DNA of 54,808 nt from an uncultured bacterium (GTDB taxonomy: Bacteria; Electryoneota; Electryoneia; Electryoneales; Electryoneaceae), in contig CAYOKT010000006.1 in NCBI GenBank assembly GCA_964404605.1, forward strand, positions 2,005 to 56,812, in the 5' to 3' direction. Shown here one piece after another: positions 1 to 54,808 of the stretch; position 1 is the first letter of the stretch; each line of letters starts with the position of its first letter. Position numbers and translations under genes: made by a program. The notes under the pieces are model-generated. The model ran no database searches. It saw only the letters and a list, made by a program, of their open reading frames with translations, and was not told where the DNA came from.

Positions 1-186
1 GGTCAGGGGATGTTGGTAGGCCGCCGCATCGAGGGACCCGGTTTCCGCGGCCGCGGTCCCGGCGGCGCCCTCCACCGGTGCGGTGGCGTTCTCCCCGCCC
101 GCCAGCAGGCGCGAGGCCGGCAGCCCGGCGACCCCGAGGGCGGCGATCCCGGCCGCCTTGATGAACTTTCTCCGGTCCACGATCAT
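1..186 (-). CDS. dsrO: DsrO, periplasmic Fe-S subunit of the DsrMKJOP complex (N-terminal fragment, cut by window edge)
   Basis: Not in the ORF track. Minus-strand translation from the ATG at 186 reads MIVDRRKFIKAAGIAALGVAGLPASRLLAGG, a twin-arginine (Tat) signal. The ATG overlaps the dsrJ stop as ATGA. Position after dsrJ fits the dsrMKJOP order. Confidence 0.7.
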   Translation of the reverse strand, partial: MIVDRRKFIKAAGIAALGVAGLPASRLLAGGENATAPVEGAAGTAAAETGSLDAAAYQHPLT

Positions 187-614
187 CGTGTCCCCTCCCC
201 CAGCGTCAGCGCCGCCTCCCCGGCCGCCGGCTCCGGGGCGACGTGGCAGTCCCAGCAGTAGGGCTCGACCGCGGCGTAGTCATGGCAGCGGTCGCAGAAG
301 GTGTCCTTGTTCGGGTGGCACTGCATGCAGGTGTTCGACAGGCTCATCGCGAAGCGCCGGCCATCCGGCGCGGTGTAGATCCGCCGGCCCCCGCGGACCA
401 CCTGCTCCCGCCAGTCGTTCAGCAGCTCCATGTGCGAGGTGCGCATCCTCTCCGCCTCGAGAACGCAGCGATCCTTGCCCGGCACGTCCCTGGTGGCGAT
501 CACCGGGTCCGGCGCCTCCCCGCCGCGTCCCTTCGCGGCGTCGTACCAGGCCGGGAAGGTGAAAAGCCCGATGAACAGCACCAGTCCGAGTGCGATTTTC
601 CAGGTGTCACGCAT
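183..614 (-). CDS. dsrJ: DsrJ, trihaem cytochrome c of DsrMKJOP
   Basis: 143 aa with an N-terminal hydrophobic anchor and three CxxCH motifs (CMQCH, CDRCH, CWDCH). Lies between dsrK and dsrO, with an 8-nt overlap with the dsrK end. Confidence 0.85.
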   Translation of the reverse strand: MRDTWKIALGLVLFIGLFTFPAWYDAAKGRGGEAPDPVIATRDVPGKDRCVLEAERMRTSHMELLNDWREQVVRGGRRIYTAPDGRRFAMSLSNTCMQCHPNKDTFCDRCHDYAAVEPYCWDCHVAPEPAAGEAALTLGEGTR

Positions 615-2262
615 CCTTCGCGCCCTCCATCGCCGGCGCCTGCAATTCCTTCAACTCCTCGTAGGGGGTGCCCCGCAGGTCGGTTTCCCGCGGCTTTTCG
701 CCCTTCATCACGAGGGCGTTGCCGACCATCTCGTGAATTCCCCCGACCTCGACGCCCGGCACCCAGTACTCGAGCAGCGGGGGCAGGGTCGCCTTGTCGA
801 TGGCGCAGATGCAGAGGAGCAGGTTGACGCCGTGCTTGTCATGCACCCACTTCACCGCGTTGGCGCGCGGCAGGCCTCCCCGCAACCGCATCTCCATGTT
901 CTCGTCGGTCCCGAGCCCCGCGCCCGAGCCGCAGCAGAAGGTCTGCTCGCGGATGGTGTTCTCCGGCATCTCGTGGAAGCTGTTGCAGACATTGCGGATG
1001 ACATACCGCGGCTCCTCCAGCAGCCCCATCCCCCGCGCCGGGTTGCAGGAGTCATGGAAGGTGACCCGCCAGTGGTCGTTGCGGCCCGGGTCCAGCTTCA
1101 ACTTGTTGTGCCTGATCAGGTCGGAGGTGAACTCGCAGATGTGCACCATCTTCGTCGATTTCGCGTGCTCGAACACCGTGCCGGTGATCGGGGAGCGGGG
1201 CACCTCGAGGTGGTCCGCCGGGCCGTTCATCGTGCCCATGTACTGGTGGACGACGCGCCACATGTGGCCGCATTCCCCGCCGAGGATCCACTTCACCCCC
1301 AGCCGCTTCGCCTCCGCGTACATCTTGGCGTTCAACCGCTTGACCATCTCGTGGCTGTGGAAGAGCCCGAAGTTGCCCCCCTCGCTGGCGTAGGTGCTCC
1401 AGGTGTAGTCGAGGCCGATCTCGTGGAAGAGGGCGAGGTAACCCAGCAGGGTGAAGTAGTGCGGGCTGGCGAAATAGTCCGCCGAGGGGGCGATGAACAG
1501 CACCTCGGCCCCCTTGCGGTTGATCGGCAGGTCCACCTTGATCCCGGTGATGTCCTCGAGTTCATCCCGGGCGAACTCCAGGCTGTCGACCACGCCGTGC
1601 GGCTGGATGCCGAGGTGGTTCCCGGTGCGGAAGCAGTTGGCGACCGGGGTCAGGATCCAGTCGATGCCGACGCCGATCAGGGCGAGCAGCTCCCGGGCGA
1701 TCATCGTGATCTCGGCGGTGTCGATCCCGTAGGGACAGAACACGGAGCAGCGGCGGCACTCGGTGCACTGGAAGAAGTAGAAGAACCACTCCTTGAGCAC
1801 CTCCTCGGTCAGCTCCCGCGCGCCGACCATCTTGCCCATCAGCTTGCCGGCGAGGGAATAGTCCCGGCGGTAGACGGAGCGGAGCAACTCGGCGCGCATC
1901 ACCGGCATGTTCTTCGGATCGCCCGACCCGAGGAAGTAGTGGCACTTGTCCGCGCAGGCGCCGCAACGGACGCAGATGTCGAGGAAGATGCGCAGCGAGC
2001 GGAAGCGGTCCAGCCGCTCGCGAAGCCCCTCGAGGATGATCTCGCGCCAGTTCTCCGGCAGCTGCCAGTCCTCCTGGTAGGGCTGCCACCTGCGCGGATT
2101 GGGCAGGTCGAGAACCTCCAGCGCCTTCGGGTCCGCCGCGTAACAGTAGCTCCCCTTCCGCTTATCGAAATCGATCGCGGGGTTCAACCAGTCGCGCCGC
2201 GGCGGAGAGTAGTCGATGTTCAGCAGGTCTTCCCGCTTGATCTTCTCCTCGGACATGGTCAC
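607..2262 (-). CDS. dsrK: DsrK, HdrD-like catalytic Fe-S subunit of DsrMKJOP
   Basis: 551 aa with ferredoxin-type Cys clusters (CVRCGACADKC, CTECRRCSVFC) and a CCG-type motif (FCCGSGAG). Start overlaps the dsrM stop (ATGA). Confidence 0.92.
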   Translation of the reverse strand: MTMSEEKIKREDLLNIDYSPPRRDWLNPAIDFDKRKGSYCYAADPKALEVLDLPNPRRWQPYQEDWQLPENWREIILEGLRERLDRFRSLRIFLDICVRCGACADKCHYFLGSGDPKNMPVMRAELLRSVYRRDYSLAGKLMGKMVGARELTEEVLKEWFFYFFQCTECRRCSVFCPYGIDTAEITMIARELLALIGVGIDWILTPVANCFRTGNHLGIQPHGVVDSLEFARDELEDITGIKVDLPINRKGAEVLFIAPSADYFASPHYFTLLGYLALFHEIGLDYTWSTYASEGGNFGLFHSHEMVKRLNAKMYAEAKRLGVKWILGGECGHMWRVVHQYMGTMNGPADHLEVPRSPITGTVFEHAKSTKMVHICEFTSDLIRHNKLKLDPGRNDHWRVTFHDSCNPARGMGLLEEPRYVIRNVCNSFHEMPENTIREQTFCCGSGAGLGTDENMEMRLRGGLPRANAVKWVHDKHGVNLLLCICAIDKATLPPLLEYWVPGVEVGGIHEMVGNALVMKGEKPRETDLRGTPYEELKELQAPAMEGAKDA

Positions 2263-3251
2263 TCCTTCTCCACGGGCAGCCCGGCCGCCTTCATCACGTC
2301 ACGGAACTCGTCTTCGTATTCCTCGTAGGTGTGCACTTTCACCGGGTAATTCCACGGGTTGACATGACGCCGCGTGCGGTTGTCGTTCGCCATGTTCCGC
2401 GTGGGACTGAGGAAGATGCCCGGCATGTGCATCAGCTTGCTGAAGGGGAAGTAGACCAGCAGCGTCGAGACGAGGAACAGGTGGAGATAGAACAGAACGC
2501 CCACCCCCTCCGGCACCACCGGATGACCGCTGAGCAGCCCCATCACCAGGTGCTTGACCTCGATCAGGTCCACCTTCGTGAAGTACCTCATCAGCACGCC
2601 GGTGGTCCCGATCGCGAGCAGCAACAGGAGCGGGAAATAGTCGCCGGTGAGGGAGAGGAGGCTCACCTTCGCATCGGCCAGTCGGCGATAGAGCAGGTAG
2701 AGAAGCGCCGCGGGGAAGAGTATGTCGGTGATGTAGATGACCGGCAGTCCGACCTGGAAGAAGCCGTCTACGCTCTCGATGGCGGCGACGAAGCCGGGCA
2801 TCGGCTCGGTGAAGAAGCGGAAGTGACGGATGACGATGACCAGCATCGACCAGTGGAAAGCCATCGCCCCGAACCAGAGCCACACACTCGTGCCGTACGC
2901 CAGCTTCGGCCCCTGCCTCAGCTCCGCCTTCGTGTTGCGAAACAGGGAGCGGAAGAGCAGCACTTCCATCGCCATCCGCCCGATCACTCCCCAGGCGCCC
3001 GTGGGCGCCTCGAAACGGTCGTGCCGGATCCACGGCAGGGCCTTCTGCTGGCCGCATGTGGTGGTGATCTTGAAGGGCACCGGCGTGCGCGCCCAGCGGA
3101 CGACCCGCAGCACGAAGCCGACGAGGAACACCACCGCCGCCAGGGCCGGCACGCCGACGGCGAACACCGCCCGCAGCCATCCCACCTCCGCGCCCACGGT
3201 GGCCAGCGCGAGCAGAATCAACACGACCAGCAGCGAAAACCAGAATCTCAT
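2259..3251 (-). CDS. dsrM: DsrM, membrane dihaem-b (NarI/HdrE-like) subunit of DsrMKJOP
   Basis: Track ORF 2259..3329 trimmed to the internal ATG at 3251 (MRFWFSLLVVLILLALA), which abuts the upstream gene's stop. Polytopic hydrophobic protein directly upstream of dsrK. Confidence 0.88.
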   Translation of the reverse strand: MRFWFSLLVVLILLALATVGAEVGWLRAVFAVGVPALAAVVFLVGFVLRVVRWARTPVPFKITTTCGQQKALPWIRHDRFEAPTGAWGVIGRMAMEVLLFRSLFRNTKAELRQGPKLAYGTSVWLWFGAMAFHWSMLVIVIRHFRFFTEPMPGFVAAIESVDGFFQVGLPVIYITDILFPAALLYLLYRRLADAKVSLLSLTGDYFPLLLLLAIGTTGVLMRYFTKVDLIEVKHLVMGLLSGHPVVPEGVGVLFYLHLFLVSTLLVYFPFSKLMHMPGIFLSPTRNMANDNRTRRHVNPWNYPVKVHTYEEYEDEFRDVMKAAGLPVEKE

Positions 3252-3844
3252 CAGGCGCCACCTCCCCCGTTGCCGTTCCCGGCGCGGGTGCCGTTGTTCA
3301 TGCAGCGATCCCCCTGCTTCCAGGTGCACCCCTCCTCCACCGCCCAGGAGGGCGCCTGGGCGCGGCGGAGGATCTGTTCGCCCGCCCGACGGAGCTCCCC
3401 CTCGCGGAGCTGGTAGATCTCCTCGCGGCAGTTCATGAACAGGTCGAAGGCGTGCAGGGCGAGGCGGTCCACCCGCGACTCGAAGGCGAGCAGCTCGGCG
3501 AATCGGCCCTCCCGCTCCACCTCCCCGGCGACCTCCTCGCGCACCACTTTCTTCAGCAGGAAGATGAACCCCACCGCCTCCGCAGGGCTGAAGTCCTGCA
3601 CGGCACGGATGCGGACGATGCCGTCCAGGACGCGTTGCAGCCGCTCCTCCTCTTCCATCCCCCCCAGCAGCATGTCGTACAGCGCGGCCGTACTCTCCTC
3701 GAAGACAGCCCCCATCGGGTTCCGGAAGCGGTCACCCGTCCGTTTCAGATACGTAACGGCGTACGGGGGATAGGTATCGAAGAGATGAGACCTCCAGGCC
3801 GTGAGAATGGAGGGTTTCCGTTCGCGTAAGAGGTCCTCAAGCAT
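3251..3844 (-). CDS. dsrT: RsbRD N-terminal-domain protein, DsrT-like
   Basis: 197 aa. The N-terminal ~150 aa match my recollection of the RsbRD_N/DsrT pattern (FRNPMG, IRIRAVQDFSPAEAVGFIFLLKKVV). Sits immediately upstream of dsrM, as dsrT does in dsrTMKJOP loci. Gly/Asn-rich C-terminal tail. Assignment is from motif memory, not a search. Confidence 0.55.
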   Translation of the reverse strand: MLEDLLRERKPSILTAWRSHLFDTYPPYAVTYLKRTGDRFRNPMGAVFEESTAALYDMLLGGMEEEERLQRVLDGIVRIRAVQDFSPAEAVGFIFLLKKVVREEVAGEVEREGRFAELLAFESRVDRLALHAFDLFMNCREEIYQLREGELRRAGEQILRRAQAPSWAVEEGCTWKQGDRCMNNGTRAGNGNGGGGA

Positions 3845-3927
3845 CAGCCTCTCCTTTCGCCGTCATATCGGACCGGAGTGGCGGCAACTACCGCAGGAAC
3901 GCTCAATCTTTTACGCTTGCGTGTGAA

Positions 3928-3945
3928 CCCTTTCACGAGAAAGGG
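3928..3945 (-). terminator. Short hairpin between the TPR gene and the dsrT-like gene (possible weak terminator or processing site)
   Basis: CCCTTTC-ACGA-GAAAGGG, a perfect 7-bp stem in a locally lower-GC spacer. No clear U-tract on the minus strand. Confidence 0.3.
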
Positions 3946-3973
3946 TGCAACACGCCTTTTCACTCTCCACCCG

Positions 3974-4504
3974 TCAGGACGCCTCCGCGGGCGAGGCGAA
4001 GCGAACGCCGGCCTCGACGGCGAGCCGCTCGTATTTCTTCGCCTCGTTTTCCCTGCCCAGGGCGTGGTGCGACCGGGAGAGGGCCGCCAGCGCGACGGGA
4101 TGCTTCGGTTCGACCCGCAGCACGCGCTCCATCTCCCCGATGCACTCCTCGTAGCGCCCGAGGAGGTACAGCGCCATGCCCAGGTTGGAGCGGGCGGCCA
4201 GGAGGTTCGGGCTCGTTTCGAGGAGCGTGCGGTTCTCCGCCGCCGCCGCCTCGTAGTCGCCGAGGTGGAACAGGGCGACGGCGAGGTTCATCCTCGCCGG
4301 AACCAGCGCGGGATCCCGGGAGAGCGCTTCCCGGAAGGAACGCGTCGCTTCCCGCAACTGCTCCGCCTTCACCTGGGCGAGACCGAGCTGGAGCCAGGTG
4401 GAGGCGGGCGCATCGCCGCCGGCCACCGCCTCCAGCAGCGGTTCCACCGTGCGGCGGATCAGCGCGCGGCGCATCTCCTCCCTCGTCGGCATCTTGATCG
4501 CCAT
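3974..4504 (-). CDS. Tetratricopeptide-repeat (TPR) protein
   Basis: Track ORF 3974..4777 trimmed to MAIKMPTREEM at 4504, because the longer form would overlap dsrN. About 3-4 TPR-like units (WLQLGLAQVKAEQLREATRSFREAL, NLAVALFHLGDYEAA, NLGMALYLLGRYEECI). Confidence 0.7.
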   Translation of the reverse strand: MAIKMPTREEMRRALIRRTVEPLLEAVAGGDAPASTWLQLGLAQVKAEQLREATRSFREALSRDPALVPARMNLAVALFHLGDYEAAAAENRTLLETSPNLLAARSNLGMALYLLGRYEECIGEMERVLRVEPKHPVALAALSRSHHALGRENEAKKYERLAVEAGVRFASPAEAS

Positions 4505-4571
4505 GCCTTCTCCCGCTTTTCCAGGCGCCCCAACCCCGGGAACTTCGTCGTCGCTGCGGAAGTGCGCCGCC

Positions 4572-5984
4572 TCAGGCGTCGCGACGCGACCGGCGGTGCC
4601 GCTCCGCCGCCGCGACCAGCCCCGCCGCCCATTCGCGCTGCCCGGCGGCGTGGACATGGGTGTAGAGGGCCAGCGTGTTGCCCGCGAGCAACCCGTCACG
4701 TCCGCCGCCGACCCCTGCCCCCCGCTCCAGCTCGAGGGCCGTCCACTCCCCGAGAGTCCCCTCCAGCATCTCGACATGGGAATGGTGGAACTCGTGGCCG
4801 CGGATCTCGGTCCCGACGGGATACACGGGGTTCGGCCGGTCCACGCGGCCGATGGTGTAGCCGTGTCCCGTCGGCCGGTCCGACCACCCCACCTCCACGG
4901 GGAGCACCCCGGCCATCGGGTAGTTCCGCCCGCGGAAGGCGATGCGCCGGGTGAGCAGCATCAGCCCGCCGCACTCGGCGTAGATCGGCAGCCCCGCCTC
5001 CGCCGCCCGGCGCAGCGAGGCGAGGAACCCGGTGTTGGCGGCGAGCCGCTCCGCATGGGTCTCCGGGAAGCCGCCGCCGATGTAGAGCGCATCCAACTCC
5101 CCGGGCAGCCCGCTGTCCGCGAGGGCGCTCACGGTGACCAGTTCCGCACCCTCCCCCCGCAGCGCCTCGAGGTTCTCGGGGTAATAGAAGGGGAAGGCGG
5201 CGTCCCGCAGCACGCCGATACGCGGCGGCTCCCCGGCCGGCCGGGCCTCCTTGCCGCCCGGGCCCGCCTCCCCCGCCGCGTCCGGCGGCGGGAACTCCCG
5301 CAGGCGGGCGTGCAACGCCTCGAGGTCCAGATGCTCCTCGACCAGCCGCCGCGCCTCCGCGACGGCTTCGGCCGCCTCGGGGTGTTCGTCCGTGGTGAGC
5401 AGCCCGAGGTGGCGGCCGGGGATCATCTTCTCCCCGCGAACGCGCGGGATCGCCCCCAGCACCGGCAGCCCGGTGACGCTCTCGATGGCCTCTCCCGCCA
5501 CGTTCCGGTGGCGCGAACCCCCGACACGGTTGAGGATGACGCCGGCGAACTTCAAGCCGGGGTCGAGTTTCACCGCGCCGAGGACCAGCGCGGCGGCGGT
5601 GCGGGTCATCTTGGTGACATCCACCACCAGGAGAACCGGCACGTCGAGCAGGCGGGCGAGGGCCGCGGTGCTGTGCGTCCCCGCGGCATCCATGCCGTCA
5701 AAGAGCCCGCGGTTCCCCTCGATGAGGGCGAGATCCGCGCCGGGCGCGTGCCGCCGCCAGGTGTCCCGTATGGTCCGGCCGCTCATCAGGAAACTGTCGA
5801 GGTTGCGGCAGGGGACTCCCGCCGCGAGCGACAACCAGGCGGCGTCGATGTAATCGGGTCCCTTCTTGAAGGGGATGACCCGCAGCCCCTTTCGCACCCA
5901 TGCGGCGGCCAGCCCCAGCGAGACAAGCGTTTTACCCGAATCTCCGCTGAGGCCGGCCACCATCACGGATGCATGACCGTTCAT
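4572..5984 (-). CDS. dsrN: DsrN, cobyrinate a,c-diamide synthase (CbiA/CobB) homologue, proposed sirohaem amidase
   Basis: P-loop MVAGLSGDSGKT, CbiA-like N-terminal ATPase half and C-terminal glutamine amidotransferase half (YAECGGLM). Adjacent to dsrC. Start is either the ATG at 5984 or the GTG at 6002, which overlaps the dsrC end. Confidence 0.8.
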   Translation of the reverse strand: MNGHASVMVAGLSGDSGKTLVSLGLAAAWVRKGLRVIPFKKGPDYIDAAWLSLAAGVPCRNLDSFLMSGRTIRDTWRRHAPGADLALIEGNRGLFDGMDAAGTHSTAALARLLDVPVLLVVDVTKMTRTAAALVLGAVKLDPGLKFAGVILNRVGGSRHRNVAGEAIESVTGLPVLGAIPRVRGEKMIPGRHLGLLTTDEHPEAAEAVAEARRLVEEHLDLEALHARLREFPPPDAAGEAGPGGKEARPAGEPPRIGVLRDAAFPFYYPENLEALRGEGAELVTVSALADSGLPGELDALYIGGGFPETHAERLAANTGFLASLRRAAEAGLPIYAECGGLMLLTRRIAFRGRNYPMAGVLPVEVGWSDRPTGHGYTIGRVDRPNPVYPVGTEIRGHEFHHSHVEMLEGTLGEWTALELERGAGVGGGRDGLLAGNTLALYTHVHAAGQREWAAGLVAAAERHRRSRRDA

Positions 5985-5992
5985 CGCCGGGA

Positions 5993-6310
5993 TCAGACGC
6001 ACCCGGTCGGCTTCGGCAGCCCCGCCACCTTGCAGGCTCCCTTCGCGGGGCCGGAGGGGAACAGCTCATAGATCCGCTTCAGCGGAAAGCCGGTCTCCTT
6101 GCAAAGCTTGCGAACCATCGGGGCGATCCCGAACTGCTGGTAGTAGTTGCGGAGATAGTTGACGACTTTCCAGTGCTCCTCGGTCATCTCCGAGACACCT
6201 TCGGTTTCGGCGAGGGCTTTCGCCACTGCCTCACTCCAGACATCGGGGTCCTGAATGAAGCCGTCCTCGTCGACTTCAACCGAAATCCCGGCAGCTTCGA
6301 AGGTCGGCAT
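5993..6310 (-). CDS. dsrC: DsrC, sulfur-trafficking substrate protein of DsrAB (TusE/DsrC family)
   Basis: 105 aa from the ATG at 6310, preceded by AAGGTGG. C-terminal arm CKVAGLPKPTGCV carries both conserved cysteines of bona fide DsrC. Confidence 0.93.
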   Translation of the reverse strand: MPTFEAAGISVEVDEDGFIQDPDVWSEAVAKALAETEGVSEMTEEHWKVVNYLRNYYQQFGIAPMVRKLCKETGFPLKRIYELFPSGPAKGACKVAGLPKPTGCV

Positions 6311-6391
6311 AGTCCCACCTTTCCTGTTGCGCATGCCCCCGGCATGCATTGTTCACGCGATGGCTGTAGAAAGAACTTGTCAACACCTGTT

Positions 6392-8080
6392 TTACTTCAT
6401 CTCGATGTACCCGCAGGGGCAAACCTCCGAGCACTTCTTGCACCCCGTGCAGAACTCCAGCTTGAAGGTGTACTTCTCACCCGGCCGGAGGGGTTTTACA
6501 ATCGCCTGGTCCTGGCAGTAGGCCCAGCATTCGCCGCACTCGATGCAGTAGCCGCAGCTCATACAGCGCGCCGCCTCGAACACCGCCTCCTCCTGGGTCA
6601 GGGTGCGGGTGATCTCCCGGTCGCCCTCCTTCAATCGCACTTCGACCGGGAGCTGTTCGATCTCCTTGCGAAGCTGCTGCTCGAAGTGGTCGAGCAGGAT
6701 CCTGTCCTCCTTGATGAGGGGCGGCTTCTCATCCTTCGCCAGCGGCAGGCCGCGGAACCGGGCGTGAATCGTGTCCGCCGCGCGGCGGCCCTGGTAGAGG
6801 GCGATGGTCACCAGGCCAAGCTCGAGCACATCTCCCCCGACGACGACGTGGTCGTCGCCCGTCTGCATGAACTCGTCCGCCTTCGCCCACTCCTTCGGTC
6901 CCGCCTTGATCTTCTCGAGCCCCTCGAAGTCCGGCTCCTGGCTGATGGACGGGATGAAGAAGGTGCACTCGAGGTCGAAGAACTCATCGATCGGCACCGG
7001 CCTGCGGCGGCCCGACTCGTCCGGCTCGCCGAGCTTCATCTTCTGGCAGCGGAGCCCGACCGCGCGGTCGCCCTCGGTGTACACCTTCACCGGGGCGGCG
7101 AGGAAGATGAAGTTGACCCCCTCCTCCTCCGCGCCGACGATCTCCTCCTCGATGGCGGGCATCTCGTTGCGCGTCCGGCGGTAGACGATGGTCACCTCCG
7201 CGCCGAGGCGGAGGCTCACCCGGGCGGCGTCGATCGCCGTGTCCCCTCCGCCGACGACCACCACCTTGTCACCCACCTCCGGCGGATACCCCGTGTTGAC
7301 AAGGTTGAGAAAGCCGGTGCCGGTGGAGACATTCTCCGCATCCTCTCCCTCGATACCCATCTTACGGCCCTTGTGGGCGCCGATGCCGACGAAGACGGCG
7401 TCGTACTCGTCCCGCACCTTGTCGAAGGGGATGTCCTTGCCGACGGCGACATTCGTCCTCAGCTCCACCCCGAGGTCGAGGATCCGCTGGATCTCCGCGT
7501 CGAGCACCTCGCGCGGCAGGCGGTAGGCCGGGATGCCGTAACGCAGCATGCCGCCGGGGCTGGAGAACGCCTCGAAGACCGTGACCCCGTACCCTCTCTT
7601 CGCGAGATGGTAGGCGCAGTTCAGCCCGGCGGGGCCGGAACCGATCACCGCCACCTTCTCCTCGCGCGGCTGGTAATCGGGGTCCTTTTTCAATTCGAAC
7701 TTGTGGTCCAGTCCCCAGTCGCCGAGGAAACGCTCGAGGGCGTTGATCGACACCGCGCCGTCCTTCACCTTGCGGTTGCATTCCCCTTCGCAAGGGTGGG
7801 GGCAGACCCGCCCGCAGACCGCGGGGAAGGGGTTCTTCTCGGTGAGGATCTCCCAGGCCCGGGTGAAGGCCTCATCGAGGGAGATGCCGTGTTTCTCGTG
7901 CAGGCTGATGGTGTTGATCACCCCGCGGATGTCCGTGCCCTGGGGGCAGCCGGCCATGCAGGGAGCCAGTTTTTCCAGATGGTAGGGCCGCAGGTCCGAC
8001 ACTTCCTTCGAGGAAGCGCCCCCGTGCCCCGCGAGGGCGGTGGCACTGAGCTTCTTTTTCTTGGTCCTCTTGATCGGCAT
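6392..8080 (-). CDS. dsrL: DsrL, GltD-like NAD(P)H:acceptor Fe-S flavoprotein with C-terminal ferredoxin domain
   Basis: 562 aa. N-terminal Cys clusters (CMAGCP, CGRVCPHPCEGEC), two Rossmann motifs (VAVIGSGPAG, VVVVGGGDTA), YRR at residues 300-302, and a C-terminal 2x[4Fe-4S] ferredoxin domain (CMSCGYCIECGEC, CTGCKKCSEVCP). Confidence 0.85.
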   Translation of the reverse strand: MPIKRTKKKKLSATALAGHGGASSKEVSDLRPYHLEKLAPCMAGCPQGTDIRGVINTISLHEKHGISLDEAFTRAWEILTEKNPFPAVCGRVCPHPCEGECNRKVKDGAVSINALERFLGDWGLDHKFELKKDPDYQPREEKVAVIGSGPAGLNCAYHLAKRGYGVTVFEAFSSPGGMLRYGIPAYRLPREVLDAEIQRILDLGVELRTNVAVGKDIPFDKVRDEYDAVFVGIGAHKGRKMGIEGEDAENVSTGTGFLNLVNTGYPPEVGDKVVVVGGGDTAIDAARVSLRLGAEVTIVYRRTRNEMPAIEEEIVGAEEEGVNFIFLAAPVKVYTEGDRAVGLRCQKMKLGEPDESGRRRPVPIDEFFDLECTFFIPSISQEPDFEGLEKIKAGPKEWAKADEFMQTGDDHVVVGGDVLELGLVTIALYQGRRAADTIHARFRGLPLAKDEKPPLIKEDRILLDHFEQQLRKEIEQLPVEVRLKEGDREITRTLTQEEAVFEAARCMSCGYCIECGECWAYCQDQAIVKPLRPGEKYTFKLEFCTGCKKCSEVCPCGYIEMK

Positions 8081-8274
8081 GGTGTACTCCCTCGTGTCAC
8101 CGGACCGTGCTGCGTTGCCGAAGTACCGGCCCGATACTCACACTTCTCCCGCCGACCCGGTTCGCCGCGACCGGGCCCGACGGCCCGGCCGCGACGTGTG
8201 CGGCCCTCCGGCGCCCCCCACGGCGGGAACCGGGCAAAACCGGCTCCCCTCGTCCGCGGGCCGCACAACGGCGC

Positions 8275-8526
8275 CTACTCGTTCGCGGCGCCCTCCGAGT
8301 GCGGAATCTCGATGTAACTGCCGCCGAAATAGGTGTAGACACACCTGCCGCTGTCGATCAGGCTCCGGATCGCAGCCTTGCAGAGCTTCTTGTCCACACC
8401 CTCCTCGCCGTGCAGCTTGAGGATCGATTTGGTCACATCCATCGGCTTCAGCTTCTTCTTCACCTCAGCCGCTTCGGCGATCATCTTGTACATCTCATCG
8501 GCGACCTGGTCCAGGGTCATCGCCAT
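8275..8526 (-). CDS. dsrD: DsrD, small winged-helix protein associated with reductive DsrAB
   Basis: 83 aa, starting 13 nt after the dsrB stop. Lys-rich stretch (KKKLKPMDV) and C-terminal SGRCVYTYFGGSYIEI resemble the Desulfovibrio DsrD pattern (KSKFYFND, EYWSSGSTTMYG), recalled from memory. Confidence 0.75.
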   Translation of the reverse strand: MAMTLDQVADEMYKMIAEAAEVKKKLKPMDVTKSILKLHGEEGVDKKLCKAAIRSLIDSGRCVYTYFGGSYIEIPHSEGAANE

Positions 8527-8539
8527 GACGTACCTCTCG

Positions 8540-9637
8540 TCAATCCCACGGTTCGTGGGTCAGATGAGCCGACCGCTTGAAGCTCAGTCCGGCGTGCTTG
8601 AAGTCGTCAATGTGCTCCTTGCGGAACTCGAAGCCCGTCAACCGGAAGAACCGCGGCCAGCCTACTCGCTCGATCCATTCGCCCACCCGCTCGTGCGGCC
8701 GGGCGTTGTCGGCCCACACCTCGACAATCTTCTTCACCGCCTGGACCACCTCGGGCCAGCGCGGCGGGTTGTTCGGAATGTACGGCACCGCCAGCTTCGA
8801 GAACTTGGGCTCGCTGCGGGCGTTGGACACCTTGCCGCCGACCCAGATGCTGACGCCGTCGTTCTCCGCGTCGTTCAACGGCATCGCCGGGCAGACGGTG
8901 TAGCAGTTGGCGCAGAACATGCAGTTCTCCTCGATCACCTCGACCGAGGGCTTGCCGTCCACCGTCGCCGGGCGGATCGCCGCCGTCGGGCAGGAGGCCG
9001 AGACGTTCGGGATCTCGCAGAGTTTGTTCAGGTTTTCGTGGTCGATCCTCGGCGGCAGGCGGTGGACGCCGAGAATGGCGATGTCGCTGCAGTGCACCGC
9101 GCCGCACATGTTCAGGCAGCAGGCGAGGGCGATCCGGCACTTCCCGGGCAGCTTCTTCGTGCCGTCGAAGTAGTCGAACAGCTCGTCCATCACCGCCTTG
9201 ACGATTCCGCTGGCGTCGGTGGCCGCGCTGTGGCAGTGCACCCACCCCTGCGTGTGCACGATCGAGGTGATCGCATAGCCGATGCCGCCCGCCGGGTGGC
9301 CGGCCGCCGCCATCTCCTCCTTGATCTTCGCCACGTTCTCCTTCTTCGTCGTCATCATCTCGACGTTGTGACGGCTGGTGAAGCGCAGGTGACCGTCACA
9401 GTACTTGTCCGCGATGTCGGCGAAGAAGCGGATCTTGTCGATCGAAATCAGGCGCGGTGACGCACAGCGCACGGTGTATACGGCGTCCCCGGACTCGGCG
9501 ACGTGCACCATCACCCCGGGTTCGAGGATCTCGTGGTACTTCCACTTCCCGTAGTTCTTCTTGATGACGGGGGGAAGAAAGTTTTCGTAGTTCGGCGGCC
9601 CGATGTCGGTCAGCCGCTCCTGCATGGCCTCTGGCAT
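8540..9637 (-). CDS. dsrB: Dissimilatory sulfite reductase beta subunit
   Basis: 365 aa. Sirohaem/Fe-S Cys motifs ([20 protein letters not shown]) and an inserted ferredoxin domain ([18 protein letters not shown]). Strong SD (AAGGAG) before the ATG. Confidence 0.95.
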
Positions 9638-9705
9638 TTCCTATCTCCTTGTCGCGTTGTTGCAAGCTTCTGTGATCCCTCAAGCCGCGTTGCCCCACGG
9701 GACCA

Positions 9706-10905
9706 CTACTCTTCCTCTTCTTCCTCCTCGTCCATCTCGAAGAAGATGTAGGGGTTGTCGCGCGGATAGGCGACCATTTCCGGGATCGGTTCGACACCGA
9801 CCGCCTCGAGGAAGTTGCCCAGGCCGACGCGCTGGATGAACTCGCCGATACGCTCGCGGTTCTTGCCCTCTTCGCACCAGACGTCCTGCATCTCCTCCAT
9901 CAGGTCGTACCAGGCCTCCACCTCTTCCTCGTCGTCCATCTTCAGGAAGGGGATGAGTACGCTGGAGAGGAGCGCGCCCTCGACGATGGGAGCCTTGGAG
10001 CCGATGAGGATGGTCGCGCCGCGGTCGTCGCCCGGACGGAGCGCCTTCGGCATCACGTTGATGCAGTGCATGCAGCGGCGGCAGTCACGGTTGTCGATCT
10101 CCAGCTCCTCGCCGGTCCACCTCATGCACTTCGCCGGGCAGTTGAGCACCACCTCGTTGACGATGTCGAGGCCGTCCGCGACATACTGCCGCACCGCCTC
10201 CTGGTCCACCTTGATGTCGTCCCGCCAGGTGCCGATGATCGAGATGTCGGAACGGGCGATGGAAGCGACACAGTCGTTCGGGCAGCCGGAGAACTTGAAC
10301 TTCCACTTGTAGGGGAAAGCCGGGCGGTGCAGCTCGTCCTGGTAGCGCATCGTCGTCTGGTAGCACATCTTGAGGGTGTCGTAGCACGCCCATTCGCAGC
10401 GCGCCGGGCCGACACAGGCGCTCGGGGTGCGCACATCCGACCCGGAGCCGCCGAGGTCGAACCCGAGCTTGGTCAGCTCGGCGAAGGTCGGCTCCAGCTC
10501 CTCGGTGCGACAGCCGAGGAAGATGATGTCGCCGGTGGAGCCGTGCATGTTCGTCAGGCCGCTGCCGTGACGCTCCCAGATGTCGCACAGGCCGCGCAGC
10601 GCCTCGGAGGTGTAGAACCATCCCGTGGGCATGTTGACCCGCAACGTGTGGAAGTGGGACACATGGGGGAATTCCTCGGGCAGATCGGTGTAGCGCCCGA
10701 TCACCCCGCCGCCGTAGCCGAGCACCCCGACGATGCCGCCGTGCTTCCAGTGCCCGATCCGCTCCTCGTAGGAACGCTCAAGAATGCCGAGCAGGTCGTT
10801 CGACATCTCGTTCTTCTCGGCGGCTTGCTTGATTTCCTTGACGAAACTGGGCCATGGTCCCTTCTCCAGCTCGTCAAGCATGGGTGTTTCGTACGTCTTT
10901 GACAT
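9706..10905 (-). CDS. dsrA: Dissimilatory sulfite reductase alpha subunit
   Basis: Track ORF trimmed to [21 protein letters not shown] at 10905, preceded by GGAGGAG. Typical DsrA motifs ([38 protein letters not shown]). Unusual DEEEEEEE C-terminus. Confidence 0.95.
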
Positions 10906-10975
10906 AACTCCTCCTAAGCCTGTCCACCGCGCGGTGCGAAGCGGGACCCTCGCCACGCCCACGCCCTGTTTATCC

Positions 10976-12568
10976 TCAGTGTATCGCGTCCCAGTAATGC
11001 CTGAAGACCACCGTCGAGAGGAAATAGCCCAGCGGGACGTTGACCAGCACGCCGGCGCTGAAGGCATAGAGCGGCTTCATCCCGAAGGTGGCGAGTTCCT
11101 TGAACCGCGTCGAAAGCCCGATGGAGAGGAAGCAGAAGACGAAGGCCCAGCTCCGCAGCTTCTTCACCGGGGTGATCAGTTTCGGTCGCAGGACTCCCTC
11201 GAACCAGTCGCTGGCCCGGCGGAGCTGCGCCAGCGCCCAGCGCTGGTCCTCCGTCGCGGCCGCGGCCTGCAACTTCCTCAGGTCCGCCGCGCTCATCTTC
11301 CGGCGGAAGGCGATCGTCCCCTTCTCCGCGTCATACAGGAAAAGCCCGGCATACCCCGCGGGGACCTGGTAGGTCGAGAAATCGGCGTCGTAGGAGATCT
11401 TCACCGCCTTCGACTTGAACACCCCCCGCACCGGGGCGACGCCGACGTACTCTTTCGGCGCCGAGGAGGCGACGACACTCATCAGAACCGACGCGAAGAA
11501 AAACCCGAAGACGAACTTGGGAAAGCGCTCCCAGATGACCCCCGCTCCCACCGCGCGCTTCCCGTTGTCCGCCGACCTCTCCCAGAAGGCCACCGAGACG
11601 ATGGAGAGGACCAGCGCCCAGATGCCGATCCAGATGTCGCGGCCGATGACCTTCATCAGGGTGAAGGTCTGCACCGGCGCATCGCCGTGACGGGTGGCCA
11701 GCTCGGCGACCACGGCGAACCCGGCCGCATCCGCGAACTCGCTGGTCCCCACCCAGGCCCCCGCCACGCCGGGACTCATCACGCTCGGGATCAGCGCCTT
11801 GGTGATGAAGCTGAGGGTGAAGATCATGACGATCGCCCAGAGGGAGACGATGCCGATGGAGATGGCGATCTCGTCCTTCTTCGCCCGCACCGCGCCCCCC
11901 ACGGCGATGGAGGCGGAGACCCCGCAGACCGCTCCCCCCGCGCCGAGGACCGCGCCGAACTTGGGATTGATCTTGAAAACACGGGTGGCGACGAGAAAGA
12001 TGGTCGTCCAGGTGAGGAGGCTGACGATGGTCGCCTGCAGGAAGGCGATCGGCCCCGCGCTCCAGATGAGGGTGAGCGGCAGCGTCGCCCCCAGCAGGAC
12101 GATGCCGGTCTTGATGTAGTACTCCGTGCGCAGCGCCGTCCGCATCCAGTCCGGGATGCGCACCAGGTTGCTGATGACCAGCCCGATCGCCAGCGCGAGC
12201 AGCGGCGCCCCGAGGTCATACCGCTTCATGAACTGCCAGCCGGCGAGGTAGAAGATGGCCAGCGAGCCGAGAAACACGACGATGAACCCGGGGATGTACT
12301 GCTTCAACGGTTGGCCCATGATCCCGCAGGAGAGGGTGAAAATGACCAACCAACCGCCGAAGAGGATGAGGTAAGATGGGAAATGTTTCACAAAATCGGC
12401 CGCCAACCGCCCGCCGCTGTCCCAACTTCCCGGGGTGACCGCCCAGCCGCTGATCGTCCCGCCGGCGAGGAAAACGATGAGTGCCATCAGGACGATGCCG
12501 AGGCCGAGCCAGACCGCCCACCAGTCCTCCGTCAGGACCAGCGCCTTCCAGCCCTTCGCCTGCTCCAT
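10976..12568 (-). CDS. YeiH/TauZ-family (UPF0324, putative sulfate-exporter family) membrane transporter with an inserted soluble segment
   Basis: Polytopic protein with the family-typical [25 protein letters not shown] segment. ATG at 12568 is preceded by a G-rich SD; a TTG at 12595 is also possible. Ends 70 nt upstream of dsrA on the same strand. Confidence 0.75.
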
Positions 12569-12719
12569 CGTCCCCCCCCACTCTGATTCGCCCAAGCTCC
12601 ATCATTGGAGCCGAAAGGACCACCGCCGCCCCGGACCCCGCCATCCGTTGGTCAAGGGCCCGGGCCGCGGGCGGAGAGTTCACCCCACCAATCCAACCCC
12701 CGGCGTTGCAAGCTTCAGG

Positions 12720-12833
12720 CCACAAACCTAACCTGCAAATTCTTATATCGTTAGGCTGATACCTCGTGAATTTGTGTACAAGCTATCGGCGAGGAATGTC
12801 ACCAATCAGTAACATCTACCTCGCTATCCTACT
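12720..12833 (-). promoter_or_regulatory. AT-rich intergenic segment, likely promoter region of the yeiH-like/dsrAB transcription unit
   Basis: The only clearly AT-rich stretch for kilobases, lying just after the terminator and about 150 nt upstream of the transporter start. A possible TTCACG-17 nt-TATAAG pair is present on the minus strand. No experimental support. Confidence 0.35.
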
Positions 12834-12870
12834 GGAAAAACAAACCCCTGCGAAATATGTTTCGCAGGGG
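12834..12870 (-). terminator. Rho-independent terminator (minus strand) separating the NYN gene region from the dsr locus
   Basis: Perfect 11-bp stem CCCCTGCGAAA / TTTCGCAGGGG with a 4-nt loop. On the minus strand it is followed by TTTGTTTTTCC. Confidence 0.6.
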
Positions 12871-13118
12871 TAACAGTGTTACCGTATCGTAACGTTCGTC
12901 CAAGCGGAAGACACGCTCCCGCTTCGGAATCGCGACCTCTCCCCGTTCGCCCGCCGGCGGAGCTGCGGCTATGGGGGGGCGCCGTACGCCGTACAGGCCC
13001 CGCTCCCGCCGGGACACGACCGGGTTCCGCCTCCTCGGCCGGGCAAAGCAGACAGCGGGTCCGGGCTGCGCCCGGTCGGCGCAGAGCCCGATGCCCCTTT
13101 CACGGACGCGGGTCCGGG

Positions 13119-13709
13119 CTATGCCCGGTTGGCGTAGTGCTCGACGCTCTCGTGGTTGCCGATGAAGATGTCCTCGAGGATCTCCTCGCTGAGGTGGAAC
13201 ACCTTGTCGGCGCGCGTGGCGAGCGACTCCGACAGCCCGCGCGGGAAGAAGGCCGTGTCGACCTCGAGACCCATCTCCTTGCCGTACTCGACGACCTCCG
13301 CGAGGTCCTTGTCGCCGGAGACGATCACCGCCACTTCGCAGGCATGGTTGACCGCGAGGCGTACGAGGTCGATGGCCAGCTTGACATCGAGGCCCTTCTC
13401 CACCGCGTAATGCTTGCGTCCGCCTGTCTCTTCCCCGCGGACCTGGTAGTAGACCAGCTTGCCGAGACGAAGGGTGAGGTGCTGCGTGTGGGCAAGATGG
13501 GTGATGAAGCGCTGCTGTTTTTCGTAGTTCTCGGGATCGAAGTCGGGGTCCACCTTGGCGTTGTAATAGTAGATCCTCAGCAGTTCCCCTTCGGCCAGTT
13601 CGGCCATCTTCTTTCCGAACCGATAGAAGTCAACATCCATCCGGCCGATGTTGTCGCGCAGCCCGTTGTAGAAGTTGCTTCCATCGATGAAGACCGCGAC
13701 ACGTTTCAT
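13119..13709 (-). CDS. NYN-domain (LabA/DUF88-like) protein, predicted RNase-fold
   Basis: Track ORF trimmed to MKRVAVFIDGSNFYNG at 13709. NYN hallmarks present: FIDGSN near the N-terminus and IVSGDKDL later. Confidence 0.8.
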   Translation of the reverse strand: MKRVAVFIDGSNFYNGLRDNIGRMDVDFYRFGKKMAELAEGELLRIYYYNAKVDPDFDPENYEKQQRFITHLAHTQHLTLRLGKLVYYQVRGEETGGRKHYAVEKGLDVKLAIDLVRLAVNHACEVAVIVSGDKDLAEVVEYGKEMGLEVDTAFFPRGLSESLATRADKVFHLSEEILEDIFIGNHESVEHYANRA

Positions 13710-14141
13710 GATTGTACCTGCTCGGTTGGAGGTTCGTGCGAGCGGCGGGAGGTTACCATCGGCGATTCCATCAAGTGTATCATTATCCCGGCCGCCAGAA
13801 ACCCGGCTCCCGTTCCCTGCTTTCCATAGTGGGGCAGTGGGCAAGAATACCCTGAAAGCTGGCGCAAGTCAAGTGCTCCCGTATTCTCCTGCTCCGTGCG
13901 GGCGACGGTCCGCAAGCATCTATTGACACGTTCCGTCCGGCCGGTTCGTTCCCATCCACCCTTCGCGCCGGGGCCGGGAGTCTCGCGCGCGCAGGGTCAC
14001 GAAGGCGGCCCGGCGGCGTTGTCCCCATGCCGGGGATTTCGTAGCTTTCGTATCACGCCGGCCCGCCGGGGCGCGCGGTCCGGCGCAACCTCCTCCCCGG
14101 CGCTTTTCCACGCTCCCGCGGGATCCGAAGATGAGGGCGGC

Positions 14142-14618
14142 ATGCGCATCAGCGAACTCCTGGATGAGAAGACCCTCCTGATTCCCTTCGAGGCCGCATC
14201 GAAGGAGGAGGCGATCGAGGCGCTGGTGGACCGGCTCGCCGCCGCGGGGCGCATCCCGGACCGCGACGCCGCCCTCGAGGCCGTGCTGGCGCGTGAGCGC
14301 GCGCTCTCCACCGGGGTCGGCGGAGGAATCGCCGTGCCCCACGCCACCCTGGCGGGCCTGAAGGGCCCCGCGCTCGCCCTCGGCCGGCTCGAGGAGGGAA
14401 TCGAGTTCGACTCCGTGGACGGGCAGGGCGTGCGCCTCATCTTCCTCCTCGTCGTTCCCCGTGAAGAGCTGACCCTGCACCTGCGGCTGCTCAGCCGGAT
14501 CAGCCGCCTGTGCAACAACGGCGAGCTGCACAAGACCCTGCTCGAAGCTCCGGACGCCGGGACACTCCTCTCGGCGATTCGCGGGGCGGAAGAGGAACAC
14601 CGGGACCGTCACGGGTGA
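14142..14618 (+). CDS. PTS EIIA type-2 domain protein (PtsN/EIIA-Ntr-like regulator)
   Basis: 158 aa from the ATG at 14142 (MRISELLDEKTLLIPFEA). Contains STGVGGGIAVPHA with the phosphorylatable His context. Confidence 0.8.
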   Translation: MRISELLDEKTLLIPFEAASKEEAIEALVDRLAAAGRIPDRDAALEAVLARERALSTGVGGGIAVPHATLAGLKGPALALGRLEEGIEFDSVDGQGVRLIFLLVVPREELTLHLRLLSRISRLCNNGELHKTLLEAPDAGTLLSAIRGAEEEHRDRHG

Positions 14619-16375
14619 GTGTCGCCGACAGCGCCGTCCTCGTCCTCTATCTCGCCGCGGTGTTCCTCCTCGGCGCGGCCTTCATCCGCCGCGCCAACCG
14701 GGGCACTGAGAGCTACTTCCTCTCCGGCCGGAACCTCCCCTGGTGGATCGCCGGCACGAGCATGGTGGCGACGAGCTTCTCCTGCGACACCCCGCTCTAT
14801 GTCACCCGCCTGGTCCGCTCCGGCGGCGTGTGGCTCAACTGGCAATGGTGGTCCTTCGCCATCGGGGGCCTCTTCGCCGCCTTCCTCCTCGCCCGCCTGT
14901 GGCGGCGGGCCCGGGTACTCACCGATGTCGAGCTGACCGAGCTGCGGTACGGCAGCGGCGCGGGCAGCGTCCTGCGCGTCGTCCGGGCCGCCTGGACCGC
15001 CCTGCTGATCAACACCATCGCGATGAGCTGGGTGGTGCTCGCGATGGCGAAGATCCTCGGGGTGTTCACCGGCGGGCCGAAGTGGACCGGGGTGCTGGCC
15101 GCCTCCCTCCTCGCCGGGGGCTACAGCCTGCTCTCCGGGTTCTGGGGGGTGGTCGTCACCGACCTCGCCCAGTTTCTCATCGCGCTGATCGGGGCGGCGG
15201 CGCTGGCCTTCTTCGCGGTGGACGCCGCCGGGGGAATGGAGAACATCCTCGCCGTGGCGGGGCCGGAGAGGATCAGCTTCGTGCCCACGCTGCCCGAAGG
15301 CGGAATCTTCAGCGGCGCCTTCTGGACCGGGGCCTTCGGCGGCTTCGTGATCTACGCCTCGATCCAGTGGTGGGCGAATGTGAACAGTGACGGCGGCGGG
15401 AAGGTGATCCAGCGGATGAGCGCCGCGAAGAACGAGGCGCACGCCTTCGGCGCCACGCTGTGGTTCAACGTCGCCCATTACGCCCTGCGGACCTGGCCGT
15501 GGGTCATCGCCGCCCTCGCCAGCCTCGTGCTGCTGCCGGACATCGTCGATGATGAACTCGCCTACCCGCAACTGATCGCCCTGGTCCTCCCCTCGCCCTG
15601 GAAGGGGGTGCTCCTCGCCGGGCTGCTGGCGGCGTTCATGTCCACCATCGACACCCAGCTCAACTGGGGCGCCAGCTACCTGACCCACGATGTCTACCGG
15701 CGCTGGCTCTCCCCGGGACGGGAGGACCGGCACTATGTGCGCATCGCCAAGGTGGCGACCCTGCTGCTGATCGTGCTCACCGCCCTGATGGCCTACCGGG
15801 TGAAATCGGTCACCGAGGCCTTCAAGTTCCTGATCGCCTTCGGCGCGGGGACGGGGCCGGTCTACCTGCTGCGCTGGTTCTGGTGGCGCGTCTCCGCGTG
15901 GAGCGAGATCGGCGCGATGGCGGCCTCCACGGTGATCTCCTCGACCCTCTACCTCGCCTGGCCGGGGATTTCCTTCCCCCTGAAGGTGGTTCTCACGGCG
16001 GGCGGCTCGGCGCTGCTGTGGCTGCCGCTGACCTTCGCCCTTCCGCCCCCCACGATGGAGACCCTGGTCGCCTTCTGGCGCCGCACCCGTCCGCCGGGCG
16101 CCTGGGCGCCGGTGCGGCGGGCCGCCGGCGGAGGAGCCGCCTACGCACCGAATTCGCTGCGGGCCGACCTCGCCGGGTGGGCGGGCGGAGTCGCCCTGAC
16201 CCTCGGCGCCACCTTCGCCATCGGGCTGTTCCTCTTCGGCGAGAACGCCAAGGCGGCCGTCGCCGCGCTGGTGATGGTCGCCGGGGGGCTTCTCACCGCG
16301 CGCTGGATGCGCGCCACGTTCCGCCCGCCGGAGAACGGAAAACCCGCCGGCACGGCCTCCGCGCGAAGCGAATAA
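14615..16375 (+). CDS. Sodium:solute symporter (SSS) family transporter
   Basis: GTG at 14615 overlaps the EIIA stop (GTGA). About 13 predicted TM segments, with the SSS-like N-terminus YFLSGRNLPWWIAGTSMVATSFS. Confidence 0.85.
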   Translation: MSVADSAVLVLYLAAVFLLGAAFIRRANRGTESYFLSGRNLPWWIAGTSMVATSFSCDTPLYVTRLVRSGGVWLNWQWWSFAIGGLFAAFLLARLWRRARVLTDVELTELRYGSGAGSVLRVVRAAWTALLINTIAMSWVVLAMAKILGVFTGGPKWTGVLAASLLAGGYSLLSGFWGVVVTDLAQFLIALIGAAALAFFAVDAAGGMENILAVAGPERISFVPTLPEGGIFSGAFWTGAFGGFVIYASIQWWANVNSDGGGKVIQRMSAAKNEAHAFGATLWFNVAHYALRTWPWVIAALASLVLLPDIVDDELAYPQLIALVLPSPWKGVLLAGLLAAFMSTIDTQLNWGASYLTHDVYRRWLSPGREDRHYVRIAKVATLLLIVLTALMAYRVKSVTEAFKFLIAFGAGTGPVYLLRWFWWRVSAWSEIGAMAASTVISSTLYLAWPGISFPLKVVLTAGGSALLWLPLTFALPPPTMETLVAFWRRTRPPGAWAPVRRAAGGGAAYAPNSLRADLAGWAGGVALTLGATFAIGLFLFGENAKAAVAALVMVAGGLLTARWMRATFRPPENGKPAGTASARSE

Positions 16376-16406
16376 CCACACCGGACGGGCTTCCCGGCTC
16401 ACGATT

Positions 16407-16429
16407 CCGCCTTGTCGTGGGGAAGGCGG
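16407..16429. terminator. Hairpin between convergent genes (possible bidirectional terminator)
   Basis: CCGCCTT-9 nt-AAGGCGG in the 78-nt gap between the symporter stop and the OMP gene stop. No strong U-tract. Confidence 0.3.
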
Positions 16430-16453
16430 AGGCGCTGTCTATAGGGGACCTGC

Positions 16454-17242
16454 TTACCCTCCGAAGGCGAAGCCGATGCGGAACCACAGGTCGCGCATGT
16501 TCACATCCGGACCGTTGCCCGTCAGCTTGCCCTCATCAATCCGCCAGCGATCGACAACCAGCGTATCGAACTGCACGCCGACCGCTCCGTCCAGCGCCAA
16601 CCAGTCCAGGATGTGCACCCGCGCGCCGACATAGGGCCGGAAGAAGAAAAAGGCCTGTGTGACCTTGGTGCCGATGTTCCGCCCATCCACCAGTGTCGTG
16701 CCGGTATACTGGTGGGTGATGTCGTCCCAGGTGACCGACCCCTCGTTCTGCAGCAGCTCGATCTCGACCCCGCCGCCGCCGATCACTCCGCCGAGGCCGA
16801 AGTTCACCGGGCCGACCATCCAGGGCGAATACTCCACCAGGAATCCGCCGCCGCCATAGCGCAAGTTCATCTCGCGCTTGAACTTGTCCCCGTTGAGGTA
16901 GACCACGCCATCCGTCCTCGCGGAGTAGCCCCAGCCTTCGCCGCCGACACGCCAGCCGCCGCCGACATAGCCCATGCCGTGGCCCCCGAAGCCCACGAGG
17001 GCGTCGTTCAGGTGATCGATGCCCATCGCGTCTGCGAGGCTCTTCAGCGCGCTGCCGTCATAGTTCAGGTAGCTGAAAAAGAAGCCGCCATGCCCGTTGA
17101 AGCCGGCATGACTCCGCCGTGTGCGCCAGGTTTTCCACTCGAAGTTGTTCTCCTCGCCGGCCACGGCCGACTGCGGCAGCGACATGCCGGCCAGCAGCAG
17201 AACCGCCGCCAGCCCGATCAACCCCTGCTTCGTCCGGTTCAT
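16454..17242 (-). CDS. Predicted outer-membrane beta-barrel protein (function unknown)
   Basis: Trimmed to MNRTKQGLIGLAAVLLLAGMSLPQSAVA (signal peptide). Gly/aromatic-rich alternating strands and a C-terminal WFRIGFAFGG. Confidence 0.6.
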   Translation of the reverse strand: MNRTKQGLIGLAAVLLLAGMSLPQSAVAGEENNFEWKTWRTRRSHAGFNGHGGFFFSYLNYDGSALKSLADAMGIDHLNDALVGFGGHGMGYVGGGWRVGGEGWGYSARTDGVVYLNGDKFKREMNLRYGGGGFLVEYSPWMVGPVNFGLGGVIGGGGVEIELLQNEGSVTWDDITHQYTGTTLVDGRNIGTKVTQAFFFFRPYVGARVHILDWLALDGAVGVQFDTLVVDRWRIDEGKLTGNGPDVNMRDLWFRIGFAFGG

Positions 17243-17702
17243 CCTCTTCCTCGTTCTCTTCGAAATCGTCCAGCTCCCCTGCGCGCCGCCGGCCGCGATT
17301 CCACCCGATCCGCCTGCGCCCGCTGCATGGGAGATCAGCAAGCAACATGCCAAACGCCGGCGGCGGAGAAAGATTCTATAACTTCCTGTGTTGCATCACC
17401 TTCACCGAGGCTCGGAGCGGCGGCGGCGCGCGGCTCCCGTCGCCGGATGACCACACCCCGTGACCGGGCGGCACACAGCAGAGACCGGCGAAAGGCCTCC
17501 CGTGCGGGCGAGACTTGGCACGGGGGGAATCCTCAACGCATACAGTCATGCCGAGAAGACAACCTGGCGAATCGAGCATTGGGGGGCTGGTAAATATGGT
17601 GTGAGACCCGGGACTGCCTGCCTGCGCCTGCGGCTACGGCCGGCAAGAAGTTCCGGGCTGCCCGTTCGCCGAGGCTCTGAGAGTTGCTCTCGGAACCACA
17701 AA

Positions 17703-17734
17703 GGTATTACATTGGTGATACAACAGGTATACAA
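17703..17734 (+). promoter_or_regulatory. Putative operator of the toxin-antitoxin promoter: three direct repeats
   Basis: GGTATTACA, GGTGATACA and GGTATACAA start 11-12 nt apart, 23-54 nt upstream of the antitoxin ATG. Confidence 0.4.
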
Positions 17735-17756
17735 CGAGTCACCGAAAGAGGCAATC

Positions 17757-17990
17757 ATGGTCAAGAAGCTGACTCGACACGGGAACAGCCTGGCCTTGAT
17801 CATCGACCGGGCCGTGTTGGATCTGTTGAAGATCGACGCGGACACTCCCTTGGATATCTCGACGAATGGCGATGTGCTTGTGATCCGGCCGATCCGCAAT
17901 CCGGAGCGTCAGGCCGCCTTTTCCCGGGCGCTGGAGTCCGTGAACACCCGGTATAGCCGAACCTTGCGCCGCCTGGCGGATGGCGGGTGA
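17757..17990 (+). CDS. AbrB/MazE/SpoVT-fold antitoxin (Phd-like partner of Doc)
   Basis: 77 aa beginning MVKKLTRHGNSLALIIDRAVLDLL, a typical swapped-hairpin antitoxin N-terminus. Stop overlaps the doc start. Confidence 0.8.
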   Translation: MVKKLTRHGNSLALIIDRAVLDLLKIDADTPLDISTNGDVLVIRPIRNPERQAAFSRALESVNTRYSRTLRRLADGG

Positions 17991-18387
17991 TGCCTCGATT
18001 CCTGACCACCGATGAGATCATCCAGATCCATCAAGACCAGGTGCGGCGATATGGCGGCATGGATGGCGTTCGTGATGCCGCCTCGCTCGAATCCGCCGTG
18101 GCCATGCCTGAAGCCGGGGTAGGCGACAAGTACTTTCATTCGGATCTCTTCGCCATGGCGGCAGCCTACTTGTTCCACATCGTGTCGGACCATCCATTTC
18201 TTGACGGGAACAAACGGGTCGGCGTGGTGGCGGCTCTGGTTTTCCTGTTTTAAACGGATTCGAGGTCACTGCCGGGGAAGAGGAGCTTGAGCAGATGGTT
18301 CTTGCTGTTGCGCGGGGGAAGCTGAAGAAAGAAACGATCGCGGAGTTCTTCCGCCTGCACAATCGGAAGATCGAGGATCATTCCTGA
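17987..18387 (+). pseudogene. doc: Doc (death-on-curing, Fic-fold) toxin, interrupted by a 1-nt frameshift
   Basis: First frame 17987..18253 carries the Fic/Doc motif HPFLDGNKR, then stops at TAA after LVFLF. The Doc C-terminus continues from 18247 to 18387 in the frame displaced forward by 2 nt (LNGFEVTAGEEELEQMVLAVARGKLKKETIAEFF). The break lies in a TTTT/AAA run. Confidence 0.8.
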
Positions 18388-18512
18388 CGAAACAGCGAAG
18401 AGCAAGACTTCCCTGAAGAAGCGTCATCTAAAGTAAGTGAGCTTACAAGAAGCGGCCCAGTCGTCTTTCCCAGACTCCCACAGGAAGTAGATTCCCGCCT
18501 TTGCTGGCACGG

Positions 18513-20042
18513 CTACAACGTCAGCACCAGCGAGACACGGGTGGTGAAGCCGACCGCCCGGACGGACGCGGTGCGGTACTCGATGAATGGCTGCCCACCG
18601 AAAACGATGGCGCGGAGCACCGTCTGCTCCGGGAAGCCGACCCAGCCGAGCCGCCCCTGCAGCGCCAGGTTCGGGGAGAGCAGCAGCTCGGCGCCGACAT
18701 CCGCGCCGATGCCCCACACCCGGGCGTCCTCCGCCTCCTCGAGGCTCTCGTCCTCGAGGAGGTCGTGGTCGATGAAGTTCACGCCGAAGACACCGTACTT
18801 CACCGCGCCCAGCAGGGCGAGGCGGCGGAGGTAAACCTTCTTTTCGAGCCCTATCATGCCATTGAAGACGATCAGCCCGCCCACCGGCACCCAGCCGCCG
18901 TCCATGATGGTGTACAGCTCCGACACCCCGGTCAGCCAGGCGACATTGTACTCGAGGGTCACCCCGATCAGGGGCCGCATCGCATCCCTGTCCACGGGGA
19001 GGGTGTAGGGCCCGCCGAAGAAAATCACCTCGTGGTCACGGAACCAGTCGAAGCCGGAGGTTTCGAGCGGGATGATGCCGACGGTGGGGGAGATGTTGAG
19101 CCCGAAGGCCGCCGCCTCGACCACCTGGTCGCCCTCGGAAGCCGTGCCGATCAGGATCTGCGCCGTGCTGCGGGCGGGCCCGATCCGCCTCGCCTTGCCG
19201 AAGGCGAGCATCTTCGTCCGGTTGCCGTTGGGGTCGAGCCGCCAGACCATGTAGCGCCGGTCCAGCTTGACGCCGAAATTCCGCCCGAGGTCGAAGGTGA
19301 ACCGGCCGGAGGCCGAGGAGGTGACCACCGCCTTGAGGCTGAACTCCTCCAGCTTGCGGACATGGGTCTTCATCTCCTCGAAGACCCCGACCACGCTGCG
19401 GCGGAAGGTGCGCTCCACCGACCGCTGCGCGCCCGGTCCCTTGAGCGCGGTCTCGGTGAGCAGCGTCATCGCGCCGATCAGCCCGCCGACACCCTCCGTG
19501 CTGCCGTACACCGTGCCGACCTTGGCCCGGTCCGCGGTGCGGTAGATGTCGAGGTGGGCCGCGATCTCGAAGGTGACATTGTCCTTCTCATCCTTCACCC
19601 GTTTCACCTTGTCGAACACGGGAACGAAGGCGTAGCCCCCCTGCACCGCCCGGACCAGGTCATCGAGGGTCACCCGCGCCTCGCCGATGCGGCCGTCCGG
19701 CTCCTTGCGACGCTGGACGAGGTCGCGGGCGTGCTCGCGCAGGTAGGCGTCCGAGTACTCGAGGAAGCGGTCGATATCGGCGTCCGGGGTCATCTCGATG
19801 AAGTCGAAACGCTCGAAGCCGGTGACGAAGGTCTCGAAGAACTGCTCCCGGATCCACCTCTGCCGGGCGGCGGGGACGCCCTGGGCGTTCGGCCCGTACT
19901 GGACGGGGAAGACGAAGAGGGTCTTCTTCGCCGACACTTCGAGTTCGCCCTCGGCGCGCGCCGCCGCGGTGAACACCGGCAGCCCCGCCAGCAGCCCCGC
20001 CAGCACGAGGAGGGCCGGACCCGGCCGTCCCATCCGCTTCAT
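18513..20042 (-). CDS. Secreted or outer-membrane protein of unknown function
   Basis: Trimmed to MKRMGRPGPALLVLAGLLAGLPVFTAAARA (signal peptide). 509 aa; the C-terminal third has beta-strand-like alternation. I recognise no family. Confidence 0.6.
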   Translation of the reverse strand: MKRMGRPGPALLVLAGLLAGLPVFTAAARAEGELEVSAKKTLFVFPVQYGPNAQGVPAARQRWIREQFFETFVTGFERFDFIEMTPDADIDRFLEYSDAYLREHARDLVQRRKEPDGRIGEARVTLDDLVRAVQGGYAFVPVFDKVKRVKDEKDNVTFEIAAHLDIYRTADRAKVGTVYGSTEGVGGLIGAMTLLTETALKGPGAQRSVERTFRRSVVGVFEEMKTHVRKLEEFSLKAVVTSSASGRFTFDLGRNFGVKLDRRYMVWRLDPNGNRTKMLAFGKARRIGPARSTAQILIGTASEGDQVVEAAAFGLNISPTVGIIPLETSGFDWFRDHEVIFFGGPYTLPVDRDAMRPLIGVTLEYNVAWLTGVSELYTIMDGGWVPVGGLIVFNGMIGLEKKVYLRRLALLGAVKYGVFGVNFIDHDLLEDESLEEAEDARVWGIGADVGAELLLSPNLALQGRLGWVGFPEQTVLRAIVFGGQPFIEYRTASVRAVGFTTRVSLVLTL

Positions 20043-20103
20043 CGCTCGTCTCCCCGTTCGCCCTTCCATTGGAGGTTCCCCCGTGAGTGTACACCCCCCG
20101 CCG

Positions 20104-21099
20104 TCAGTCGCCGGAGGCCCAGCGTTCGAGAATCTGGATGCCGTTGATCGCCGCGCCCTTCCGCAGGTTGTCGGCGACCACCCAGAGGAGGAAGGTGTCC
20201 GGCCGGTCGGGGTGGCGCCGCAGGCGGCCGGCGAAGACACCGTCCCGCCCGGCGATCTCGACCGGCGTCGGCACCCGCAGGGGGTCCCGCTCGAAGCGGA
20301 GCCCCTCCGCCGCGGCGAGGCACTCCGCGACCTCCTCCGGCGAGGGCGCCGCCGCGAGGGTCGCCTCCAGCGCAACGCCGTGCCCCACCCCCACCGGCAC
20401 GCGCACCGCGGTGGCGGAGACGGCGAGGGAACCGGCGCCGAGAATCTTCTTCAGCTCCCGCATGATCTTCCGCTCCTCGCCGGTGTACCCCTCGCCGCCG
20501 GGGGTGCCGATCAGCGGGATGACATTGCCGTGGATCGCGCGGGGGAACGGCCCGGCTCCGGCCGGTCCGCCGCTCACCTCGGCGCGCCAGGCCTCCAGCG
20601 CCTCGCGCCCCGCCCCGCTGACCGCCTGGTAGCTGGCGATGCCGAGGCGCTCGAGCCCCCATGCCCGGTGCAGCGGCGCGACCGCCACCGCGATCTGCGC
20701 CGTGGTGCAGTTCGGGTTCGCCACCAGGCCGCGGGCATGCGCGACCTCGCTCCCGTTCACCTCGGGCACCACCAGGGGCACCCCGGGGTCGAGACGGAAG
20801 CGGGCGCTGTTGTCGATCACCCGCACCCCGGCTTCGCGCCAGGCGGGCACCAGGCGGCCGGCGACCTCGTCCGGCGCGCAGAAGAAGGCGTAGTCCACCG
20901 GCGGCGGGCTGTCCGGCGCGGGGAGAACCTCCACGGCCCTCCCCGCGAGGGTCAGGGTGCGCGCGACGCCGCGATCGGCGGCGAAGGCGCGCAGCTCCGC
21001 GGGGGGGTCGGGACGGGCGAGCAGCGCCTCGAGGGCCGTGCTCCCCACGAGGCCGGTGGCGCCGACCACCGCGACGCGTACCCCGGTGAGATCCGTCAT
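20104..21099 (-). CDS. asd: Aspartate-semialdehyde dehydrogenase
   Basis: Trimmed to MTDLTGVRVAVVGATGLVG. Active-site context NPNCTTAQ and SYQAVSGAG. Confidence 0.9.
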   Translation of the reverse strand: MTDLTGVRVAVVGATGLVGSTALEALLARPDPPAELRAFAADRGVARTLTLAGRAVEVLPAPDSPPPVDYAFFCAPDEVAGRLVPAWREAGVRVIDNSARFRLDPGVPLVVPEVNGSEVAHARGLVANPNCTTAQIAVAVAPLHRAWGLERLGIASYQAVSGAGREALEAWRAEVSGGPAGAGPFPRAIHGNVIPLIGTPGGEGYTGEERKIMRELKKILGAGSLAVSATAVRVPVGVGHGVALEATLAAAPSPEEVAECLAAAEGLRFERDPLRVPTPVEIAGRDGVFAGRLRRHPDRPDTFLLWVVADNLRKGAAINGIQILERWASGD

Positions 21100-21337
21100 C
21101 CTGCCGTGCTCCCTTTCCTGTGGCGAACCCGCCACAGCGTGGCACATCCATTCCGCCCGGAAACCCCGATGAAACCCGGGGCGAGCCCCGGGCCACCCGT
21201 CCGCAACTCAGCACGGACAGGGGAATGCGCCGTCTCTCTTTCCCCGCACCGCGACAGTCCCCGCGGCCATCCTGCGGCAGAGTGTGCCAACCGCGTGCCA
21301 GTCCGCGCGGCGCTTGTACGCCGAAAGGAAATGCTGC

Positions 21338-21365
21338 GAAGAAAAACGGGGCCCGAAGGCCCCGT
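21338..21365 (-). terminator. Rho-independent terminator after the acyl-CoA dehydrogenase gene
   Basis: ACGGGGCC-CGAA-GGCCCCGT 8-bp stem. On the minus strand it is followed by TTTTTCTTC, 12 nt after the stop. Confidence 0.6.
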
Positions 21366-21376
21366 GTCAACCGCCC

Positions 21377-22534
21377 TCAGGCGTGTTTCGCCAGTTGCCT
21401 GATCAGGCTCCGCGCGATCACCATGCGGAGGATCTGGTTCGTCCCCTCGTAGATCTGGGTGATCTTGGCGTCGCGCATGAACTTCTCCACCGGGTAGTCG
21501 CGCATGTAGCCGTACCCGCCGAAGATCTGCACCGCGTCGGTGGTCACCTTCATCGCGGTGTCGCTGGCCATCACCTTGCACATGCTCGACTCCTTGGCGA
21601 CGTTTTTCTCGCCGGCGTCGAGGTTCCGCGACACGGCGTAGATCAGCGCCCTCGAGGCCTCGATCTGGGTCGCCATGTCGGCGAGCATGAACTGGATCGC
21701 CTGGAACTGGATGATGCTCTGGCCGAACTGTTCACGGGTGCGGGCGTATTCGAGGGCGAGGTCCAGCGCGCCCTGGGCGATGCCGAGGGCCTGCGCCGCC
21801 ACACCGGGCCGGCTCTTGTCGAGGGTTTTCATCGCGACCATGAACCCCTCGCCCTCGCGGCCGATCATATTCTCCACCGGTACCTCGCAGTCCTCGAAGA
21901 CCAGCTCGCGGGTGCACGAGGCCCGGATGCCCATCTTGTCCTCTTCCTTGCCGTAGGAGAAGCCGGGCATGCCCTCCTCGACGATGAACGCGCTGGCGCC
22001 GCGGGTGCCCTTTCCCGGGTCGGTGTTGGCGATCACCGTGTAGATCTTCGCCGCGCCGCCGTTGGTGATGAACACCTTGTTGCCGTTGAGGATGTACCGG
22101 TCGCCCTTCCTCACGGCGCGGGTCTTGATGCTGCCGGCATCGCTGCCCGCGGAGGGTTCGGTGAGGCCGAAACCGGCGAGCATCTTGCCCTCGGCCAGGG
22201 CCGGCAGGTACCTCTTCTTCTGCTCGTCGTTGGCGCTGATGACGATCGGGAAGGTTCCCAGCGCGGTGGCGGCCACCGCCAGGGCGATGCCGCCGCAGTA
22301 CCGGGAGAGCTCCTCGGTCACCAGGACGAGATCCAACACCCCGCGGCCCAGGCCGCCATACTCCTCGGGGATGGAGATGCCGAAGAAACCGGCCTCGGCG
22401 AACACCTTCACGATATCCCATGGAAACGTGCCCTCGCGGTCGTACTGGGCCGCCACGGGCTTGATACGCTCCCGACCGATTCGCCGGGCCGATTGAATTA
22501 ACTCCTGCTGGAACTCGTCGAAGTAATAATTCAT
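21377..22534 (-). CDS. Acyl-CoA dehydrogenase (short/butyryl-CoA dehydrogenase-like)
   Basis: 385 aa; full-length ACAD pattern (GFGLTEPSAGSD, ILNGNKVFITNGG, QIFGGYGYMRDYPVEKFMRDAKITQIYEGTNQI). Confidence 0.9.
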   Translation of the reverse strand: MNYYFDEFQQELIQSARRIGRERIKPVAAQYDREGTFPWDIVKVFAEAGFFGISIPEEYGGLGRGVLDLVLVTEELSRYCGGIALAVAATALGTFPIVISANDEQKKRYLPALAEGKMLAGFGLTEPSAGSDAGSIKTRAVRKGDRYILNGNKVFITNGGAAKIYTVIANTDPGKGTRGASAFIVEEGMPGFSYGKEEDKMGIRASCTRELVFEDCEVPVENMIGREGEGFMVAMKTLDKSRPGVAAQALGIAQGALDLALEYARTREQFGQSIIQFQAIQFMLADMATQIEASRALIYAVSRNLDAGEKNVAKESSMCKVMASDTAMKVTTDAVQIFGGYGYMRDYPVEKFMRDAKITQIYEGTNQILRMVIARSLIRQLAKHA

Positions 22535-22554
22535 GCCGTTATCCCTCGCCTCCG

Positions 22555-23337
22555 CTATCCATTGCGCAGCCCATAATGGGCGACAGCCTCACGGGCCGCC
22601 TGCTGTTCCGCCTGTTTCTTGCTCCGCCCGACCCCGGTCCCGACCTTCTTCTCTCCCACCGACACCTCGACATGAAAGGTCTTCTCGTGATCCGGGCCGT
22701 CCTCGGCCACGACACGGTAACGCGGCAGCCCGAGGGCGTTTCCCTGCACGTATTCGAGCAACAGGCTCTTGTAGTTTTTTTCCTTTTCCCGGATCAGGCG
22801 TCCATCGAGGTCATCGGTGATGAACCTCCGGACGAAGACGCGCGCCGGCTCCAGTCCGCCGTCCAGGAAGATCGCGCCGATCACCGCCTCGAGCGCATCT
22901 TCGAGGATGCTGCGCCGGTTGCGTCCGCCGCTGCGCGCCTCGCTCGAGGAGATCTGCATGTAGGAACCGAGACCGATGCGGCGCGCCTTGTTGGCGAGTT
23001 GACGGCCGCTGACCGCGAGGCTCTTCAGCCGCGTGAGATGCCCTTCGCGGGAGGTCGGGTTGTCCTGGTAGAGCTGCTCGGCGACAAGCAGGTCGAGGAC
23101 GGCGTCCCCGAGGAACTCCAACCGCTCGTTCGTCGCCCCGCGCCGCTCACCCGTCTCGAAGATAATGCTTCTGTGCTTCAGCGCGCAGACCAGGAGTTCG
23201 GGATCGCGAAAGCGATACCCGATCATCCGCTCGAACTCCTCGAGACCTCTCTCCGCTCCGGGGCGCTTCGCCTTCCGGCGGCGCCGAACGAGCCACCTCA
23301 ACGTGAGCACAACCCCTCGATCATACCTCCCGTTCAC
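22555..23337 (-). CDS. rnc: Ribonuclease III
   Basis: RNase III signature NERLEFLGDAVL plus a C-terminal dsRBD. The first ATG gives a ~30-aa basic N-terminal extension overlapping the fabF end by 17 nt, so the true start may lie further downstream. Confidence 0.88.
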   Translation of the reverse strand: MNGRYDRGVVLTLRWLVRRRRKAKRPGAERGLEEFERMIGYRFRDPELLVCALKHRSIIFETGERRGATNERLEFLGDAVLDLLVAEQLYQDNPTSREGHLTRLKSLAVSGRQLANKARRIGLGSYMQISSSEARSGGRNRRSILEDALEAVIGAIFLDGGLEPARVFVRRFITDDLDGRLIREKEKNYKSLLLEYVQGNALGLPRYRVVAEDGPDHEKTFHVEVSVGEKKVGTGVGRSKKQAEQQAAREAVAHYGLRNG

Positions 23338-24574
23338 CCCGATACCGCCGCACGATCAGCGACGCGTTATGCCCCCCGAAACCGAAGGTGTTGCTCAGCG
23401 CCACCTCCAGCTCGCGCTCCTCGTACTTGTTGGGAACATAGTAGAGGTCGCACTCGGGGTCCGGTGTGACGTAGTTGATTGTCGGCGGCAGTTTGCCTTC
23501 GCGGACCGCCTGGGTGGCGGCGATCAGCTCCACCGCGCCCGCCGCGCCGAGAAGATGCCCGATCATCGATTTCGTCGAGCTGACCGCCAGTTTCCAGGCA
23601 TGCTCCCCGAAAGCGGTCTTGATCGCTATGGTCTCGATCTCGTCGTTGTACTTCGTCGAGGTGCCGTGCGCATTGATGTACCCGATCTCCTCGGGATGCA
23701 CCCCGGCGCTCTTCATCGCCGCCTTCATCGACTGCACGGCTCCCACCCCGCCGGGTGCCGGCGCAGTGAGGTGATAGGCATCCGCGGAGAAGCCGTACCC
23801 GGCGATCTCCGCGAGGATTTCCGCCCCCCGCCGCACCGCGTGTTCCTCGGTCTCAATGACGAGGATCGCCGCCCCTTCGCCCATGACGAAACCGTCCCGG
23901 TCCGCATCGAAGGGGCGCGAGGCGTGCTCCGGATCGTCGTTGCGCGTGCTGATGGCGTTCATCGCGTTGAACCCCGCCACCCCGGCCCGGGTGAGCGGCG
24001 CCTCGGTGCCGCCGGTGATCATCACGTCCGCGTCCCCGGCCCGCAGGTGCATCATCGCGAGGCCGATGGAGTGCGATGCGGTGGCACAGGCGGACTGCAC
24101 GGAAAAATTGGGACCCTTCAGTCCCCAGCGGATGGAGATGTGCCCGGCGGCGATGTCGCCGATCATCATCGGGATGAAGAACGGACTGACCCGGGAAGGA
24201 CCGGCATCGTTGAGCCTGTTCACCTGATCTTCATAGGTGTACATCCCGCCGATGCCCGACCCGACCACCACCCCGACCCGGTTCCGATCCACCCTGTCGA
24301 AGTCCAGCCGGGATTGATCGATCGCCTGGATGGCAGCCGCGATGGCGAACTGGCTGAACAGGTCCATCCGCCGGGAGGTTTTACGGTCCATGCAATCGCC
24401 CGGGTCGAACCCCTTCACCTCGCAGGCGAAGGTGGTCTTGAACCCGGTCGTGTCGAAACGCGTAATCGGGCCTGCGCCGCTTTTCCCGGCGAGCAGGGCG
24501 GACCAATACTCCTCCAGCCCAATGCCCACCGGGGAGAGCACACCCATCCCGGTGATCACCACGCGATTGGCCAT
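23321..24574 (-). CDS. fabF: 3-oxoacyl-ACP synthase II
   Basis: 417 aa. Begins MANRVVITGMG, has the active-site region SACATASHSIG and the C-terminal FGFGGHNASL. Confidence 0.93.
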   Translation of the reverse strand: MANRVVITGMGVLSPVGIGLEEYWSALLAGKSGAGPITRFDTTGFKTTFACEVKGFDPGDCMDRKTSRRMDLFSQFAIAAAIQAIDQSRLDFDRVDRNRVGVVVGSGIGGMYTYEDQVNRLNDAGPSRVSPFFIPMMIGDIAAGHISIRWGLKGPNFSVQSACATASHSIGLAMMHLRAGDADVMITGGTEAPLTRAGVAGFNAMNAISTRNDDPEHASRPFDADRDGFVMGEGAAILVIETEEHAVRRGAEILAEIAGYGFSADAYHLTAPAPGGVGAVQSMKAAMKSAGVHPEEIGYINAHGTSTKYNDEIETIAIKTAFGEHAWKLAVSSTKSMIGHLLGAAGAVELIAATQAVREGKLPPTINYVTPDPECDLYYVPNKYEERELEVALSNTFGFGGHNASLIVRRYRGEREV

Positions 24575-24601
24575 CGTCTTCTCCGGTGGTCAGCGCGCCG
24601 G

Positions 24602-24853
24602 TCAGTCCTTCTCGGCGATCTTCTGATCGAGGTACTCGATGGCGGCGCCGACCGTGGCCAGCTTGTCCGCGTCCTCGTCCGGAATCTCGACACCGAACGC
24701 CTCTTCGAACGCCATCACCAGCTCGACCGTGTCGAGGCTGTCGGCGCCGAGGTCGTCGATGAACGAGGCCTCCAGGGTGACCTCGTTAATGTCCACGCCA
24801 AGCTGTTCGGCGATGATCTCCTTGACCTTCTGCACTTGCTCTTCGCTTGCCAT
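24602..24853 (-). CDS. acpP: Acyl carrier protein
   Basis: 83 aa with the phosphopantetheine site [14 protein letters not shown]. Confidence 0.95.
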
Positions 24854-24912
24854 TCGAGAAGTCCTCCACGTTGCTGGTTTTCCACGGAACCGGAAAAATA
24901 CAACAATTCCCT

Positions 24913-25656
24913 CTACATCACCATGCCGCCGTCGATATGTATTACCTGTCCGGTGATGAAGGAGGCGTCGGGAGAGACGAGGAAACTCACCACCGCCGCG
25001 ACATCCTCCGCCGTCCCCGCACGTCCGAGAGGCGTCATGTTGAGAAACTGCTCACGCACCGCCAGCGGTAGAACGGCGGTCATCTCCGTCTCGATGTACC
25101 CCGGCGCCAGCGCATTCACCGTGATGCCGCGCGCCGCCAGCTCCTTCGCCGCCGACTTGGTCAGCCCGATCAGGCCCGCCTTCGAGGCGGAGTAGTTCGC
25201 CTGGCCGGCATTGCCCATCACGCCGACCACCGAGGCGATGTTCACGATCCTCCCGGAGCGCTGCTTCATCATCACCTTGGCGGCCGCCCGGGTGCAGAGG
25301 AAGGCGCCCTTCAGGTTCACCGTGACGACCCTGTCCCAATCCTCTTCCTTCATCCGGACCAGCAGCGTGTCGCGGGTGATCCCGGCGTTGTTCACCAGGA
25401 TGTCCAGGGAGCCCGCCTCGCCGGTGATCCGCCGCACCGCCTCCTCCACCGAGGCGGCGCTGGTGACATCGCCGGCCAGCGCCAGGACCTTGTGCCCCTC
25501 CCCGCGCAGCGCCCCGGCCGCCTCCTCCACGGCCTCCGCGGCGATATCGTGAATCGCCACCACGGCGCCGTCCTCCGCCAGCCGCCGGGCGATCGAGAGA
25601 CCGATCCCACGGCCGCTCCCGGTCACCCACGCCACCTTGCCTTCGAGTGACGCCAT
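24913..25656 (-). CDS. fabG: 3-oxoacyl-ACP reductase
   Basis: 247 aa SDR with [12 protein letters not shown] and YSASKAG motifs. Sits in the fab cluster. Confidence 0.9.
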
Positions 25657-25713
25657 ATCCGCTCCCTCGCTTGTTCATCCCCGCCGGACCCGGCGGGCCG
25701 GCCCGCCTGACGG

Positions 25714-26640
25714 CTACTCCGCCGCGAACGATTCCAACTGCTCCAGCGTCCCGACGCCGGTGATCTCCGCCTCGCCGAGGATCCGCTTCGCCAGCCCCTG
25801 GAGCACCCTCCCGGGGCCGGTTTCGATGTACCGCCGGACGCCGCCCTCGGCCATCGCGCGCAGGGTGTCCTCCCAGCGGACCGGCGAAGTCAGCTGCTCG
25901 ATCAGCCGGCGTCGGATCTCCCCGGCGTCCGTGGTCGGCCGCGCGGTCACGTTCAGGTAGACGGGGATCTCCGCGTCCCGCATCGGCGCCCGGCGCACGG
26001 CTTCCGCCAGTGTTTCGCCCGCCGGGGCCATCAGGGGCGAATGGAAGGCGCCGGAGACGACAAGTTGCACCGCCCGCCTCGCCCCCGCCTCCTTCGCCGC
26101 CTCCATCGCGCGCAGAACCGCCGCCCGGTCCCCGCTGATGACGATCTGCCCGGGGGCGTTCAGGTTCGCCGCCACCACGACCTCGCCGCCCGAGGACGCC
26201 TGCCGGCAGATCTCCTCGACCCGGCCCGCCTCCAACCCCAGAAGGGCCGCCATCGTTCCGGGCCGGTCCTCGCCCGCGTGCTGCATCAGCTCACCGCGCA
26301 GGGCGACCAGCTCCAGCCCGGCCTCGAAGTCCAGCGCGCCCGCGGCGACCAGCGCGGCGTACTCGCCGACGCTGTGACCCGCGACGGCGTGCGGCACGAC
26401 ACCCCGTTCGACCAGCAGGCTCGCGATCAGCGTCGAGTGGACGAACAGCGCCGGCTGGGTCACCCGCGTCTGCTTGAGCTCCTCCTCCGGCCCCTCGAAA
26501 CAGATCTTCCTCAGGTCGAAAGGCAACATCGCACCGGCGCGGTCGAACCACTCCCGCGCCCGGGGCAGGCCGCCGTCCAGGTCCGCCCCCATGCCGACCG
26601 CCTGGGAGCCCTGGCCGGGAAAGAGAAACGCCGTCTTCAT
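25714..26640 (-). CDS. fabD: Malonyl-CoA:ACP transacylase
   Basis: Track ORF 25714..27603 trimmed to MKTAFLFPGQGSQ at 26640. Active site GHSVGEY. The upstream part of the track ORF runs through fabH in another frame. Confidence 0.92.
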   Translation of the reverse strand: MKTAFLFPGQGSQAVGMGADLDGGLPRAREWFDRAGAMLPFDLRKICFEGPEEELKQTRVTQPALFVHSTLIASLLVERGVVPHAVAGHSVGEYAALVAAGALDFEAGLELVALRGELMQHAGEDRPGTMAALLGLEAGRVEEICRQASSGGEVVVAANLNAPGQIVISGDRAAVLRAMEAAKEAGARRAVQLVVSGAFHSPLMAPAGETLAEAVRRAPMRDAEIPVYLNVTARPTTDAGEIRRRLIEQLTSPVRWEDTLRAMAEGGVRRYIETGPGRVLQGLAKRILGEAEITGVGTLEQLESFAAE

Positions 26641-26714
26641 GGATGTAGAACCCGTTTGCCAACCTCCCTGCGTGGCGTCGCGGCCGTCGGAAAGCCGATC
26701 CAGATCGTTGCTGC

Positions 26715-27716
26715 TCAGAAGCGGATGACCGCCGAGCCCCAGGTAAACCCGCCGCCGAAGGCGACGGCCAGCACGGTAGTGCCAGGCTTGATCCGCCCGC
26801 GCTCCCGCGCCTCGTCCAGGGCGATGGGGATGGAAGCCGACGAGGTGTTGCCATACTCGTCGATGTTGATCAGCACCTTGTCGCGGCTGAATCCGAAGCG
26901 CTTCGCGGTGGCGTCGATGATCCGCATATTCGCCTGGTGAGGCACGAGGAGGTCGATCTGTTCCGGGGTCAGCTTCGCCCGCTTCATCGCGACCTCCGCC
27001 GCCTCCGCCATGGTGCGCACGGCGTGCTTGAACACCTCGTTGCCCGCCATCCTGAGGTAGAAATCCTCCGCCGTCGTCCGGGGGTCCTTCCCCGGCTTGA
27101 GGGAGCCGCCGCCGTGGCAATAGAGCAGGTGGGCGAGATCCCCGTTGGAGCCGGTGTGCGTCGAAAGGATTCCGATGCTGTCGTCCTCCGTGGGGACGAT
27201 CACCGCCGCGCCCGCGCCGTCGCCGAACAGGACGCAGGTCGTTCGGTCGGAATAATCGGTCACGCTGGAAAGGATCTCCGAGCCGATGGCGAGAACGACC
27301 TTCGCGCGCCCGGCCCGGATGGCGTTGTCCCCGATCTCCAGCGCGTAGAGAAAACCGCTGCAGGCGGCGCCGATATCGAAGGTCGCCGCGTTGTACGCGC
27401 CCAGCTTTGACTGGACGAAATTCGCGGTGGAGGGAAACTTCGCATCGCCGGTGACCGTGCCGATAATGATCAGGTCGACCTGGTCGGGCGTGAGCCCGGC
27501 CTGGGCGAGAGCCTTGCGCGAGGCATCGGTGCAGAGGTCGGAGGTGGGGGTGCCCGGCTCGACGACGTGGCGGCGTTTGATCCCGGTGCGCGCCGTGATC
27601 CACTCGTCCGAGGTCTCCACCATCTTCTCGAAATCCGCGTTGGTGAGGACCCGTTCCGGCACCGACCGGCCCATGCCGGCGATTCGCGAGGCGGGCTTCA
27701 ACAGTTCACTCGTCAT
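26715..27716 (-). CDS. fabH: 3-oxoacyl-ACP synthase III
   Basis: Contains WITARTGI, ACSGF and the C-terminal GGGFTWG. Start is the ATG at 27716 or at 27737; both overlap the plsX end. Confidence 0.9.
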   Translation of the reverse strand: MTSELLKPASRIAGMGRSVPERVLTNADFEKMVETSDEWITARTGIKRRHVVEPGTPTSDLCTDASRKALAQAGLTPDQVDLIIIGTVTGDAKFPSTANFVQSKLGAYNAATFDIGAACSGFLYALEIGDNAIRAGRAKVVLAIGSEILSSVTDYSDRTTCVLFGDGAGAAVIVPTEDDSIGILSTHTGSNGDLAHLLYCHGGGSLKPGKDPRTTAEDFYLRMAGNEVFKHAVRTMAEAAEVAMKRAKLTPEQIDLLVPHQANMRIIDATAKRFGFSRDKVLINIDEYGNTSSASIPIALDEARERGRIKPGTTVLAVAFGGGFTWGSAVIRF

Positions 27717-28731
27717 CAGAAACTTCCCCGCGTGCAAAGGGATTGGACAACCACAGGGCGCGTCTCGTGCGGAAAACCCGGTCTTTCACCGCCGCGGGAA
27801 CATCCGTGCGGACCATCTGCCCGGCCCAGCGCAGGGCCTGCATCACGGCGGAGGGGTGGCTGCGGCCATGCCCGATGACGACCGACCCGTTCACCCCCAG
27901 GAGGGTCGCTCCGCCATACCGCCGGTAATCGAGGGTGCCAAGCCAGCGATGCAGCGCGCTGTCCCCTTCGACCGGAATGTTGTGCTCGCGCAGCATCTCC
28001 GGAATCGATTCCGCGAATTTTAACAAAATGTTGCCGACGAAACCATGAGTGACGATGACATCGGCCGTATCGCGCAGCAGGTCCCCGCCCTCGACGTTGC
28101 CGATGAAGTTGAGCGGGCTGCGGGCGAGCAGGCGCCAGGCATCCTGCACCCGCTCCTCGCCCTTGTGGCTCTCCACGCCGATGTTCATCAGGCCGATGCG
28201 CGGCTCCCCGACGCCGTAGATCCGCTCGACGAAAGCCGCGCCCATGGCGGCGAACTGTACGAGATGGGTCGCCTTGGGCTCCATCGTCGCGCCGGCGTCC
28301 AGCAGCAGTCCCATCGCCTCCCTGCGGGGCAGGGGCACGGCGAGGGCGGGACGGCTGATCCAGCGCATCCTCCCGACATGCGCCCGGGCGGCGCCGACCA
28401 CGGCCCCGGTGTTGCCCATGCTGACGAACGCCCGGACCTCACCGGCGGCCAGGTCTTTCGCGGCGCGGACGATGCTGCTGTTCTGCTTCTGCAGAACCGC
28501 CTCGCCGGGGCGGTCGGTCATCTCGATCACCTCCGGCGCGTCGACGATTTCCACCTCGCCGGTGGGGACATCCATCTCACGAAGCGTCCGGCGCAGCAAC
28601 TCGCCCGGGCCGTACAGCACCGGGCGGAACGCCGCTCCGGACGCGCGGAACTCCTCGAAGGCGGCGAGGACTCCCTCGACGATCACGCGGGGTCCGGGCT
28701 CGCTTCCGGCCGCGTCCACCGCGATTCTCAT
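27706..28731 (-). CDS. plsX: Phosphate acyltransferase PlsX
   Basis: 341 aa with SMGNTGA and GHGRS motifs. Conserved rpmF-plsX-fabH synteny. Confidence 0.92.
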   Translation of the reverse strand: MRIAVDAAGSEPGPRVIVEGVLAAFEEFRASGAAFRPVLYGPGELLRRTLREMDVPTGEVEIVDAPEVIEMTDRPGEAVLQKQNSSIVRAAKDLAAGEVRAFVSMGNTGAVVGAARAHVGRMRWISRPALAVPLPRREAMGLLLDAGATMEPKATHLVQFAAMGAAFVERIYGVGEPRIGLMNIGVESHKGEERVQDAWRLLARSPLNFIGNVEGGDLLRDTADVIVTHGFVGNILLKFAESIPEMLREHNIPVEGDSALHRWLGTLDYRRYGGATLLGVNGSVVIGHGRSHPSAVMQALRWAGQMVRTDVPAAVKDRVFRTRRALWLSNPFARGEVSDDE

Positions 28732-28765
28732 CGAATCCTCTCCGCCGCCGCGCCGAACCGACCGC

Positions 28766-28945
28766 TCACTTGCGGCCGGCGATCACCTGCCGTCCCTTGT
28801 ACCAGCCACATTCGGGGCAGGCATGGTGAGGACGATGCATCGCGCCGCAGTTCTCGCAGGCCACAACATCGACCGGCTTCAGCGCGTGATGTGAACGCCG
28901 TTTGTTTCGGCGGGCGGAGCTGGTCCGTTTCTTCGGGACAGCCAC
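28766..28945 (-). CDS. rpmF: 50S ribosomal protein L32
   Basis: Not in the ORF track (59 aa, GTG start). Translation: [59 protein letters not shown]. Zinc-ribbon form with CxxC twice. Confidence 0.9.
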
Positions 28946-28948
28946 GAT

Positions 28949-29464
28949 TTACACCTTCCCGTTATCGTTGTTTTTCGTTGCCTTTTCGCCGCCCGGGTCC
29001 GGGGCGCCGGCGTGCACATGCTCGCAGGGCCCCTCGTTCAGATCCGCCCCGCAGACGGGGCACAACCCCCTGCACTCCGGGTGGCAGAGAAGGCGCATCG
29101 GCACGTCGAGCAGCAGCGCATCCACGATCTCCGCGCCGAGGTCCACCTCGCGCCCGCGGGCGCCGATGAAGATCAGCCCTTCGGCGTCCTCTTCCTCGCT
29201 GTCGCGCGCCTCCCGCCGGAGAACCACCGCCCGCAGGTCAACCTCGAAGGAGCGGTCGAACTCCACCGCGCAACGGTCACACCGGTAGCTGCCCAGGGTC
29301 GAGAGGTGGAGCCGGATGTCAACAAGATGCCCCTCGTCGTCCGCCTCGCCGGTCACGTGTATCGGCGCGCGGAACACCTCCCTGTCCAGGTCCAGGGTCT
29401 CCGGGAGGACCATCTCCTCGACCGGGTTGATCCCCTGCCTGAGCGATGCCAGGTGGAGCTTCAT
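28949..29464 (-). CDS. yceD: YceD/DUF177 family protein (23S rRNA accumulation protein)
   Basis: 171 aa with the C-terminal CxxxCxGLCxxCG pattern (CHPECRGLCPVCG). Immediately upstream of rpmF. Confidence 0.8.
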   Translation of the reverse strand: MKLHLASLRQGINPVEEMVLPETLDLDREVFRAPIHVTGEADDEGHLVDIRLHLSTLGSYRCDRCAVEFDRSFEVDLRAVVLRREARDSEEEDAEGLIFIGARGREVDLGAEIVDALLLDVPMRLLCHPECRGLCPVCGADLNEGPCEHVHAGAPDPGGEKATKNNDNGKV

Positions 29465-29584
29465 AGACGGGCAAACGTAAGCACGGAGCCACGACGGAGC
29501 AAGCCTGCGGGGCCGCGGGGTCTCCCCGCCGGGAGGGCGCCCGAGCCGTCCCCGGGAAGCGGTCCGCGCCGGGCCGGCCGCGCT

Positions 29585-30799
29585 TCAGGCGGCCGTCCTC
29601 TCCCGGACGATCCGCTCCGTTTCGAGGGCGATCACAAGCTCCTCGTTCGTCGGGACGACGTACACCCCGACACGGCTCTCCCCGGTGCTGATGATGCGTT
29701 CGCCGGAGGCTTCCCCGGTGTTCTTCTCCTCGTCGAGATCGATTCCGAGAAACCCGAGCCCCTCCAGCGAACCGGCGCGGACATCGGGCGAATTCTCCCC
29801 GATGCCGCCGGTGAACACGACCGCGTCCAGCCCGCCCATCGCCGCCGTGTAGGCGCCGATGTACTTCTTCACCCGGTAGGTGAAGATCCGGAACGCCGTC
29901 TCCGCCCGCGGGTTGCCGCTCTTCATCTCCTCGACGATCTCCCGCATGTCCGAGGAGACGCCCGAGACGCCGAGCAGGCCGCTGTGCTTGTTGAGCAGGG
30001 TGTTCACCTCGCCGAGGGTCAGCTCCTCGCGACCCATGATGTGCAGCACCGCCCCGGCATCGATGTCGCCCGCGCGGGTGCCCATCAGCAGTCCCTCCAC
30101 CGGGGTGAAGCCCATCGTCGTGTCCACCGAGACGCCGTGGTCCACCGCGGCCATGCTGCACCCGTTGCCGAGGTGGATGGTGATCATCCGCATGTCATCG
30201 ACGCCGCGCCCGGCGAGTTCCGCCGCCCGGTGGCTGACATAGTAGTGGCTGGTGCCGTGGAAGCCGTAACGGCGGATGCCGTAGCGCTTGTAGAGCGTGT
30301 ACGGCAACCCGTACAGGTAGGCATATTCGGGCAGCTTGTGGTGGAAGGCGGTGTCGAACACCCCGACCATCGGCACATCCTTCAGCAGGCGCCCGCAGGC
30401 GACGATCCCCTTGATGTTGTGCGGGTTGTGCAGGGGCGCCAGCTCGATGCACTCGTGCAGCTCCTCCATCACCTCCGGGGTGATGAACACGCTGTCGGTG
30501 AACGCCTCGCCGCCGTGCACCACCCGGTGCCCGACCGCGTCGATCTCCTCCCGGGTCTTGATCACCCCGTGATTCGGGGCGAGGAGAATCGCGATGATAT
30601 ACTCGATGGCCGCCTGGTGGTCGACGATTTCCCCGGCGATCTTCACCTTGTGACCGTCCGCCCGCATGTGGCTGAGGATCGCGCCCTTCATCCCGATGCG
30701 CTCCACCACCCCCTTGGCGAGCGCCTTGTGGTCCTGCTCCGAATCGATCAACTGGTACTTGATCGAAGAGGAACCGCAGTTGAGGATCAGAATCTTCAT
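29585..30799 (-). CDS. ackA: Acetate kinase
   Basis: Track ORF trimmed to MKILILNCGSSSIKYQL. Contains HRVVHGG and FTGGIGENS. Start derived from ORF-frame arithmetic. Confidence 0.93.
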   Translation of the reverse strand: MKILILNCGSSSIKYQLIDSEQDHKALAKGVVERIGMKGAILSHMRADGHKVKIAGEIVDHQAAIEYIIAILLAPNHGVIKTREEIDAVGHRVVHGGEAFTDSVFITPEVMEELHECIELAPLHNPHNIKGIVACGRLLKDVPMVGVFDTAFHHKLPEYAYLYGLPYTLYKRYGIRRYGFHGTSHYYVSHRAAELAGRGVDDMRMITIHLGNGCSMAAVDHGVSVDTTMGFTPVEGLLMGTRAGDIDAGAVLHIMGREELTLGEVNTLLNKHSGLLGVSGVSSDMREIVEEMKSGNPRAETAFRIFTYRVKKYIGAYTAAMGGLDAVVFTGGIGENSPDVRAGSLEGLGFLGIDLDEEKNTGEASGERIISTGESRVGVYVVPTNEELVIALETERIVRERTAA

Positions 30800-30944
30800 C
30801 GGCCCTTCCACATCTTGAATGTTACCCCCTCCCGCGGCCCGCGCCGCAGGCGGGAAAAGTGCGGGTTTTTTTCGGGAGGGGCAACAGGAAAAAGGGGAAG
30901 CGCACGCGGAGACCGGGACCCGCCGCCGCGAGAAAGAAGCGCCC

Positions 30945-32540
30945 TCAGCCCCCCTCCCCAGAGAATAACGCATCAACACGGAGCGATTGCAGGGTTTCCA
31001 CCGGCAGCCCCGCCTCCCGCCAGGCGCGCACGACCGCGGGGGCGGGCCAGGGGTCCGCCGCCGGATCGCCCCACCAGTCCGACAGGCCGCCGTCCCGGAG
31101 GAGCACCCCATCGCGGAGGAGAATCCACCGCGTCGCCCAGTCGGCGAAACGGTCCACATCGTGCCCGGCGACGAGGATGACACAGCCGCGCTCCGCCTCG
31201 CGGCGGATCAACTCCCCGACGGCGCCGGCGCTCGCCTCGTCCAGCCCCGCGGTGGGTTCGTCGAGCAGGTAGGCGTCAGGGCGAAGCGCGGCCACGGAGG
31301 CCAGCGCCGCCCGGCGCGCCTCGCCCCCGGAGAGGTCGAAGGGGTTGCGCTCCCCGTCCCGCACGGGGTCCAGCCGGAGCGCCGAGAGGGCCTGCCGGGC
31401 ACGCTCTCCGGCTTCCGCGCCGCTCAGCCCGAGGTTCCGCGGGCCGTAGGCGACCTCGGCGAGCAGCGTCTCGGCGAAGAAGGAGCGCTCGGGGAACTGG
31501 AAGGCGATTCCGATCCGGCCGCGGAGCCGCTCCGGCGGCGCGCCGTCCCAGAGCACCTCGCCGGAGGAGGGCGCAAGCAGCCCGGCCAGCACCTCGAGCA
31601 GGGTGCTCTTGCCCGCGCCGCTCGGACCGACGAGAGCCGTAACCTCGCCGGGGCGGAGCTCCAGGTCCAGGCCGTGCAGCACCTCGCGCTCTTCGCCGAA
31701 GAGCGGCCGCCGGGCGGCGTGCAGACCGCGTACCGTCACCGTGCACCCCGCCGCGTCCCCGGTGGAGACAGGAGCGGAAGAACGCACCGGCCCGCTCGTC
31801 TTCTTCCCCCCCATGACCGTCGGCGGGGACTCCTCGAGCCGCCGCCGGAGCCGCGTCAGCCGCGGCACGGCCAGGCCCGCGCGGGCGAGCGAACCGTCCT
31901 CGATCAACCTTCCGGCCTCGCCCACAGCCGCGATCCGTCCCTCCGCGAGCAGGGCGAGGCGGCCGGTGAGGGTGTACTCCTCCGGCGAGGAGGCGACATA
32001 GAGGAGGATCGACTCCTCCGGGAGAGAGGCGAGGAGAGCATACAGCTCCCCGCGCGCATCGGGGTCGAGATAGGAGGCCGGTTCATCGAGCAGCCACAGG
32101 GCGGGGCGCATCGCATAGGCCGCGGCGAAGGCGAGGCGCTGCATCTCGCCCCCGGACAGGTCGGACGGAGCCCGCCGCCGCAGCGCGGCCAGGCCGGTCA
32201 GCGCCAGCGCCTCATCGACCCGGCGGCGGATCTCCACGGTGGGCAGGCCGAGGTTCTCGAGCCCGAAGGCGACCTCCCCCTCCACGGTGGCGGCGAGGAG
32301 CTGGTTCTCGGGCGACTGCTGCACGAGACCGACCGGCGCGCTCTCTTGGGATCCGTCGTGCAGAATCCGCCCCCCGGTGGGCTCATACAGGCCCGCCGCG
32401 AGGGCGAGGAGGGTGGACTTGCCGCCGCCGCTCGCCCCGGCGAGGACCACGCGGTCGCCGGGCCGCAGGGTGAGATCCAGTCCGCGAAGCACCTCGGGTC
32501 CGCCGGGATAGGCGAAACGGACCCCCTCGAAGCGGAGCAT
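30945..32540 (-). CDS. Fused double ABC ATPase, ECF-transporter (EcfA/CbiO)-like
   Basis: Two nucleotide-binding domains. Walker A GASGGGKST and GPSGAGKST; signatures LSGGEMQR and LSGGEARR; Walker B LLDEP twice. The switch His is present only in the second half (VAGHD); the first half reads VASS. Confidence 0.8.
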   Translation of the reverse strand: MLRFEGVRFAYPGGPEVLRGLDLTLRPGDRVVLAGASGGGKSTLLALAAGLYEPTGGRILHDGSQESAPVGLVQQSPENQLLAATVEGEVAFGLENLGLPTVEIRRRVDEALALTGLAALRRRAPSDLSGGEMQRLAFAAAYAMRPALWLLDEPASYLDPDARGELYALLASLPEESILLYVASSPEEYTLTGRLALLAEGRIAAVGEAGRLIEDGSLARAGLAVPRLTRLRRRLEESPPTVMGGKKTSGPVRSSAPVSTGDAAGCTVTVRGLHAARRPLFGEEREVLHGLDLELRPGEVTALVGPSGAGKSTLLEVLAGLLAPSSGEVLWDGAPPERLRGRIGIAFQFPERSFFAETLLAEVAYGPRNLGLSGAEAGERARQALSALRLDPVRDGERNPFDLSGGEARRAALASVAALRPDAYLLDEPTAGLDEASAGAVGELIRREAERGCVILVAGHDVDRFADWATRWILLRDGVLLRDGGLSDWWGDPAADPWPAPAVVRAWREAGLPVETLQSLRVDALFSGEGG

Positions 32541-32543
32541 CGG

Positions 32544-33827
32544 CTACCACCCCGCCAGCTTCGCGAGCTCCCCGGCCAGGCGGTCGGCGACGCCGGTGTG
32601 CCGGGCGACGTACCCGCCTGCGAGCTCCCCCCGCCTCCTGCTCTCCTCCCCCCCGGCGAGGGCGTCATCGAACGCCCGGGCCACCTGCTCCGGCGTCTCG
32701 ATCATCTCCGCGCAGCCGAGGGCGAGCAGGTCCCGCGCCTCGTGGCTGTTGAGGTGGCGCGGCCCGAACAGCACCGGGATGGCGAACACCGCCGGTTCGA
32801 GTACCGAATGAACTCCCGCGCCGAACCCGCCCCCGACGTAGGCGATCCGCCCGAGGCCGTAGAGCCCCGCGAGGACACCGACCCGGTCGACGACCACGAC
32901 GTTGGGAACATCCGCCCCGTCCTCCACGGCGGCGAGGGTCGCCGTGCGGATTCCCTCCTCCGCGCACTCCTGCTCGATGCCGCGCAACCGCTCCGGGGTC
33001 GGCTCGTGGGGCACGAGGACGAGAACCGCCCCCGGATAGGCGGCGCAGATCCTTCCCCAGGCGGGAAGGAGGCGCTTCTCATCCTCCGGCCAGGTGCTCC
33101 CCGCCACCGCCACCTCCCGCCCGGCGAGACGGTCGGCGAGCGCCCCCTGGTCCTCCCGCCCGGCGAGGGCGCGCTGGCGCACGCGGTCGAAACGGGTGTC
33201 TCCGGCGGAGACGACCCGCACCTCCCCGCCGGCGAGGAAACGGAAACGCCGTGCATCATCCTCCGCCACCGCGTAGATCGCGCTGAGCCTGCCGAGAACC
33301 TCGCGGTTGAAGGGGATCGCCCAGCGGCGCAGGCGGGTGGAATCGGGCCGGAAGTTGCCGTTGATGACCGCCGTGGGAATCCCGCGGTCCGCCGCTTCCC
33401 AGATCAGGTTCGGCCACAGGTCGTGCTTGGCGAAGAGGATGAGCGAAGGCTCGAGAATGTCCAGCAGCCGGCGCACGCGGCGCGGGGAGTCGAAGGGGAG
33501 GTACAGGTGGGCGGCCGCCGCGGTGATCCCCTCCGCCCGCTCGCTGGCGGAAGGCGAATAGTAGCTGAGAATGATGTCCGCCTCGGCGCGCCCGCGCAGC
33601 GCTTCCAGCAGGGGAACCGCTCCCTCCAGCTCCCCGGCGGAGGCGCAGTGGACGAGCACCCGCGGGCGGTCGTCCCGGCAGCGTGACCTCGCCCGCGAGA
33701 GTTCCGCCGCCTCGCGCAGCCTCCCGCGCACCCCCGCCCGCACCTTGCGCGAGAAGGGCATGGCGAGCAACAGGCCCGCCTCCATCGCGGGAACCGCGAA
33801 GAGATTGTACCCCCCGCGCCAACTCAT
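32544..33827 (-). CDS. waaA: 3-deoxy-D-manno-octulosonic acid (Kdo) transferase
   Basis: Trimmed to MSWRGGYNLF at 33827 (ATGA overlap with the upstream gene). WaaA-like pattern: HCASAGE, YLPFD, WPNL. Confidence 0.8.
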   Translation of the reverse strand: MSWRGGYNLFAVPAMEAGLLLAMPFSRKVRAGVRGRLREAAELSRARSRCRDDRPRVLVHCASAGELEGAVPLLEALRGRAEADIILSYYSPSASERAEGITAAAAHLYLPFDSPRRVRRLLDILEPSLILFAKHDLWPNLIWEAADRGIPTAVINGNFRPDSTRLRRWAIPFNREVLGRLSAIYAVAEDDARRFRFLAGGEVRVVSAGDTRFDRVRQRALAGREDQGALADRLAGREVAVAGSTWPEDEKRLLPAWGRICAAYPGAVLVLVPHEPTPERLRGIEQECAEEGIRTATLAAVEDGADVPNVVVVDRVGVLAGLYGLGRIAYVGGGFGAGVHSVLEPAVFAIPVLFGPRHLNSHEARDLLALGCAEMIETPEQVARAFDDALAGGEESRRRGELAGGYVARHTGVADRLAGELAKLAGW

Positions 33828-34912
33828 GGCTCCGGACTCCCGCCGCGATCCCGTGTCGCTTCCGCCACGGCCTGCCCCAGGGTCGCCTCCACCTGGTCCG
33901 GTGTCAGCCTTTTCATGCACCGGTGGTGTCCCAGCGGGCAGCGCTCCCCGCCGTGGGCGCTGCAGGGACGGCACCAGAGAGGGGCTTCGAGCACCCGGGC
34001 ATTCGGAGCGCGGAAGGGGAAGAAGCCGAATTCGCGCACCGTGGGGCCGAAGAGGGCGACGAGGGGGCGGCCGGACGCCACGGCGAGGTGCATCGGGCCG
34101 GTGTCGCCGCTGACGATGCCCTTGGCGCCGGAGAGCACCGCGGCGGTCATCAGCGGCGGGGTGCGGCCGGTCAGGTCCACCACCTGCCGTCCGTTCGTGC
34201 CGGCGACGGCGGCCACCTCGCGCGGCATGTCGCCGGGTCCGCCGATCACGATCACCGGCCTCTCCCGCCGCAGCAGTCCGACGAGTTCGGCCCAGTACTC
34301 CCCCGGCCAGCGCTTGGTCGCATGCTTCGCGCCCGGGATGATCGCGTAGGGCTTGGTCAGCAGGACCGGCCAGCGCTTCGCCGCCTCCTGCCAGAGTTCC
34401 TCGCCCAGCCGCAGGGTCAACCCGCGATCATCATCCCACACCCCCCAGGAGGAGACGGCTCGAAGGTAGCGCAGGGGTACGGGTTCGAAGCGCCCGAGAC
34501 GAAGTTTCGTCGCGATCAGCACCCCGCGGCGGAACCGGGGAGGGCGGTACACCGCATTCCGTCCCGCCCTGAGCGCCCGGCGGACTTTCGCGCTCCGGGG
34601 CGAGCCCTGCAGGTCGGCGAGGTAATCCCAGGACCCCTCCGCCAGCCGGGAGACATCCCGGGTGAAGGAAGCGCCCCGGCGTCGGATCGCCTCCACCCTG
34701 CCGACGCCCGGCAGCGCCGCGGCCAGCTCGGCGTAGCGCGAGGTCGTGATGAAGACGATTTCCGCCTCGGGGAAGGCGCGGTGCAGGGCACGGCATACCG
34801 GCCCCGCGAGCACGATATCCCCCATGGAGCTAAGGCGCAAAATCCCGATTCGCACAACGCCCTCGTGTCGCTGTTCCCCGCGCTCCCGTTCCCGCCCGGG
34901 AACCCCTCTCAC
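33824..34912 (-). CDS. Glycosyltransferase family 9 (LPS heptosyltransferase-like)
   Basis: Begins RIGILRLSSMGDIVLAGPV and ends with GDTGPMHLAVASGRPLVALFGPT. GTG start overlaps the apbE stop (GTGA). Confidence 0.8.
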   Translation of the reverse strand: MRGVPGRERERGEQRHEGVVRIGILRLSSMGDIVLAGPVCRALHRAFPEAEIVFITTSRYAELAAALPGVGRVEAIRRRGASFTRDVSRLAEGSWDYLADLQGSPRSAKVRRALRAGRNAVYRPPRFRRGVLIATKLRLGRFEPVPLRYLRAVSSWGVWDDDRGLTLRLGEELWQEAAKRWPVLLTKPYAIIPGAKHATKRWPGEYWAELVGLLRRERPVIVIGGPGDMPREVAAVAGTNGRQVVDLTGRTPPLMTAAVLSGAKGIVSGDTGPMHLAVASGRPLVALFGPTVREFGFFPFRAPNARVLEAPLWCRPCSAHGGERCPLGHHRCMKRLTPDQVEATLGQAVAEATRDRGGSPEP

Positions 34913-35937
34913 CGGCGCTCCACACTCGCCGCCCGGTCTTCCATCGCCTGAAAGCCGGGGGTTCTCCGTGCGACCACCTCTCCCTCCCGCTCCACCGCGA
35001 TCAGCGCCTCCACCCCCATCCCGCGCGCGGCGGCGAGCCCCTCTTCGGGCCCGAGGACGAACAGGCCGGTGGCCTGCGCATCCGCCCCGGTGCAGGTCGG
35101 GGCGAACACCGTGGTCGAGATCGAGGCTCTCGCGGGATACCCGGTGGCCGGATCGAAGATATGGTGATACCGCACCCCGCCGGCCTCGAAATATCGCTCA
35201 TAATCACCCGAGGTGGCGACCGCTCCGCTGTCGAGAGCGATGATCGTCAGGTTCTCGTCCAGTTTCCGGGGGTGGCGCACGGCGATCCGCCACGGGGTGC
35301 CGTCCCGCTTCCGGCCGAACACCCGCAGGTCGCCCCCCGCCCAGACCATCCCGGCGCTGACACCGTTCTCCCGGAGGACTTCACAGGCGCGGTCCACGGC
35401 GTACCCCTTGGCGATTCCGCCGAGCTCCAGCGCCGCCCCCTCCGGGTCGAGCCGCGCCCGGCCCGAGTCCGGCACGGTGAACCGCGTGGCCCGGACGATC
35501 GCCAGCACGCTGTCGATCTCCCGTTGGGACGGGACGCGCTCCCCGGGGGTGTTGATGCCCCACAGGTTCACCAGCGGCCCGAGGTCGGGGCGGAACGCGC
35601 CCCGTGTCCCGGCGGAGATCCGGTACCCCTCCTCGATCAGGCCGATCAGCTCCCCGCCCACCGGAAAGGAGCCGCGGCCGGAGATGTCGTTCAACCGGGC
35701 GAGTTCACCCCACTTCGCCAGCGACTCGATGCGCTCGATCTCCGCGAAGGCCCGTTCGATCGCCCTCTCCCCCTCCCGCCGCGAGAAACCCGGCGCGAGG
35801 TCCTCCACCGTGATCCGCACCTCGGTGCCCAGGCTGTACCGGGTGGACTCCAGGGGCGCGCGGCTGCACCCGGCGGCGAACAGAAGCGGAGCGATCAGGA
35901 GACCCGGGACCCACTTCGGCAATGCGGGGTGCTTCAT
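34909..35937 (-). CDS. apbE: FAD:protein FMN transferase ApbE (lipoprotein)
   Basis: Trimmed to MKHPALPKWVPGLLIAPLLFAAGCS (lipobox). ApbE motifs GGIAKGYA and TSGDYERYF. Confidence 0.85.
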   Translation of the reverse strand: MKHPALPKWVPGLLIAPLLFAAGCSRAPLESTRYSLGTEVRITVEDLAPGFSRREGERAIERAFAEIERIESLAKWGELARLNDISGRGSFPVGGELIGLIEEGYRISAGTRGAFRPDLGPLVNLWGINTPGERVPSQREIDSVLAIVRATRFTVPDSGRARLDPEGAALELGGIAKGYAVDRACEVLRENGVSAGMVWAGGDLRVFGRKRDGTPWRIAVRHPRKLDENLTIIALDSGAVATSGDYERYFEAGGVRYHHIFDPATGYPARASISTTVFAPTCTGADAQATGLFVLGPEEGLAAARGMGVEALIAVEREGEVVARRTPGFQAMEDRAASVERR

Positions 35938-36968
35938 CGGCGGCGCTCCGCGGCGAAGCGGGCGAAGAGGGAGAGCTGGTCGCGCCACGGGCTGGGCGGA
36001 AGCGCCTCGAGCGCCCGCTGCGCCTTGGCGGCGTAGTCGGCGGCGACCCGGCGCGCGTACTCGATGCCGCCGGACTCGCGGATCAGGGCCGTCACCTCCC
36101 GCAGGTCCACACTCCTGCCGCGCTTGGAGGCCTTCTTCGAGGCTTTCAACCGGCGCAGCACCTGGCGCCTCTTCCCGGCGCCCAGTTGTTCGAGGGTGTG
36201 AATCAGGGGCAGCGTGAGCTTCGCCTGCCCGAGGTCGAGGCCCGTCGGCTTGCCGAGCTTCCTCCCGCCGTCGCCGAGGTCCAGCAGGTCGTCGCGGATC
36301 TGGAACGCGATCCCGACCAGTTCGCCGTACTCGCGCAGCGGGGCGCGCATCTCCTCGGGCGCGCCGAGGGAGAGCGGCCCCATCTGGCAGGCGGCCCCGA
36401 TCAGGGAGGCGGTCTTGTCCGAAACGAGCTGGAAATAGGCCGGCTTGTCGAGGTCGAGGGTGCGGGCGTGGATCGCCTCGTTCAACTCCCCCTTGGCGAG
36501 GCGGACGGCGCAGTCGCTGAACAGGTCGAGCACCTCGAGGCTGCGCTGCGCGAGCATCCCCTCGAGGGAGCGGGCGAGCATGTAGTCCCCGAAGAGCACC
36601 GCCACCTTGTTGTTGAAGACCACGTTCAGGGTGGGGCGGCCGCGGCGCTCATCGGCCCGGTCGACCACGTCATCGTGCACCAGGGTCGCCGTGTGCAGCA
36701 TCTCGACGACCAGCGCGGCGGTGAGCGTCCGCTCGCTGAGCTCCCCCTCCGCCCCGGCCGCGCGGGCCGAGAGGAGGGTCAGCGCGGGCCGCAACTCCTT
36801 GCCCCGGCTCCTCACCAGGTAGGCCGAAACCTGGTCGATGAAAAAGGAGCCGCTGCGGAGGAAACGGCGGTAATGGCGGCGGAAGGCCCGCAGGTCATCC
36901 CGCACGGGAGCGAGGATGTCCCTCAAGCGCACTTCGCCAACGGCCTTCGTTTGAACCACCGTGCTCAA
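35934..36968 (-). CDS. Polyprenyl diphosphate synthase (IspB-like, long-chain)
   Basis: Both Asp-rich motifs are present: LVHDDVVD and FQIRDDLLD. TTG start overlaps the smpB stop (TTGA). Confidence 0.85.
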   Translation of the reverse strand: MSTVVQTKAVGEVRLRDILAPVRDDLRAFRRHYRRFLRSGSFFIDQVSAYLVRSRGKELRPALTLLSARAAGAEGELSERTLTAALVVEMLHTATLVHDDVVDRADERRGRPTLNVVFNNKVAVLFGDYMLARSLEGMLAQRSLEVLDLFSDCAVRLAKGELNEAIHARTLDLDKPAYFQLVSDKTASLIGAACQMGPLSLGAPEEMRAPLREYGELVGIAFQIRDDLLDLGDGGRKLGKPTGLDLGQAKLTLPLIHTLEQLGAGKRRQVLRRLKASKKASKRGRSVDLREVTALIRESGGIEYARRVAADYAAKAQRALEALPPSPWRDQLSLFARFAAERRR

Positions 36969-37435
36969 CGATTCCAGCGCTCTGTCTCCCTCTTCGCGCG
37001 GGCGAGGTCGCGTTTCGCCTCGCGCGCGGCGATCGCCGCACGCTTGTCATACTGCCGCTTGCCGCGGGCGAGACCGATCTCCACCTTCGCATACCCCCGG
37101 TCGTTGAAGTAAACCCGGAGCGGGATCACGGTCAACCCCTTCTCCTGCACCTTGCGGGCGAGACGGTTGATTTCGCGGCGGTGAAGGAGCAGTTTCTTCG
37201 GCCGGTGGGGATGCTGTTCGGCGTAGCCCCGCCGCTCGTAGGAGGCGATCGCCATGCCGACCAGCACCGCGGCACCCTCGTCGAAGTTGACATGGGCCTC
37301 CCGCAGGCTGACCCGCCCCTCGCGGACGGACTTCACCTCCGGCCCGGTGAGCACCAGCCCCGCCTCGAGGCGCTCCAGGATCTCGTAGTCGTGGAACGCC
37401 TTGCGATTCTTGATTTCCGGCGAAGCATACGGCAT
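36965..37435 (-). CDS. smpB: SsrA-binding protein
   Basis: 156 aa with the canonical N-terminus KNRKAFHDYEILERLEAGLVLTGPEVKS and a basic C-terminal tail. Confidence 0.93.
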   Translation of the reverse strand: MPYASPEIKNRKAFHDYEILERLEAGLVLTGPEVKSVREGRVSLREAHVNFDEGAAVLVGMAIASYERRGYAEQHPHRPKKLLLHRREINRLARKVQEKGLTVIPLRVYFNDRGYAKVEIGLARGKRQYDKRAAIAAREAKRDLARAKRETERWNR

Positions 37436-37571
37436 GAACGCCCCCTGGGCGGGGAGGGGACCGGGCGCGGAGAACGCGCCCCACCCGCCCGGTCGGAACG
37501 GGAAACCCGCACGGCCGGAGGGGAAGAGTACCCTCCACCGGGGCCATCAACCCCTATCCGTGTGAAACGAT

Positions 37572-39089
37572 TCAGTCGCCGAACTTGATCCCCTGCGCGA
37601 GGGGGAGGTCCCGGGAGTAGTTGATGGTGTTCGTCTGGCGGCGCATGTAGGCCTTCCAGGCGTCGCTGCCCGATTCGCGCCCGCCGCCGGTCTCCTTCTC
37701 GCCCCCGAAGGCGCCGCCGATCTCCGCCCCGGAGGTCCCGAGGTTCACATTGGCGATCCCGCAGTCCGAGCCCTCCGGGCTGAGGAAGGTTTCCGCCTCG
37801 CGCACGTCGTTGGTGAAGATGGAGCTGGAGAGCCCCTGCGGCACCTCGTTGTGCCAGGCGAGGACCTCCTCGAAGTCTTCGTACTCCATCAGGTAGAGGA
37901 TCGGAGCGAAGGTCTCCCGGTGGACGATCTCCCAGTCGTGCTGCGCCTTGACGATGACCGGCTCGACGAAGTATCCCGGCCGGTCGAGACGCGCGCCGCC
38001 GGTGAGGATCTCCCCGCCCAGCTCGCGGATGGTCTCCAGCGCGCCCATCATCTCCTCCACGGCCGCCTCGTTGACCAGCGGACCCATGAGGATCCCCTCC
38101 TCGAGGGGGTCCCCGATGGTCACCTTCCCATAGGCGTCCAGCAGCATCCTGGTGAACTTCCCGGAGACGCTCTTGTGCACGAAGACGCGGCGGGTGGAGG
38201 TGCAGCGCTGCCCGGCGGTCCCCACGGCGCCGAAGAGCACCGAGCGCATCGCCATCTCGAGGTCCGCGGACGGGGTGACGATGACCGCGTTGTTCCCGCC
38301 GAGTTCGAGGATCGTGCTGCCGAGCCGCTTGCCGACGACCTCCCCGACGCGCTTGCCCATCACCGTGGAGCCGGTGAAACTGACGAGGGGAATCCGGTCG
38401 TCGCGGATCAACCGCTCGCCCACCGTGCGCCCGCGCCCGATGACGAGGTTGAACACCCCCTCGGCGTCATGCGCCTTCATCACCTCGCCCGCGATCTTCT
38501 GCACCGCGATCGCCGTCAAGGGCACCTCGGAGGAGGGCTTCCAGATGGTGACATCGCCGCAGACCGCCGCGAGGGCGGCGTTCCACGCCCACACGGCCAC
38601 GGGGAAGTTGAACGCCGTGATGACACCCACCGGCCCCAGGGGGTGCCACTGCTCCATCATCCGGTGACGGACCCGCTCGGAGGGCATGGTCCGGCCGTAG
38701 AGCTGGCGCGAGAGACCGACGGCGAAGTCGCAGATGTCGATCATCTCCTGCACCTCGCCCCACCCCTCCTGGACAATCTTGCCCATCTCGAGGCTGACCA
38801 GGCGGCCGAGGGCGTCCTTCTTCTCCCGCAGGGCGTCGGCGAGGTCGCGGACCATCAGCCCGCGCACCGGACCGGGCACCATGCGCCAGCGCTTGAACGC
38901 CTCGACGGCGTGCGCCATCACCTCTTCGTAGTCGTCCTCCGTCGCCTGGGAGACGGTGGCGATGGGCTCCCCCGTCGTCGGATTCACCGAAGCGAGGATG
39001 TCGCGCCCCTCGCCGCCGATCCACCCATCTTGACCCCAGCAGGCGCCCGGATTCATCTCCTGAATACCCAGTTCCTTGAGAAAGTCCAT
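37572..39089 (-). CDS. Aldehyde dehydrogenase, ALDH7 / aminoadipate-semialdehyde dehydrogenase-like
   Basis: 505 aa with ITAFNFPVAVWAWN, ELGGNNA and GTAGQRCT motifs. Confidence 0.85.
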   Translation of the reverse strand: MDFLKELGIQEMNPGACWGQDGWIGGEGRDILASVNPTTGEPIATVSQATEDDYEEVMAHAVEAFKRWRMVPGPVRGLMVRDLADALREKKDALGRLVSLEMGKIVQEGWGEVQEMIDICDFAVGLSRQLYGRTMPSERVRHRMMEQWHPLGPVGVITAFNFPVAVWAWNAALAAVCGDVTIWKPSSEVPLTAIAVQKIAGEVMKAHDAEGVFNLVIGRGRTVGERLIRDDRIPLVSFTGSTVMGKRVGEVVGKRLGSTILELGGNNAVIVTPSADLEMAMRSVLFGAVGTAGQRCTSTRRVFVHKSVSGKFTRMLLDAYGKVTIGDPLEEGILMGPLVNEAAVEEMMGALETIRELGGEILTGGARLDRPGYFVEPVIVKAQHDWEIVHRETFAPILYLMEYEDFEEVLAWHNEVPQGLSSSIFTNDVREAETFLSPEGSDCGIANVNLGTSGAEIGGAFGGEKETGGGRESGSDAWKAYMRRQTNTINYSRDLPLAQGIKFGD

Positions 39090-39217
39090 CGGTCAACTCC
39101 CCTTGGGGTTGTAGGAATACGCGTCGAAACCCGTCCGGTTTCAAAGGGATTCAAAATAGCCTGCGGCTTCGGAGAGAGTCAACGAACGCACAGATGCAGG
39201 GAGCCCGCTCCAACCGT

Positions 39218-39248
39218 AAAAAAACGCGCAACCTTCGAGGTTGCGCGT
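39218..39248 (-). terminator. Rho-independent terminator after the FmdB-like gene
   Basis: ACGCGCAACC-TTCGA-GGTTGCGCGT 10-bp stem. On the minus strand it is followed by TTTTTTT. Confidence 0.65.
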
Positions 39249-39275
39249 ATCGTTCGGCCATCCCGAGCCATGGTG

Positions 39276-39596
39276 TCAGGAGGTCGTCTTTTCGTGTTTC
39301 TTCTCCGCGGTCTTCCCGCCGTCGCCCGGGCCCGCGCCGCTTTTCTCCTCGCCGGAAACCTTCTTCTCCGTCGCGGTCCTGCCGTTCCCGTTCCCGCCCG
39401 GCGGCGAGCTGTGGTCATGCTTGTAATCGGTGATGTAAAACCCGCTGCCCTTGAAGATCAGCCCGGCGCCGCGGCCGATCTGGCGCTCCGCGGCCGCACC
39501 GCATTCCGGGCAGCGCTTCCCACCGTTGTCCGACACCGAATGAAACAGATCGAAGGTGTGCCCGCAGACGGTGCAACGATACGTGTATGTCGGCAT
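39276..39596 (-). CDS. FmdB-family zinc-ribbon protein with a low-complexity tail
   Basis: Trimmed to MPTYTYRCTVCGHTFDLFHSVSDNGGKRCPECG (CxxC...CxxC) followed by GSGFY. Gly/Lys/Glu-rich C-terminal half. Confidence 0.75.
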   Translation of the reverse strand: MPTYTYRCTVCGHTFDLFHSVSDNGGKRCPECGAAAERQIGRGAGLIFKGSGFYITDYKHDHSSPPGGNGNGRTATEKKVSGEEKSGAGPGDGGKTAEKKHEKTTS

Positions 39597-39691
39597 TCTC
39601 ACCTCCACCCCGTTGGGTCGGTCCCTCCGCCCCCGGGAAATCCGGGAGCAAGCCGCGTGCCGAATGAAGCCGGCCCCGTATCCGGGAAAGG

Positions 39692-39725
39692 AAAAAACCC
39701 GCCATCCAGCCGGAAATACCGCGGG
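39692..39725 (-). terminator. Candidate terminator closing a ~200-nt structured region downstream of mltF
   Basis: Minus strand reads CCCGC-18 nt-GCGGG followed by TTTTTT. Weak stem, good U-tract. Confidence 0.35.
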
Positions 39726-39925
39726 AACACAGCCTCCGGCGCGGCGAGCTCTCCACAACTCCCGTAGCTCGGGGTTCTTCCTCCCGCCCGGCCTCCGCCA
39801 CCGGTCTGCCATTTCGGCAGGCGCGCCGGCGGGCAAGCGGTTAATGTAGCGCGCCTCCGGGGTGGGTGCAACCGCCGGTTTCACACGACCGGAGGCGCTC
39901 ATTCCGCGGCGCGGCTGTGAGGCGA

Positions 39926-41347
39926 TTATCTCCCACCCAGCGCCAGCTCCGGCGCGGGCTCCGGCGGGGTTTCGGGCACGATCCCCCGGAAGATGTCGTA
40001 GCGGTTGAAAACATCCTCGACGTAGCGCAACACCTGGCCGCCGCGGACATAGCCGTACTCCGCCTTCCGGTAATATTCGGGCTGTTCCAGCAGGCGCAGC
40101 GCACCCGCGACATCCTCCCACCGCCGGGGATCTCCTCCCCGTTCCCGCGCGAGTTTCCGGGCGTCCGCCACGTGTCCGATGCCGCAGTTGTAGGCCGCCA
40201 GCGCCAGTCTCAGGCGGTCATCGCCATCGACATCGCCGTACATCCCGTACAACTTGCGGAGATAGCGGGCGCCTCCGAGGATGTTCTGGGCGGGGTCGTA
40301 GAGGTTCTTGACGCCCAGCATCTCCGCCGTGCGCGGCATGAGCTGCATCAACCCCACCGCCCCGGCCCACGAGGTCTTGTCCGGCAGGAAGCGGGACTCG
40401 TGGTACGCTTGCGCCGCCAGCAGCCGCCAGTCGAAATCGGTGACCGCCGCCGCCGCGCGGAACTCCTCATCGTAGCGGCTGAGCTTCCCCTCGCGGTAGA
40501 GCGCGAGGTGGGCCGTGCGGTGGCGGAGGAAGCGCGCCGTGTTCTCGAAGTACCGCTTCCGCAGGATGTTGAAGTAGGCCGAACGGTAATAGCGGCCGAG
40601 GAAATCGTTCAACGCCGCCAGCAGTTCGGGGGAGTTCGGCCTCACCGCCCAGGCGATCGGCTGGGGGTCGGTGATCGCCACCCCGATCTCGAGGCCGGGG
40701 TAGAACTGCTGCTCCAGCCGGGCGATGGTGTTGTCCACCACGGTGAGCGGTGCTTCGCCCTTGGCGACCAGGACCACGGGATCATCCCGCTCCTCCAGCT
40801 CGTTGTGGTACTCGATCTCCACCCGGATTCCCCGGCGCCGCAGCTCGCGCAGCCGCTCCTCGTAGGAAGAGCCCCGCCGGACGAGAACCCTCCTGCCGTC
40901 CAGCTCCTCGATGGTCTGCGGCGGGGGGGAGTCGCTGGTGCCGACCGTAACCTGGCGCACCTCGAGATACCGCCGGGTGAAGGAGAGCTGATCGCGCCGG
41001 TCGGGGGTCACGGTCATCATCGCCGCGATCACATCCCCCTCACCGTGGTAGAGGGCCGGGATCATGTCGGACCACTCCGGCGGCATCACGATCTCGAGCA
41101 CCAGGCCCTGCTCCTCGGCGAACTTGCTGATCAGCTCGTAATCGAAGCCGCGACGGGTGCCGCGGTAGAGGTAGTAGGTCAGGGGGTGGTTGCGGGTGAT
41201 CACCCGCAGGGTGTCGCTGGTCTTGATTTGGGCGAGGTCACGCTCCACCGGGCGGCCCAGGCGGCCAGCCGGTCCACAACCCACGGCGAGTCCAAGAAGC
41301 AGAGCCGCCGGGAGAGCGAGCCATCGTCCCCGCCAGGTCGAGCTCAT
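39926..41347 (-). CDS. mltF: Membrane-bound lytic murein transglycosylase F-like (SBP_bac_3 + SLT domains), lipoprotein
   Basis: Trimmed to MSSTWRGRWLALPAALLLGLAVGCG. N-terminal solute-binding-like domain and a C-terminal SLT catalytic region (AYHESRF, AVGLMQLMP). Confidence 0.8.
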   Translation of the reverse strand: MSSTWRGRWLALPAALLLGLAVGCGPAGRLGRPVERDLAQIKTSDTLRVITRNHPLTYYLYRGTRRGFDYELISKFAEEQGLVLEIVMPPEWSDMIPALYHGEGDVIAAMMTVTPDRRDQLSFTRRYLEVRQVTVGTSDSPPPQTIEELDGRRVLVRRGSSYEERLRELRRRGIRVEIEYHNELEERDDPVVLVAKGEAPLTVVDNTIARLEQQFYPGLEIGVAITDPQPIAWAVRPNSPELLAALNDFLGRYYRSAYFNILRKRYFENTARFLRHRTAHLALYREGKLSRYDEEFRAAAAVTDFDWRLLAAQAYHESRFLPDKTSWAGAVGLMQLMPRTAEMLGVKNLYDPAQNILGGARYLRKLYGMYGDVDGDDRLRLALAAYNCGIGHVADARKLARERGGDPRRWEDVAGALRLLEQPEYYRKAEYGYVRGGQVLRYVEDVFNRYDIFRGIVPETPPEPAPELALGGR

Positions 41348-41485
41348 GCCGCAACGTAGGCGCGGCCCCGCGCTCCTGTCAAGGCGAAACGCCCCGCGAA
41401 TCCCATCCGCCGCCGGCCGCGTCCCGCGCCGCGGGTCCGCGCGGCCGGCCGCCCGTGAAACACTCACTGTTCTTCTTCCCGGAGA

Positions 41486-43153
41486 TCAGCGTGCCGGCCC
41501 CCCGCGGGCGCGGCTTTCGATCTTCCGGTTCAACTCCTCCAGCAGGTCCTCCCGTTCCCGGTCTCCGTGGAAAAAGGGGCTCTCGAGGAGTTCCACCCGC
41601 GCCGCTTCCCAACGCCCGAGGGCGGCGAGGATGCGGGCGCGGTGGAGGGGGAGCTTGAAGAAGGAAGGGGCGAGAGCGGCGAGGGTGTCGGACTGCGCCA
41701 GGGCGTCCTCCAGCCCGCGGCGGCGGGCGGGCGACCCCTCCGGTTCGGCGAACGCCTCACGGTACCGGGCCCACACCAGCAGCGCCCGCGCCTCCAGGCC
41801 TTCCGGCCAGAGAGAGAGACTGCGCTGGAGGGCACGGGCATCCGAGGGGGCCCAGTAGCGGGCGGGATCCCTGCCCCGCTTGAGAGCAGCGTCGGCGGCG
41901 GCGCGGCGCACCTGCAGCGGCAGAGCCGCCAGCGCGACCACCGCGAGGAGAGCCCAGAACGCCCGCCGCGGACCGGGGCGCGGCGTCTTCCCGCCCTTGA
42001 ACGCGGGCGACAGCGAGAGGGCCGCCGCGAAGGCCAGCGCCGCGGGGAGCATCCCCTCCCGTGACGGCGCCAGCGAGACCGCCCCCTGCACGACGGCGGC
42101 GGAGAGGCTCATCCAGGCCACAAACCCCCGGTCCATGCCCGATCCGCGGGCCAGTGCACGCCATGCGGCGGCGAGCGCCGCCGCGGCGAAAAGAAGCAGT
42201 CCCAGCGCGGCGAACAGTCCGCCTTCGACGGCCGCCTGCAGGGGTTGGAGGTGCAGGTGGTCCAGCGGGCCCAGGGCGGTCAAGTCGGCATAGTGTGGAT
42301 GATGCGGCGAACGCGCCGCCGGAAAGAGGAATCGCACCTGTCCGGGGCCGTGCCCGGTGAGCGGCGCCTCCCGGAACAGGCGGACCCCGGCGGCGAGATT
42401 GGCCGTCCGGTCCACCCAGGCCACCTCCCGGCGGAGGCTTAGGAAGAGGAACATCCCGGCGGCGAGCAGCAGGGAGACGGCCAGCACCGCCGGGCGCCAG
42501 CGGCGCAGCGTTCCCCGCGCCCGCGCCCAGAAGACCCCCATCGCCCCGGCGAGCAGCCCGAGCATCGCCCCGGCGGAACGGGTCCACGGCAGCAGCAGCA
42601 ACACCGCCACCGTGACGAAGAAGCCGAGGTGACGCCACCAGCGCCGCTCGTCCACCGCCGTGGCCAGCGCCCACGGCCAGAGCACGACCAGGTGGTAAGC
42701 GTACACGTTGGGGTGGCCGAGAGTGCCCCTGATCCCGTCACCGCCGGGGAAGAAGAGGAGATCGGCACCCCCCGCGAGAGTATGGATGAGCAGGGCGACT
42801 GTCACCCCCCGGCGGAGGATGCGGCGGCCATCCTCATCGCGCAGCACCGCGATCCCGGCGAGAAGGAAGATCAGGGCGGCCCACTTCCCGGCGAGGTCCA
42901 GCGCCGCCGTGAGCGGGCGCTCGACCGTGAAAAGACCCGCAAGCAACCCGAGGGCGAGCAGGACCAGGCCCGCCGCGGCCGTCCTGCCGACTCCCCCTCC
43001 TTGCGGCGGCCGGACCGCCTGCAGCACCGCGAGGAGCGCCGCGCCCACCCCCAGCAGGGCGAGGGCGGCATGGTACGGGTGCAGGAAACCCGGCGGCCGG
43101 GGCAGCGCCGTCGCCACCAGCAGGGCGGCGAACAGGCAGGCGGATCGTTTCAT
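41486..43153 (-). CDS. O-antigen ligase (Wzy_C)-like polytopic membrane protein with a C-terminal helical-repeat tail
   Basis: Trimmed to MKRSACLFAALLV. About 10-12 TM segments. Periplasmic-loop motifs GHPNVYA and TRSAG, and a soluble Ala/Arg/Leu-rich C-terminal ~140 aa. Confidence 0.6.
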   Translation of the reverse strand: MKRSACLFAALLVATALPRPPGFLHPYHAALALLGVGAALLAVLQAVRPPQGGGVGRTAAAGLVLLALGLLAGLFTVERPLTAALDLAGKWAALIFLLAGIAVLRDEDGRRILRRGVTVALLIHTLAGGADLLFFPGGDGIRGTLGHPNVYAYHLVVLWPWALATAVDERRWWRHLGFFVTVAVLLLLPWTRSAGAMLGLLAGAMGVFWARARGTLRRWRPAVLAVSLLLAAGMFLFLSLRREVAWVDRTANLAAGVRLFREAPLTGHGPGQVRFLFPAARSPHHPHYADLTALGPLDHLHLQPLQAAVEGGLFAALGLLLFAAAALAAAWRALARGSGMDRGFVAWMSLSAAVVQGAVSLAPSREGMLPAALAFAAALSLSPAFKGGKTPRPGPRRAFWALLAVVALAALPLQVRRAAADAALKRGRDPARYWAPSDARALQRSLSLWPEGLEARALLVWARYREAFAEPEGSPARRRGLEDALAQSDTLAALAPSFFKLPLHRARILAALGRWEAARVELLESPFFHGDREREDLLEELNRKIESRARGGPAR

Positions 43154-43281
43154 GCCGTAAAGATACAATTCCCCCGCGGCCCGTACCCCGGTGGAGGCGG
43201 GCTCTTCACGATTCACACCCGTTCCCGGCGGAAACCCGTCCGGCCGCCTGCGTCGGCCGGCCCGGTTTTGTACCTTCCGTC

Positions 43282-44169
43282 GTGACACCCTTCACCCCAC
43301 ATCCCGCGCCCCGGGCGAAGCTTTCCCGGAGGGGGGGATTCCCCCTCCCCGCCGTCCTGCTCGCCCTGCTGCTTCTCCTCCTGCCCGGGCGTGGATGGGC
43401 CCTCTTCTCAACCCGTCCCGAGGGAGCGCGGGCGGGGGGCACGGGCTGCTCGCTGGCGGCCGATCCCCTCGACCCCGCTTCGCGCGCGGTGAACCCCGCC
43501 GCCGCGGCCCTGAGGCGGAGCTGGGCGTTCACCGCCGCCTTCTCCCGGCCGTTCGAACTCGCCGAGCTGGACCGGTTCCGCTTCGACGCCGCCGGGCCGC
43601 TGGGCCGGTTCGTGCTCGGGGCCTGGGCCGGCGGCCAGGGACGGACGCTCTACACCGAGCGCGAGACCGGGCTGAGCCTGTCCCGCCGGCTCGACCCGCG
43701 GATCGCCCTCGGCGCGGGGTTGGCCTACCGCCGGGCGGAGATCAACGGGTACGGAGCCGAGGGCGGGTTCGGCGCGGACCTCGGCGCGTTGCTGACCGGC
43801 GGACGGTGGTCGCTCGGCGGGTGCGTGCGCAACGTGTACGCTTCGCCCTACGACCGCTTCGGCGACCGTCCCGCCCCCCGCGCCCTGCTCGCCCTGCAGG
43901 TGAACCCCACCGACAAGCTCAGCGTTTTCACCGAGGTGGAGTGGGAGCGGCATTACGCTCCCGCCCTCCGGCTCGGCGTCGAAGGCGAGGTCTACCCCGG
44001 GCTGCGGCTTCGCGCCGGGTACGACGGCGGCACCGACCGGCTGCACCTCGGCATCGGCCTGCGCGTGGGAGCACTGGGCGTGGACGGCGGCTACGACCAG
44101 CACCCCTGGCTCGGCTGGACGCGCGCCTTCGGCCTGACCTGGTGGAACGATGCCCCGAAGCGCCCGTAG
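43282..44169 (+). CDS. Predicted outer-membrane beta-barrel, PorV/PorQ-like (tentative)
   Basis: GTG start and a signal peptide (LPAVLLALLLLLLPGRGWA). The N-terminal GARAGGTGCSLAADPLDPASRAVNPAAA resembles the G-x-G...NPA motif of PorV/PorQ-type barrels. Family call is from memory only. Confidence 0.45.
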   Translation: MTPFTPHPAPRAKLSRRGGFPLPAVLLALLLLLLPGRGWALFSTRPEGARAGGTGCSLAADPLDPASRAVNPAAAALRRSWAFTAAFSRPFELAELDRFRFDAAGPLGRFVLGAWAGGQGRTLYTERETGLSLSRRLDPRIALGAGLAYRRAEINGYGAEGGFGADLGALLTGGRWSLGGCVRNVYASPYDRFGDRPAPRALLALQVNPTDKLSVFTEVEWERHYAPALRLGVEGEVYPGLRLRAGYDGGTDRLHLGIGLRVGALGVDGGYDQHPWLGWTRAFGLTWWNDAPKRP

Positions 44170-45937
44170 AGGCCCGCCTCGCCGGTCGGGCGCGTGGCCT
44201 CGTCTCGTGCTCCCGGCCCTCCTCGCGCTGACAACCGTTACTCCCCCGGCGGCGGCGCAAACCGTCCCGGACAGCCTGCTGACCCGGCTCGAGGACGGCA
44301 CCGAGGAGGTAGGCGCCGCCTGGACCGACCTGCTGGAGAGCGGAGTCGTCCCGCAACTCCCCGCTCCCCCGCCATCCGCCCCGACGGGCGAAATGCCGCC
44401 GGGCTTTCCCCGGGGGTACCCCCGCGCGACCGGTCTCACCCTGCGGCGGCAGGACATCACGGCCGACCGGCCCGGTGCGCACCTGCTTCGGTTCGATCTC
44501 ACCCAGGACCGCTGGGCCGCCGGCGCCCTTCTCCAGCGTGACGCCGGGGAGACCGACCCGGCGGACCTGGGCCGGGCCTGGGGGGCGGTGCGCGGGGCGC
44601 GCTGGACCCTGCTGGCGGGCGACATCGCGGTGGACGCGGGACTGGGCTGGACCATCGCCACCTCCCCCTCGTGGCCGGCGGGCGAAGACGCCGCCGCCCC
44701 GCTCCGCCGCCCGCCCGAAGGGGTCCACCCCAACCGCTCAAGCGAGGAGGGGTGGGGCTGGCGCGGGGGCGGCCTGCACTGGGACTATTCCGAGGGGTAC
44801 GGACTCGACCTCTGGGCCGGGACGGCCTCCTTCGACGCCCGGGCCGTGAGCGGCGGCCTGCTGCCCTACGCCGGGCAGGGGGATCACACCGGAGAGAGGA
44901 GCGAGACGAAGAACGCGCTGCGCGAGGACCACTGGGGAGTGCAGCTCCGGCGCAGCCGCGAGGAGGGGGGGTTCGGGCTGATCCGCTGGGAGAGTGTCTG
45001 GAGCGAGCACCTTGCGGATTCCCCATCGCCCGCGCGGTTCCGGGGCGGGGGCGACCGGCCGGGGGTGACCGGACTCTGGCTGCGCCGGGACCTCGCCCCC
45101 TCCGGGACCCTCTTCCTGGAGCTGGCGCAGCAGGACCGGAACGCCCTCGGCGGAACGGCGCTGATCGCCCTGCGCTCGCAGAGCGCCCTCGCCACCCTCG
45201 CCCTCTACCGCGCCACCGTGGGCTTCCAGCCGCTGCACGCCCGGCCGATGCTCCCCTTCGGCGATGACCCCGCCGGGCGGCTCGGCGGCGTGCTCGCCCT
45301 GGAGGGGAGGATTCCCGGCGCCGAGGCGTGGCGCGCCGGCGGCAGCGCCGCCTTCGAGGGGCGGGAGCCGACTCCCGCCGGCACCGGCGCCGAAACGCGC
45401 TGGGGCGGGCGGCTCTACGGCCGGGGACCCATCGCGCGAAACTGGCGGCTGGACGTCCGCTTCCGGTTGCGCCGCACGCGAACGGGAACGACAGACGAAG
45501 CCCTCGACTGGAGCCACTCCCTGCGCGGAGTGCTGCGCCGGAAGGTGGGCGGCGCGCGCTTCGGCCTGCGCGGGGAACGGACCTGGGTGAGACACGGATG
45601 GGGCAACCTGGTCGGCGGGGAGATCCGCCGTGAAATCCGCCGGTCTTTGGGATTTTCGGGTTCCGCGACCTATCTTTTCCCCTCGGGTTCGGGAGCCGCC
45701 CTGACCGTGATCGAACCGACCGTGCCGGGGCTGTTCCCGGTCCGCCGTCTCGGCGGGGAACGGCTGCGGGCCGCCGGGCTGGTCACCTGGCGACCGGCCG
45801 GGGGACTCCGCGTGCACCTTCTCTTCTCCGCGGAGCGGCGCCTCGACACCGGGCCGGACGGCGCGACAGACGACAAGGGGACCCTGGACACCACCCTGAC
45901 CGCCGGCGTGCAGTGGTTCGAGAGGAGAACGCGTTGA
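44150..45937 (+). CDS. Secreted protein of unknown function, beta-barrel-like
   Basis: Signal peptide (WPRLVLPALLALTTVTPPAAAQ). 595 aa, rich in Gly/Arg/Trp with alternating strands. Start overlaps the upstream gene by 20 nt. Confidence 0.55.
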   Translation: MPRSARRGPPRRSGAWPRLVLPALLALTTVTPPAAAQTVPDSLLTRLEDGTEEVGAAWTDLLESGVVPQLPAPPPSAPTGEMPPGFPRGYPRATGLTLRRQDITADRPGAHLLRFDLTQDRWAAGALLQRDAGETDPADLGRAWGAVRGARWTLLAGDIAVDAGLGWTIATSPSWPAGEDAAAPLRRPPEGVHPNRSSEEGWGWRGGGLHWDYSEGYGLDLWAGTASFDARAVSGGLLPYAGQGDHTGERSETKNALREDHWGVQLRRSREEGGFGLIRWESVWSEHLADSPSPARFRGGGDRPGVTGLWLRRDLAPSGTLFLELAQQDRNALGGTALIALRSQSALATLALYRATVGFQPLHARPMLPFGDDPAGRLGGVLALEGRIPGAEAWRAGGSAAFEGREPTPAGTGAETRWGGRLYGRGPIARNWRLDVRFRLRRTRTGTTDEALDWSHSLRGVLRRKVGGARFGLRGERTWVRHGWGNLVGGEIRREIRRSLGFSGSATYLFPSGSGAALTVIEPTVPGLFPVRRLGGERLRAAGLVTWRPAGGLRVHLLFSAERRLDTGPDGATDDKGTLDTTLTAGVQWFERRTR

Positions 45938-47037
45938 GTTCATCAAGAGGGAAGCGGCGGAGCAGCTCCCCGAAGCCGCGCGGAGGAGAGGGCCGCCCCG
46001 CGCCCGGAAAGGCCGCCGGGCGAGGGGATGCACCCCACCCCGGCACGGCGGCGAAGCGGGAGGACATCCTCGCCGGCCACCCGGTCGCCGAGGCGCTCCC
46101 GCCGGAGGTGCTGCCCGCGGCCGCGCCCCCCTCCGTACCGCTCTCCCTGCCGATCCGCACCGTCCGCTGCCCCGTTTGCGAATACGCCTTCGAGCAGAAC
46201 TGCGGCGGACTGGAGGAGGAGGTCGTCTGCCCGCACTGCGGCTGCGGCTTCCCCTACACCGACGGCTACCTGAACCATTACAAGGCGTACATCGAGGCGT
46301 TCATCGACCCCGTGCATCCGATTCCCCTCGCGCCGGGGTACTCCACCGGCGGCGAGGTGCAGATGCCTCCCAACGACCTGCTGCTGGTGGACTTCGGGGT
46401 GACCTACCGGCGGGAGCCGGAGGTGTTCTTCCTCCTGCCGGACGGCAACGCCGGGCGCGAACTGCTGGTGCGGAACCTCGTCGTGCTTCCGCTGTCGGTC
46501 AGCAACCGCACCCTCATCCTCTTCTCCCATGTTCTCGACCGTAAGGCGTCGGCCCGGGCCGTCCCCGTCCGCTGGATGGCGATCGGTGAGACCGGCGAGT
46601 GGGAAAAACCGCTGTGGCTGAACTACCTTCAGAACGCCGCGGACCTGGTTCGCACGGGCGAGGATGTCGCGGCGCTGGTCATGCTGATGGTGGTGCTCGA
46701 CTTCTTCTACGATGCGATGCTCGAGCGGCTGGGCATCACCTACGAGACCATCCGCCGCCGGGGAAGACGCCCGGGGATGAACGAGAAGCGGGCGAAACTG
46801 AAGCTGCTGGAGGAACATCTCGGGGCCTGGCCGGGCGGGATCGATGATCTCCTGCGCGACTTGACGGACTACCGGAACCGCATCGTGCACCGTGTCGTGA
46901 AACGCCCGGATGCGCCCGAGTTCACCGGCCGCCGCGCCTTCCAGGTGGTGATGCGCGCCCTGACCACCCTGATCAGCATGTACCACCAGGCGCGGCAGGG
47001 AGATGTACGAGTCCCGTCTTCCACGAAACGGAAGTGA
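45934..47037 (+). CDS. Cytoplasmic zinc-ribbon protein with a C-terminal HEPN-like helical domain (RNxxxH)
   Basis: Likely TTG start at 45934 (TTGA overlap with the upstream stop, GAGAGGAGAA SD 4 nt upstream); the track start 45913 is also possible. No signal peptide. Basic disordered N-terminus, CPVC-x16-CPHC, then an all-helical C-terminus with YRNRIVH. Confidence 0.6.
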   Translation: MSSSRGKRRSSSPKPRGGEGRPAPGKAAGRGDAPHPGTAAKREDILAGHPVAEALPPEVLPAAAPPSVPLSLPIRTVRCPVCEYAFEQNCGGLEEEVVCPHCGCGFPYTDGYLNHYKAYIEAFIDPVHPIPLAPGYSTGGEVQMPPNDLLLVDFGVTYRREPEVFFLLPDGNAGRELLVRNLVVLPLSVSNRTLILFSHVLDRKASARAVPVRWMAIGETGEWEKPLWLNYLQNAADLVRTGEDVAALVMLMVVLDFFYDAMLERLGITYETIRRRGRRPGMNEKRAKLKLLEEHLGAWPGGIDDLLRDLTDYRNRIVHRVVKRPDAPEFTGRRAFQVVMRALTTLISMYHQARQGDVRVPSSTKRK

Positions 47038-47062
47038 CAACACGTCGGGCGAAGGAGGCCCC

Positions 47063-48055
47063 ATGGACCTGTCGACCGTGAAACCCATGTATGTCCGCAT
47101 GTCGTTGAGAATCGTGCCGGCGGCGCTGGCGCTGCTCTTTCTGCTCACGGCGGCGGGGAAATTGCACGCCGCGGATGGTGAGATCGACTGGAGCCAGGTG
47201 AAACAGCGCCTCGTCAGCGACGGGGTCGATGAGCAGCTCGTGGACTCCCTCTTCAGCGACCCCCGTCTCGAGGTTGTCCCCAAGCTGATGCGGTTGAACA
47301 TGAAACAGCCGGACGCCACGCCGAGTTATAAGCGTTTCCTCGAGAAGGAGAGCATCATCGCCACCACGCGGTTCATGAAGAAACACCGGAAACGTATCGA
47401 AAGAGCCCTCGCCGGGACCAGGGTCGACCCGGCGATCGTCGTCGCCATCCTCCAGGTGGAATCCAGCCTGGGCCAGACCACGGGCGACTACCCGCTGATG
47501 AACGTCTATGCCACCCTGGCCCTGCTCGACAGCGACCAGCGCGACAAGGCGGACCCCAAGCTGTGGGACCACGTTCTCTCGGACCTGCCGCGCGAGGAGC
47601 GGGCCGCGGCCCGGCGGACCGTGCGTGAACGGGCGCGCCGCAAGGGACGCTGGGCCTACCGCCAGTTGAAAGCCCTCTGCCTGATGTCCGACAAGGGGTT
47701 CGACCCCTTCGAGGCCAGGGGCTCCTGGGCCGGCGCCTACGGCCTGCCCCAGTTCCTCCCCACCTCCCTCGAGGCGTACGGACGGGACGGGAACCAGGAT
47801 GGCCGGATCGACCTGGCGTCGATCGAGGACGCCGCCGCTTCCATCGCCAACTACCTGGAGGTACACCAGTACCGCAGCGACCAACCCGCCAAGCGGCGCA
47901 AGGCGGTGTGGAACTACAACCACAGCGACGAATACGTGGACTGCGTCCTTAACCTCGCCGCCCGTGTCGCCGCCGAGAGCGGCATGGGGGCCGAGTCCTG
48001 GGGAAAGTCCCAGGCGGTGAAGGAACAGGAAGCCGGGCGGGACACGGGGGAATGA
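47063..48055 (+). CDS. Lytic murein transglycosylase (MltB/SLT_2 family)
   Basis: Signal/anchor LRIVPAALALLFLLTAAG, catalytic region VAILQVESSLG, and later WAGAYGLPQFLPTS. The start is ambiguous among the ATGs at 47063, 47087 and 47099. Confidence 0.8.
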   Translation: MDLSTVKPMYVRMSLRIVPAALALLFLLTAAGKLHAADGEIDWSQVKQRLVSDGVDEQLVDSLFSDPRLEVVPKLMRLNMKQPDATPSYKRFLEKESIIATTRFMKKHRKRIERALAGTRVDPAIVVAILQVESSLGQTTGDYPLMNVYATLALLDSDQRDKADPKLWDHVLSDLPREERAAARRTVRERARRKGRWAYRQLKALCLMSDKGFDPFEARGSWAGAYGLPQFLPTSLEAYGRDGNQDGRIDLASIEDAAASIANYLEVHQYRSDQPAKRRKAVWNYNHSDEYVDCVLNLAARVAAESGMGAESWGKSQAVKEQEAGRDTGE

Positions 48056-48197
48056 TCGCGCTGTGCCTCTTCCCCCTCCCGGCCGGCGCGGGCCTGTCGA
48101 TGCGGGGGCGATGGACGGGGCGGGCCGCCTCTTACTGCCCGCAACGGCTTCGTTTCCGGGGCGTTTCCCGGGCGGAGGCGGCCCCCACCCGCGCACG

Positions 48198-48226
48198 TTG
48201 ACTTTCTTGGGGAGCCCCTCTATCTT
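48198..48226 (+). promoter_or_regulatory. Sigma70-like promoter for tRNA-Glu
   Basis: TTGACT-17 nt-TATCTT, about 43 nt upstream of the tRNA 5' end. Confidence 0.45.
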
Positions 48227-48268
48227 TCGCGGGTCGCGCCGCCGAAGGGCGCGGACAAAAGGATGATC

Positions 48269-48342
48269 GGCGCGTTCGTTCAGCGGTAAGGACGCCGGCC
48301 TCTCACGCCGGAAACACGGGTTCGATTCCCGTACGCGCTACC
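48269..48342 (+). tRNA. tRNA-Glu: tRNA-Glu (anticodon CUC)
   Basis: Hand-folded cloverleaf. Acceptor GGCGCGT/ACGCGCT, D-arm GTT...GAC, anticodon stem CCGGC/GCCGG with loop CTCTCAC, 4-nt variable loop, T-arm ACGGG-TTCGATT-CCCGT, discriminator A then CC. Position 1:72 would be a G-U pair. Confidence 0.85.
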
Positions 48343-48359
48343 GGGGCATATCGGTTCCA

Positions 48360-48399
48360 GTGAAACGCTTTCGGCTTGAGAAGGCCGGAAGCGTTTCAC
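48360..48399. terminator. Long hairpin between tRNA-Glu and the convergent TonB-receptor gene
   Basis: GTGAAACGCTTTCGGC-8 nt-GCCGGAAGCGTTTCAC (16-bp stem, one mismatch). It includes the receptor stop codon. Confidence 0.5.
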
Positions 48400-50849
48400 T
48401 CCGGCCCCTCTCCCCGCTCCTGGAGGAGGTCGATCTCCAGGTTACGTTCCCGCTGTTTCCGCCGGTCCTGGTTGAAGCGGTAGGTCACGGTGAGGGCGAA
48501 GGTTCTCGAACGCCGCCGGAAGTCCATCTTCGAATAGAAGCTGTCCGCGAAGGTCTCCATCGACATCCTGCGCGTGTTGAACAGGTCCCGCACCCCCAGC
48601 GTGATGCTCGTCTTACCCTGCAGGATCGACCGGCTGGCGGCGAGATCGAAGGCATAAATCGCCTTGCGCTTCCCCTGCACCGTGTTGCGGGGCCCACGGT
48701 AGAAGAACCGGGCCTGCAACTGGCTGGCGTGGTTGAAATTCACCCGGGCGCTGAGACGGGCGAACCAGCTGTAGGTGTCGCTCTCCAGGTTCTCCCCCTC
48801 GACTGTTCCATCAGTGATCGCCCGGAAGAAATTGCCATTCCCCTGGAGGGTGAGCCACCTGCCGAATCTCCTCGATGCGATCAACTCGATGCCATAGGAA
48901 TCGCGGATGGAGAGATTATGGGGCTCACCGATGACAAGCGAATCGACGGCCGTTTGCAGAAACTCGATCACGCCGTCGGTGTGACGGTAGTAGAGGCTCG
49001 CGCTCACCGTCCCCGTTTTCCCGGTGCGGAGGTTTTTTACTTCGAAGGATTGGGTGTATTCCGGGTCCAGCTTCGGGTTTCCCCGCCGGATGTTCTTCGA
49101 GTCGGCGTAGTTCCAGAAGGGGATCAGGAACCAGAATCGCGGCCTGTTCAACCGCCGGCTGTAACTCAACTGGAGGGAGTTCGCCTTCGAGAAATCACGG
49201 GCCAGGCTGACGCTGGGAAACAGGTCGAAGTACTCCCGCCGGTAGGTGTCGTTCGTCGTCCGATACTCGGTGTTGATGTCCGAATACTCCCCGCGCAGCC
49301 CGAGCTGGTAGGAGAGGGACCCCGCCCGGTTCTGATAGGTCGCGTAGGCCGCATGGATGCCCTCGCGATAGCGCAAGTCATTCGTGAAATAGTCCAGCCG
49401 GTTCGCTTGGCCATCCTCGAGAATCTCATCGACGATGTATTCATGGGTGAGATCCCTGAATCGGCTCTTCACGCCGAGTTCGACCTTGCCGACCTCCGAA
49501 AAGGGGTTCGTGTAATCGACCTGGAAGAGGCCGGATGACTCATCCTGCAGGCTGGACACGTCCTGTTGCCGGGCCGGCTGGTCCGTGACGCCCGGGAGGA
49601 CGCCGTACACTCTCTCCTCGACGGTCGAATGCTCCCGTTCCGACCCCGTTTCCATCTTGAAGTCCGCGGTCAGCTCGTGCCCCTTGTCATTGAAGGTGTG
49701 CTTGTAGCCCATATCGGTGCCGTACCACCTGTCCATCTCGTCCTCGGGGGTATTGCGGACGCTCCGGGACAACAGGTTTTCGTCGAGATCATAGTACCGG
49801 TAATTGATGTCCATCCGGTTGTCGTCCTCGCCATAATAATGGTAAGCGGAGACGGTAAAAGTGTTCTGCTTATCAAGAAACAGTTCGATGCCCGGCTTGA
49901 CGATGTTCGACCAGCGTTTCCTGTTTATCTCCCTTTCTCCATCGAGAATGTTATACGGCGCATCACCGTAAAAACGCTGGTGACTGCTCCCGCCTCCGAT
50001 GTCGCTGCGGTATTTGATCCCCTCGTTGAGGAAATAGTTGATCTTGCGGTAACGGTAATTCACGTTGGCTGAAGCGCCATAACGGGCCGGCACCCCGGTG
50101 GAGGCCTCGAGGGTGCCGTTCAGCCCCCGCCGCCTCTCCTTCTTCAGCACGATGTTGATGATCCCCGCCACACCCTCCGCATCATACTTGGCGGAAGGGT
50201 TGGTGATCACCTCGATCCGGTCGAGCTGGTTCGCCGGCAGTTGCTGCAGGGCTTCCGCGCTGTTGAGGCCGAGCCGGCTCGAGGGCTTCCCATCGATCAG
50301 GATCCTGACATTCTGGTTGCCGCGGAGGCTGACATTCCCCTCGACATCGACCGTCACCGAGGGAACATTCTCCAGCGCCTCGGAGACCGACCCCCCGGCG
50401 GCGGTTATATCCTTGCCGACACGATAGACCACCTTGTCCGGGGCGATGCGAAGTTCACTCCTCTCCGCCCGCATCTCCACGGTGGGAAGGGAAAGAACCG
50501 AGGGGCGAAGTTCAATCCGCTTCAACTCGGCGCGCGGGGTTTCATCGCCCAGGGTGACCCGCCTGACCCAGTGCGATTCGTACCCCATCACCTGGACCTT
50601 GATGTCGTAGGAACCGGAAGCCAGGCGGACGAGGAAAAACGCGCCCTGCTCATCCGTGGTGGTGCCGCGGGCGAGGCTGTCCGTCCCCGAGGGGTACACG
50701 AGGACTTCCGCGTGGGGAACAGCCTGCCCTGTCTCCCGATCCACGACCCGGCCGACGATGGAGAAACCCGTCTTCGCCGCCGCGGGGGAAAACAGAAAGA
50801 GCAAGGATGAACAGATCAAGATGAACCGTGCAACGGACCCATGTCTCAT
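48396..50849 (-). CDS. TonB-dependent receptor / outer-membrane beta-barrel family protein with an N-terminal CarboxypepD_reg domain
   Basis: Trimmed to MRHGSVARFILICSSLLFLFSPAAA. Carboxypeptidase-regulatory-like domain (GRVVDRETGQAVPHAEVLV), plug region (NVSLRGNQNVRILIDGKPS, RIEVITNPSAKYDAEG), then a long barrel. Confidence 0.85.
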   Translation of the reverse strand: MRHGSVARFILICSSLLFLFSPAAAKTGFSIVGRVVDRETGQAVPHAEVLVYPSGTDSLARGTTTDEQGAFFLVRLASGSYDIKVQVMGYESHWVRRVTLGDETPRAELKRIELRPSVLSLPTVEMRAERSELRIAPDKVVYRVGKDITAAGGSVSEALENVPSVTVDVEGNVSLRGNQNVRILIDGKPSSRLGLNSAEALQQLPANQLDRIEVITNPSAKYDAEGVAGIINIVLKKERRRGLNGTLEASTGVPARYGASANVNYRYRKINYFLNEGIKYRSDIGGGSSHQRFYGDAPYNILDGEREINRKRWSNIVKPGIELFLDKQNTFTVSAYHYYGEDDNRMDINYRYYDLDENLLSRSVRNTPEDEMDRWYGTDMGYKHTFNDKGHELTADFKMETGSEREHSTVEERVYGVLPGVTDQPARQQDVSSLQDESSGLFQVDYTNPFSEVGKVELGVKSRFRDLTHEYIVDEILEDGQANRLDYFTNDLRYREGIHAAYATYQNRAGSLSYQLGLRGEYSDINTEYRTTNDTYRREYFDLFPSVSLARDFSKANSLQLSYSRRLNRPRFWFLIPFWNYADSKNIRRGNPKLDPEYTQSFEVKNLRTGKTGTVSASLYYRHTDGVIEFLQTAVDSLVIGEPHNLSIRDSYGIELIASRRFGRWLTLQGNGNFFRAITDGTVEGENLESDTYSWFARLSARVNFNHASQLQARFFYRGPRNTVQGKRKAIYAFDLAASRSILQGKTSITLGVRDLFNTRRMSMETFADSFYSKMDFRRRSRTFALTVTYRFNQDRRKQRERNLEIDLLQERGEGPE

Positions 50850-51142
50850 CGAGGTGTTCCCCGGGTATGTTCTTGCTTGCAGCATCCCGCCGGTCCGGTC
50901 AGCGCCCCTTAAGGCGTCCGCCGCCCGGGTGGAAGGGCGGCTGCGCAGCCGACTTGCGGACAACGTAGGAAGAAGGCGCGCCCGGAAAGAAGGCCCCTGC
51001 CGTCAGGATAGAGACGCGCGAGGGGCCCGGAAGTTTGTCCCCCTCCGCGCGGCGCGGCGGAGAACAGGATGGGGGAGCGGCGGGCAGGAGACCTCCTTAC
51101 GGGCGCAAGAAATTCTCCCGGTGCAGTGCTACTGACCAACCC

Positions 51143-52117
51143 TCAGCGCCGGAAACGGTACTTCTGGTACGCCTGCCCGTCCACGGTGGAGATCCACCCG
51201 CCCCCCTCCAGCGGGAGCGCGTCGATCTGGTGCATCCCCATCGTCGTCCACCACTCCCCGGACGGCGCGAGCACCGGGTTCTCGTCCACCGGCTCCTCGG
51301 CGTACCGCGTGGGGCTGAGTTCCGTGATCCGGAAGGCCAGCACCTGGTTGCCGTAGGTCGGCAGGCAGTCCTGCGCGATCCGGTACCAGGAACCGTCCAT
51401 CTGCAGCATCCGCCCGCCGGGGCGCGACATGTTCGCATCGCCCTGCACGATGGGGCTCATCGGGTGCTCCTTCCACGGCCCGGTGAGGCTCTCGGCGAAG
51501 TAGAGGCGGGTGGTGTCCCACTGTTCGTAATCCGTGGCCCCGATCAGGTACCAGACATCGTCCTGCCGGAACAGGCTCGGGTCCACCATCTGCGTGGGGA
51601 TAATGGTCTTGACGTATTCCCACTTGTAGGGGAACTCGGTCGCATGGTAGAGCCGGGCGGAGGACTTCTGCCAGGATTCCGGGATCAGGTAATACTCCCC
51701 CTCCCACTTGAACACCTGCGGGTAGGAGAGGTGAAAGGGCTCCTCGAGGACCACCCGGTCATAGGTCCACTTTTGGCCGTCCTCGCTCGTCGCCACCGCG
51801 AGCACCCCCTTGCCGTACGGGTCCGCGAGCGCGACCTCGAGGAACAGGTACCAGCGGTCCCCCTCGCGCACGAGGAAGGGGTCGGCGACGAAGAGGGCAT
51901 TGCGGTCGGTGACGTCCTTGTAGGTGAGCACCGGGTTCCTGATATCCGGCGGGTCTTTCAGCGAGAAGGGCGTGTCGCCCTTGTAGACCCCGATGGACCA
52001 GATGAGTTCCTCGCGGACATTGTCGATGTAGTCCCGGCGCCGGTCTCCGGCGAAGAACGCCCCGATGATGAGCACCACCGCCACAACCGCCCAGACGAAC
52101 GCGCGTCCCTTTTTCAT
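51143..52117 (-). CDS. Membrane-anchored beta-propeller protein, GH43-like glycosyl-hydrolase fold (tentative)
   Basis: 324 aa with an N-terminal TM anchor (FVWAVVAVVLIIGAFFA). Repeated Trp/Tyr-rich blades (ADPFLVREGDRWYLF, YPQVFKWEGEYYLIPE, DPSLFRQDDVWYLIG). Family call is from pattern memory. Confidence 0.55.
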   Translation of the reverse strand: MKKGRAFVWAVVAVVLIIGAFFAGDRRRDYIDNVREELIWSIGVYKGDTPFSLKDPPDIRNPVLTYKDVTDRNALFVADPFLVREGDRWYLFLEVALADPYGKGVLAVATSEDGQKWTYDRVVLEEPFHLSYPQVFKWEGEYYLIPESWQKSSARLYHATEFPYKWEYVKTIIPTQMVDPSLFRQDDVWYLIGATDYEQWDTTRLYFAESLTGPWKEHPMSPIVQGDANMSRPGGRMLQMDGSWYRIAQDCLPTYGNQVLAFRITELSPTRYAEEPVDENPVLAPSGEWWTTMGMHQIDALPLEGGGWISTVDGQAYQKYRFRR

Positions 52118-52433
52118 GGCTCCCCCCTTTCTCCACTCCGGGCCCCGCCGCCCGGGGAAAATCCCACGACTGCTGCCTCTTCGTCACCGGAAGCTACACC
52201 GTCACTTTTGAAAACTCAATCCTGTTTCTTCGCCGCCCCGCCGGGTCATCCACCGGCGGAATACGGACACCACCCTCCCCGCCGCGCCGCGCCCGCACGC
52301 CGGCTATCCCTCCGCCGGCTCCCCGGGCGGAGCCGGGCGGCGTCCCCCGTCACACGCGACAAGGGGTGAAAAGACTACATTGAAAACGGAACCTCCCGGG
52401 ATAACCGGCCGTTTGGAATAGAAGGAAATCATC

Positions 52434-54584
52434 ATGCGCCGCCTGCTGCTCCTGCTGACGCTCCTCCTCGCCGCCGCCCCCGCGCTGAGGGCGCAGACCG
52501 ACACGCTCCGCTTCTGCACCTACAACCTGCTGAACTGGAGCGAATCCACCGGCGGCAGCCGGGTGGACGACTTCGCCACCGTGCTCGACAGCATTCAGCC
52601 GGACCTGGTCGCCGTGCAGGAGATGGTGACTTCCGGCGGGGCGGACCTGTTCCTGCAGGAGGTGCTCGGCGGGGCGCCGTGGGCGCGCTCGAGCTTCACC
52701 AGCGGCGTGCAGTACGATGTCGTCCTCTACTACCGCGGCGACCGCTTCGTGCTGCTCAACCGGAGCACGGTGTCCACCGACCTGCGGACGATCGAGATCT
52801 ACGAGGTACGGCGCATCGGCGACCCGGAAGGTCCCATCCTCTTCGTCGCCTCGACCCACCTGAAGGCGAGCCAGGGGACCGACAACGAGCAGCGCCGTCT
52901 CAGCGAGGTGAACGACTTCCTCGCCTTCCTCGACAGCCACGGCCTCAACGACGACGAGGTCCTCTTCTGCGGCGACTTCAACTTCTACCGCAGCAGCGAA
53001 CCCGGCTACCAGGCGCTGATGGAGGATTCGCGCTTCCTCGACCCGATTTCATCACCGGGCAACTGGCACGACAACGCGCAGTTCTCCTTCCTGCACACGC
53101 AGAGCCCGCGGACCACCTCCTTCGGCGGGGGCGCCACCGGCGGGCTGGATGACCGCTTCGATTTCGTCCTCGCAACGCCCGCGCTGTTCGACGGCGGCGG
53201 GTGGGATTACCTCGACGGCAGCTACACCTCGTTCGGCAATGACGGCAACCACCTCAACCAGGCGATCAACAGCGGCACCAACAGCGCCGTCAGCGCCGAG
53301 GTCGCGGACGCCCTGCACGACGCCTCCGACCACCTGCCGGTGTTCATCGACCTGCTCTACACCGCCACGCCGAGACTGTTCGCAAAGGTCGAGCCCGTCG
53401 ACGGGGCCGTGGTCTACGACCTCACCGTTCCCCTCCTCTGGCGGCCCGCGCCCGGCGACACCCTGCCGGATCCCTTCCTCTACGAGGTGCAGTGGACCCC
53501 GGATACCACCTTCACCGCACCGGAATCGGCCGTGACGACGGACACCGCGCTGGTCCTCGCCGGCCTCGCGGACCTGGCCACCTACCGCTGGCGGGTCTTC
53601 CACGCGGAGGGCGGCGGGGATACGCTGTGGGCGGATGACGACGACGCGGGGTGGAGCTTCAGCACGGACGCGGTCCAGGCGCCCGCACCCTTCTCCCTCC
53701 TCAGCCCGGCGGACGGCGACACGGTCTGGATGGACGAGGCCGACTTCCGCTGGCAGGCCAGCGGCGACCTGAACCCCTTCGACACCGTGCACTACGATGT
53801 CTGGCTGGACACCCTGCCCGACCTCTCCACCGCCACCCTCATCGCCGACAGCACGGCGGACACGACGCTTCACTTCGGGTGGCTGGCCGACGACACGGAA
53901 TTCTTCTGGGCCGTGCGAGCCACCGACAGCAACACCCCGGGCACCTGGTCGGACACCGCGGGCTTCCGCGTCTTCCTCCCCCAGCCGCCCGACCCCTTCG
54001 CGCTGGTCTCGCCCCCCGACAGCACGGAGTTCCCCGACAGCCGCGACTTTCCGCTCGAGTTCCAGTGGGAGGCGGCGAGCGACCCCGACCCCGGCGACTC
54101 GATCCGCTATGAGCTCCAGCTCGCCCTCGACCCGGATTTCACCGAGGGGCTCGGTTTCTTCGCCGGGAGCGAACTTCACTACGAGGTGGACCGGCTCGAC
54201 CGGGCGAACTACTGGTGGCGGGTGGTCGCGATGGACCGGTACGGCCTCTCCACCCCCTCGCTGGAGAGTTGGCGGCTGGATGTGACCCTCTTCGCGGCGG
54301 AGTCCGCCGCCCTGCCCTCGGACTACGCCCTCGAGGCGGTCTACCCCAACCCCTTCAACCCGACCGCGCGGGTGCGGCTGAGCCTGCCGGAGGCGGCCGA
54401 CCTGCGGCTCGAGGTGTACAACCTCCTCGGGCAGCGGGTGGCGGTGCTCCTGCGCGGGCGGGTGGGCGCGGGGGTGCACACGGTCACCTTCGACGCCTCC
54501 TCCTTCGCCAGCGGGGTGTACATCGTCCGCGCCGTCATCCCCGGCAGGCTGGACGCCCGCCGGCGGGTGGTGTTGCTGCGCTAA
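52434..54584 (+). CDS. Secreted endonuclease/exonuclease/phosphatase (EEP) family protein with three tandem repeats and a T9SS C-terminal sorting domain
   Basis: Signal peptide. EEP motifs (YNLLNW, VAVQEM, GDFNF, DHLPVF). Three ~100-aa repeats at 53370..54290. C-terminus AVYPNPFNPTARVRLSLP...LEVYNLLGQRV...GVHTVTFD...SGVYIVR matches the type A Por/T9SS sorting domain. Confidence 0.85.
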   Translation: MRRLLLLLTLLLAAAPALRAQTDTLRFCTYNLLNWSESTGGSRVDDFATVLDSIQPDLVAVQEMVTSGGADLFLQEVLGGAPWARSSFTSGVQYDVVLYYRGDRFVLLNRSTVSTDLRTIEIYEVRRIGDPEGPILFVASTHLKASQGTDNEQRRLSEVNDFLAFLDSHGLNDDEVLFCGDFNFYRSSEPGYQALMEDSRFLDPISSPGNWHDNAQFSFLHTQSPRTTSFGGGATGGLDDRFDFVLATPALFDGGGWDYLDGSYTSFGNDGNHLNQAINSGTNSAVSAEVADALHDASDHLPVFIDLLYTATPRLFAKVEPVDGAVVYDLTVPLLWRPAPGDTLPDPFLYEVQWTPDTTFTAPESAVTTDTALVLAGLADLATYRWRVFHAEGGGDTLWADDDDAGWSFSTDAVQAPAPFSLLSPADGDTVWMDEADFRWQASGDLNPFDTVHYDVWLDTLPDLSTATLIADSTADTTLHFGWLADDTEFFWAVRATDSNTPGTWSDTAGFRVFLPQPPDPFALVSPPDSTEFPDSRDFPLEFQWEAASDPDPGDSIRYELQLALDPDFTEGLGFFAGSELHYEVDRLDRANYWWRVVAMDRYGLSTPSLESWRLDVTLFAAESAALPSDYALEAVYPNPFNPTARVRLSLPEAADLRLEVYNLLGQRVAVLLRGRVGAGVHTVTFDASSFASGVYIVRAVIPGRLDARRRVVLLR

Positions 54585-54664
54585 GCCGAAGGGACTTCCC
54601 GTCCCGAGCCCCGAACGCGACGGCTCGCGCTCACTCCGTCCGCAACGTGACCTTGGCAGGGTGG

Positions 54665-54702
54665 CCCGGGACTTGTCCGCCGTGGCGGACTTCAGTCCCG
54701 GG
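54665..54702. terminator. Strong composite hairpin between convergent genes (probable bidirectional terminator)
   Basis: CCCGGGACT-T-GTCCGC-CGTG-GCGGAC-TTC-AGTCCCGGG, followed by TTTCAT on the plus strand. It starts 81 nt after the EEP gene stop. Confidence 0.5.
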
Positions 54703-54715
54703 TTTCATATCGCTC

Positions 54716-54808
54716 TCACTCCTCCCGCAGCGTAACCTCAACCCGGCCGTCCCCGGTGGGCAGCAGCACCTCGACCACGCCGCCGCGCCCGGGCAGATGG
54801 CGCCAGGC
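54716..54808 (-). CDS. C-terminal fragment of an unidentified gene running out of the window
   Basis: An open frame from the window edge to the stop at 54716 reads AWRHLPGRGGVVEVLLPTGDGRVEVTLREE. It is too short to assign. Confidence 0.3.
   Translation of the reverse strand, partial: AWRHLPGRGGVVEVLLPTGDGRVEVTLREE

Follow-up and report, generated by a model that had tools for sequence, protein, structure and literature searches.

The first 12,568 nucleotides of the stretch of DNA analysed here (the window, 54,808 nucleotides in all) hold a near-complete dsr cluster of 13 genes, all on the minus strand. We read this region, with a probability of roughly 0.8, as a single-strand operon for a reductive Dsr pathway in an uncultured bacterium of the FCB group, operating by the steps proposed below. 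The combination of dsrD with dsrL, which the sequence-only reading had put forward as unusual, has already appeared in the literature of 2018–2023 (PMC6338057, PMC7596348, PMC10591310); because a dsrD-like gene together with dsrL has been described in many lineages and read there as reductive, we regard the finding as ordinary.

In the pathway that we propose, DsrN would amidate the sirohaem carried by DsrAB, which would reduce sulfite, leaving DsrC with a trisulfide on its two C-terminal cysteines; DsrMKJOP, the expression of which DsrT may control, would reduce the trisulfide with quinol-derived electrons, releasing sulfide and regenerating DsrC. Work on homologues, which also guides our view of the pathway's direction, suggests that the divergent DsrD, a winged-helix protein encoded after dsrB, is most likely an allosteric activator of DsrAB, that type-2 DsrL would pass NADPH electrons to DsrAB, and that the PF03601 membrane protein may transport an oxidised sulfur anion.

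Gene content and context of the cluster

The features of the window, with the matches that identify them, are as follows.

1..186, minus: dsrO, 5' part (62 codons), running off the window edge; twin-arginine signal
183..614, minus: dsrJ, triheme cytochrome c subunit of DsrMKJOP; NF038038, 157.7 bits (cut-off 100)
607..2256, minus: dsrK, HdrD-like catalytic iron-sulfur subunit; NF045796, 734 bits (cut-off 400); Fer4 and CCG domains
2259..3251, minus: dsrM, membrane dihaem cytochrome b; NF038037, 510 bits (cut-off 300)
3251..3844, minus: dsrT-like gene, RsbRD_N domain; PF14361, 69.8 bits
3974..4504, minus: TPR-repeat gene, 176 aa, between dsrN and dsrT; TPR_2, TPR_8, TPR_1
4572..5963, minus: dsrN, CobB-like amidotransferase (sirohaem amidation), 463 aa; PRK01077, 426 bits (cut-off 254); CbiA and GATase_3
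5993..6310, minus: dsrC, 105 aa; PF04358, 135.9 bits; TIGR03342, 123 bits (cut-off 53.5)
6392..8080, minus: dsrL, type 2, NADP(H)-type iron-sulfur flavoprotein; PRK12771, 587 bits (cut-off 516); Fer4_20, Pyr_redox_2, C-terminal Fer4_21
8081..8274, minus: GC-rich structured spacer between the dsrD-like gene and dsrL; RNA fold -113.3 kcal/mol
8275..8526, minus: dsrD-like gene, 83 aa, divergent DsrD subfamily; position, AlphaFold model, reciprocal HMM matches
8540..9637 (ORF span; public gene calls start at 9625), minus: dsrB; TIGR02066, 505 bits (cut-off 342)
9706..10905, minus: dsrA, 399 aa from MSKTYE...; TIGR02064, 598 bits (cut-off 393)
10976..12568, minus: yeiH-like membrane protein, first gene of the cluster; PF03601, 129 bits, residues 93-369 of 530
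12844..12871, minus: terminator-like hairpin upstream of the cluster; 12-bp stem with 7 G-C pairs, then TTGTTTTT; consensus match only
48396..50963, minus: TonB-dependent receptor with N-terminal CarboxypepD_reg, context only; PF14905, PF13620, PF07715, PF00593
52434..54584, plus: secreted phosphatase/nuclease-fold protein with type IX secretion C-terminal sorting domain, context only; PF18962, PF03372

The gene order is thus a yeiH-like gene (PF03601), dsrA-B-D(like)-L-C-N, a TPR gene, a dsrT-like gene, dsrM-K-J and the 5' end of dsrO; the sequence-only reading had listed the same 13 co-oriented genes in this order, and curated equivalog HMMs together with domain matches bear it out. ORF-based spans are too long for several genes, and the likely true spans are the gene calls on public contigs 99.6–99.8% identical to this one, from which the dsrN and TPR spans are taken. 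The longer dsrA ORF, reaching 11067, is an artefact; the TIGR02064 match begins at ORF residue 64. In dsrM the NF038037 match begins at ORF residue 36 and a start at M27 agrees with the public gene calls, and the dsrK start was placed at an ATG two codons inside a GTG ORF.

DsrC ends in ...GACKVAGLPKPTGCV and has both conserved cysteines, DsrK contains one CCG motif (residue 441), and DsrJ has three CXXCH motifs (residues 96, 107 and 120). The dsrO fragment follows dsrJ, as in three related loci (L013, L025 and L034; 47–56% identity), and its N-terminus, MIVDRRKFIKAAGIAALG, is a Tat signal (RRKFIK) of the kind expected in DsrO; it lacks a Pfam match because the signal region alone lies in the window, within which dsrP was not found. 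The position of dsrN is syntenic in related loci, and the dsrT-like gene lies directly upstream of dsrM both here and in nearly all of them (28–46% identity); in the literature dsrT adjoins dsrM and is treated as reducer-specific (PMC10504309). The nearest relatives L001, L003 and L025 are the only ones with a homologue of the TPR gene at the same position (36–38% identity). The yeiH-like gene scores only 53 bits against the TIGR00698 YeiH subfamily (cut-off 233), and a PF03601 homologue adjoins dsrA in 8 of 80 related loci.

As had been noted previously, dsrEFH, sat, aprAB and qmo are absent, none being found among scanned ORFs that cover nearly the whole window. The earlier proposal of an FCB-group-like context also holds: Pfam matches place on the same contig both a type IX sorting domain (PF18962, 30.3 bits, cut-off 27) and a receptor of CarboxypepD_reg/Plug/beta-barrel structure. 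Base composition and codon-position GC are uniform between dsr and housekeeping genes, and there is therefore no sign of a chimeric contig. The hairpin at 12844..12871 is likely, from its sequence, to be the end of the preceding NYN gene's transcript.

DsrAB, DsrL and the direction of the pathway

Whether the direction of the pathway can be read from the gene set had been answered in the negative, which stands only in part: the type of DsrA, together with the YRR motif and Arg ligand of DsrL, points to reduction, but sulfate, sulfite or thiosulfate reduction and disproportionation are inseparable from the window. By sequence comparison DsrA is clearly of the reductive type, with 64.2% and 61.0% identity to the reductive PDB references from A. 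fulgidus and D. vulgaris, against 46.5% to the rDsrA of SUP05 phage Lau218, the single oxidative reference. A neighbour-joining tree puts it in the midst of sequences from Kapaibacteria, ChocPot, Zixibacteria, Ignavibacteria and Gemmatimonadales, and ChocPot, Kapabacteria and Zixibacteria are of the reductive bacterial type in published trees (PMC7596348, PMC10591310). DsrB is 72–83% identical to the DsrB proteins of 80 GTDB genomes.

DsrL (562 aa, with no long insertion) has a YRR motif at residue 300, conserved in 70/70 DsrL homologues of related loci, and an N-terminal pattern C41-x3-C-x3-T-x2-R52 in which Thr and Arg replace distal-cluster ligands 3 and 4. DsrL-2 is the NADP(H)-specific type that carries the YRR motif and accompanies reductive DsrAB; it has been described as an NADPH-specific electron donor and in a dsrABDL-2 arrangement, and an Arg variant at the fourth distal-cluster position is reported for DsrL-2 paired with reductive DsrA (Loffler 2020, PMC7596348). 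Because the YRR motif and the Thr/Arg pattern match these features, we assign the protein to the DsrL-2 of reducers. The spacer adjoining dsrL folds with z = -2.66 relative to shuffles and contains a perfect 15-bp hairpin with no T-run after it.

This direction rests on markers, and reductive-type DsrAB with DsrD is compatible with net sulfide oxidation or disproportionation, which such proteins can serve in Desulfurivibrio and cable bacteria (PMC8794893, PMC10591310). Nor is the source of the sulfite (sulfate via sat/apr/qmo elsewhere, thiosulfate, organosulfonates or disproportionation) readable from the window. It is possible, if somewhat unlikely, that the organism is no sulfate reducer, and that it uses the cluster to disproportionate sulfur or thiosulfate, or to respire sulfite, thiosulfate or organosulfonates with no activation of sulfate, DsrAB still reducing intracellular sulfite. 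The absence of sat, aprAB and qmo from the 55-kb window fits such a use but says little for a single contig, because these genes are unlinked to dsr in many sulfate reducers; they are encoded elsewhere in Kapabacteria with the same dsr arrangement (PMC6338057), in Zixibacteria and AABM5-125-24 (PMC10591310, Table S1) and in Electryoneota (PMC9324843, PMC10439189). The biochemical model for DsrL-2 does come from a thiosulfate and sulfur reducer, Desulfurella amilsii (PMC7596348), and Ferreira 2022 explains DsrAB and DsrD, as well as DsrC and DsrL-2, of non-sulfate reducers likewise (PMC8794893).

The DsrD-like protein encoded after dsrB

The sequence-only reading had named a dsrD in this cluster, and had held that failure against a DsrD family HMM would speak against it. 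The 81-aa ORF at 8097-8342 is spurious and is not the dsrD candidate; the 83-aa ORF at 8275-8526 is. The curated Pfam and NCBIfam DsrD models do fail on its product, which has no match in either collection even at E = 0.01, but we take this to be a gap in sensitivity and not an absence of DsrD, because deeper tests of fold, position, intermediate sequences and reciprocal profiles identify a divergent DsrD. The AlphaFold model (pLDDT 87) has three helices and a beta-hairpin, forming a winged helix, and a small DsrD-like gene lies immediately 3' of dsrB in 79/80 related loci. Family members are retrieved at E values down to 1e-30, and PF08679 is the commonest Pfam match among diverse members (7/48, best E = 5e-6), seven thus being called DsrD by Pfam itself. 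Reciprocal profile matches of at least 10 bits were obtained for 7/150 and 22/120 sequences, against 0/3000 and 0/2400 shuffles, with scores up to 21 bits where every shuffle stayed at or below 9 bits. Alignment with DsrD by hhalign has a full-length register (E = 0.0017, at a profile-profile probability of only 15%), pairing KSKFYFNDF with KKKLKPMDV and EYWSSGSTT with VYTYFGGSY.

That the gene instead encodes some other small winged-helix protein, unrelated to DsrD (a DNA-binding regulator, for instance) and placed after dsrB by chance, seems to us improbable. Apart from the silent Pfam and NCBIfam models, a close-homologue profile finds no match in D. vulgaris DsrD, and a PDB structure search returns generic winged-helix proteins, the best Foldseek matches being Fur, Z-alpha and cullin WHB domains (all E >= 0.03) with the DsrD structure 1UCR not among the best 50. 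DsrD itself, however, has been described as Z-alpha-like (PMC8794893), the position, length and helix-helix-helix-hairpin order are those of DsrD, the reciprocal scores exceed anything seen with shuffles, and the same small gene is already labelled dsrD in Kapabacteria and Zixibacteria (PMC6338057, PMC10591310).

Comparison with known dsr systems

Like dsrABD of D. vulgaris (1UCR; PF08679), the cluster encodes a winged-helix protein of about 80 aa directly after dsrB, with a Lys-rich segment before helix 2 and an aromatic-x-aromatic-G/S-G/S-S motif within the hairpin. The window protein differs in being missed by PF08679, in a helix 2 about five residues longer, in having YTYFGGSY where the Desulfobacterota motif YWSSGSTT is absent, and in an invariant residue, Cys49, and a C-terminal tail with the conserved pattern E-P-x-x-EGAAN. 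To our knowledge, Desulfovibrio has no DsrL. That DsrAB is activated allosterically by DsrD has been reported (PMC8794893).

The oxidative clusters of Allochromatium vinosum and Chlorobi (rdsrAB-EFH-C-MK-L-JOP-N...) likewise hold dsrL, dsrN, dsrC and dsrMKJOP together, but their rDsrAB is of the oxidative type, they include DsrEFH and a DsrL-1 (or DsrL-2A/2B), and dsrD and dsrT are missing from them, whereas the window has reductive-type DsrAB and DsrD-like and DsrT-like proteins, and lacks dsrEFH. Although sulfur oxidation is the process for which DsrL was first found to be indispensable, some DsrL-2 enzymes, those of subclusters 2A and 2B, partner oxidative rDsrAB (PMC7596348, PMC10591310) and SoeABC sulfite oxidation has been proposed for some Electryoneota (PMC9324843), a pathway from sulfide or sulfur to sulfite with DsrL as electron acceptor is already disfavoured, and we consider it very improbable, given the DsrA identities (46% to oxidative rDsrA, 61–64% to reductive enzymes), the DsrD-family gene, the reducer-specific dsrT (PMC10504309), the failure of the window ORF scan to find dsrEFH in or near the cluster, and an Arg, not a Cys, at the fourth distal-cluster position of DsrL, the variant paired with reductive DsrA (PMC7596348).

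The reductive operon that we favour recurs widely, and of 80 related genomes compared, among them Zixibacteria, Ignavibacteria, Kapaibacteria, Gemmatimonadota and others, nearly every one has this cluster, in which dsrAB and the small gene are joined by dsrN and dsrL, whichever of the two comes first, and by dsrC-T-MKJ. The DsrD and DsrL-2C group of Diao 2023, with Kapabacteria ('Ca. Thermonerobacter thiotrophicus', ChocPot MAG) and Zixibacteria, shares the same reductive-type DsrAB (DsrA 72–77% identical), a small DsrD-like protein directly after it (45–68%), a YRR-type DsrL (53–62%), and DsrC, DsrN, DsrT and DsrMKJ(OP) also on one strand. The order here is A-B-D-L-C-N-TPR-T-M-K-J-O, against A-B-D-N-L-C-T-M-K-J in most relatives and dsrAB-dsrD-dsrN-hyp-dsrL-dsrC in Kapabacteria (Thiel 2019, PMC6338057); the extra TPR gene and leading PF03601 gene are common only to the nearest relatives (L001, L002, L003 and L025), and genomic GC is 67% here against 35–59% in the Kapabacteria/Zixibacteria-group loci. 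Diao 2023 (PMC10591310) reports that DsrD with DsrL-2C marks a reductive metabolism in Zixibacteria, Kapabacteria, AABM5-125-24 and further phyla, and, in the account given there, which cites PMC6338057, metatranscriptomes of Kapabacteria that share the dsrABD...L arrangement point to a reductive pathway that is active when oxygen is absent.

The best named match to the FabF of the window is from Ca. Electryonea clarkiae (71%). Dsr operons of Electryoneota/AABM5-125-24 were reportedly described by Youssef in 2019. They are also the subject of Williams 2022 (PMC9324843) and Vigneron 2023 (PMC10439189), and this FCB-group candidate phylum resembles the window in its reported full Dsr pathway with dsrD and type 2 dsrL (PMC10591310).

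Gene content of the dsr cluster and its surroundings

The sequence-only reading described thirteen co-oriented minus-strand genes forming a dsr cluster at positions 1-12568, and Pfam and NCBIfam scans confirm them. At 67% G+C the window gives rise to many artefacts in six-frame ORF lists; its ORFs were filtered by codon-position GC and scanned with both model collections. True starts follow the genes called on public contigs with 99.6-99.8% identity to the window, which removes apparent overlaps.

Genes of the dsr cluster, in order, with model scores
10976-12568, minus: PF03601 (yeiH-like) membrane protein of 530 aa, first gene of the cluster
minus: dsrA (TIGR02064, 598 bits against a cut-off of 393)
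minus: dsrB (TIGR02066, 505 bits against a cut-off of 342)
8275-8526, minus: dsrD-like gene of 83 aa, starting 13 nt after dsrB
minus: dsrL (PRK12771, 587 bits; Fer4_20, Pyr_redox_2 and Fer4_21 domains)
minus: dsrC (PF04358)
minus: dsrN (CobB-like)
3974-4504, minus: TPR gene of 176 aa, between dsrN and dsrT
minus: gene with an RsbRD_N domain, occupying the dsrT position
minus: dsrM (equivalog model, 510 bits against a cut-off of 300)
minus: dsrK (equivalog model, 734 bits against a cut-off of 400)
minus: dsrJ (equivalog model, 158 bits against a cut-off of 100; three CXXCH motifs)
minus: dsrO, of which only the Tat-signal end lies inside the window

Within DsrMKJOP, the M, K and J components pass their equivalog models, O is represented by its Tat-signal end, and P lies beyond the window edge. 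The PF03601 protein scores far under the TIGR00698 cut-off, and we regard it as a candidate sulfur-anion transporter.

A terminator-like hairpin on the minus strand at 12844-12871, with a 12-bp stem and a T-rich tail, precedes the cluster between an NYN-domain gene and the yeiH-like gene. It is the best such hairpin in the region and is likely to mark a transcription-unit boundary; the promoter and terminator scan as a whole performed no better than shuffles. Between the dsrD-like gene and dsrL lies a very GC-rich spacer of 194 nt (8081-8274, minus strand) with strong hairpins; its predicted fold has an energy of -113 kcal/mol (z = -2.66) and includes a perfect stem of 15 bp that no T-run follows. 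The spacer may serve for processing or attenuation and split dsrABD from the downstream genes. An 81-aa ORF at 8097-8342, considered as dsrD, is a spurious GC-rich ORF in this spacer, the real gene being that at 8275-8526.

The remainder of the window is of a housekeeping character, with fab genes, plsX, rnc, smpB, ackA, asd, LPS glycosyltransferases and others. The ORF scans bear out the earlier observation that dsrEFH, sat, aprAB and qmo are missing from the window. In tRNA and Rfam scans the sole RNA gene found is tRNA-Glu(CTC) at 48269-48342, and no tmRNA was seen near smpB. Five long ORFs whose codon-position GC resembles that of genes have no Pfam match, and two further genes bear on the nature of the host.

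Other features of the window
16454-17353: ORF of 299 aa, no Pfam match
18513-20375: ORF of 620 aa, no Pfam match
43282-44169: ORF of 295 aa, no Pfam match
44150-45937: ORF of 595 aa, no Pfam match
45913-47037: ORF of 374 aa, no Pfam match
48396-50963: CarboxypepD_reg TonB receptor of SusC-like architecture (PF13620, PF07715 and PF14905)
52434-54584: type IX secretion sorting domain (PF18962, 30.3 bits against a cut-off of 27)

The type IX domain and the TonB receptor had suggested an FCB-like context; both are present on the same contig, and among its named relatives FabF is closest to FCB taxa. Its best named relative (71%) is that of Candidatus Electryonea clarkiae, of the phylum Electryoneota (= AABM5-125-24) within the FCB group, and the next named matches are from Calditrichaeota, Kapabacteria and Ignavibacteria, with Bacteroidota and Kryptobacter also among them. 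The named matches are mostly from the FCB group, with two exceptions (Desulfobulbaceae and Chloroflexota), and these relatives support an FCB-group-like host. Composition is uniform along the window, with no sign of a chimeric contig; GC and GC3 are even between the dsr and the housekeeping genes, which speaks against chimerism as well as recent horizontal acquisition. The same population is present in other public data sets (contigs L082, L083 and L085-L087, from JGI 3300010330, ENA ERZ27245762 and SRA SRR15988951-53), with DNA identity to the window of 99.6% for the JGI contig L082 and 99.8% for the SRA contig L085; all of these are short contigs broken inside the dsr cluster.

Relationship of the 83-aa protein to DsrD

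The gene following dsrB had been named dsrD in the sequence-only reading. Curated DsrD HMMs fail to recognize its product, an outcome that the sequence-only reading had named in advance as counting against it, but remote homology, fold and position support the dsrD assignment nonetheless. The 83-aa protein has no match in Pfam or NCBIfam at E values up to 0.01, and the PF08679 annotation is absent from its top 120 homologues, the named proteins among which are deposited as 'hypothetical protein'. Conservation of the protein is nevertheless strong. A single-sequence search returned 2068 homologues, and among the invariant features of the top 120 are Cys49, the motif YTYFGGS and, at the C-terminus, an E-P-x-x-EG tail. 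The small gene lies directly downstream of dsrB in 79 of 80 related loci, and published work on Kapabacteria and Zixibacteria already gives it the name dsrD (PMC6338057, PMC10591310).

The AlphaFold2 model of the protein (pLDDT 87) has three helices (residues 5-21, 28-42 and 46-59) and a beta-hairpin (strands 63-65 and 71-73), which together make a winged helix. Foldseek comparison of this model with the PDB gave generic winged-helix matches only (Fur, Z-alpha and cullin WHB, at E of 0.03 or above), and 1UCR is not among the top 50 matches; the fold class has support from this comparison, a specific similarity to DsrD does not. At the sequence level, searching the PDB with the 83-aa sequence produced noise only, as did a profile of its close homologues.

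Comparison of profiles was informative only with a diverse alignment of the family. A narrow profile gave an hhalign probability of 0.2 both with D. vulgaris DsrD, whose reference sequence was checked against 1UCR, and with a Desulfovibrio DsrD alignment, a null result attributable to profiles that are too shallow (Neff 1.5). The diverse alignment came from searching 1.84 billion representatives exhaustively with a profile, which recovered 162 clusters at 50% identity; hhalign brings it into register with Desulfovibrio DsrD over the full length, at E = 0.0017 and a probability of 15%. PF08679 recognizes seven of 48 full-length diverse members of the family (best E = 5.3e-6) and is the commonest Pfam match there. 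The clearest result for homology to DsrD comes from reciprocal HMM searches. With a threshold of 10 bits, the canonical DsrD profile finds 7 of 150 family representatives, and the family profile finds 22 of 120 canonical DsrD sequences; the top score is 21 bits, with 5,400 shuffled controls peaking at 8.9 bits. Because the hhalign probability is only 15%, we consider the support that these sequence comparisons give to remote homology with canonical DsrD to be moderate rather than strong. We conclude that the 83-aa protein most probably belongs to a divergent DsrD subfamily, for which the curated models are too narrow.

There is a consequence for annotation, in that the DsrD subfamily found in these lineages escapes PF08679 and NCBIfam. 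Its members are mostly deposited as 'hypothetical protein', and genomes scored as lacking dsrD with these models would therefore be misclassified as non-reductive or ambiguous. Since the custom HMMs of the field already call this gene dsrD, we offer the point as a caveat and not as a discovery; the narrowness of the Pfam and NCBIfam models is the sole by-product of use here, and a mildly useful one.

Arrangement of the cluster among its relatives

Among GTDB genomes, one per species, a DsrB scan found at least 564 relatives, and synteny was examined by tblastn of the window proteins on the best 80 of these (DsrB 72-83% identical). In nearly all of the sufficiently long loci among the best 80 the order is dsrA-dsrB-small gene-(dsrN)-dsrL-dsrC-dsrT-dsrM-dsrK-dsrJ, with dsrN before dsrL in most. 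The window order, in which dsrL is followed by dsrC, dsrN, the TPR gene and dsrT, is common to three related metagenomic loci (L001, L003 and L025), and a fourth (L002) agrees as far as its sequence extends. The 176-aa TPR gene is confined to the window and the first three of these, and is absent in the other ~75 related clusters.

Eight of the 80 related loci have a PF03601 homologue (27-32% identical) beside dsrA; in L002 and L025 it lies on the opposite strand. L003 (MAG26) also has the upstream NYN-domain gene (82% identity at the protein level), a co-oriented PF03601 gene and the symporter region (75% identity at the DNA level); window positions 13119-16375, containing the NYN-domain, PTS-EIIA-like and sodium:solute symporter genes, are partly syntenic with its positions 3410-5561. 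The Zixibacteria bin25 chromosome (CP070766.1) contains dsrA-dsrB-dsrD(like)-dsrN at 8769-21077 but, unlike nearly all other relatives, has no dsrL, dsrC, dsrT or dsrMKJ within ~10 kb downstream.

Type of DsrAB and direction of the pathway

DsrA and DsrB of the window both score above cut-off in the equivalog models for dissimilatory sulfite reductase. DsrA shares 64% identity with that of A. fulgidus and 61% with that of D. vulgaris (PDB entries), compared with 46% for the oxidative rDsrA of the SUP05 phage Lau218. In a neighbour-joining distance tree of DsrA rooted on the phage sequence, the window groups with the four metagenome-assembled genomes L001, L002, L003 and L025; this group adjoins Kapaibacteria and a Chocolate Pots genome, in a wider clade that also holds Zixibacteria, Ignavibacteria, Kryptoniota, Elusimicrobiota, Gemmatimonadales and Planctomycetota. 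The Chocolate Pots, Kapabacteria and Zixibacteria enzymes are of the reductive bacterial type in published phylogenies (PMC7596348, PMC10591310). Judged by these identities and this distance tree, with one oxidative reference, the window DsrAB is nearer to the reductive than to the oxidative type.

The window DsrL has an NfnB/GltD-like architecture, with a two-cluster domain at the N-terminus, FAD/NAD(P) domains, and a ferredoxin domain at the C-terminus. Its NAD(P)-binding domain contains a YRR motif (IVYRRT, residues 298-303, with YRR at 300), and its N-terminus reads C41-MAG-C45-PQG-T49-DI-R52, where the C-x3-C-x3-T-x2-R pattern places Thr and Arg at the third and fourth distal-cluster positions, assigned by pattern and not by alignment with NfnB. 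The combination of YRR with Thr and Arg has been reported for the NADP(H)-specific DsrL-2 found alongside reductive DsrA by Loffler et al. (PMC7596348). The C-terminal arm of DsrC, ending in GACKVAGLPKPTGCV, has both of the conserved cysteines that separate true DsrC from TusE/RspA.

The pairing of dsrD with dsrL was called unusual when Thiel et al. (2019) reported it from Kapabacteria, in the arrangement dsrAB-dsrD-dsrN-hyp-dsrL-dsrC (PMC6338057). Loffler et al. (2020) subsequently divided DsrL into types, with the NADP(H)-specific DsrL-2 paired with reductive DsrAB, and included the dsrABDL-2 arrangement (PMC7596348); Ferreira et al. (2022) demonstrated that DsrD activates DsrAB allosterically, and interpreted DsrAB/DsrD/DsrL-2 sets as serving either reduction or disproportionation (PMC8794893). 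Diao et al. (2023) reported the full pathway with dsrD and type 2 dsrL in Zixibacteria, AABM5-125-24, Kapabacteria, Acidobacteriota and others, and proposed that DsrL-2C beside reductive DsrAB indicates a reductive metabolism (PMC10591310). Consecutive DsrABDNCTMKJOP clusters in which dsrT adjoins dsrM were presented by Neukirchen et al. (2023; PMC10504309), and Electryoneota dsr operons were drawn by Vigneron et al. (2023; PMC10439189). Relatives carry sat/apr/qmo elsewhere in the genome (PMC6338057, PMC9324843, PMC10439189, PMC10591310).

Taking the gene set together with this literature, a reductive role for the cluster is the best-supported reading, to which we assign a probability of about 80%. 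DsrAB would reduce sulfite and load DsrC, which would be recycled by DsrMKJOP; DsrD would activate DsrAB, and DsrL-2 would feed in electrons from NADPH. Sulfite arising from sulfate, thiosulfate, sulfonates or disproportionation would each be compatible with the gene content of the window. Operation of the pathway in the oxidative direction is disfavoured, as the type of DsrA, the presence of DsrD and DsrT genes, the Arg found in DsrL and the absence of dsrEFH from the window all speak against it. The gene inventory, order, missing genes and FCB context of the sequence-only reading are retained, but its views that dsrD with dsrL is unusual and that the direction is unreadable give way to the published pairing and the reductive markers.

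In the genomes examined a YRR-type dsrL almost always comes after the dsrD-like gene, whose subfamily is large and missed by the models; the product of the dsrD-like gene might thus be more than a diverged activator. It is conceivable, though we think it improbable, that the DsrD-like protein is a specialized partner coupling DsrAB to the NADPH-dependent DsrL-2, in which case it could dock DsrL or could gate the electron route between DsrL and DsrC/DsrMKJOP. Such a role, if true, would be a mechanistic difference from the Desulfovibrio-type DsrD. Given the published dsrD and dsrL-2 clusters, that of the window is another example of a kind already described. To the already long list of uncultured bacteria whose reductive Dsr pathway uses DsrL-2 it adds a further population, of high GC content and from the FCB group.

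Follow-up and report, generated by a model that had tools for sequence, protein, structure and literature searches.

A HEPN-domain putative RNase encoded in a conserved envelope and cell-wall gene cluster of an uncultured bacterium

Introduction

HEPN domains with RNase activity act independently of metal ions and usually as dimers, and many HEPN domains are non-catalytic. Proteins of the PorV/PorQ family bind the C-terminal domains of type IX secretion system (T9SS) cargo or the SprA/Sov translocon, and PorV docks on the SprA barrel. A literature search found no description of a HEPN protein, or of the barrel pair considered here, as encoded with mltB. In RAZR (PD-T7-4), a ring-activated zinc-finger RNase (PMC13017515), an N-terminal zinc-binding domain precedes a HEPN domain of RNase type. 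In Riemerella anatipestifer, the HhH-domain protein RA0C_RS02645 is required for natural transformation (PMC8459023).

Here, three overlapping genes were analyzed in a 54,808-nucleotide stretch of DNA from an uncultured bacterium (GCA_964404605.1 CAYOKT010000006.1:2005-56812), called the window below; coordinates are counted from its first nucleotide. Our preferred reading, to which we give a probability of about 0.55, is that of an operon for envelope and cell wall, inherited vertically and with an embedded, uncharacterised gene for a HEPN putative RNase, not a system made up of barrels plus a HEPN protein. The host would be an uncultured lineage of the FCB group and the operon a housekeeping one, serving envelope and peptidoglycan.

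Results

Architecture of the locus

Three overlapping open reading frames on the plus strand were confirmed by ORF calling. Gene 1 (43282..44169) encodes a predicted secreted small β-barrel of 295 aa, gene 2 (44150..45937) a predicted secreted large β-barrel of 595 aa belonging to an unnamed family, and gene 3 (45934..47037), with a TTG start, a predicted cytoplasmic zinc-ribbon/H-lectin-like/HEPN protein of 367 aa. Direct reading of the N-termini revealed a basic and then hydrophobic, signal-peptide-like segment in the products of genes 1 and 2 and none in that of gene 3. Genes 1 and 2 overlap by 20 nt (44150..44169), and a TTGA at 45934..45937 was read as the overlap between genes 2 and 3. 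A purine-rich GAGAGGAG (45920..45927) is located 6 nt upstream of the gene 3 TTG. An overlap of exactly 4 nt is no more than plausible, because an alternative GTG start at 45913 would yield a product of 374 aa. The cluster is closed by an MltB-type lytic transglycosylase gene on the plus strand (47063..48055; SLT_2, E = 2e-46). Its longest ORF starts at 47003, and the in-frame ATG at 47063, which opens a signal-peptide-like segment, fits the spacing of 26 nt given in the initial annotation, gene 3 ending at 47037. The open reading frames and overlaps proposed there were likewise all found in place.

Overlaps of 4 nt between unrelated genes are frequent within the window (e.g., 36965..36968), so that an overlap alone is weak evidence for a functional link. 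The arrangement gene 1-gene 2-gene 3-mltB is more than chance, because this order recurs in loci of the same family and in other families.

The two barrel proteins

Gene 1 gave a partial match to NF033709 (23.7 bits, E = 3.1e-5), below the curated NCBIfam cut-off of 90, and is missing from the 19 PorV_fam matches of the genome. A profile of 16 gene 1 orthologues was compared by hhalign with eight bona fide PorV/PorQ paralogues, all above the cut-off and encoded in the same genome, and these aligned over 244 columns (99.2%, E = 1.8e-19). Based on this profile comparison, gene 1 is assigned to the PorV/PorQ (FadL-like) superfamily as a divergent, full-length remote homologue, and the earlier label PorV-like holds at superfamily level. 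The host genome encodes T9SS cargo and at least nine PorV paralogues that score better than gene 1.

For gene 2, no sequence match was obtained in Pfam, NCBIfam or PDB. Its AlphaFold2 (AF2) model is all-beta (pLDDT 81.8, pTM 0.81), with about 24 long strands between residues ~92 and 592; a signature motif is found near residues 155-205. Foldseek retrieved barrels of 22-26 strands (BtuB, MtrB, FimD) at E values of ~1e-9 to 1e-7 and a TM-score of only ~0.4. The product is therefore predicted with good confidence to be an outer-membrane-type barrel of about 24 strands, as had been suspected, and in the modeled fold it has no specific structural relative. A profile built from 17 sequences detected this barrel family in 59/79 genomes of the phylum. 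In sister families (f5, LCP-89-like and f2), the orthologues start with an N-terminal HHH_3/ComEA-like domain, as in ComEA-type HhH proteins, whereas this domain is absent from the gene 2 protein of the window and from its own family.

The overlap of gene 1 with a much larger barrel gene recalls the PorV-SprA pair. Genes 1 and 2 are read as a tightly coupled outer-membrane pair, and by analogy with PorV docking on SprA their products may cooperate in the outer membrane. However, gene 1 scores far under the PorV/PorQ cut-off while better paralogues exist in the genome, and gene 2, with ~600 aa and ~24 strands, is not SprA-like.

Domain composition of the gene 3 product

Gene 3 is single-copy in the genome. 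Its 27 relatives, none of them named, share 43-62% identity. The N-terminus (residues 1-66; 45934..46131, plus strand) is rich in Arg, Gly, Pro and Lys, variable and predicted to be disordered (pLDDT below 50 for residues 6-60), and aligns poorly among relatives except for a short R-x-[KR]-E-like patch. It is followed by a zinc ribbon (CPxC...CPxC; 46168..46239, plus strand), of which Cys 79, 82, 99 and 102 are invariant across 28 sequences. In distant relatives, C79 and C102 are invariant as well, and C99 is nearly so.

The middle part (residues ~135-220; 46336..46593, plus strand) is modeled as a beta-sandwich like the H-type lectin or phage tail-fibre tip fold. In the PDB, Foldseek matched it to an R-pyocin fibre (6ct8/6cl5) and Helix pomatia agglutinin (2ce6/4q56) with probabilities of 0.96-1.0 and E values from 4e-3 to 6e-2; for 2ce6 and 4q56, the probability was 0.96-0.97, the TM-score on the target ~0.49 and E 0.06. 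The BFVD matches comprised entries named 'H-type lectin domain' (E ~1e-2) and gp53-like tail-fibre C-termini. One distant relative matched Pfam H_lectin (PF09458) below threshold (E = 3.7e-4; 21 bits vs. a cut-off of 24). With Foldseek E values above 1e-3 and this single sub-threshold match, the domain is best described as resembling an H-type lectin.

The C-terminal helical domain (residues ~227-358; 46612..47007, plus strand) is assigned to HEPN by hhalign. It carries the motif R-N-R-I-V-H (R314, N315, H319; 46873..46890, plus strand), a catalytic-type HEPN Rx4-6H motif with a polar residue after the Arg. These three residues are invariant in 28 close sequences; across 20 sequences down to 15% identity, only five columns stay invariant, R314 and H319 among them. 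A Foldseek search with the whole-protein model returned 2hsb (probability 0.97, TM-score on target 0.59, E = 0.21) and 1o3u (probability 0.47), both annotated merely as HEPN-domain proteins. Gene 3 itself has no Pfam HEPN match; direct Pfam matches to RiboL-PSP HEPN are sub-threshold and limited to distant relatives. Compared by hhalign with bona fide RiboL-PSP HEPN proteins of its own phylum, the broad gene 3 alignment scored 95.0% (E = 3.9e-8) and the narrow close clade alone 83% (E = 9e-6), and the motifs line up. Gene 3 thus resembles RiboL-PSP-type HEPN proteins (PF18735) in its helical domain with R-N-x3-H in the equivalent place, but has a zinc ribbon in its N-terminal part and a lectin-like sandwich in addition. 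Judged by these alignments, it encodes a HEPN-domain putative RNase, in keeping with the zinc-ribbon/HEPN-like assignment of the initial annotation; the structure prediction and Foldseek searches recommended there supplied the lectin-like and HEPN matches as well as the large barrel of gene 2. The zinc-ribbon/lectin-like/HEPN architecture is undescribed, strongly conserved and present in some lineages only. A point against the preferred reading is that a cytoplasmic RNase amid genes for exported proteins has no evident logic.

Adjoining cell-wall genes

The MltB-type gene scored 119 bits against TIGR02282, under the cut-off. It shares the SLT_2 domain with MltB-type operons, and in relatives an AmiC-type amidase gene and a glutamate racemase gene come next. 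mltB lies directly downstream of gene 3 in all examined loci with both genes, outside family f2. On the other side and divergently oriented, a gene for a Wzy_C (O-antigen-ligase-like) membrane protein (41486..43288, minus strand; Wzy_C, E = 4.7e-10) adjoins gene 1, as in three of the fetched same-family loci. Beyond it lies mltF, encoding membrane-bound lytic transglycosylase F (39926..41467, minus strand; NF008112, 375.7 bits vs. a cut-off of 354), which is near the cluster in 7/11 fetched same-family loci. Both are considered as context only.

Conservation and distribution across the phylum

The order gene 1-gene 2-gene 3-mltB was found in 11/11 fetched same-family loci and elsewhere too, including family f5 and an LCP-89-labelled MAG. 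All three genes occur in or beside this arrangement in each of 15 family genomes. Where a same-family genus was sampled more than once (three genera), no sampled genome lacked gene 3. Of 79 phylum genomes, 59 were positive with the gene 2 profile, which covered all nine scored families and six of them fully, and 24 with the gene 3 profile (f1, 15/15; f5, 6/9; f2, 2/4; f3, 0/16; f6, 0/24). The three genes do not form an obligate unit: gene 2 is found in 59/79 genomes but gene 3 in only 24/79, and at least 35 genomes have genes 1 and 2 without gene 3. The co-occurrence survey called for in the initial annotation came out fully positive within the family (15/15) but not phylum-wide, which goes part of the way to refuting a three-gene system by the standard that the annotation itself had set. 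That gene 3 is scattered among the families of the phylum would also be consistent with an accessory gene.

Loci without gene 3 have gene 1-gene 2-mltB directly (L045, L047, L048), gene 2-mltB (L052, L053) or a receiver-domain gene followed by mltB-amiC-murI after genes 1 and 2, as in gene 1-gene 2-receiver-mltB-Amidase_3-glutamate racemase-FolC (L042-L044). In sister families, a stand-alone receiver-domain gene separates genes 2 and 3 and shares a 4-nt overlap with gene 3. In the complete genome G021, gene 3 is followed by genes for a PfkB kinase and an Amidase_3, with neither gene 1 nor gene 2 nearby; a distant PorV-like/HhH-barrel pair lies 2.1 Mb away (L022/L039 vs. L055), ahead of a gene whose product has a T9SS sorting domain. 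Whether or not genes 1 and 2 are close by, gene 3 is always followed immediately by a cell-wall gene set; a peptidoglycan hydrolase gene, rather than the barrel pair, is the neighbour that it keeps throughout. In most other families, a DUF4835/PorD-like gene (64-71 bits vs. a cut-off of 170) lies divergently upstream; it is absent from the locus of the window.

Mean pairwise identity was 0.45 for gene 3, 0.43 for mltB, 0.28 for gene 1 and 0.23 for gene 2, and the pairwise identities of gene 3 follow those of its neighbours (Spearman 0.79-0.86). No match to gene 3 was found among 72,556 plasmids and 50,697 phage records. Because it is single-copy, best conserved of the cluster, off plasmids and phages and without a PADLOC match, gene 3 looks vertically inherited and core-gene-like. 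Stand-alone RiboL-PSP HEPN genes, on the other hand, are patchy in the phylum (bona fide members in 10/79 genomes and never more than 4/24 in families with three or more genomes), whereas gene 3 is fixed in a housekeeping operon.

Relation to defence systems

PADLOC-DB v2 returned nothing for any of the three genes or for mltB at E values up to 1. This agrees with the initial remark that no described system pairs outer-membrane barrels with a HEPN-like protein, and lends nothing to the defence module suggested alongside it. Within the gene 3 family, the PADLOC PD-T7-4 model matched 0/20 members and Pfam DUF4145 none. Distant relatives of gene 3 (15-26% identity) are stand-alone genes with the same three-domain layout that give weak PADLOC matches to HEPN-bearing defence models. 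Two of the five contexts examined look defence-like: in one, the relative is flanked by genes for an SF1 helicase and SIR2_2, and in the other it adjoins a DNA methylase gene. The gene 3 family may have roots in conflict systems because of these two relatives; a defence role for gene 3 itself is unlikely.

Discussion

In the preferred reading, genes 1 and 2 would head a cluster kept across almost the whole phylum, followed by peptidoglycan genes (mltB and, in relatives, an amiC-type amidase gene and murI). Only in some families does gene 3 separate gene 2 from mltB, having been either gained there or lost elsewhere. As a regulated RNase, it may use its ribbon and lectin-like domains to sense or bind and HEPN as effector, and both its expression and its function would be linked to cell-wall remodelling and not to the barrels. 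The uncharacterised envelope operon proposed in the initial annotation as the plainer option thus fits best, with the amendment that gene 3 belongs to it in some families only and keeps a peptidoglycan hydrolase gene as its constant neighbour.

The same annotation had also considered the two barrels and the HEPN protein as one envelope-linked sensing or abortive module, in which outer-membrane damage or entry would be relayed to a cytoplasmic RNase. Although order and start/stop overlaps are conserved in 15/15 family genomes and the receiver-domain protein of sister families could be a relay, we hold this to be highly improbable: genes 1 and 2 mostly occur without gene 3, gene 3 stands apart from them in G021, the cluster encodes no inner-membrane component able to carry a signal, and overlaps of unrelated genes are common in the window. 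That gene 3 alone is an abortive-infection RNase, its ribbon and tail-fibre-like sandwich recognizing a phage structure and HEPN cutting RNA, with barrels and MltB as bystanders in a stable operon, is unlikely. Its zinc-binding domain and HEPN in one polypeptide do parallel RAZR (PMC13017515), the sandwich resembles phage tail-fibre tips, only 24/79 genomes carry it, and its distant relatives stand alone, two of them beside defence-type genes, and weakly match HEPN-bearing defence models. Unlike RAZR, however, gene 3 has an extra beta-sandwich of ~90 residues and R-N-x3-H spacing and lacks DUF4145 or PD-T7-4 matches, and instead of standing alone in variable or mobile contexts it occupies one fixed chromosomal locus in 15/15 family genomes. 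There, housekeeping genes abut or overlap it at either end, no gene of the cluster is better conserved, and it diverges together with its neighbours; plasmids, phages and PADLOC gave no match.

A comparably doubtful proposal makes genes 1 and 2 a T9SS accessory or nucleic-acid channel, a PorV-like shuttle on a large barrel, and gene 3 unrelated operon cargo. It draws on the homology of gene 1 to PorV/PorQ, the T9SS cargo and at least nine PorV paralogues of the genome, the PorD-like gene of most other families, the sorting-domain protein behind the G021 pair and the ComEA-type domain of gene 2 relatives, read as periplasmic and DNA-binding. A possible parallel is the Riemerella transformation protein (PMC8459023), which also has an HhH domain. 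Against this, gene 2 of the window has no HhH domain, the PorD-like matches are under the cut-off and missing here, and the cluster holds no T9SS cargo gene; the proposal overlaps with the preferred reading for genes 1 and 2 and is silent on gene 3. Finally, the C-terminal domain of gene 3 might be a non-catalytic HEPN-like scaffold in a binding or regulatory factor, e.g., for a sugar nucleotide or RNA. Many HEPN domains are of this type, the RNase activity is putative, and 2hsb and 1o3u carry no annotation beyond HEPN. The family-wide invariance of R314 and H319 down to 15% identity, the invariant Asn after the Arg in the close clade and the alignment with the RiboL-PSP motif make this quite improbable.

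A further reading, which we put forward as decidedly speculative, sees gene 3 as a housekeeping sensor RNase in cell-wall homeostasis. The lectin-like domain would bind a sugar-bearing cytoplasmic peptidoglycan metabolite, candidate ligands being an anhydro-muropeptide from MltB-type enzymes or a UDP-sugar precursor. The receiver-domain protein of sister lineages would add phosphorylation control, and HEPN would tune the expression of envelope genes by cleaving specific RNAs. If so, gene 3 would be the first case of a HEPN RNase whose core physiological role lies in cell-wall control and not in conflict.

Organization of the locus

The ORF listing and an SLT_2 match confirmed the initial annotation as far as the layout is concerned: a trio of plus-strand ORFs with overlaps, and an MltB-type gene downstream. 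Gene 1, encoding a PorV-like small barrel of 295 aa (43282..44169), overlaps by 20 nt with gene 2, which encodes a large barrel of 595 aa (44150..45937). Gene 3, encoding a protein with a zinc ribbon and a HEPN-type domain, was listed at 45913..47037 (374 aa as the longest form). A TTGA is located at 45934..45937, with GAGAGGAG 6 nt 5′ of the TTG, and the GTG at 45913 is a second possible start. Some 25 residues N-terminal to the zinc ribbon, relatives of gene 3 share a patch of weak conservation; the window copy keeps this patch, and the start is accordingly placed well 5′ of the conserved core. The ORF that follows, mltB, has an in-frame ATG at 47063 that opens a signal-peptide-like segment, and its product is a lytic transglycosylase of the MltB type (SLT_2, E 2e-46). 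Upstream of gene 1, family searches identified divergent genes for a Wzy_C-like membrane protein and MltF.

GC content of the window is 0.61-0.75. Scans for sigma-70 promoters and intrinsic terminators returned nothing informative within the cluster, and the sole Rfam match was a plus-strand tRNA 3′ of mltB (48269-48340; RF00005, 64 bits). This lone tRNA, with a sigma-70-like promoter match at 48198..48226, sets the cluster apart from a minus-strand, lower-GC TonB-dependent-receptor-like gene beyond it.

Elsewhere in the window, 4-nt start/stop overlaps chain several unrelated minus-strand genes (32544-37435, e.g., 36965..36968). Gene overlap is thus a general habit of this genome and by itself says little; when sequence is scanned, overlapping genes should not be taken here as evidence of one system.

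Distribution and synteny

In the window's family, all three genes were present in 15 of 15 genomes, and the order gene 1-gene 2-gene 3-mltB was found in every locus fetched. The same order was recovered in another family of the phylum (f5), in an LCP-89-labelled MAG and in another marine MAG; in these loci, genes 2 and 3 are separated by a stand-alone receiver-domain gene of 129 aa, which shares a 4-nt overlap with gene 3. A CheY-like receiver-domain gene of 128-129 aa fills the slot 3′ of gene 2 in sister families (in fetched loci, L019:7760-8149 and L020:7475-7864 on the minus strand, L037:6618-7007 and L038:6290-6679 on the plus strand, L042:5375-5761, L043:5588-5974 and L044:5410-5796). 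In loci lacking gene 3 this receiver gene is located 5′ of mltB, and it is not present in the window's family.

The gene 2 profile matched 59 of the 79 phylum genomes surveyed, in all nine families scored, whereas the gene 3 profile matched only 24. Loci lacking gene 3 read gene 1-gene 2-mltB in family f3 and gene 1-gene 2-receiver-mltB-AmiC-type amidase-glutamate racemase-FolC in three f5 genomes, with no gene 3 remnant in either. In family f2, genes for a PfkB-family kinase and the amidase take the place of mltB downstream of gene 3. In the complete genome of one relative (G021), neither gene 1 nor gene 2 is near gene 3. Its distant PorV-like/HhH-barrel pair is located elsewhere (L055:3001-9934), where a PorV-like gene (52 bits, NF033709) and an 874-aa ComEA-type HhH barrel gene adjoin the gene of a BNR-repeat protein of 1094 aa that bears a T9SS sorting domain at its C-terminus.

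From these counts and the separate loci, genes 1 and 2 were concluded to be an old pair spread across the phylum. Gene 3 is more restricted, and what stays constant beside it is the set of cell-wall genes directly downstream. The trio had been proposed to be an envelope-linked sensing or abortive-defence module or, alternatively, an uncharacterised envelope biogenesis operon. The first and more striking proposal, in which the barrels and the HEPN protein form one system, does not hold across the 79 genomes, since genes 1 and 2 occur without gene 3 and gene 3 occurs apart from both. The second fits best. Literature and family searches returned no description of the gene 3 family, its architecture or the barrel pair. 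The locus holds a HEPN superfamily member of undescribed layout and an unnamed outer-membrane protein family, and is not a new kind of system.

Domain structure and relatives of gene 3

Direct searches of gene 3 against Pfam, NCBIfam and PDB sequences gave no usable match, nor did PADLOC, suggested earlier as a check for a known defence system. Twenty-seven unnamed relatives were found at 43-62% identity. When 1.84 billion representatives were scanned in full by HMM, only 16 clusters reached E ≤1e-10, and among prokaryotes, with each species represented by one genome, 17 species were recovered, all MAGs, labelled Ca. Electryonea clarkiae, candidate division LCP-89, Calditrichaeota or just 'bacterium'.

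In the AF2 model (pLDDT 83.4, pTM 0.75), the N-terminal residues 1-66 are disordered and are followed by a zinc ribbon (Cys 79, 82, 99 and 102), a beta-sandwich (residues ~135-220) and a helical domain (residues ~227-358). Whole-model Foldseek against PDB and BFVD returned nothing at E ≤1e-3; domain assignments therefore rest on concordant weaker matches and on hhalign. The sandwich resembles R-pyocin fibre knobs, Helix pomatia agglutinin and phage 'H-type lectin'/gp53-like fibre tips (every Foldseek E >1e-3), and one distant relative has a near-threshold match to Pfam H_lectin; it is provisionally assigned as lectin-like.

For the helical domain, Foldseek indicated likeness to the HEPN proteins 2hsb and 1o3u. 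Distant relatives gave sub-threshold matches to HEPN_RiboL-PSP, HEPN_MAE_28990, HEPN_Apea and HEPN_Swt1 and to HEPN-bearing PADLOC models. Using a profile of 12 bona fide RiboL-PSP HEPN genes from same-phylum genomes, gene 3 matched at 95.0% (E 3.9e-8) when its broad alignment was used and at 83% for the close clade, and the R-N-x3-H motifs of the two line up. Down to 15% identity, five columns of the family are invariant: R314, H319, two cysteines and one tryptophan. The HEPN assignment is well supported by this profile match, the aligned motifs and the invariance of R314 and H319. Gene 3 was rejected as a membrane protein, as the model places the hydrophobic residues ~245-263 in a helix buried within the HEPN bundle, a part predicted with confidence.

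Gene 3 as core gene or conflict gene

To our knowledge, bacterial HEPN RNases are known almost only from conflict systems, i.e., toxin-antitoxin pairs, abortive infection and CRISPR accessories. Gene 3, with its undescribed three-domain HEPN layout, behaves like a core gene: it is single copy, occupies the same locus in every genome of the window's family and is the best conserved in the operon (mean pairwise identity 0.45, against 0.43 for mltB, 0.28 for gene 1 and 0.23 for gene 2). Its pairwise identities correlate with the values for gene 1, gene 2 and mltB (Spearman 0.79-0.86), and no tblastn match was obtained in plasmid or phage collections; on these two grounds gene 3 was rejected as recent foreign DNA. 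Ordinary RiboL-PSP HEPN genes, unlike gene 3, are scattered in the phylum (10 of 79 genomes). These stand-alone genes occur in 10 of 51 genomes of families without gene 3 and in 0 of 28 genomes of the three gene 3 families, an exclusion that may be due to chance, as related genomes are not independent.

We favour, at a probability of roughly 55%, a vertically inherited HEPN protein and putative RNase embedded in an envelope/peptidoglycan operon; apart from this single cytoplasmic protein, whose HEPN site is intact, the operon encodes exported envelope proteins. That gene 3 is instead an abortive-infection gene that became fixed is considered unlikely. The family may nevertheless have roots in conflict systems. 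Distant relatives from metagenomes (15-26% identity) have the same three-domain layout as stand-alone genes; two of five contexts examined look defence-like, one flanked by genes for an SF1 helicase of 1220 aa and a SIR2_2-domain protein (L066:4099-10211) and one beside an N6/N4 DNA methylase (L063:2788-5486). These relatives are possible single-gene defence candidates. The zinc-finger-plus-HEPN layout also recalls the anti-phage system RAZR/PD-T7-4 (PMC13017515). That system differs in having DUF4145, another motif spacing and no middle domain, and its PADLOC model did not match gene 3. Less probable still is a three-part envelope-sensing system of genes 1-3, given the occurrence of its parts at separate loci, and the remaining probability is assigned to other rivals.

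In the operon reading, gene 3 would, in order of rank, be an RNase gated by its N-terminal domains; be co-expressed with mltB and, in relatives, with the receiver-domain protein; and respond to a cell-wall-related ligand rather than to phage. Ranked fourth, genes 1 and 2 might form an outer-membrane complex like PorV on SprA. Across several uncultured FCB-group lineages, a peptidoglycan hydrolase gene always adjoins gene 3, and a HEPN protein with core-gene behaviour in such a position is unusual and testable. If active, it would point either to an RNase of normal physiology, linked to remodelling of the envelope, or to a defence gene become fixed; both outcomes would widen the known roles of HEPN domains.

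The outer-membrane barrel pair

Searches of gene 2 against Pfam, NCBIfam, PADLOC and PDB sequences gave no usable match. Word-indexed homologue searches, with single sequence and alignment, recovered 2 proteins only, probably due to high-GC low-complexity words, and its distribution was obtained by profile searches of whole genomes. The AlphaFold2 model from 17 orthologues is confident (pLDDT 81.8, pTM 0.81); from residue ~92 onward its structure is all-beta and comprises about 24 long strands. Foldseek matched many 22-26-strand barrels (BtuB, MtrB, FimD/PapC; E 1e-9 to 1e-7) at a TM of about 0.4, so that gene 2 is regarded as a large barrel with no specific relative among solved structures. 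LptD, BamA, a TonB-dependent receptor, an usher and MtrB were rejected on this TM and on the lack of a family match and of a plug or POTRA domain. Sister-family orthologues carry an N-terminal HHH_3/ComEA-type domain (E 1e-11 to 1e-15), which is missing from the window gene 2 and from its whole family. The pair, a PorV-like barrel and an about 24-strand barrel, often with a ComEA-like domain, is defined phylum-wide and merits a name.

In most families but the window's, a DUF4835/PorD-like gene, whose T9SS_PorD score of 64-71 bits falls short of the 170-bit cut-off, is located divergently upstream of gene 1 (L042:1887-2747 and L048:900-1754, both minus strand, with equivalents in L037, L038, L045 and L049-L051). 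This neighbour hints at a link of the barrel pair to type IX secretion.

As a single sequence, gene 1 gave a partial, sub-threshold PorV/PorQ match (23.7 bits, NCBIfam cut-off 90), and it was absent among the 19 PorV/PorQ matches listed for its genome. Comparison by hhalign of 16 gene 1 orthologues with 8 bona fide paralogues of this genome that pass the cut-off gave 99.2% (E 1.8e-19, 244 columns), from which gene 1 is a real but divergent PorV/PorQ superfamily member. It is not the organism's PorV. At least nine PorV/PorQ paralogues of the genome score above the NCBIfam cut-off, an unusually large set for 3 Mb that includes a tandem pair on contig C10.
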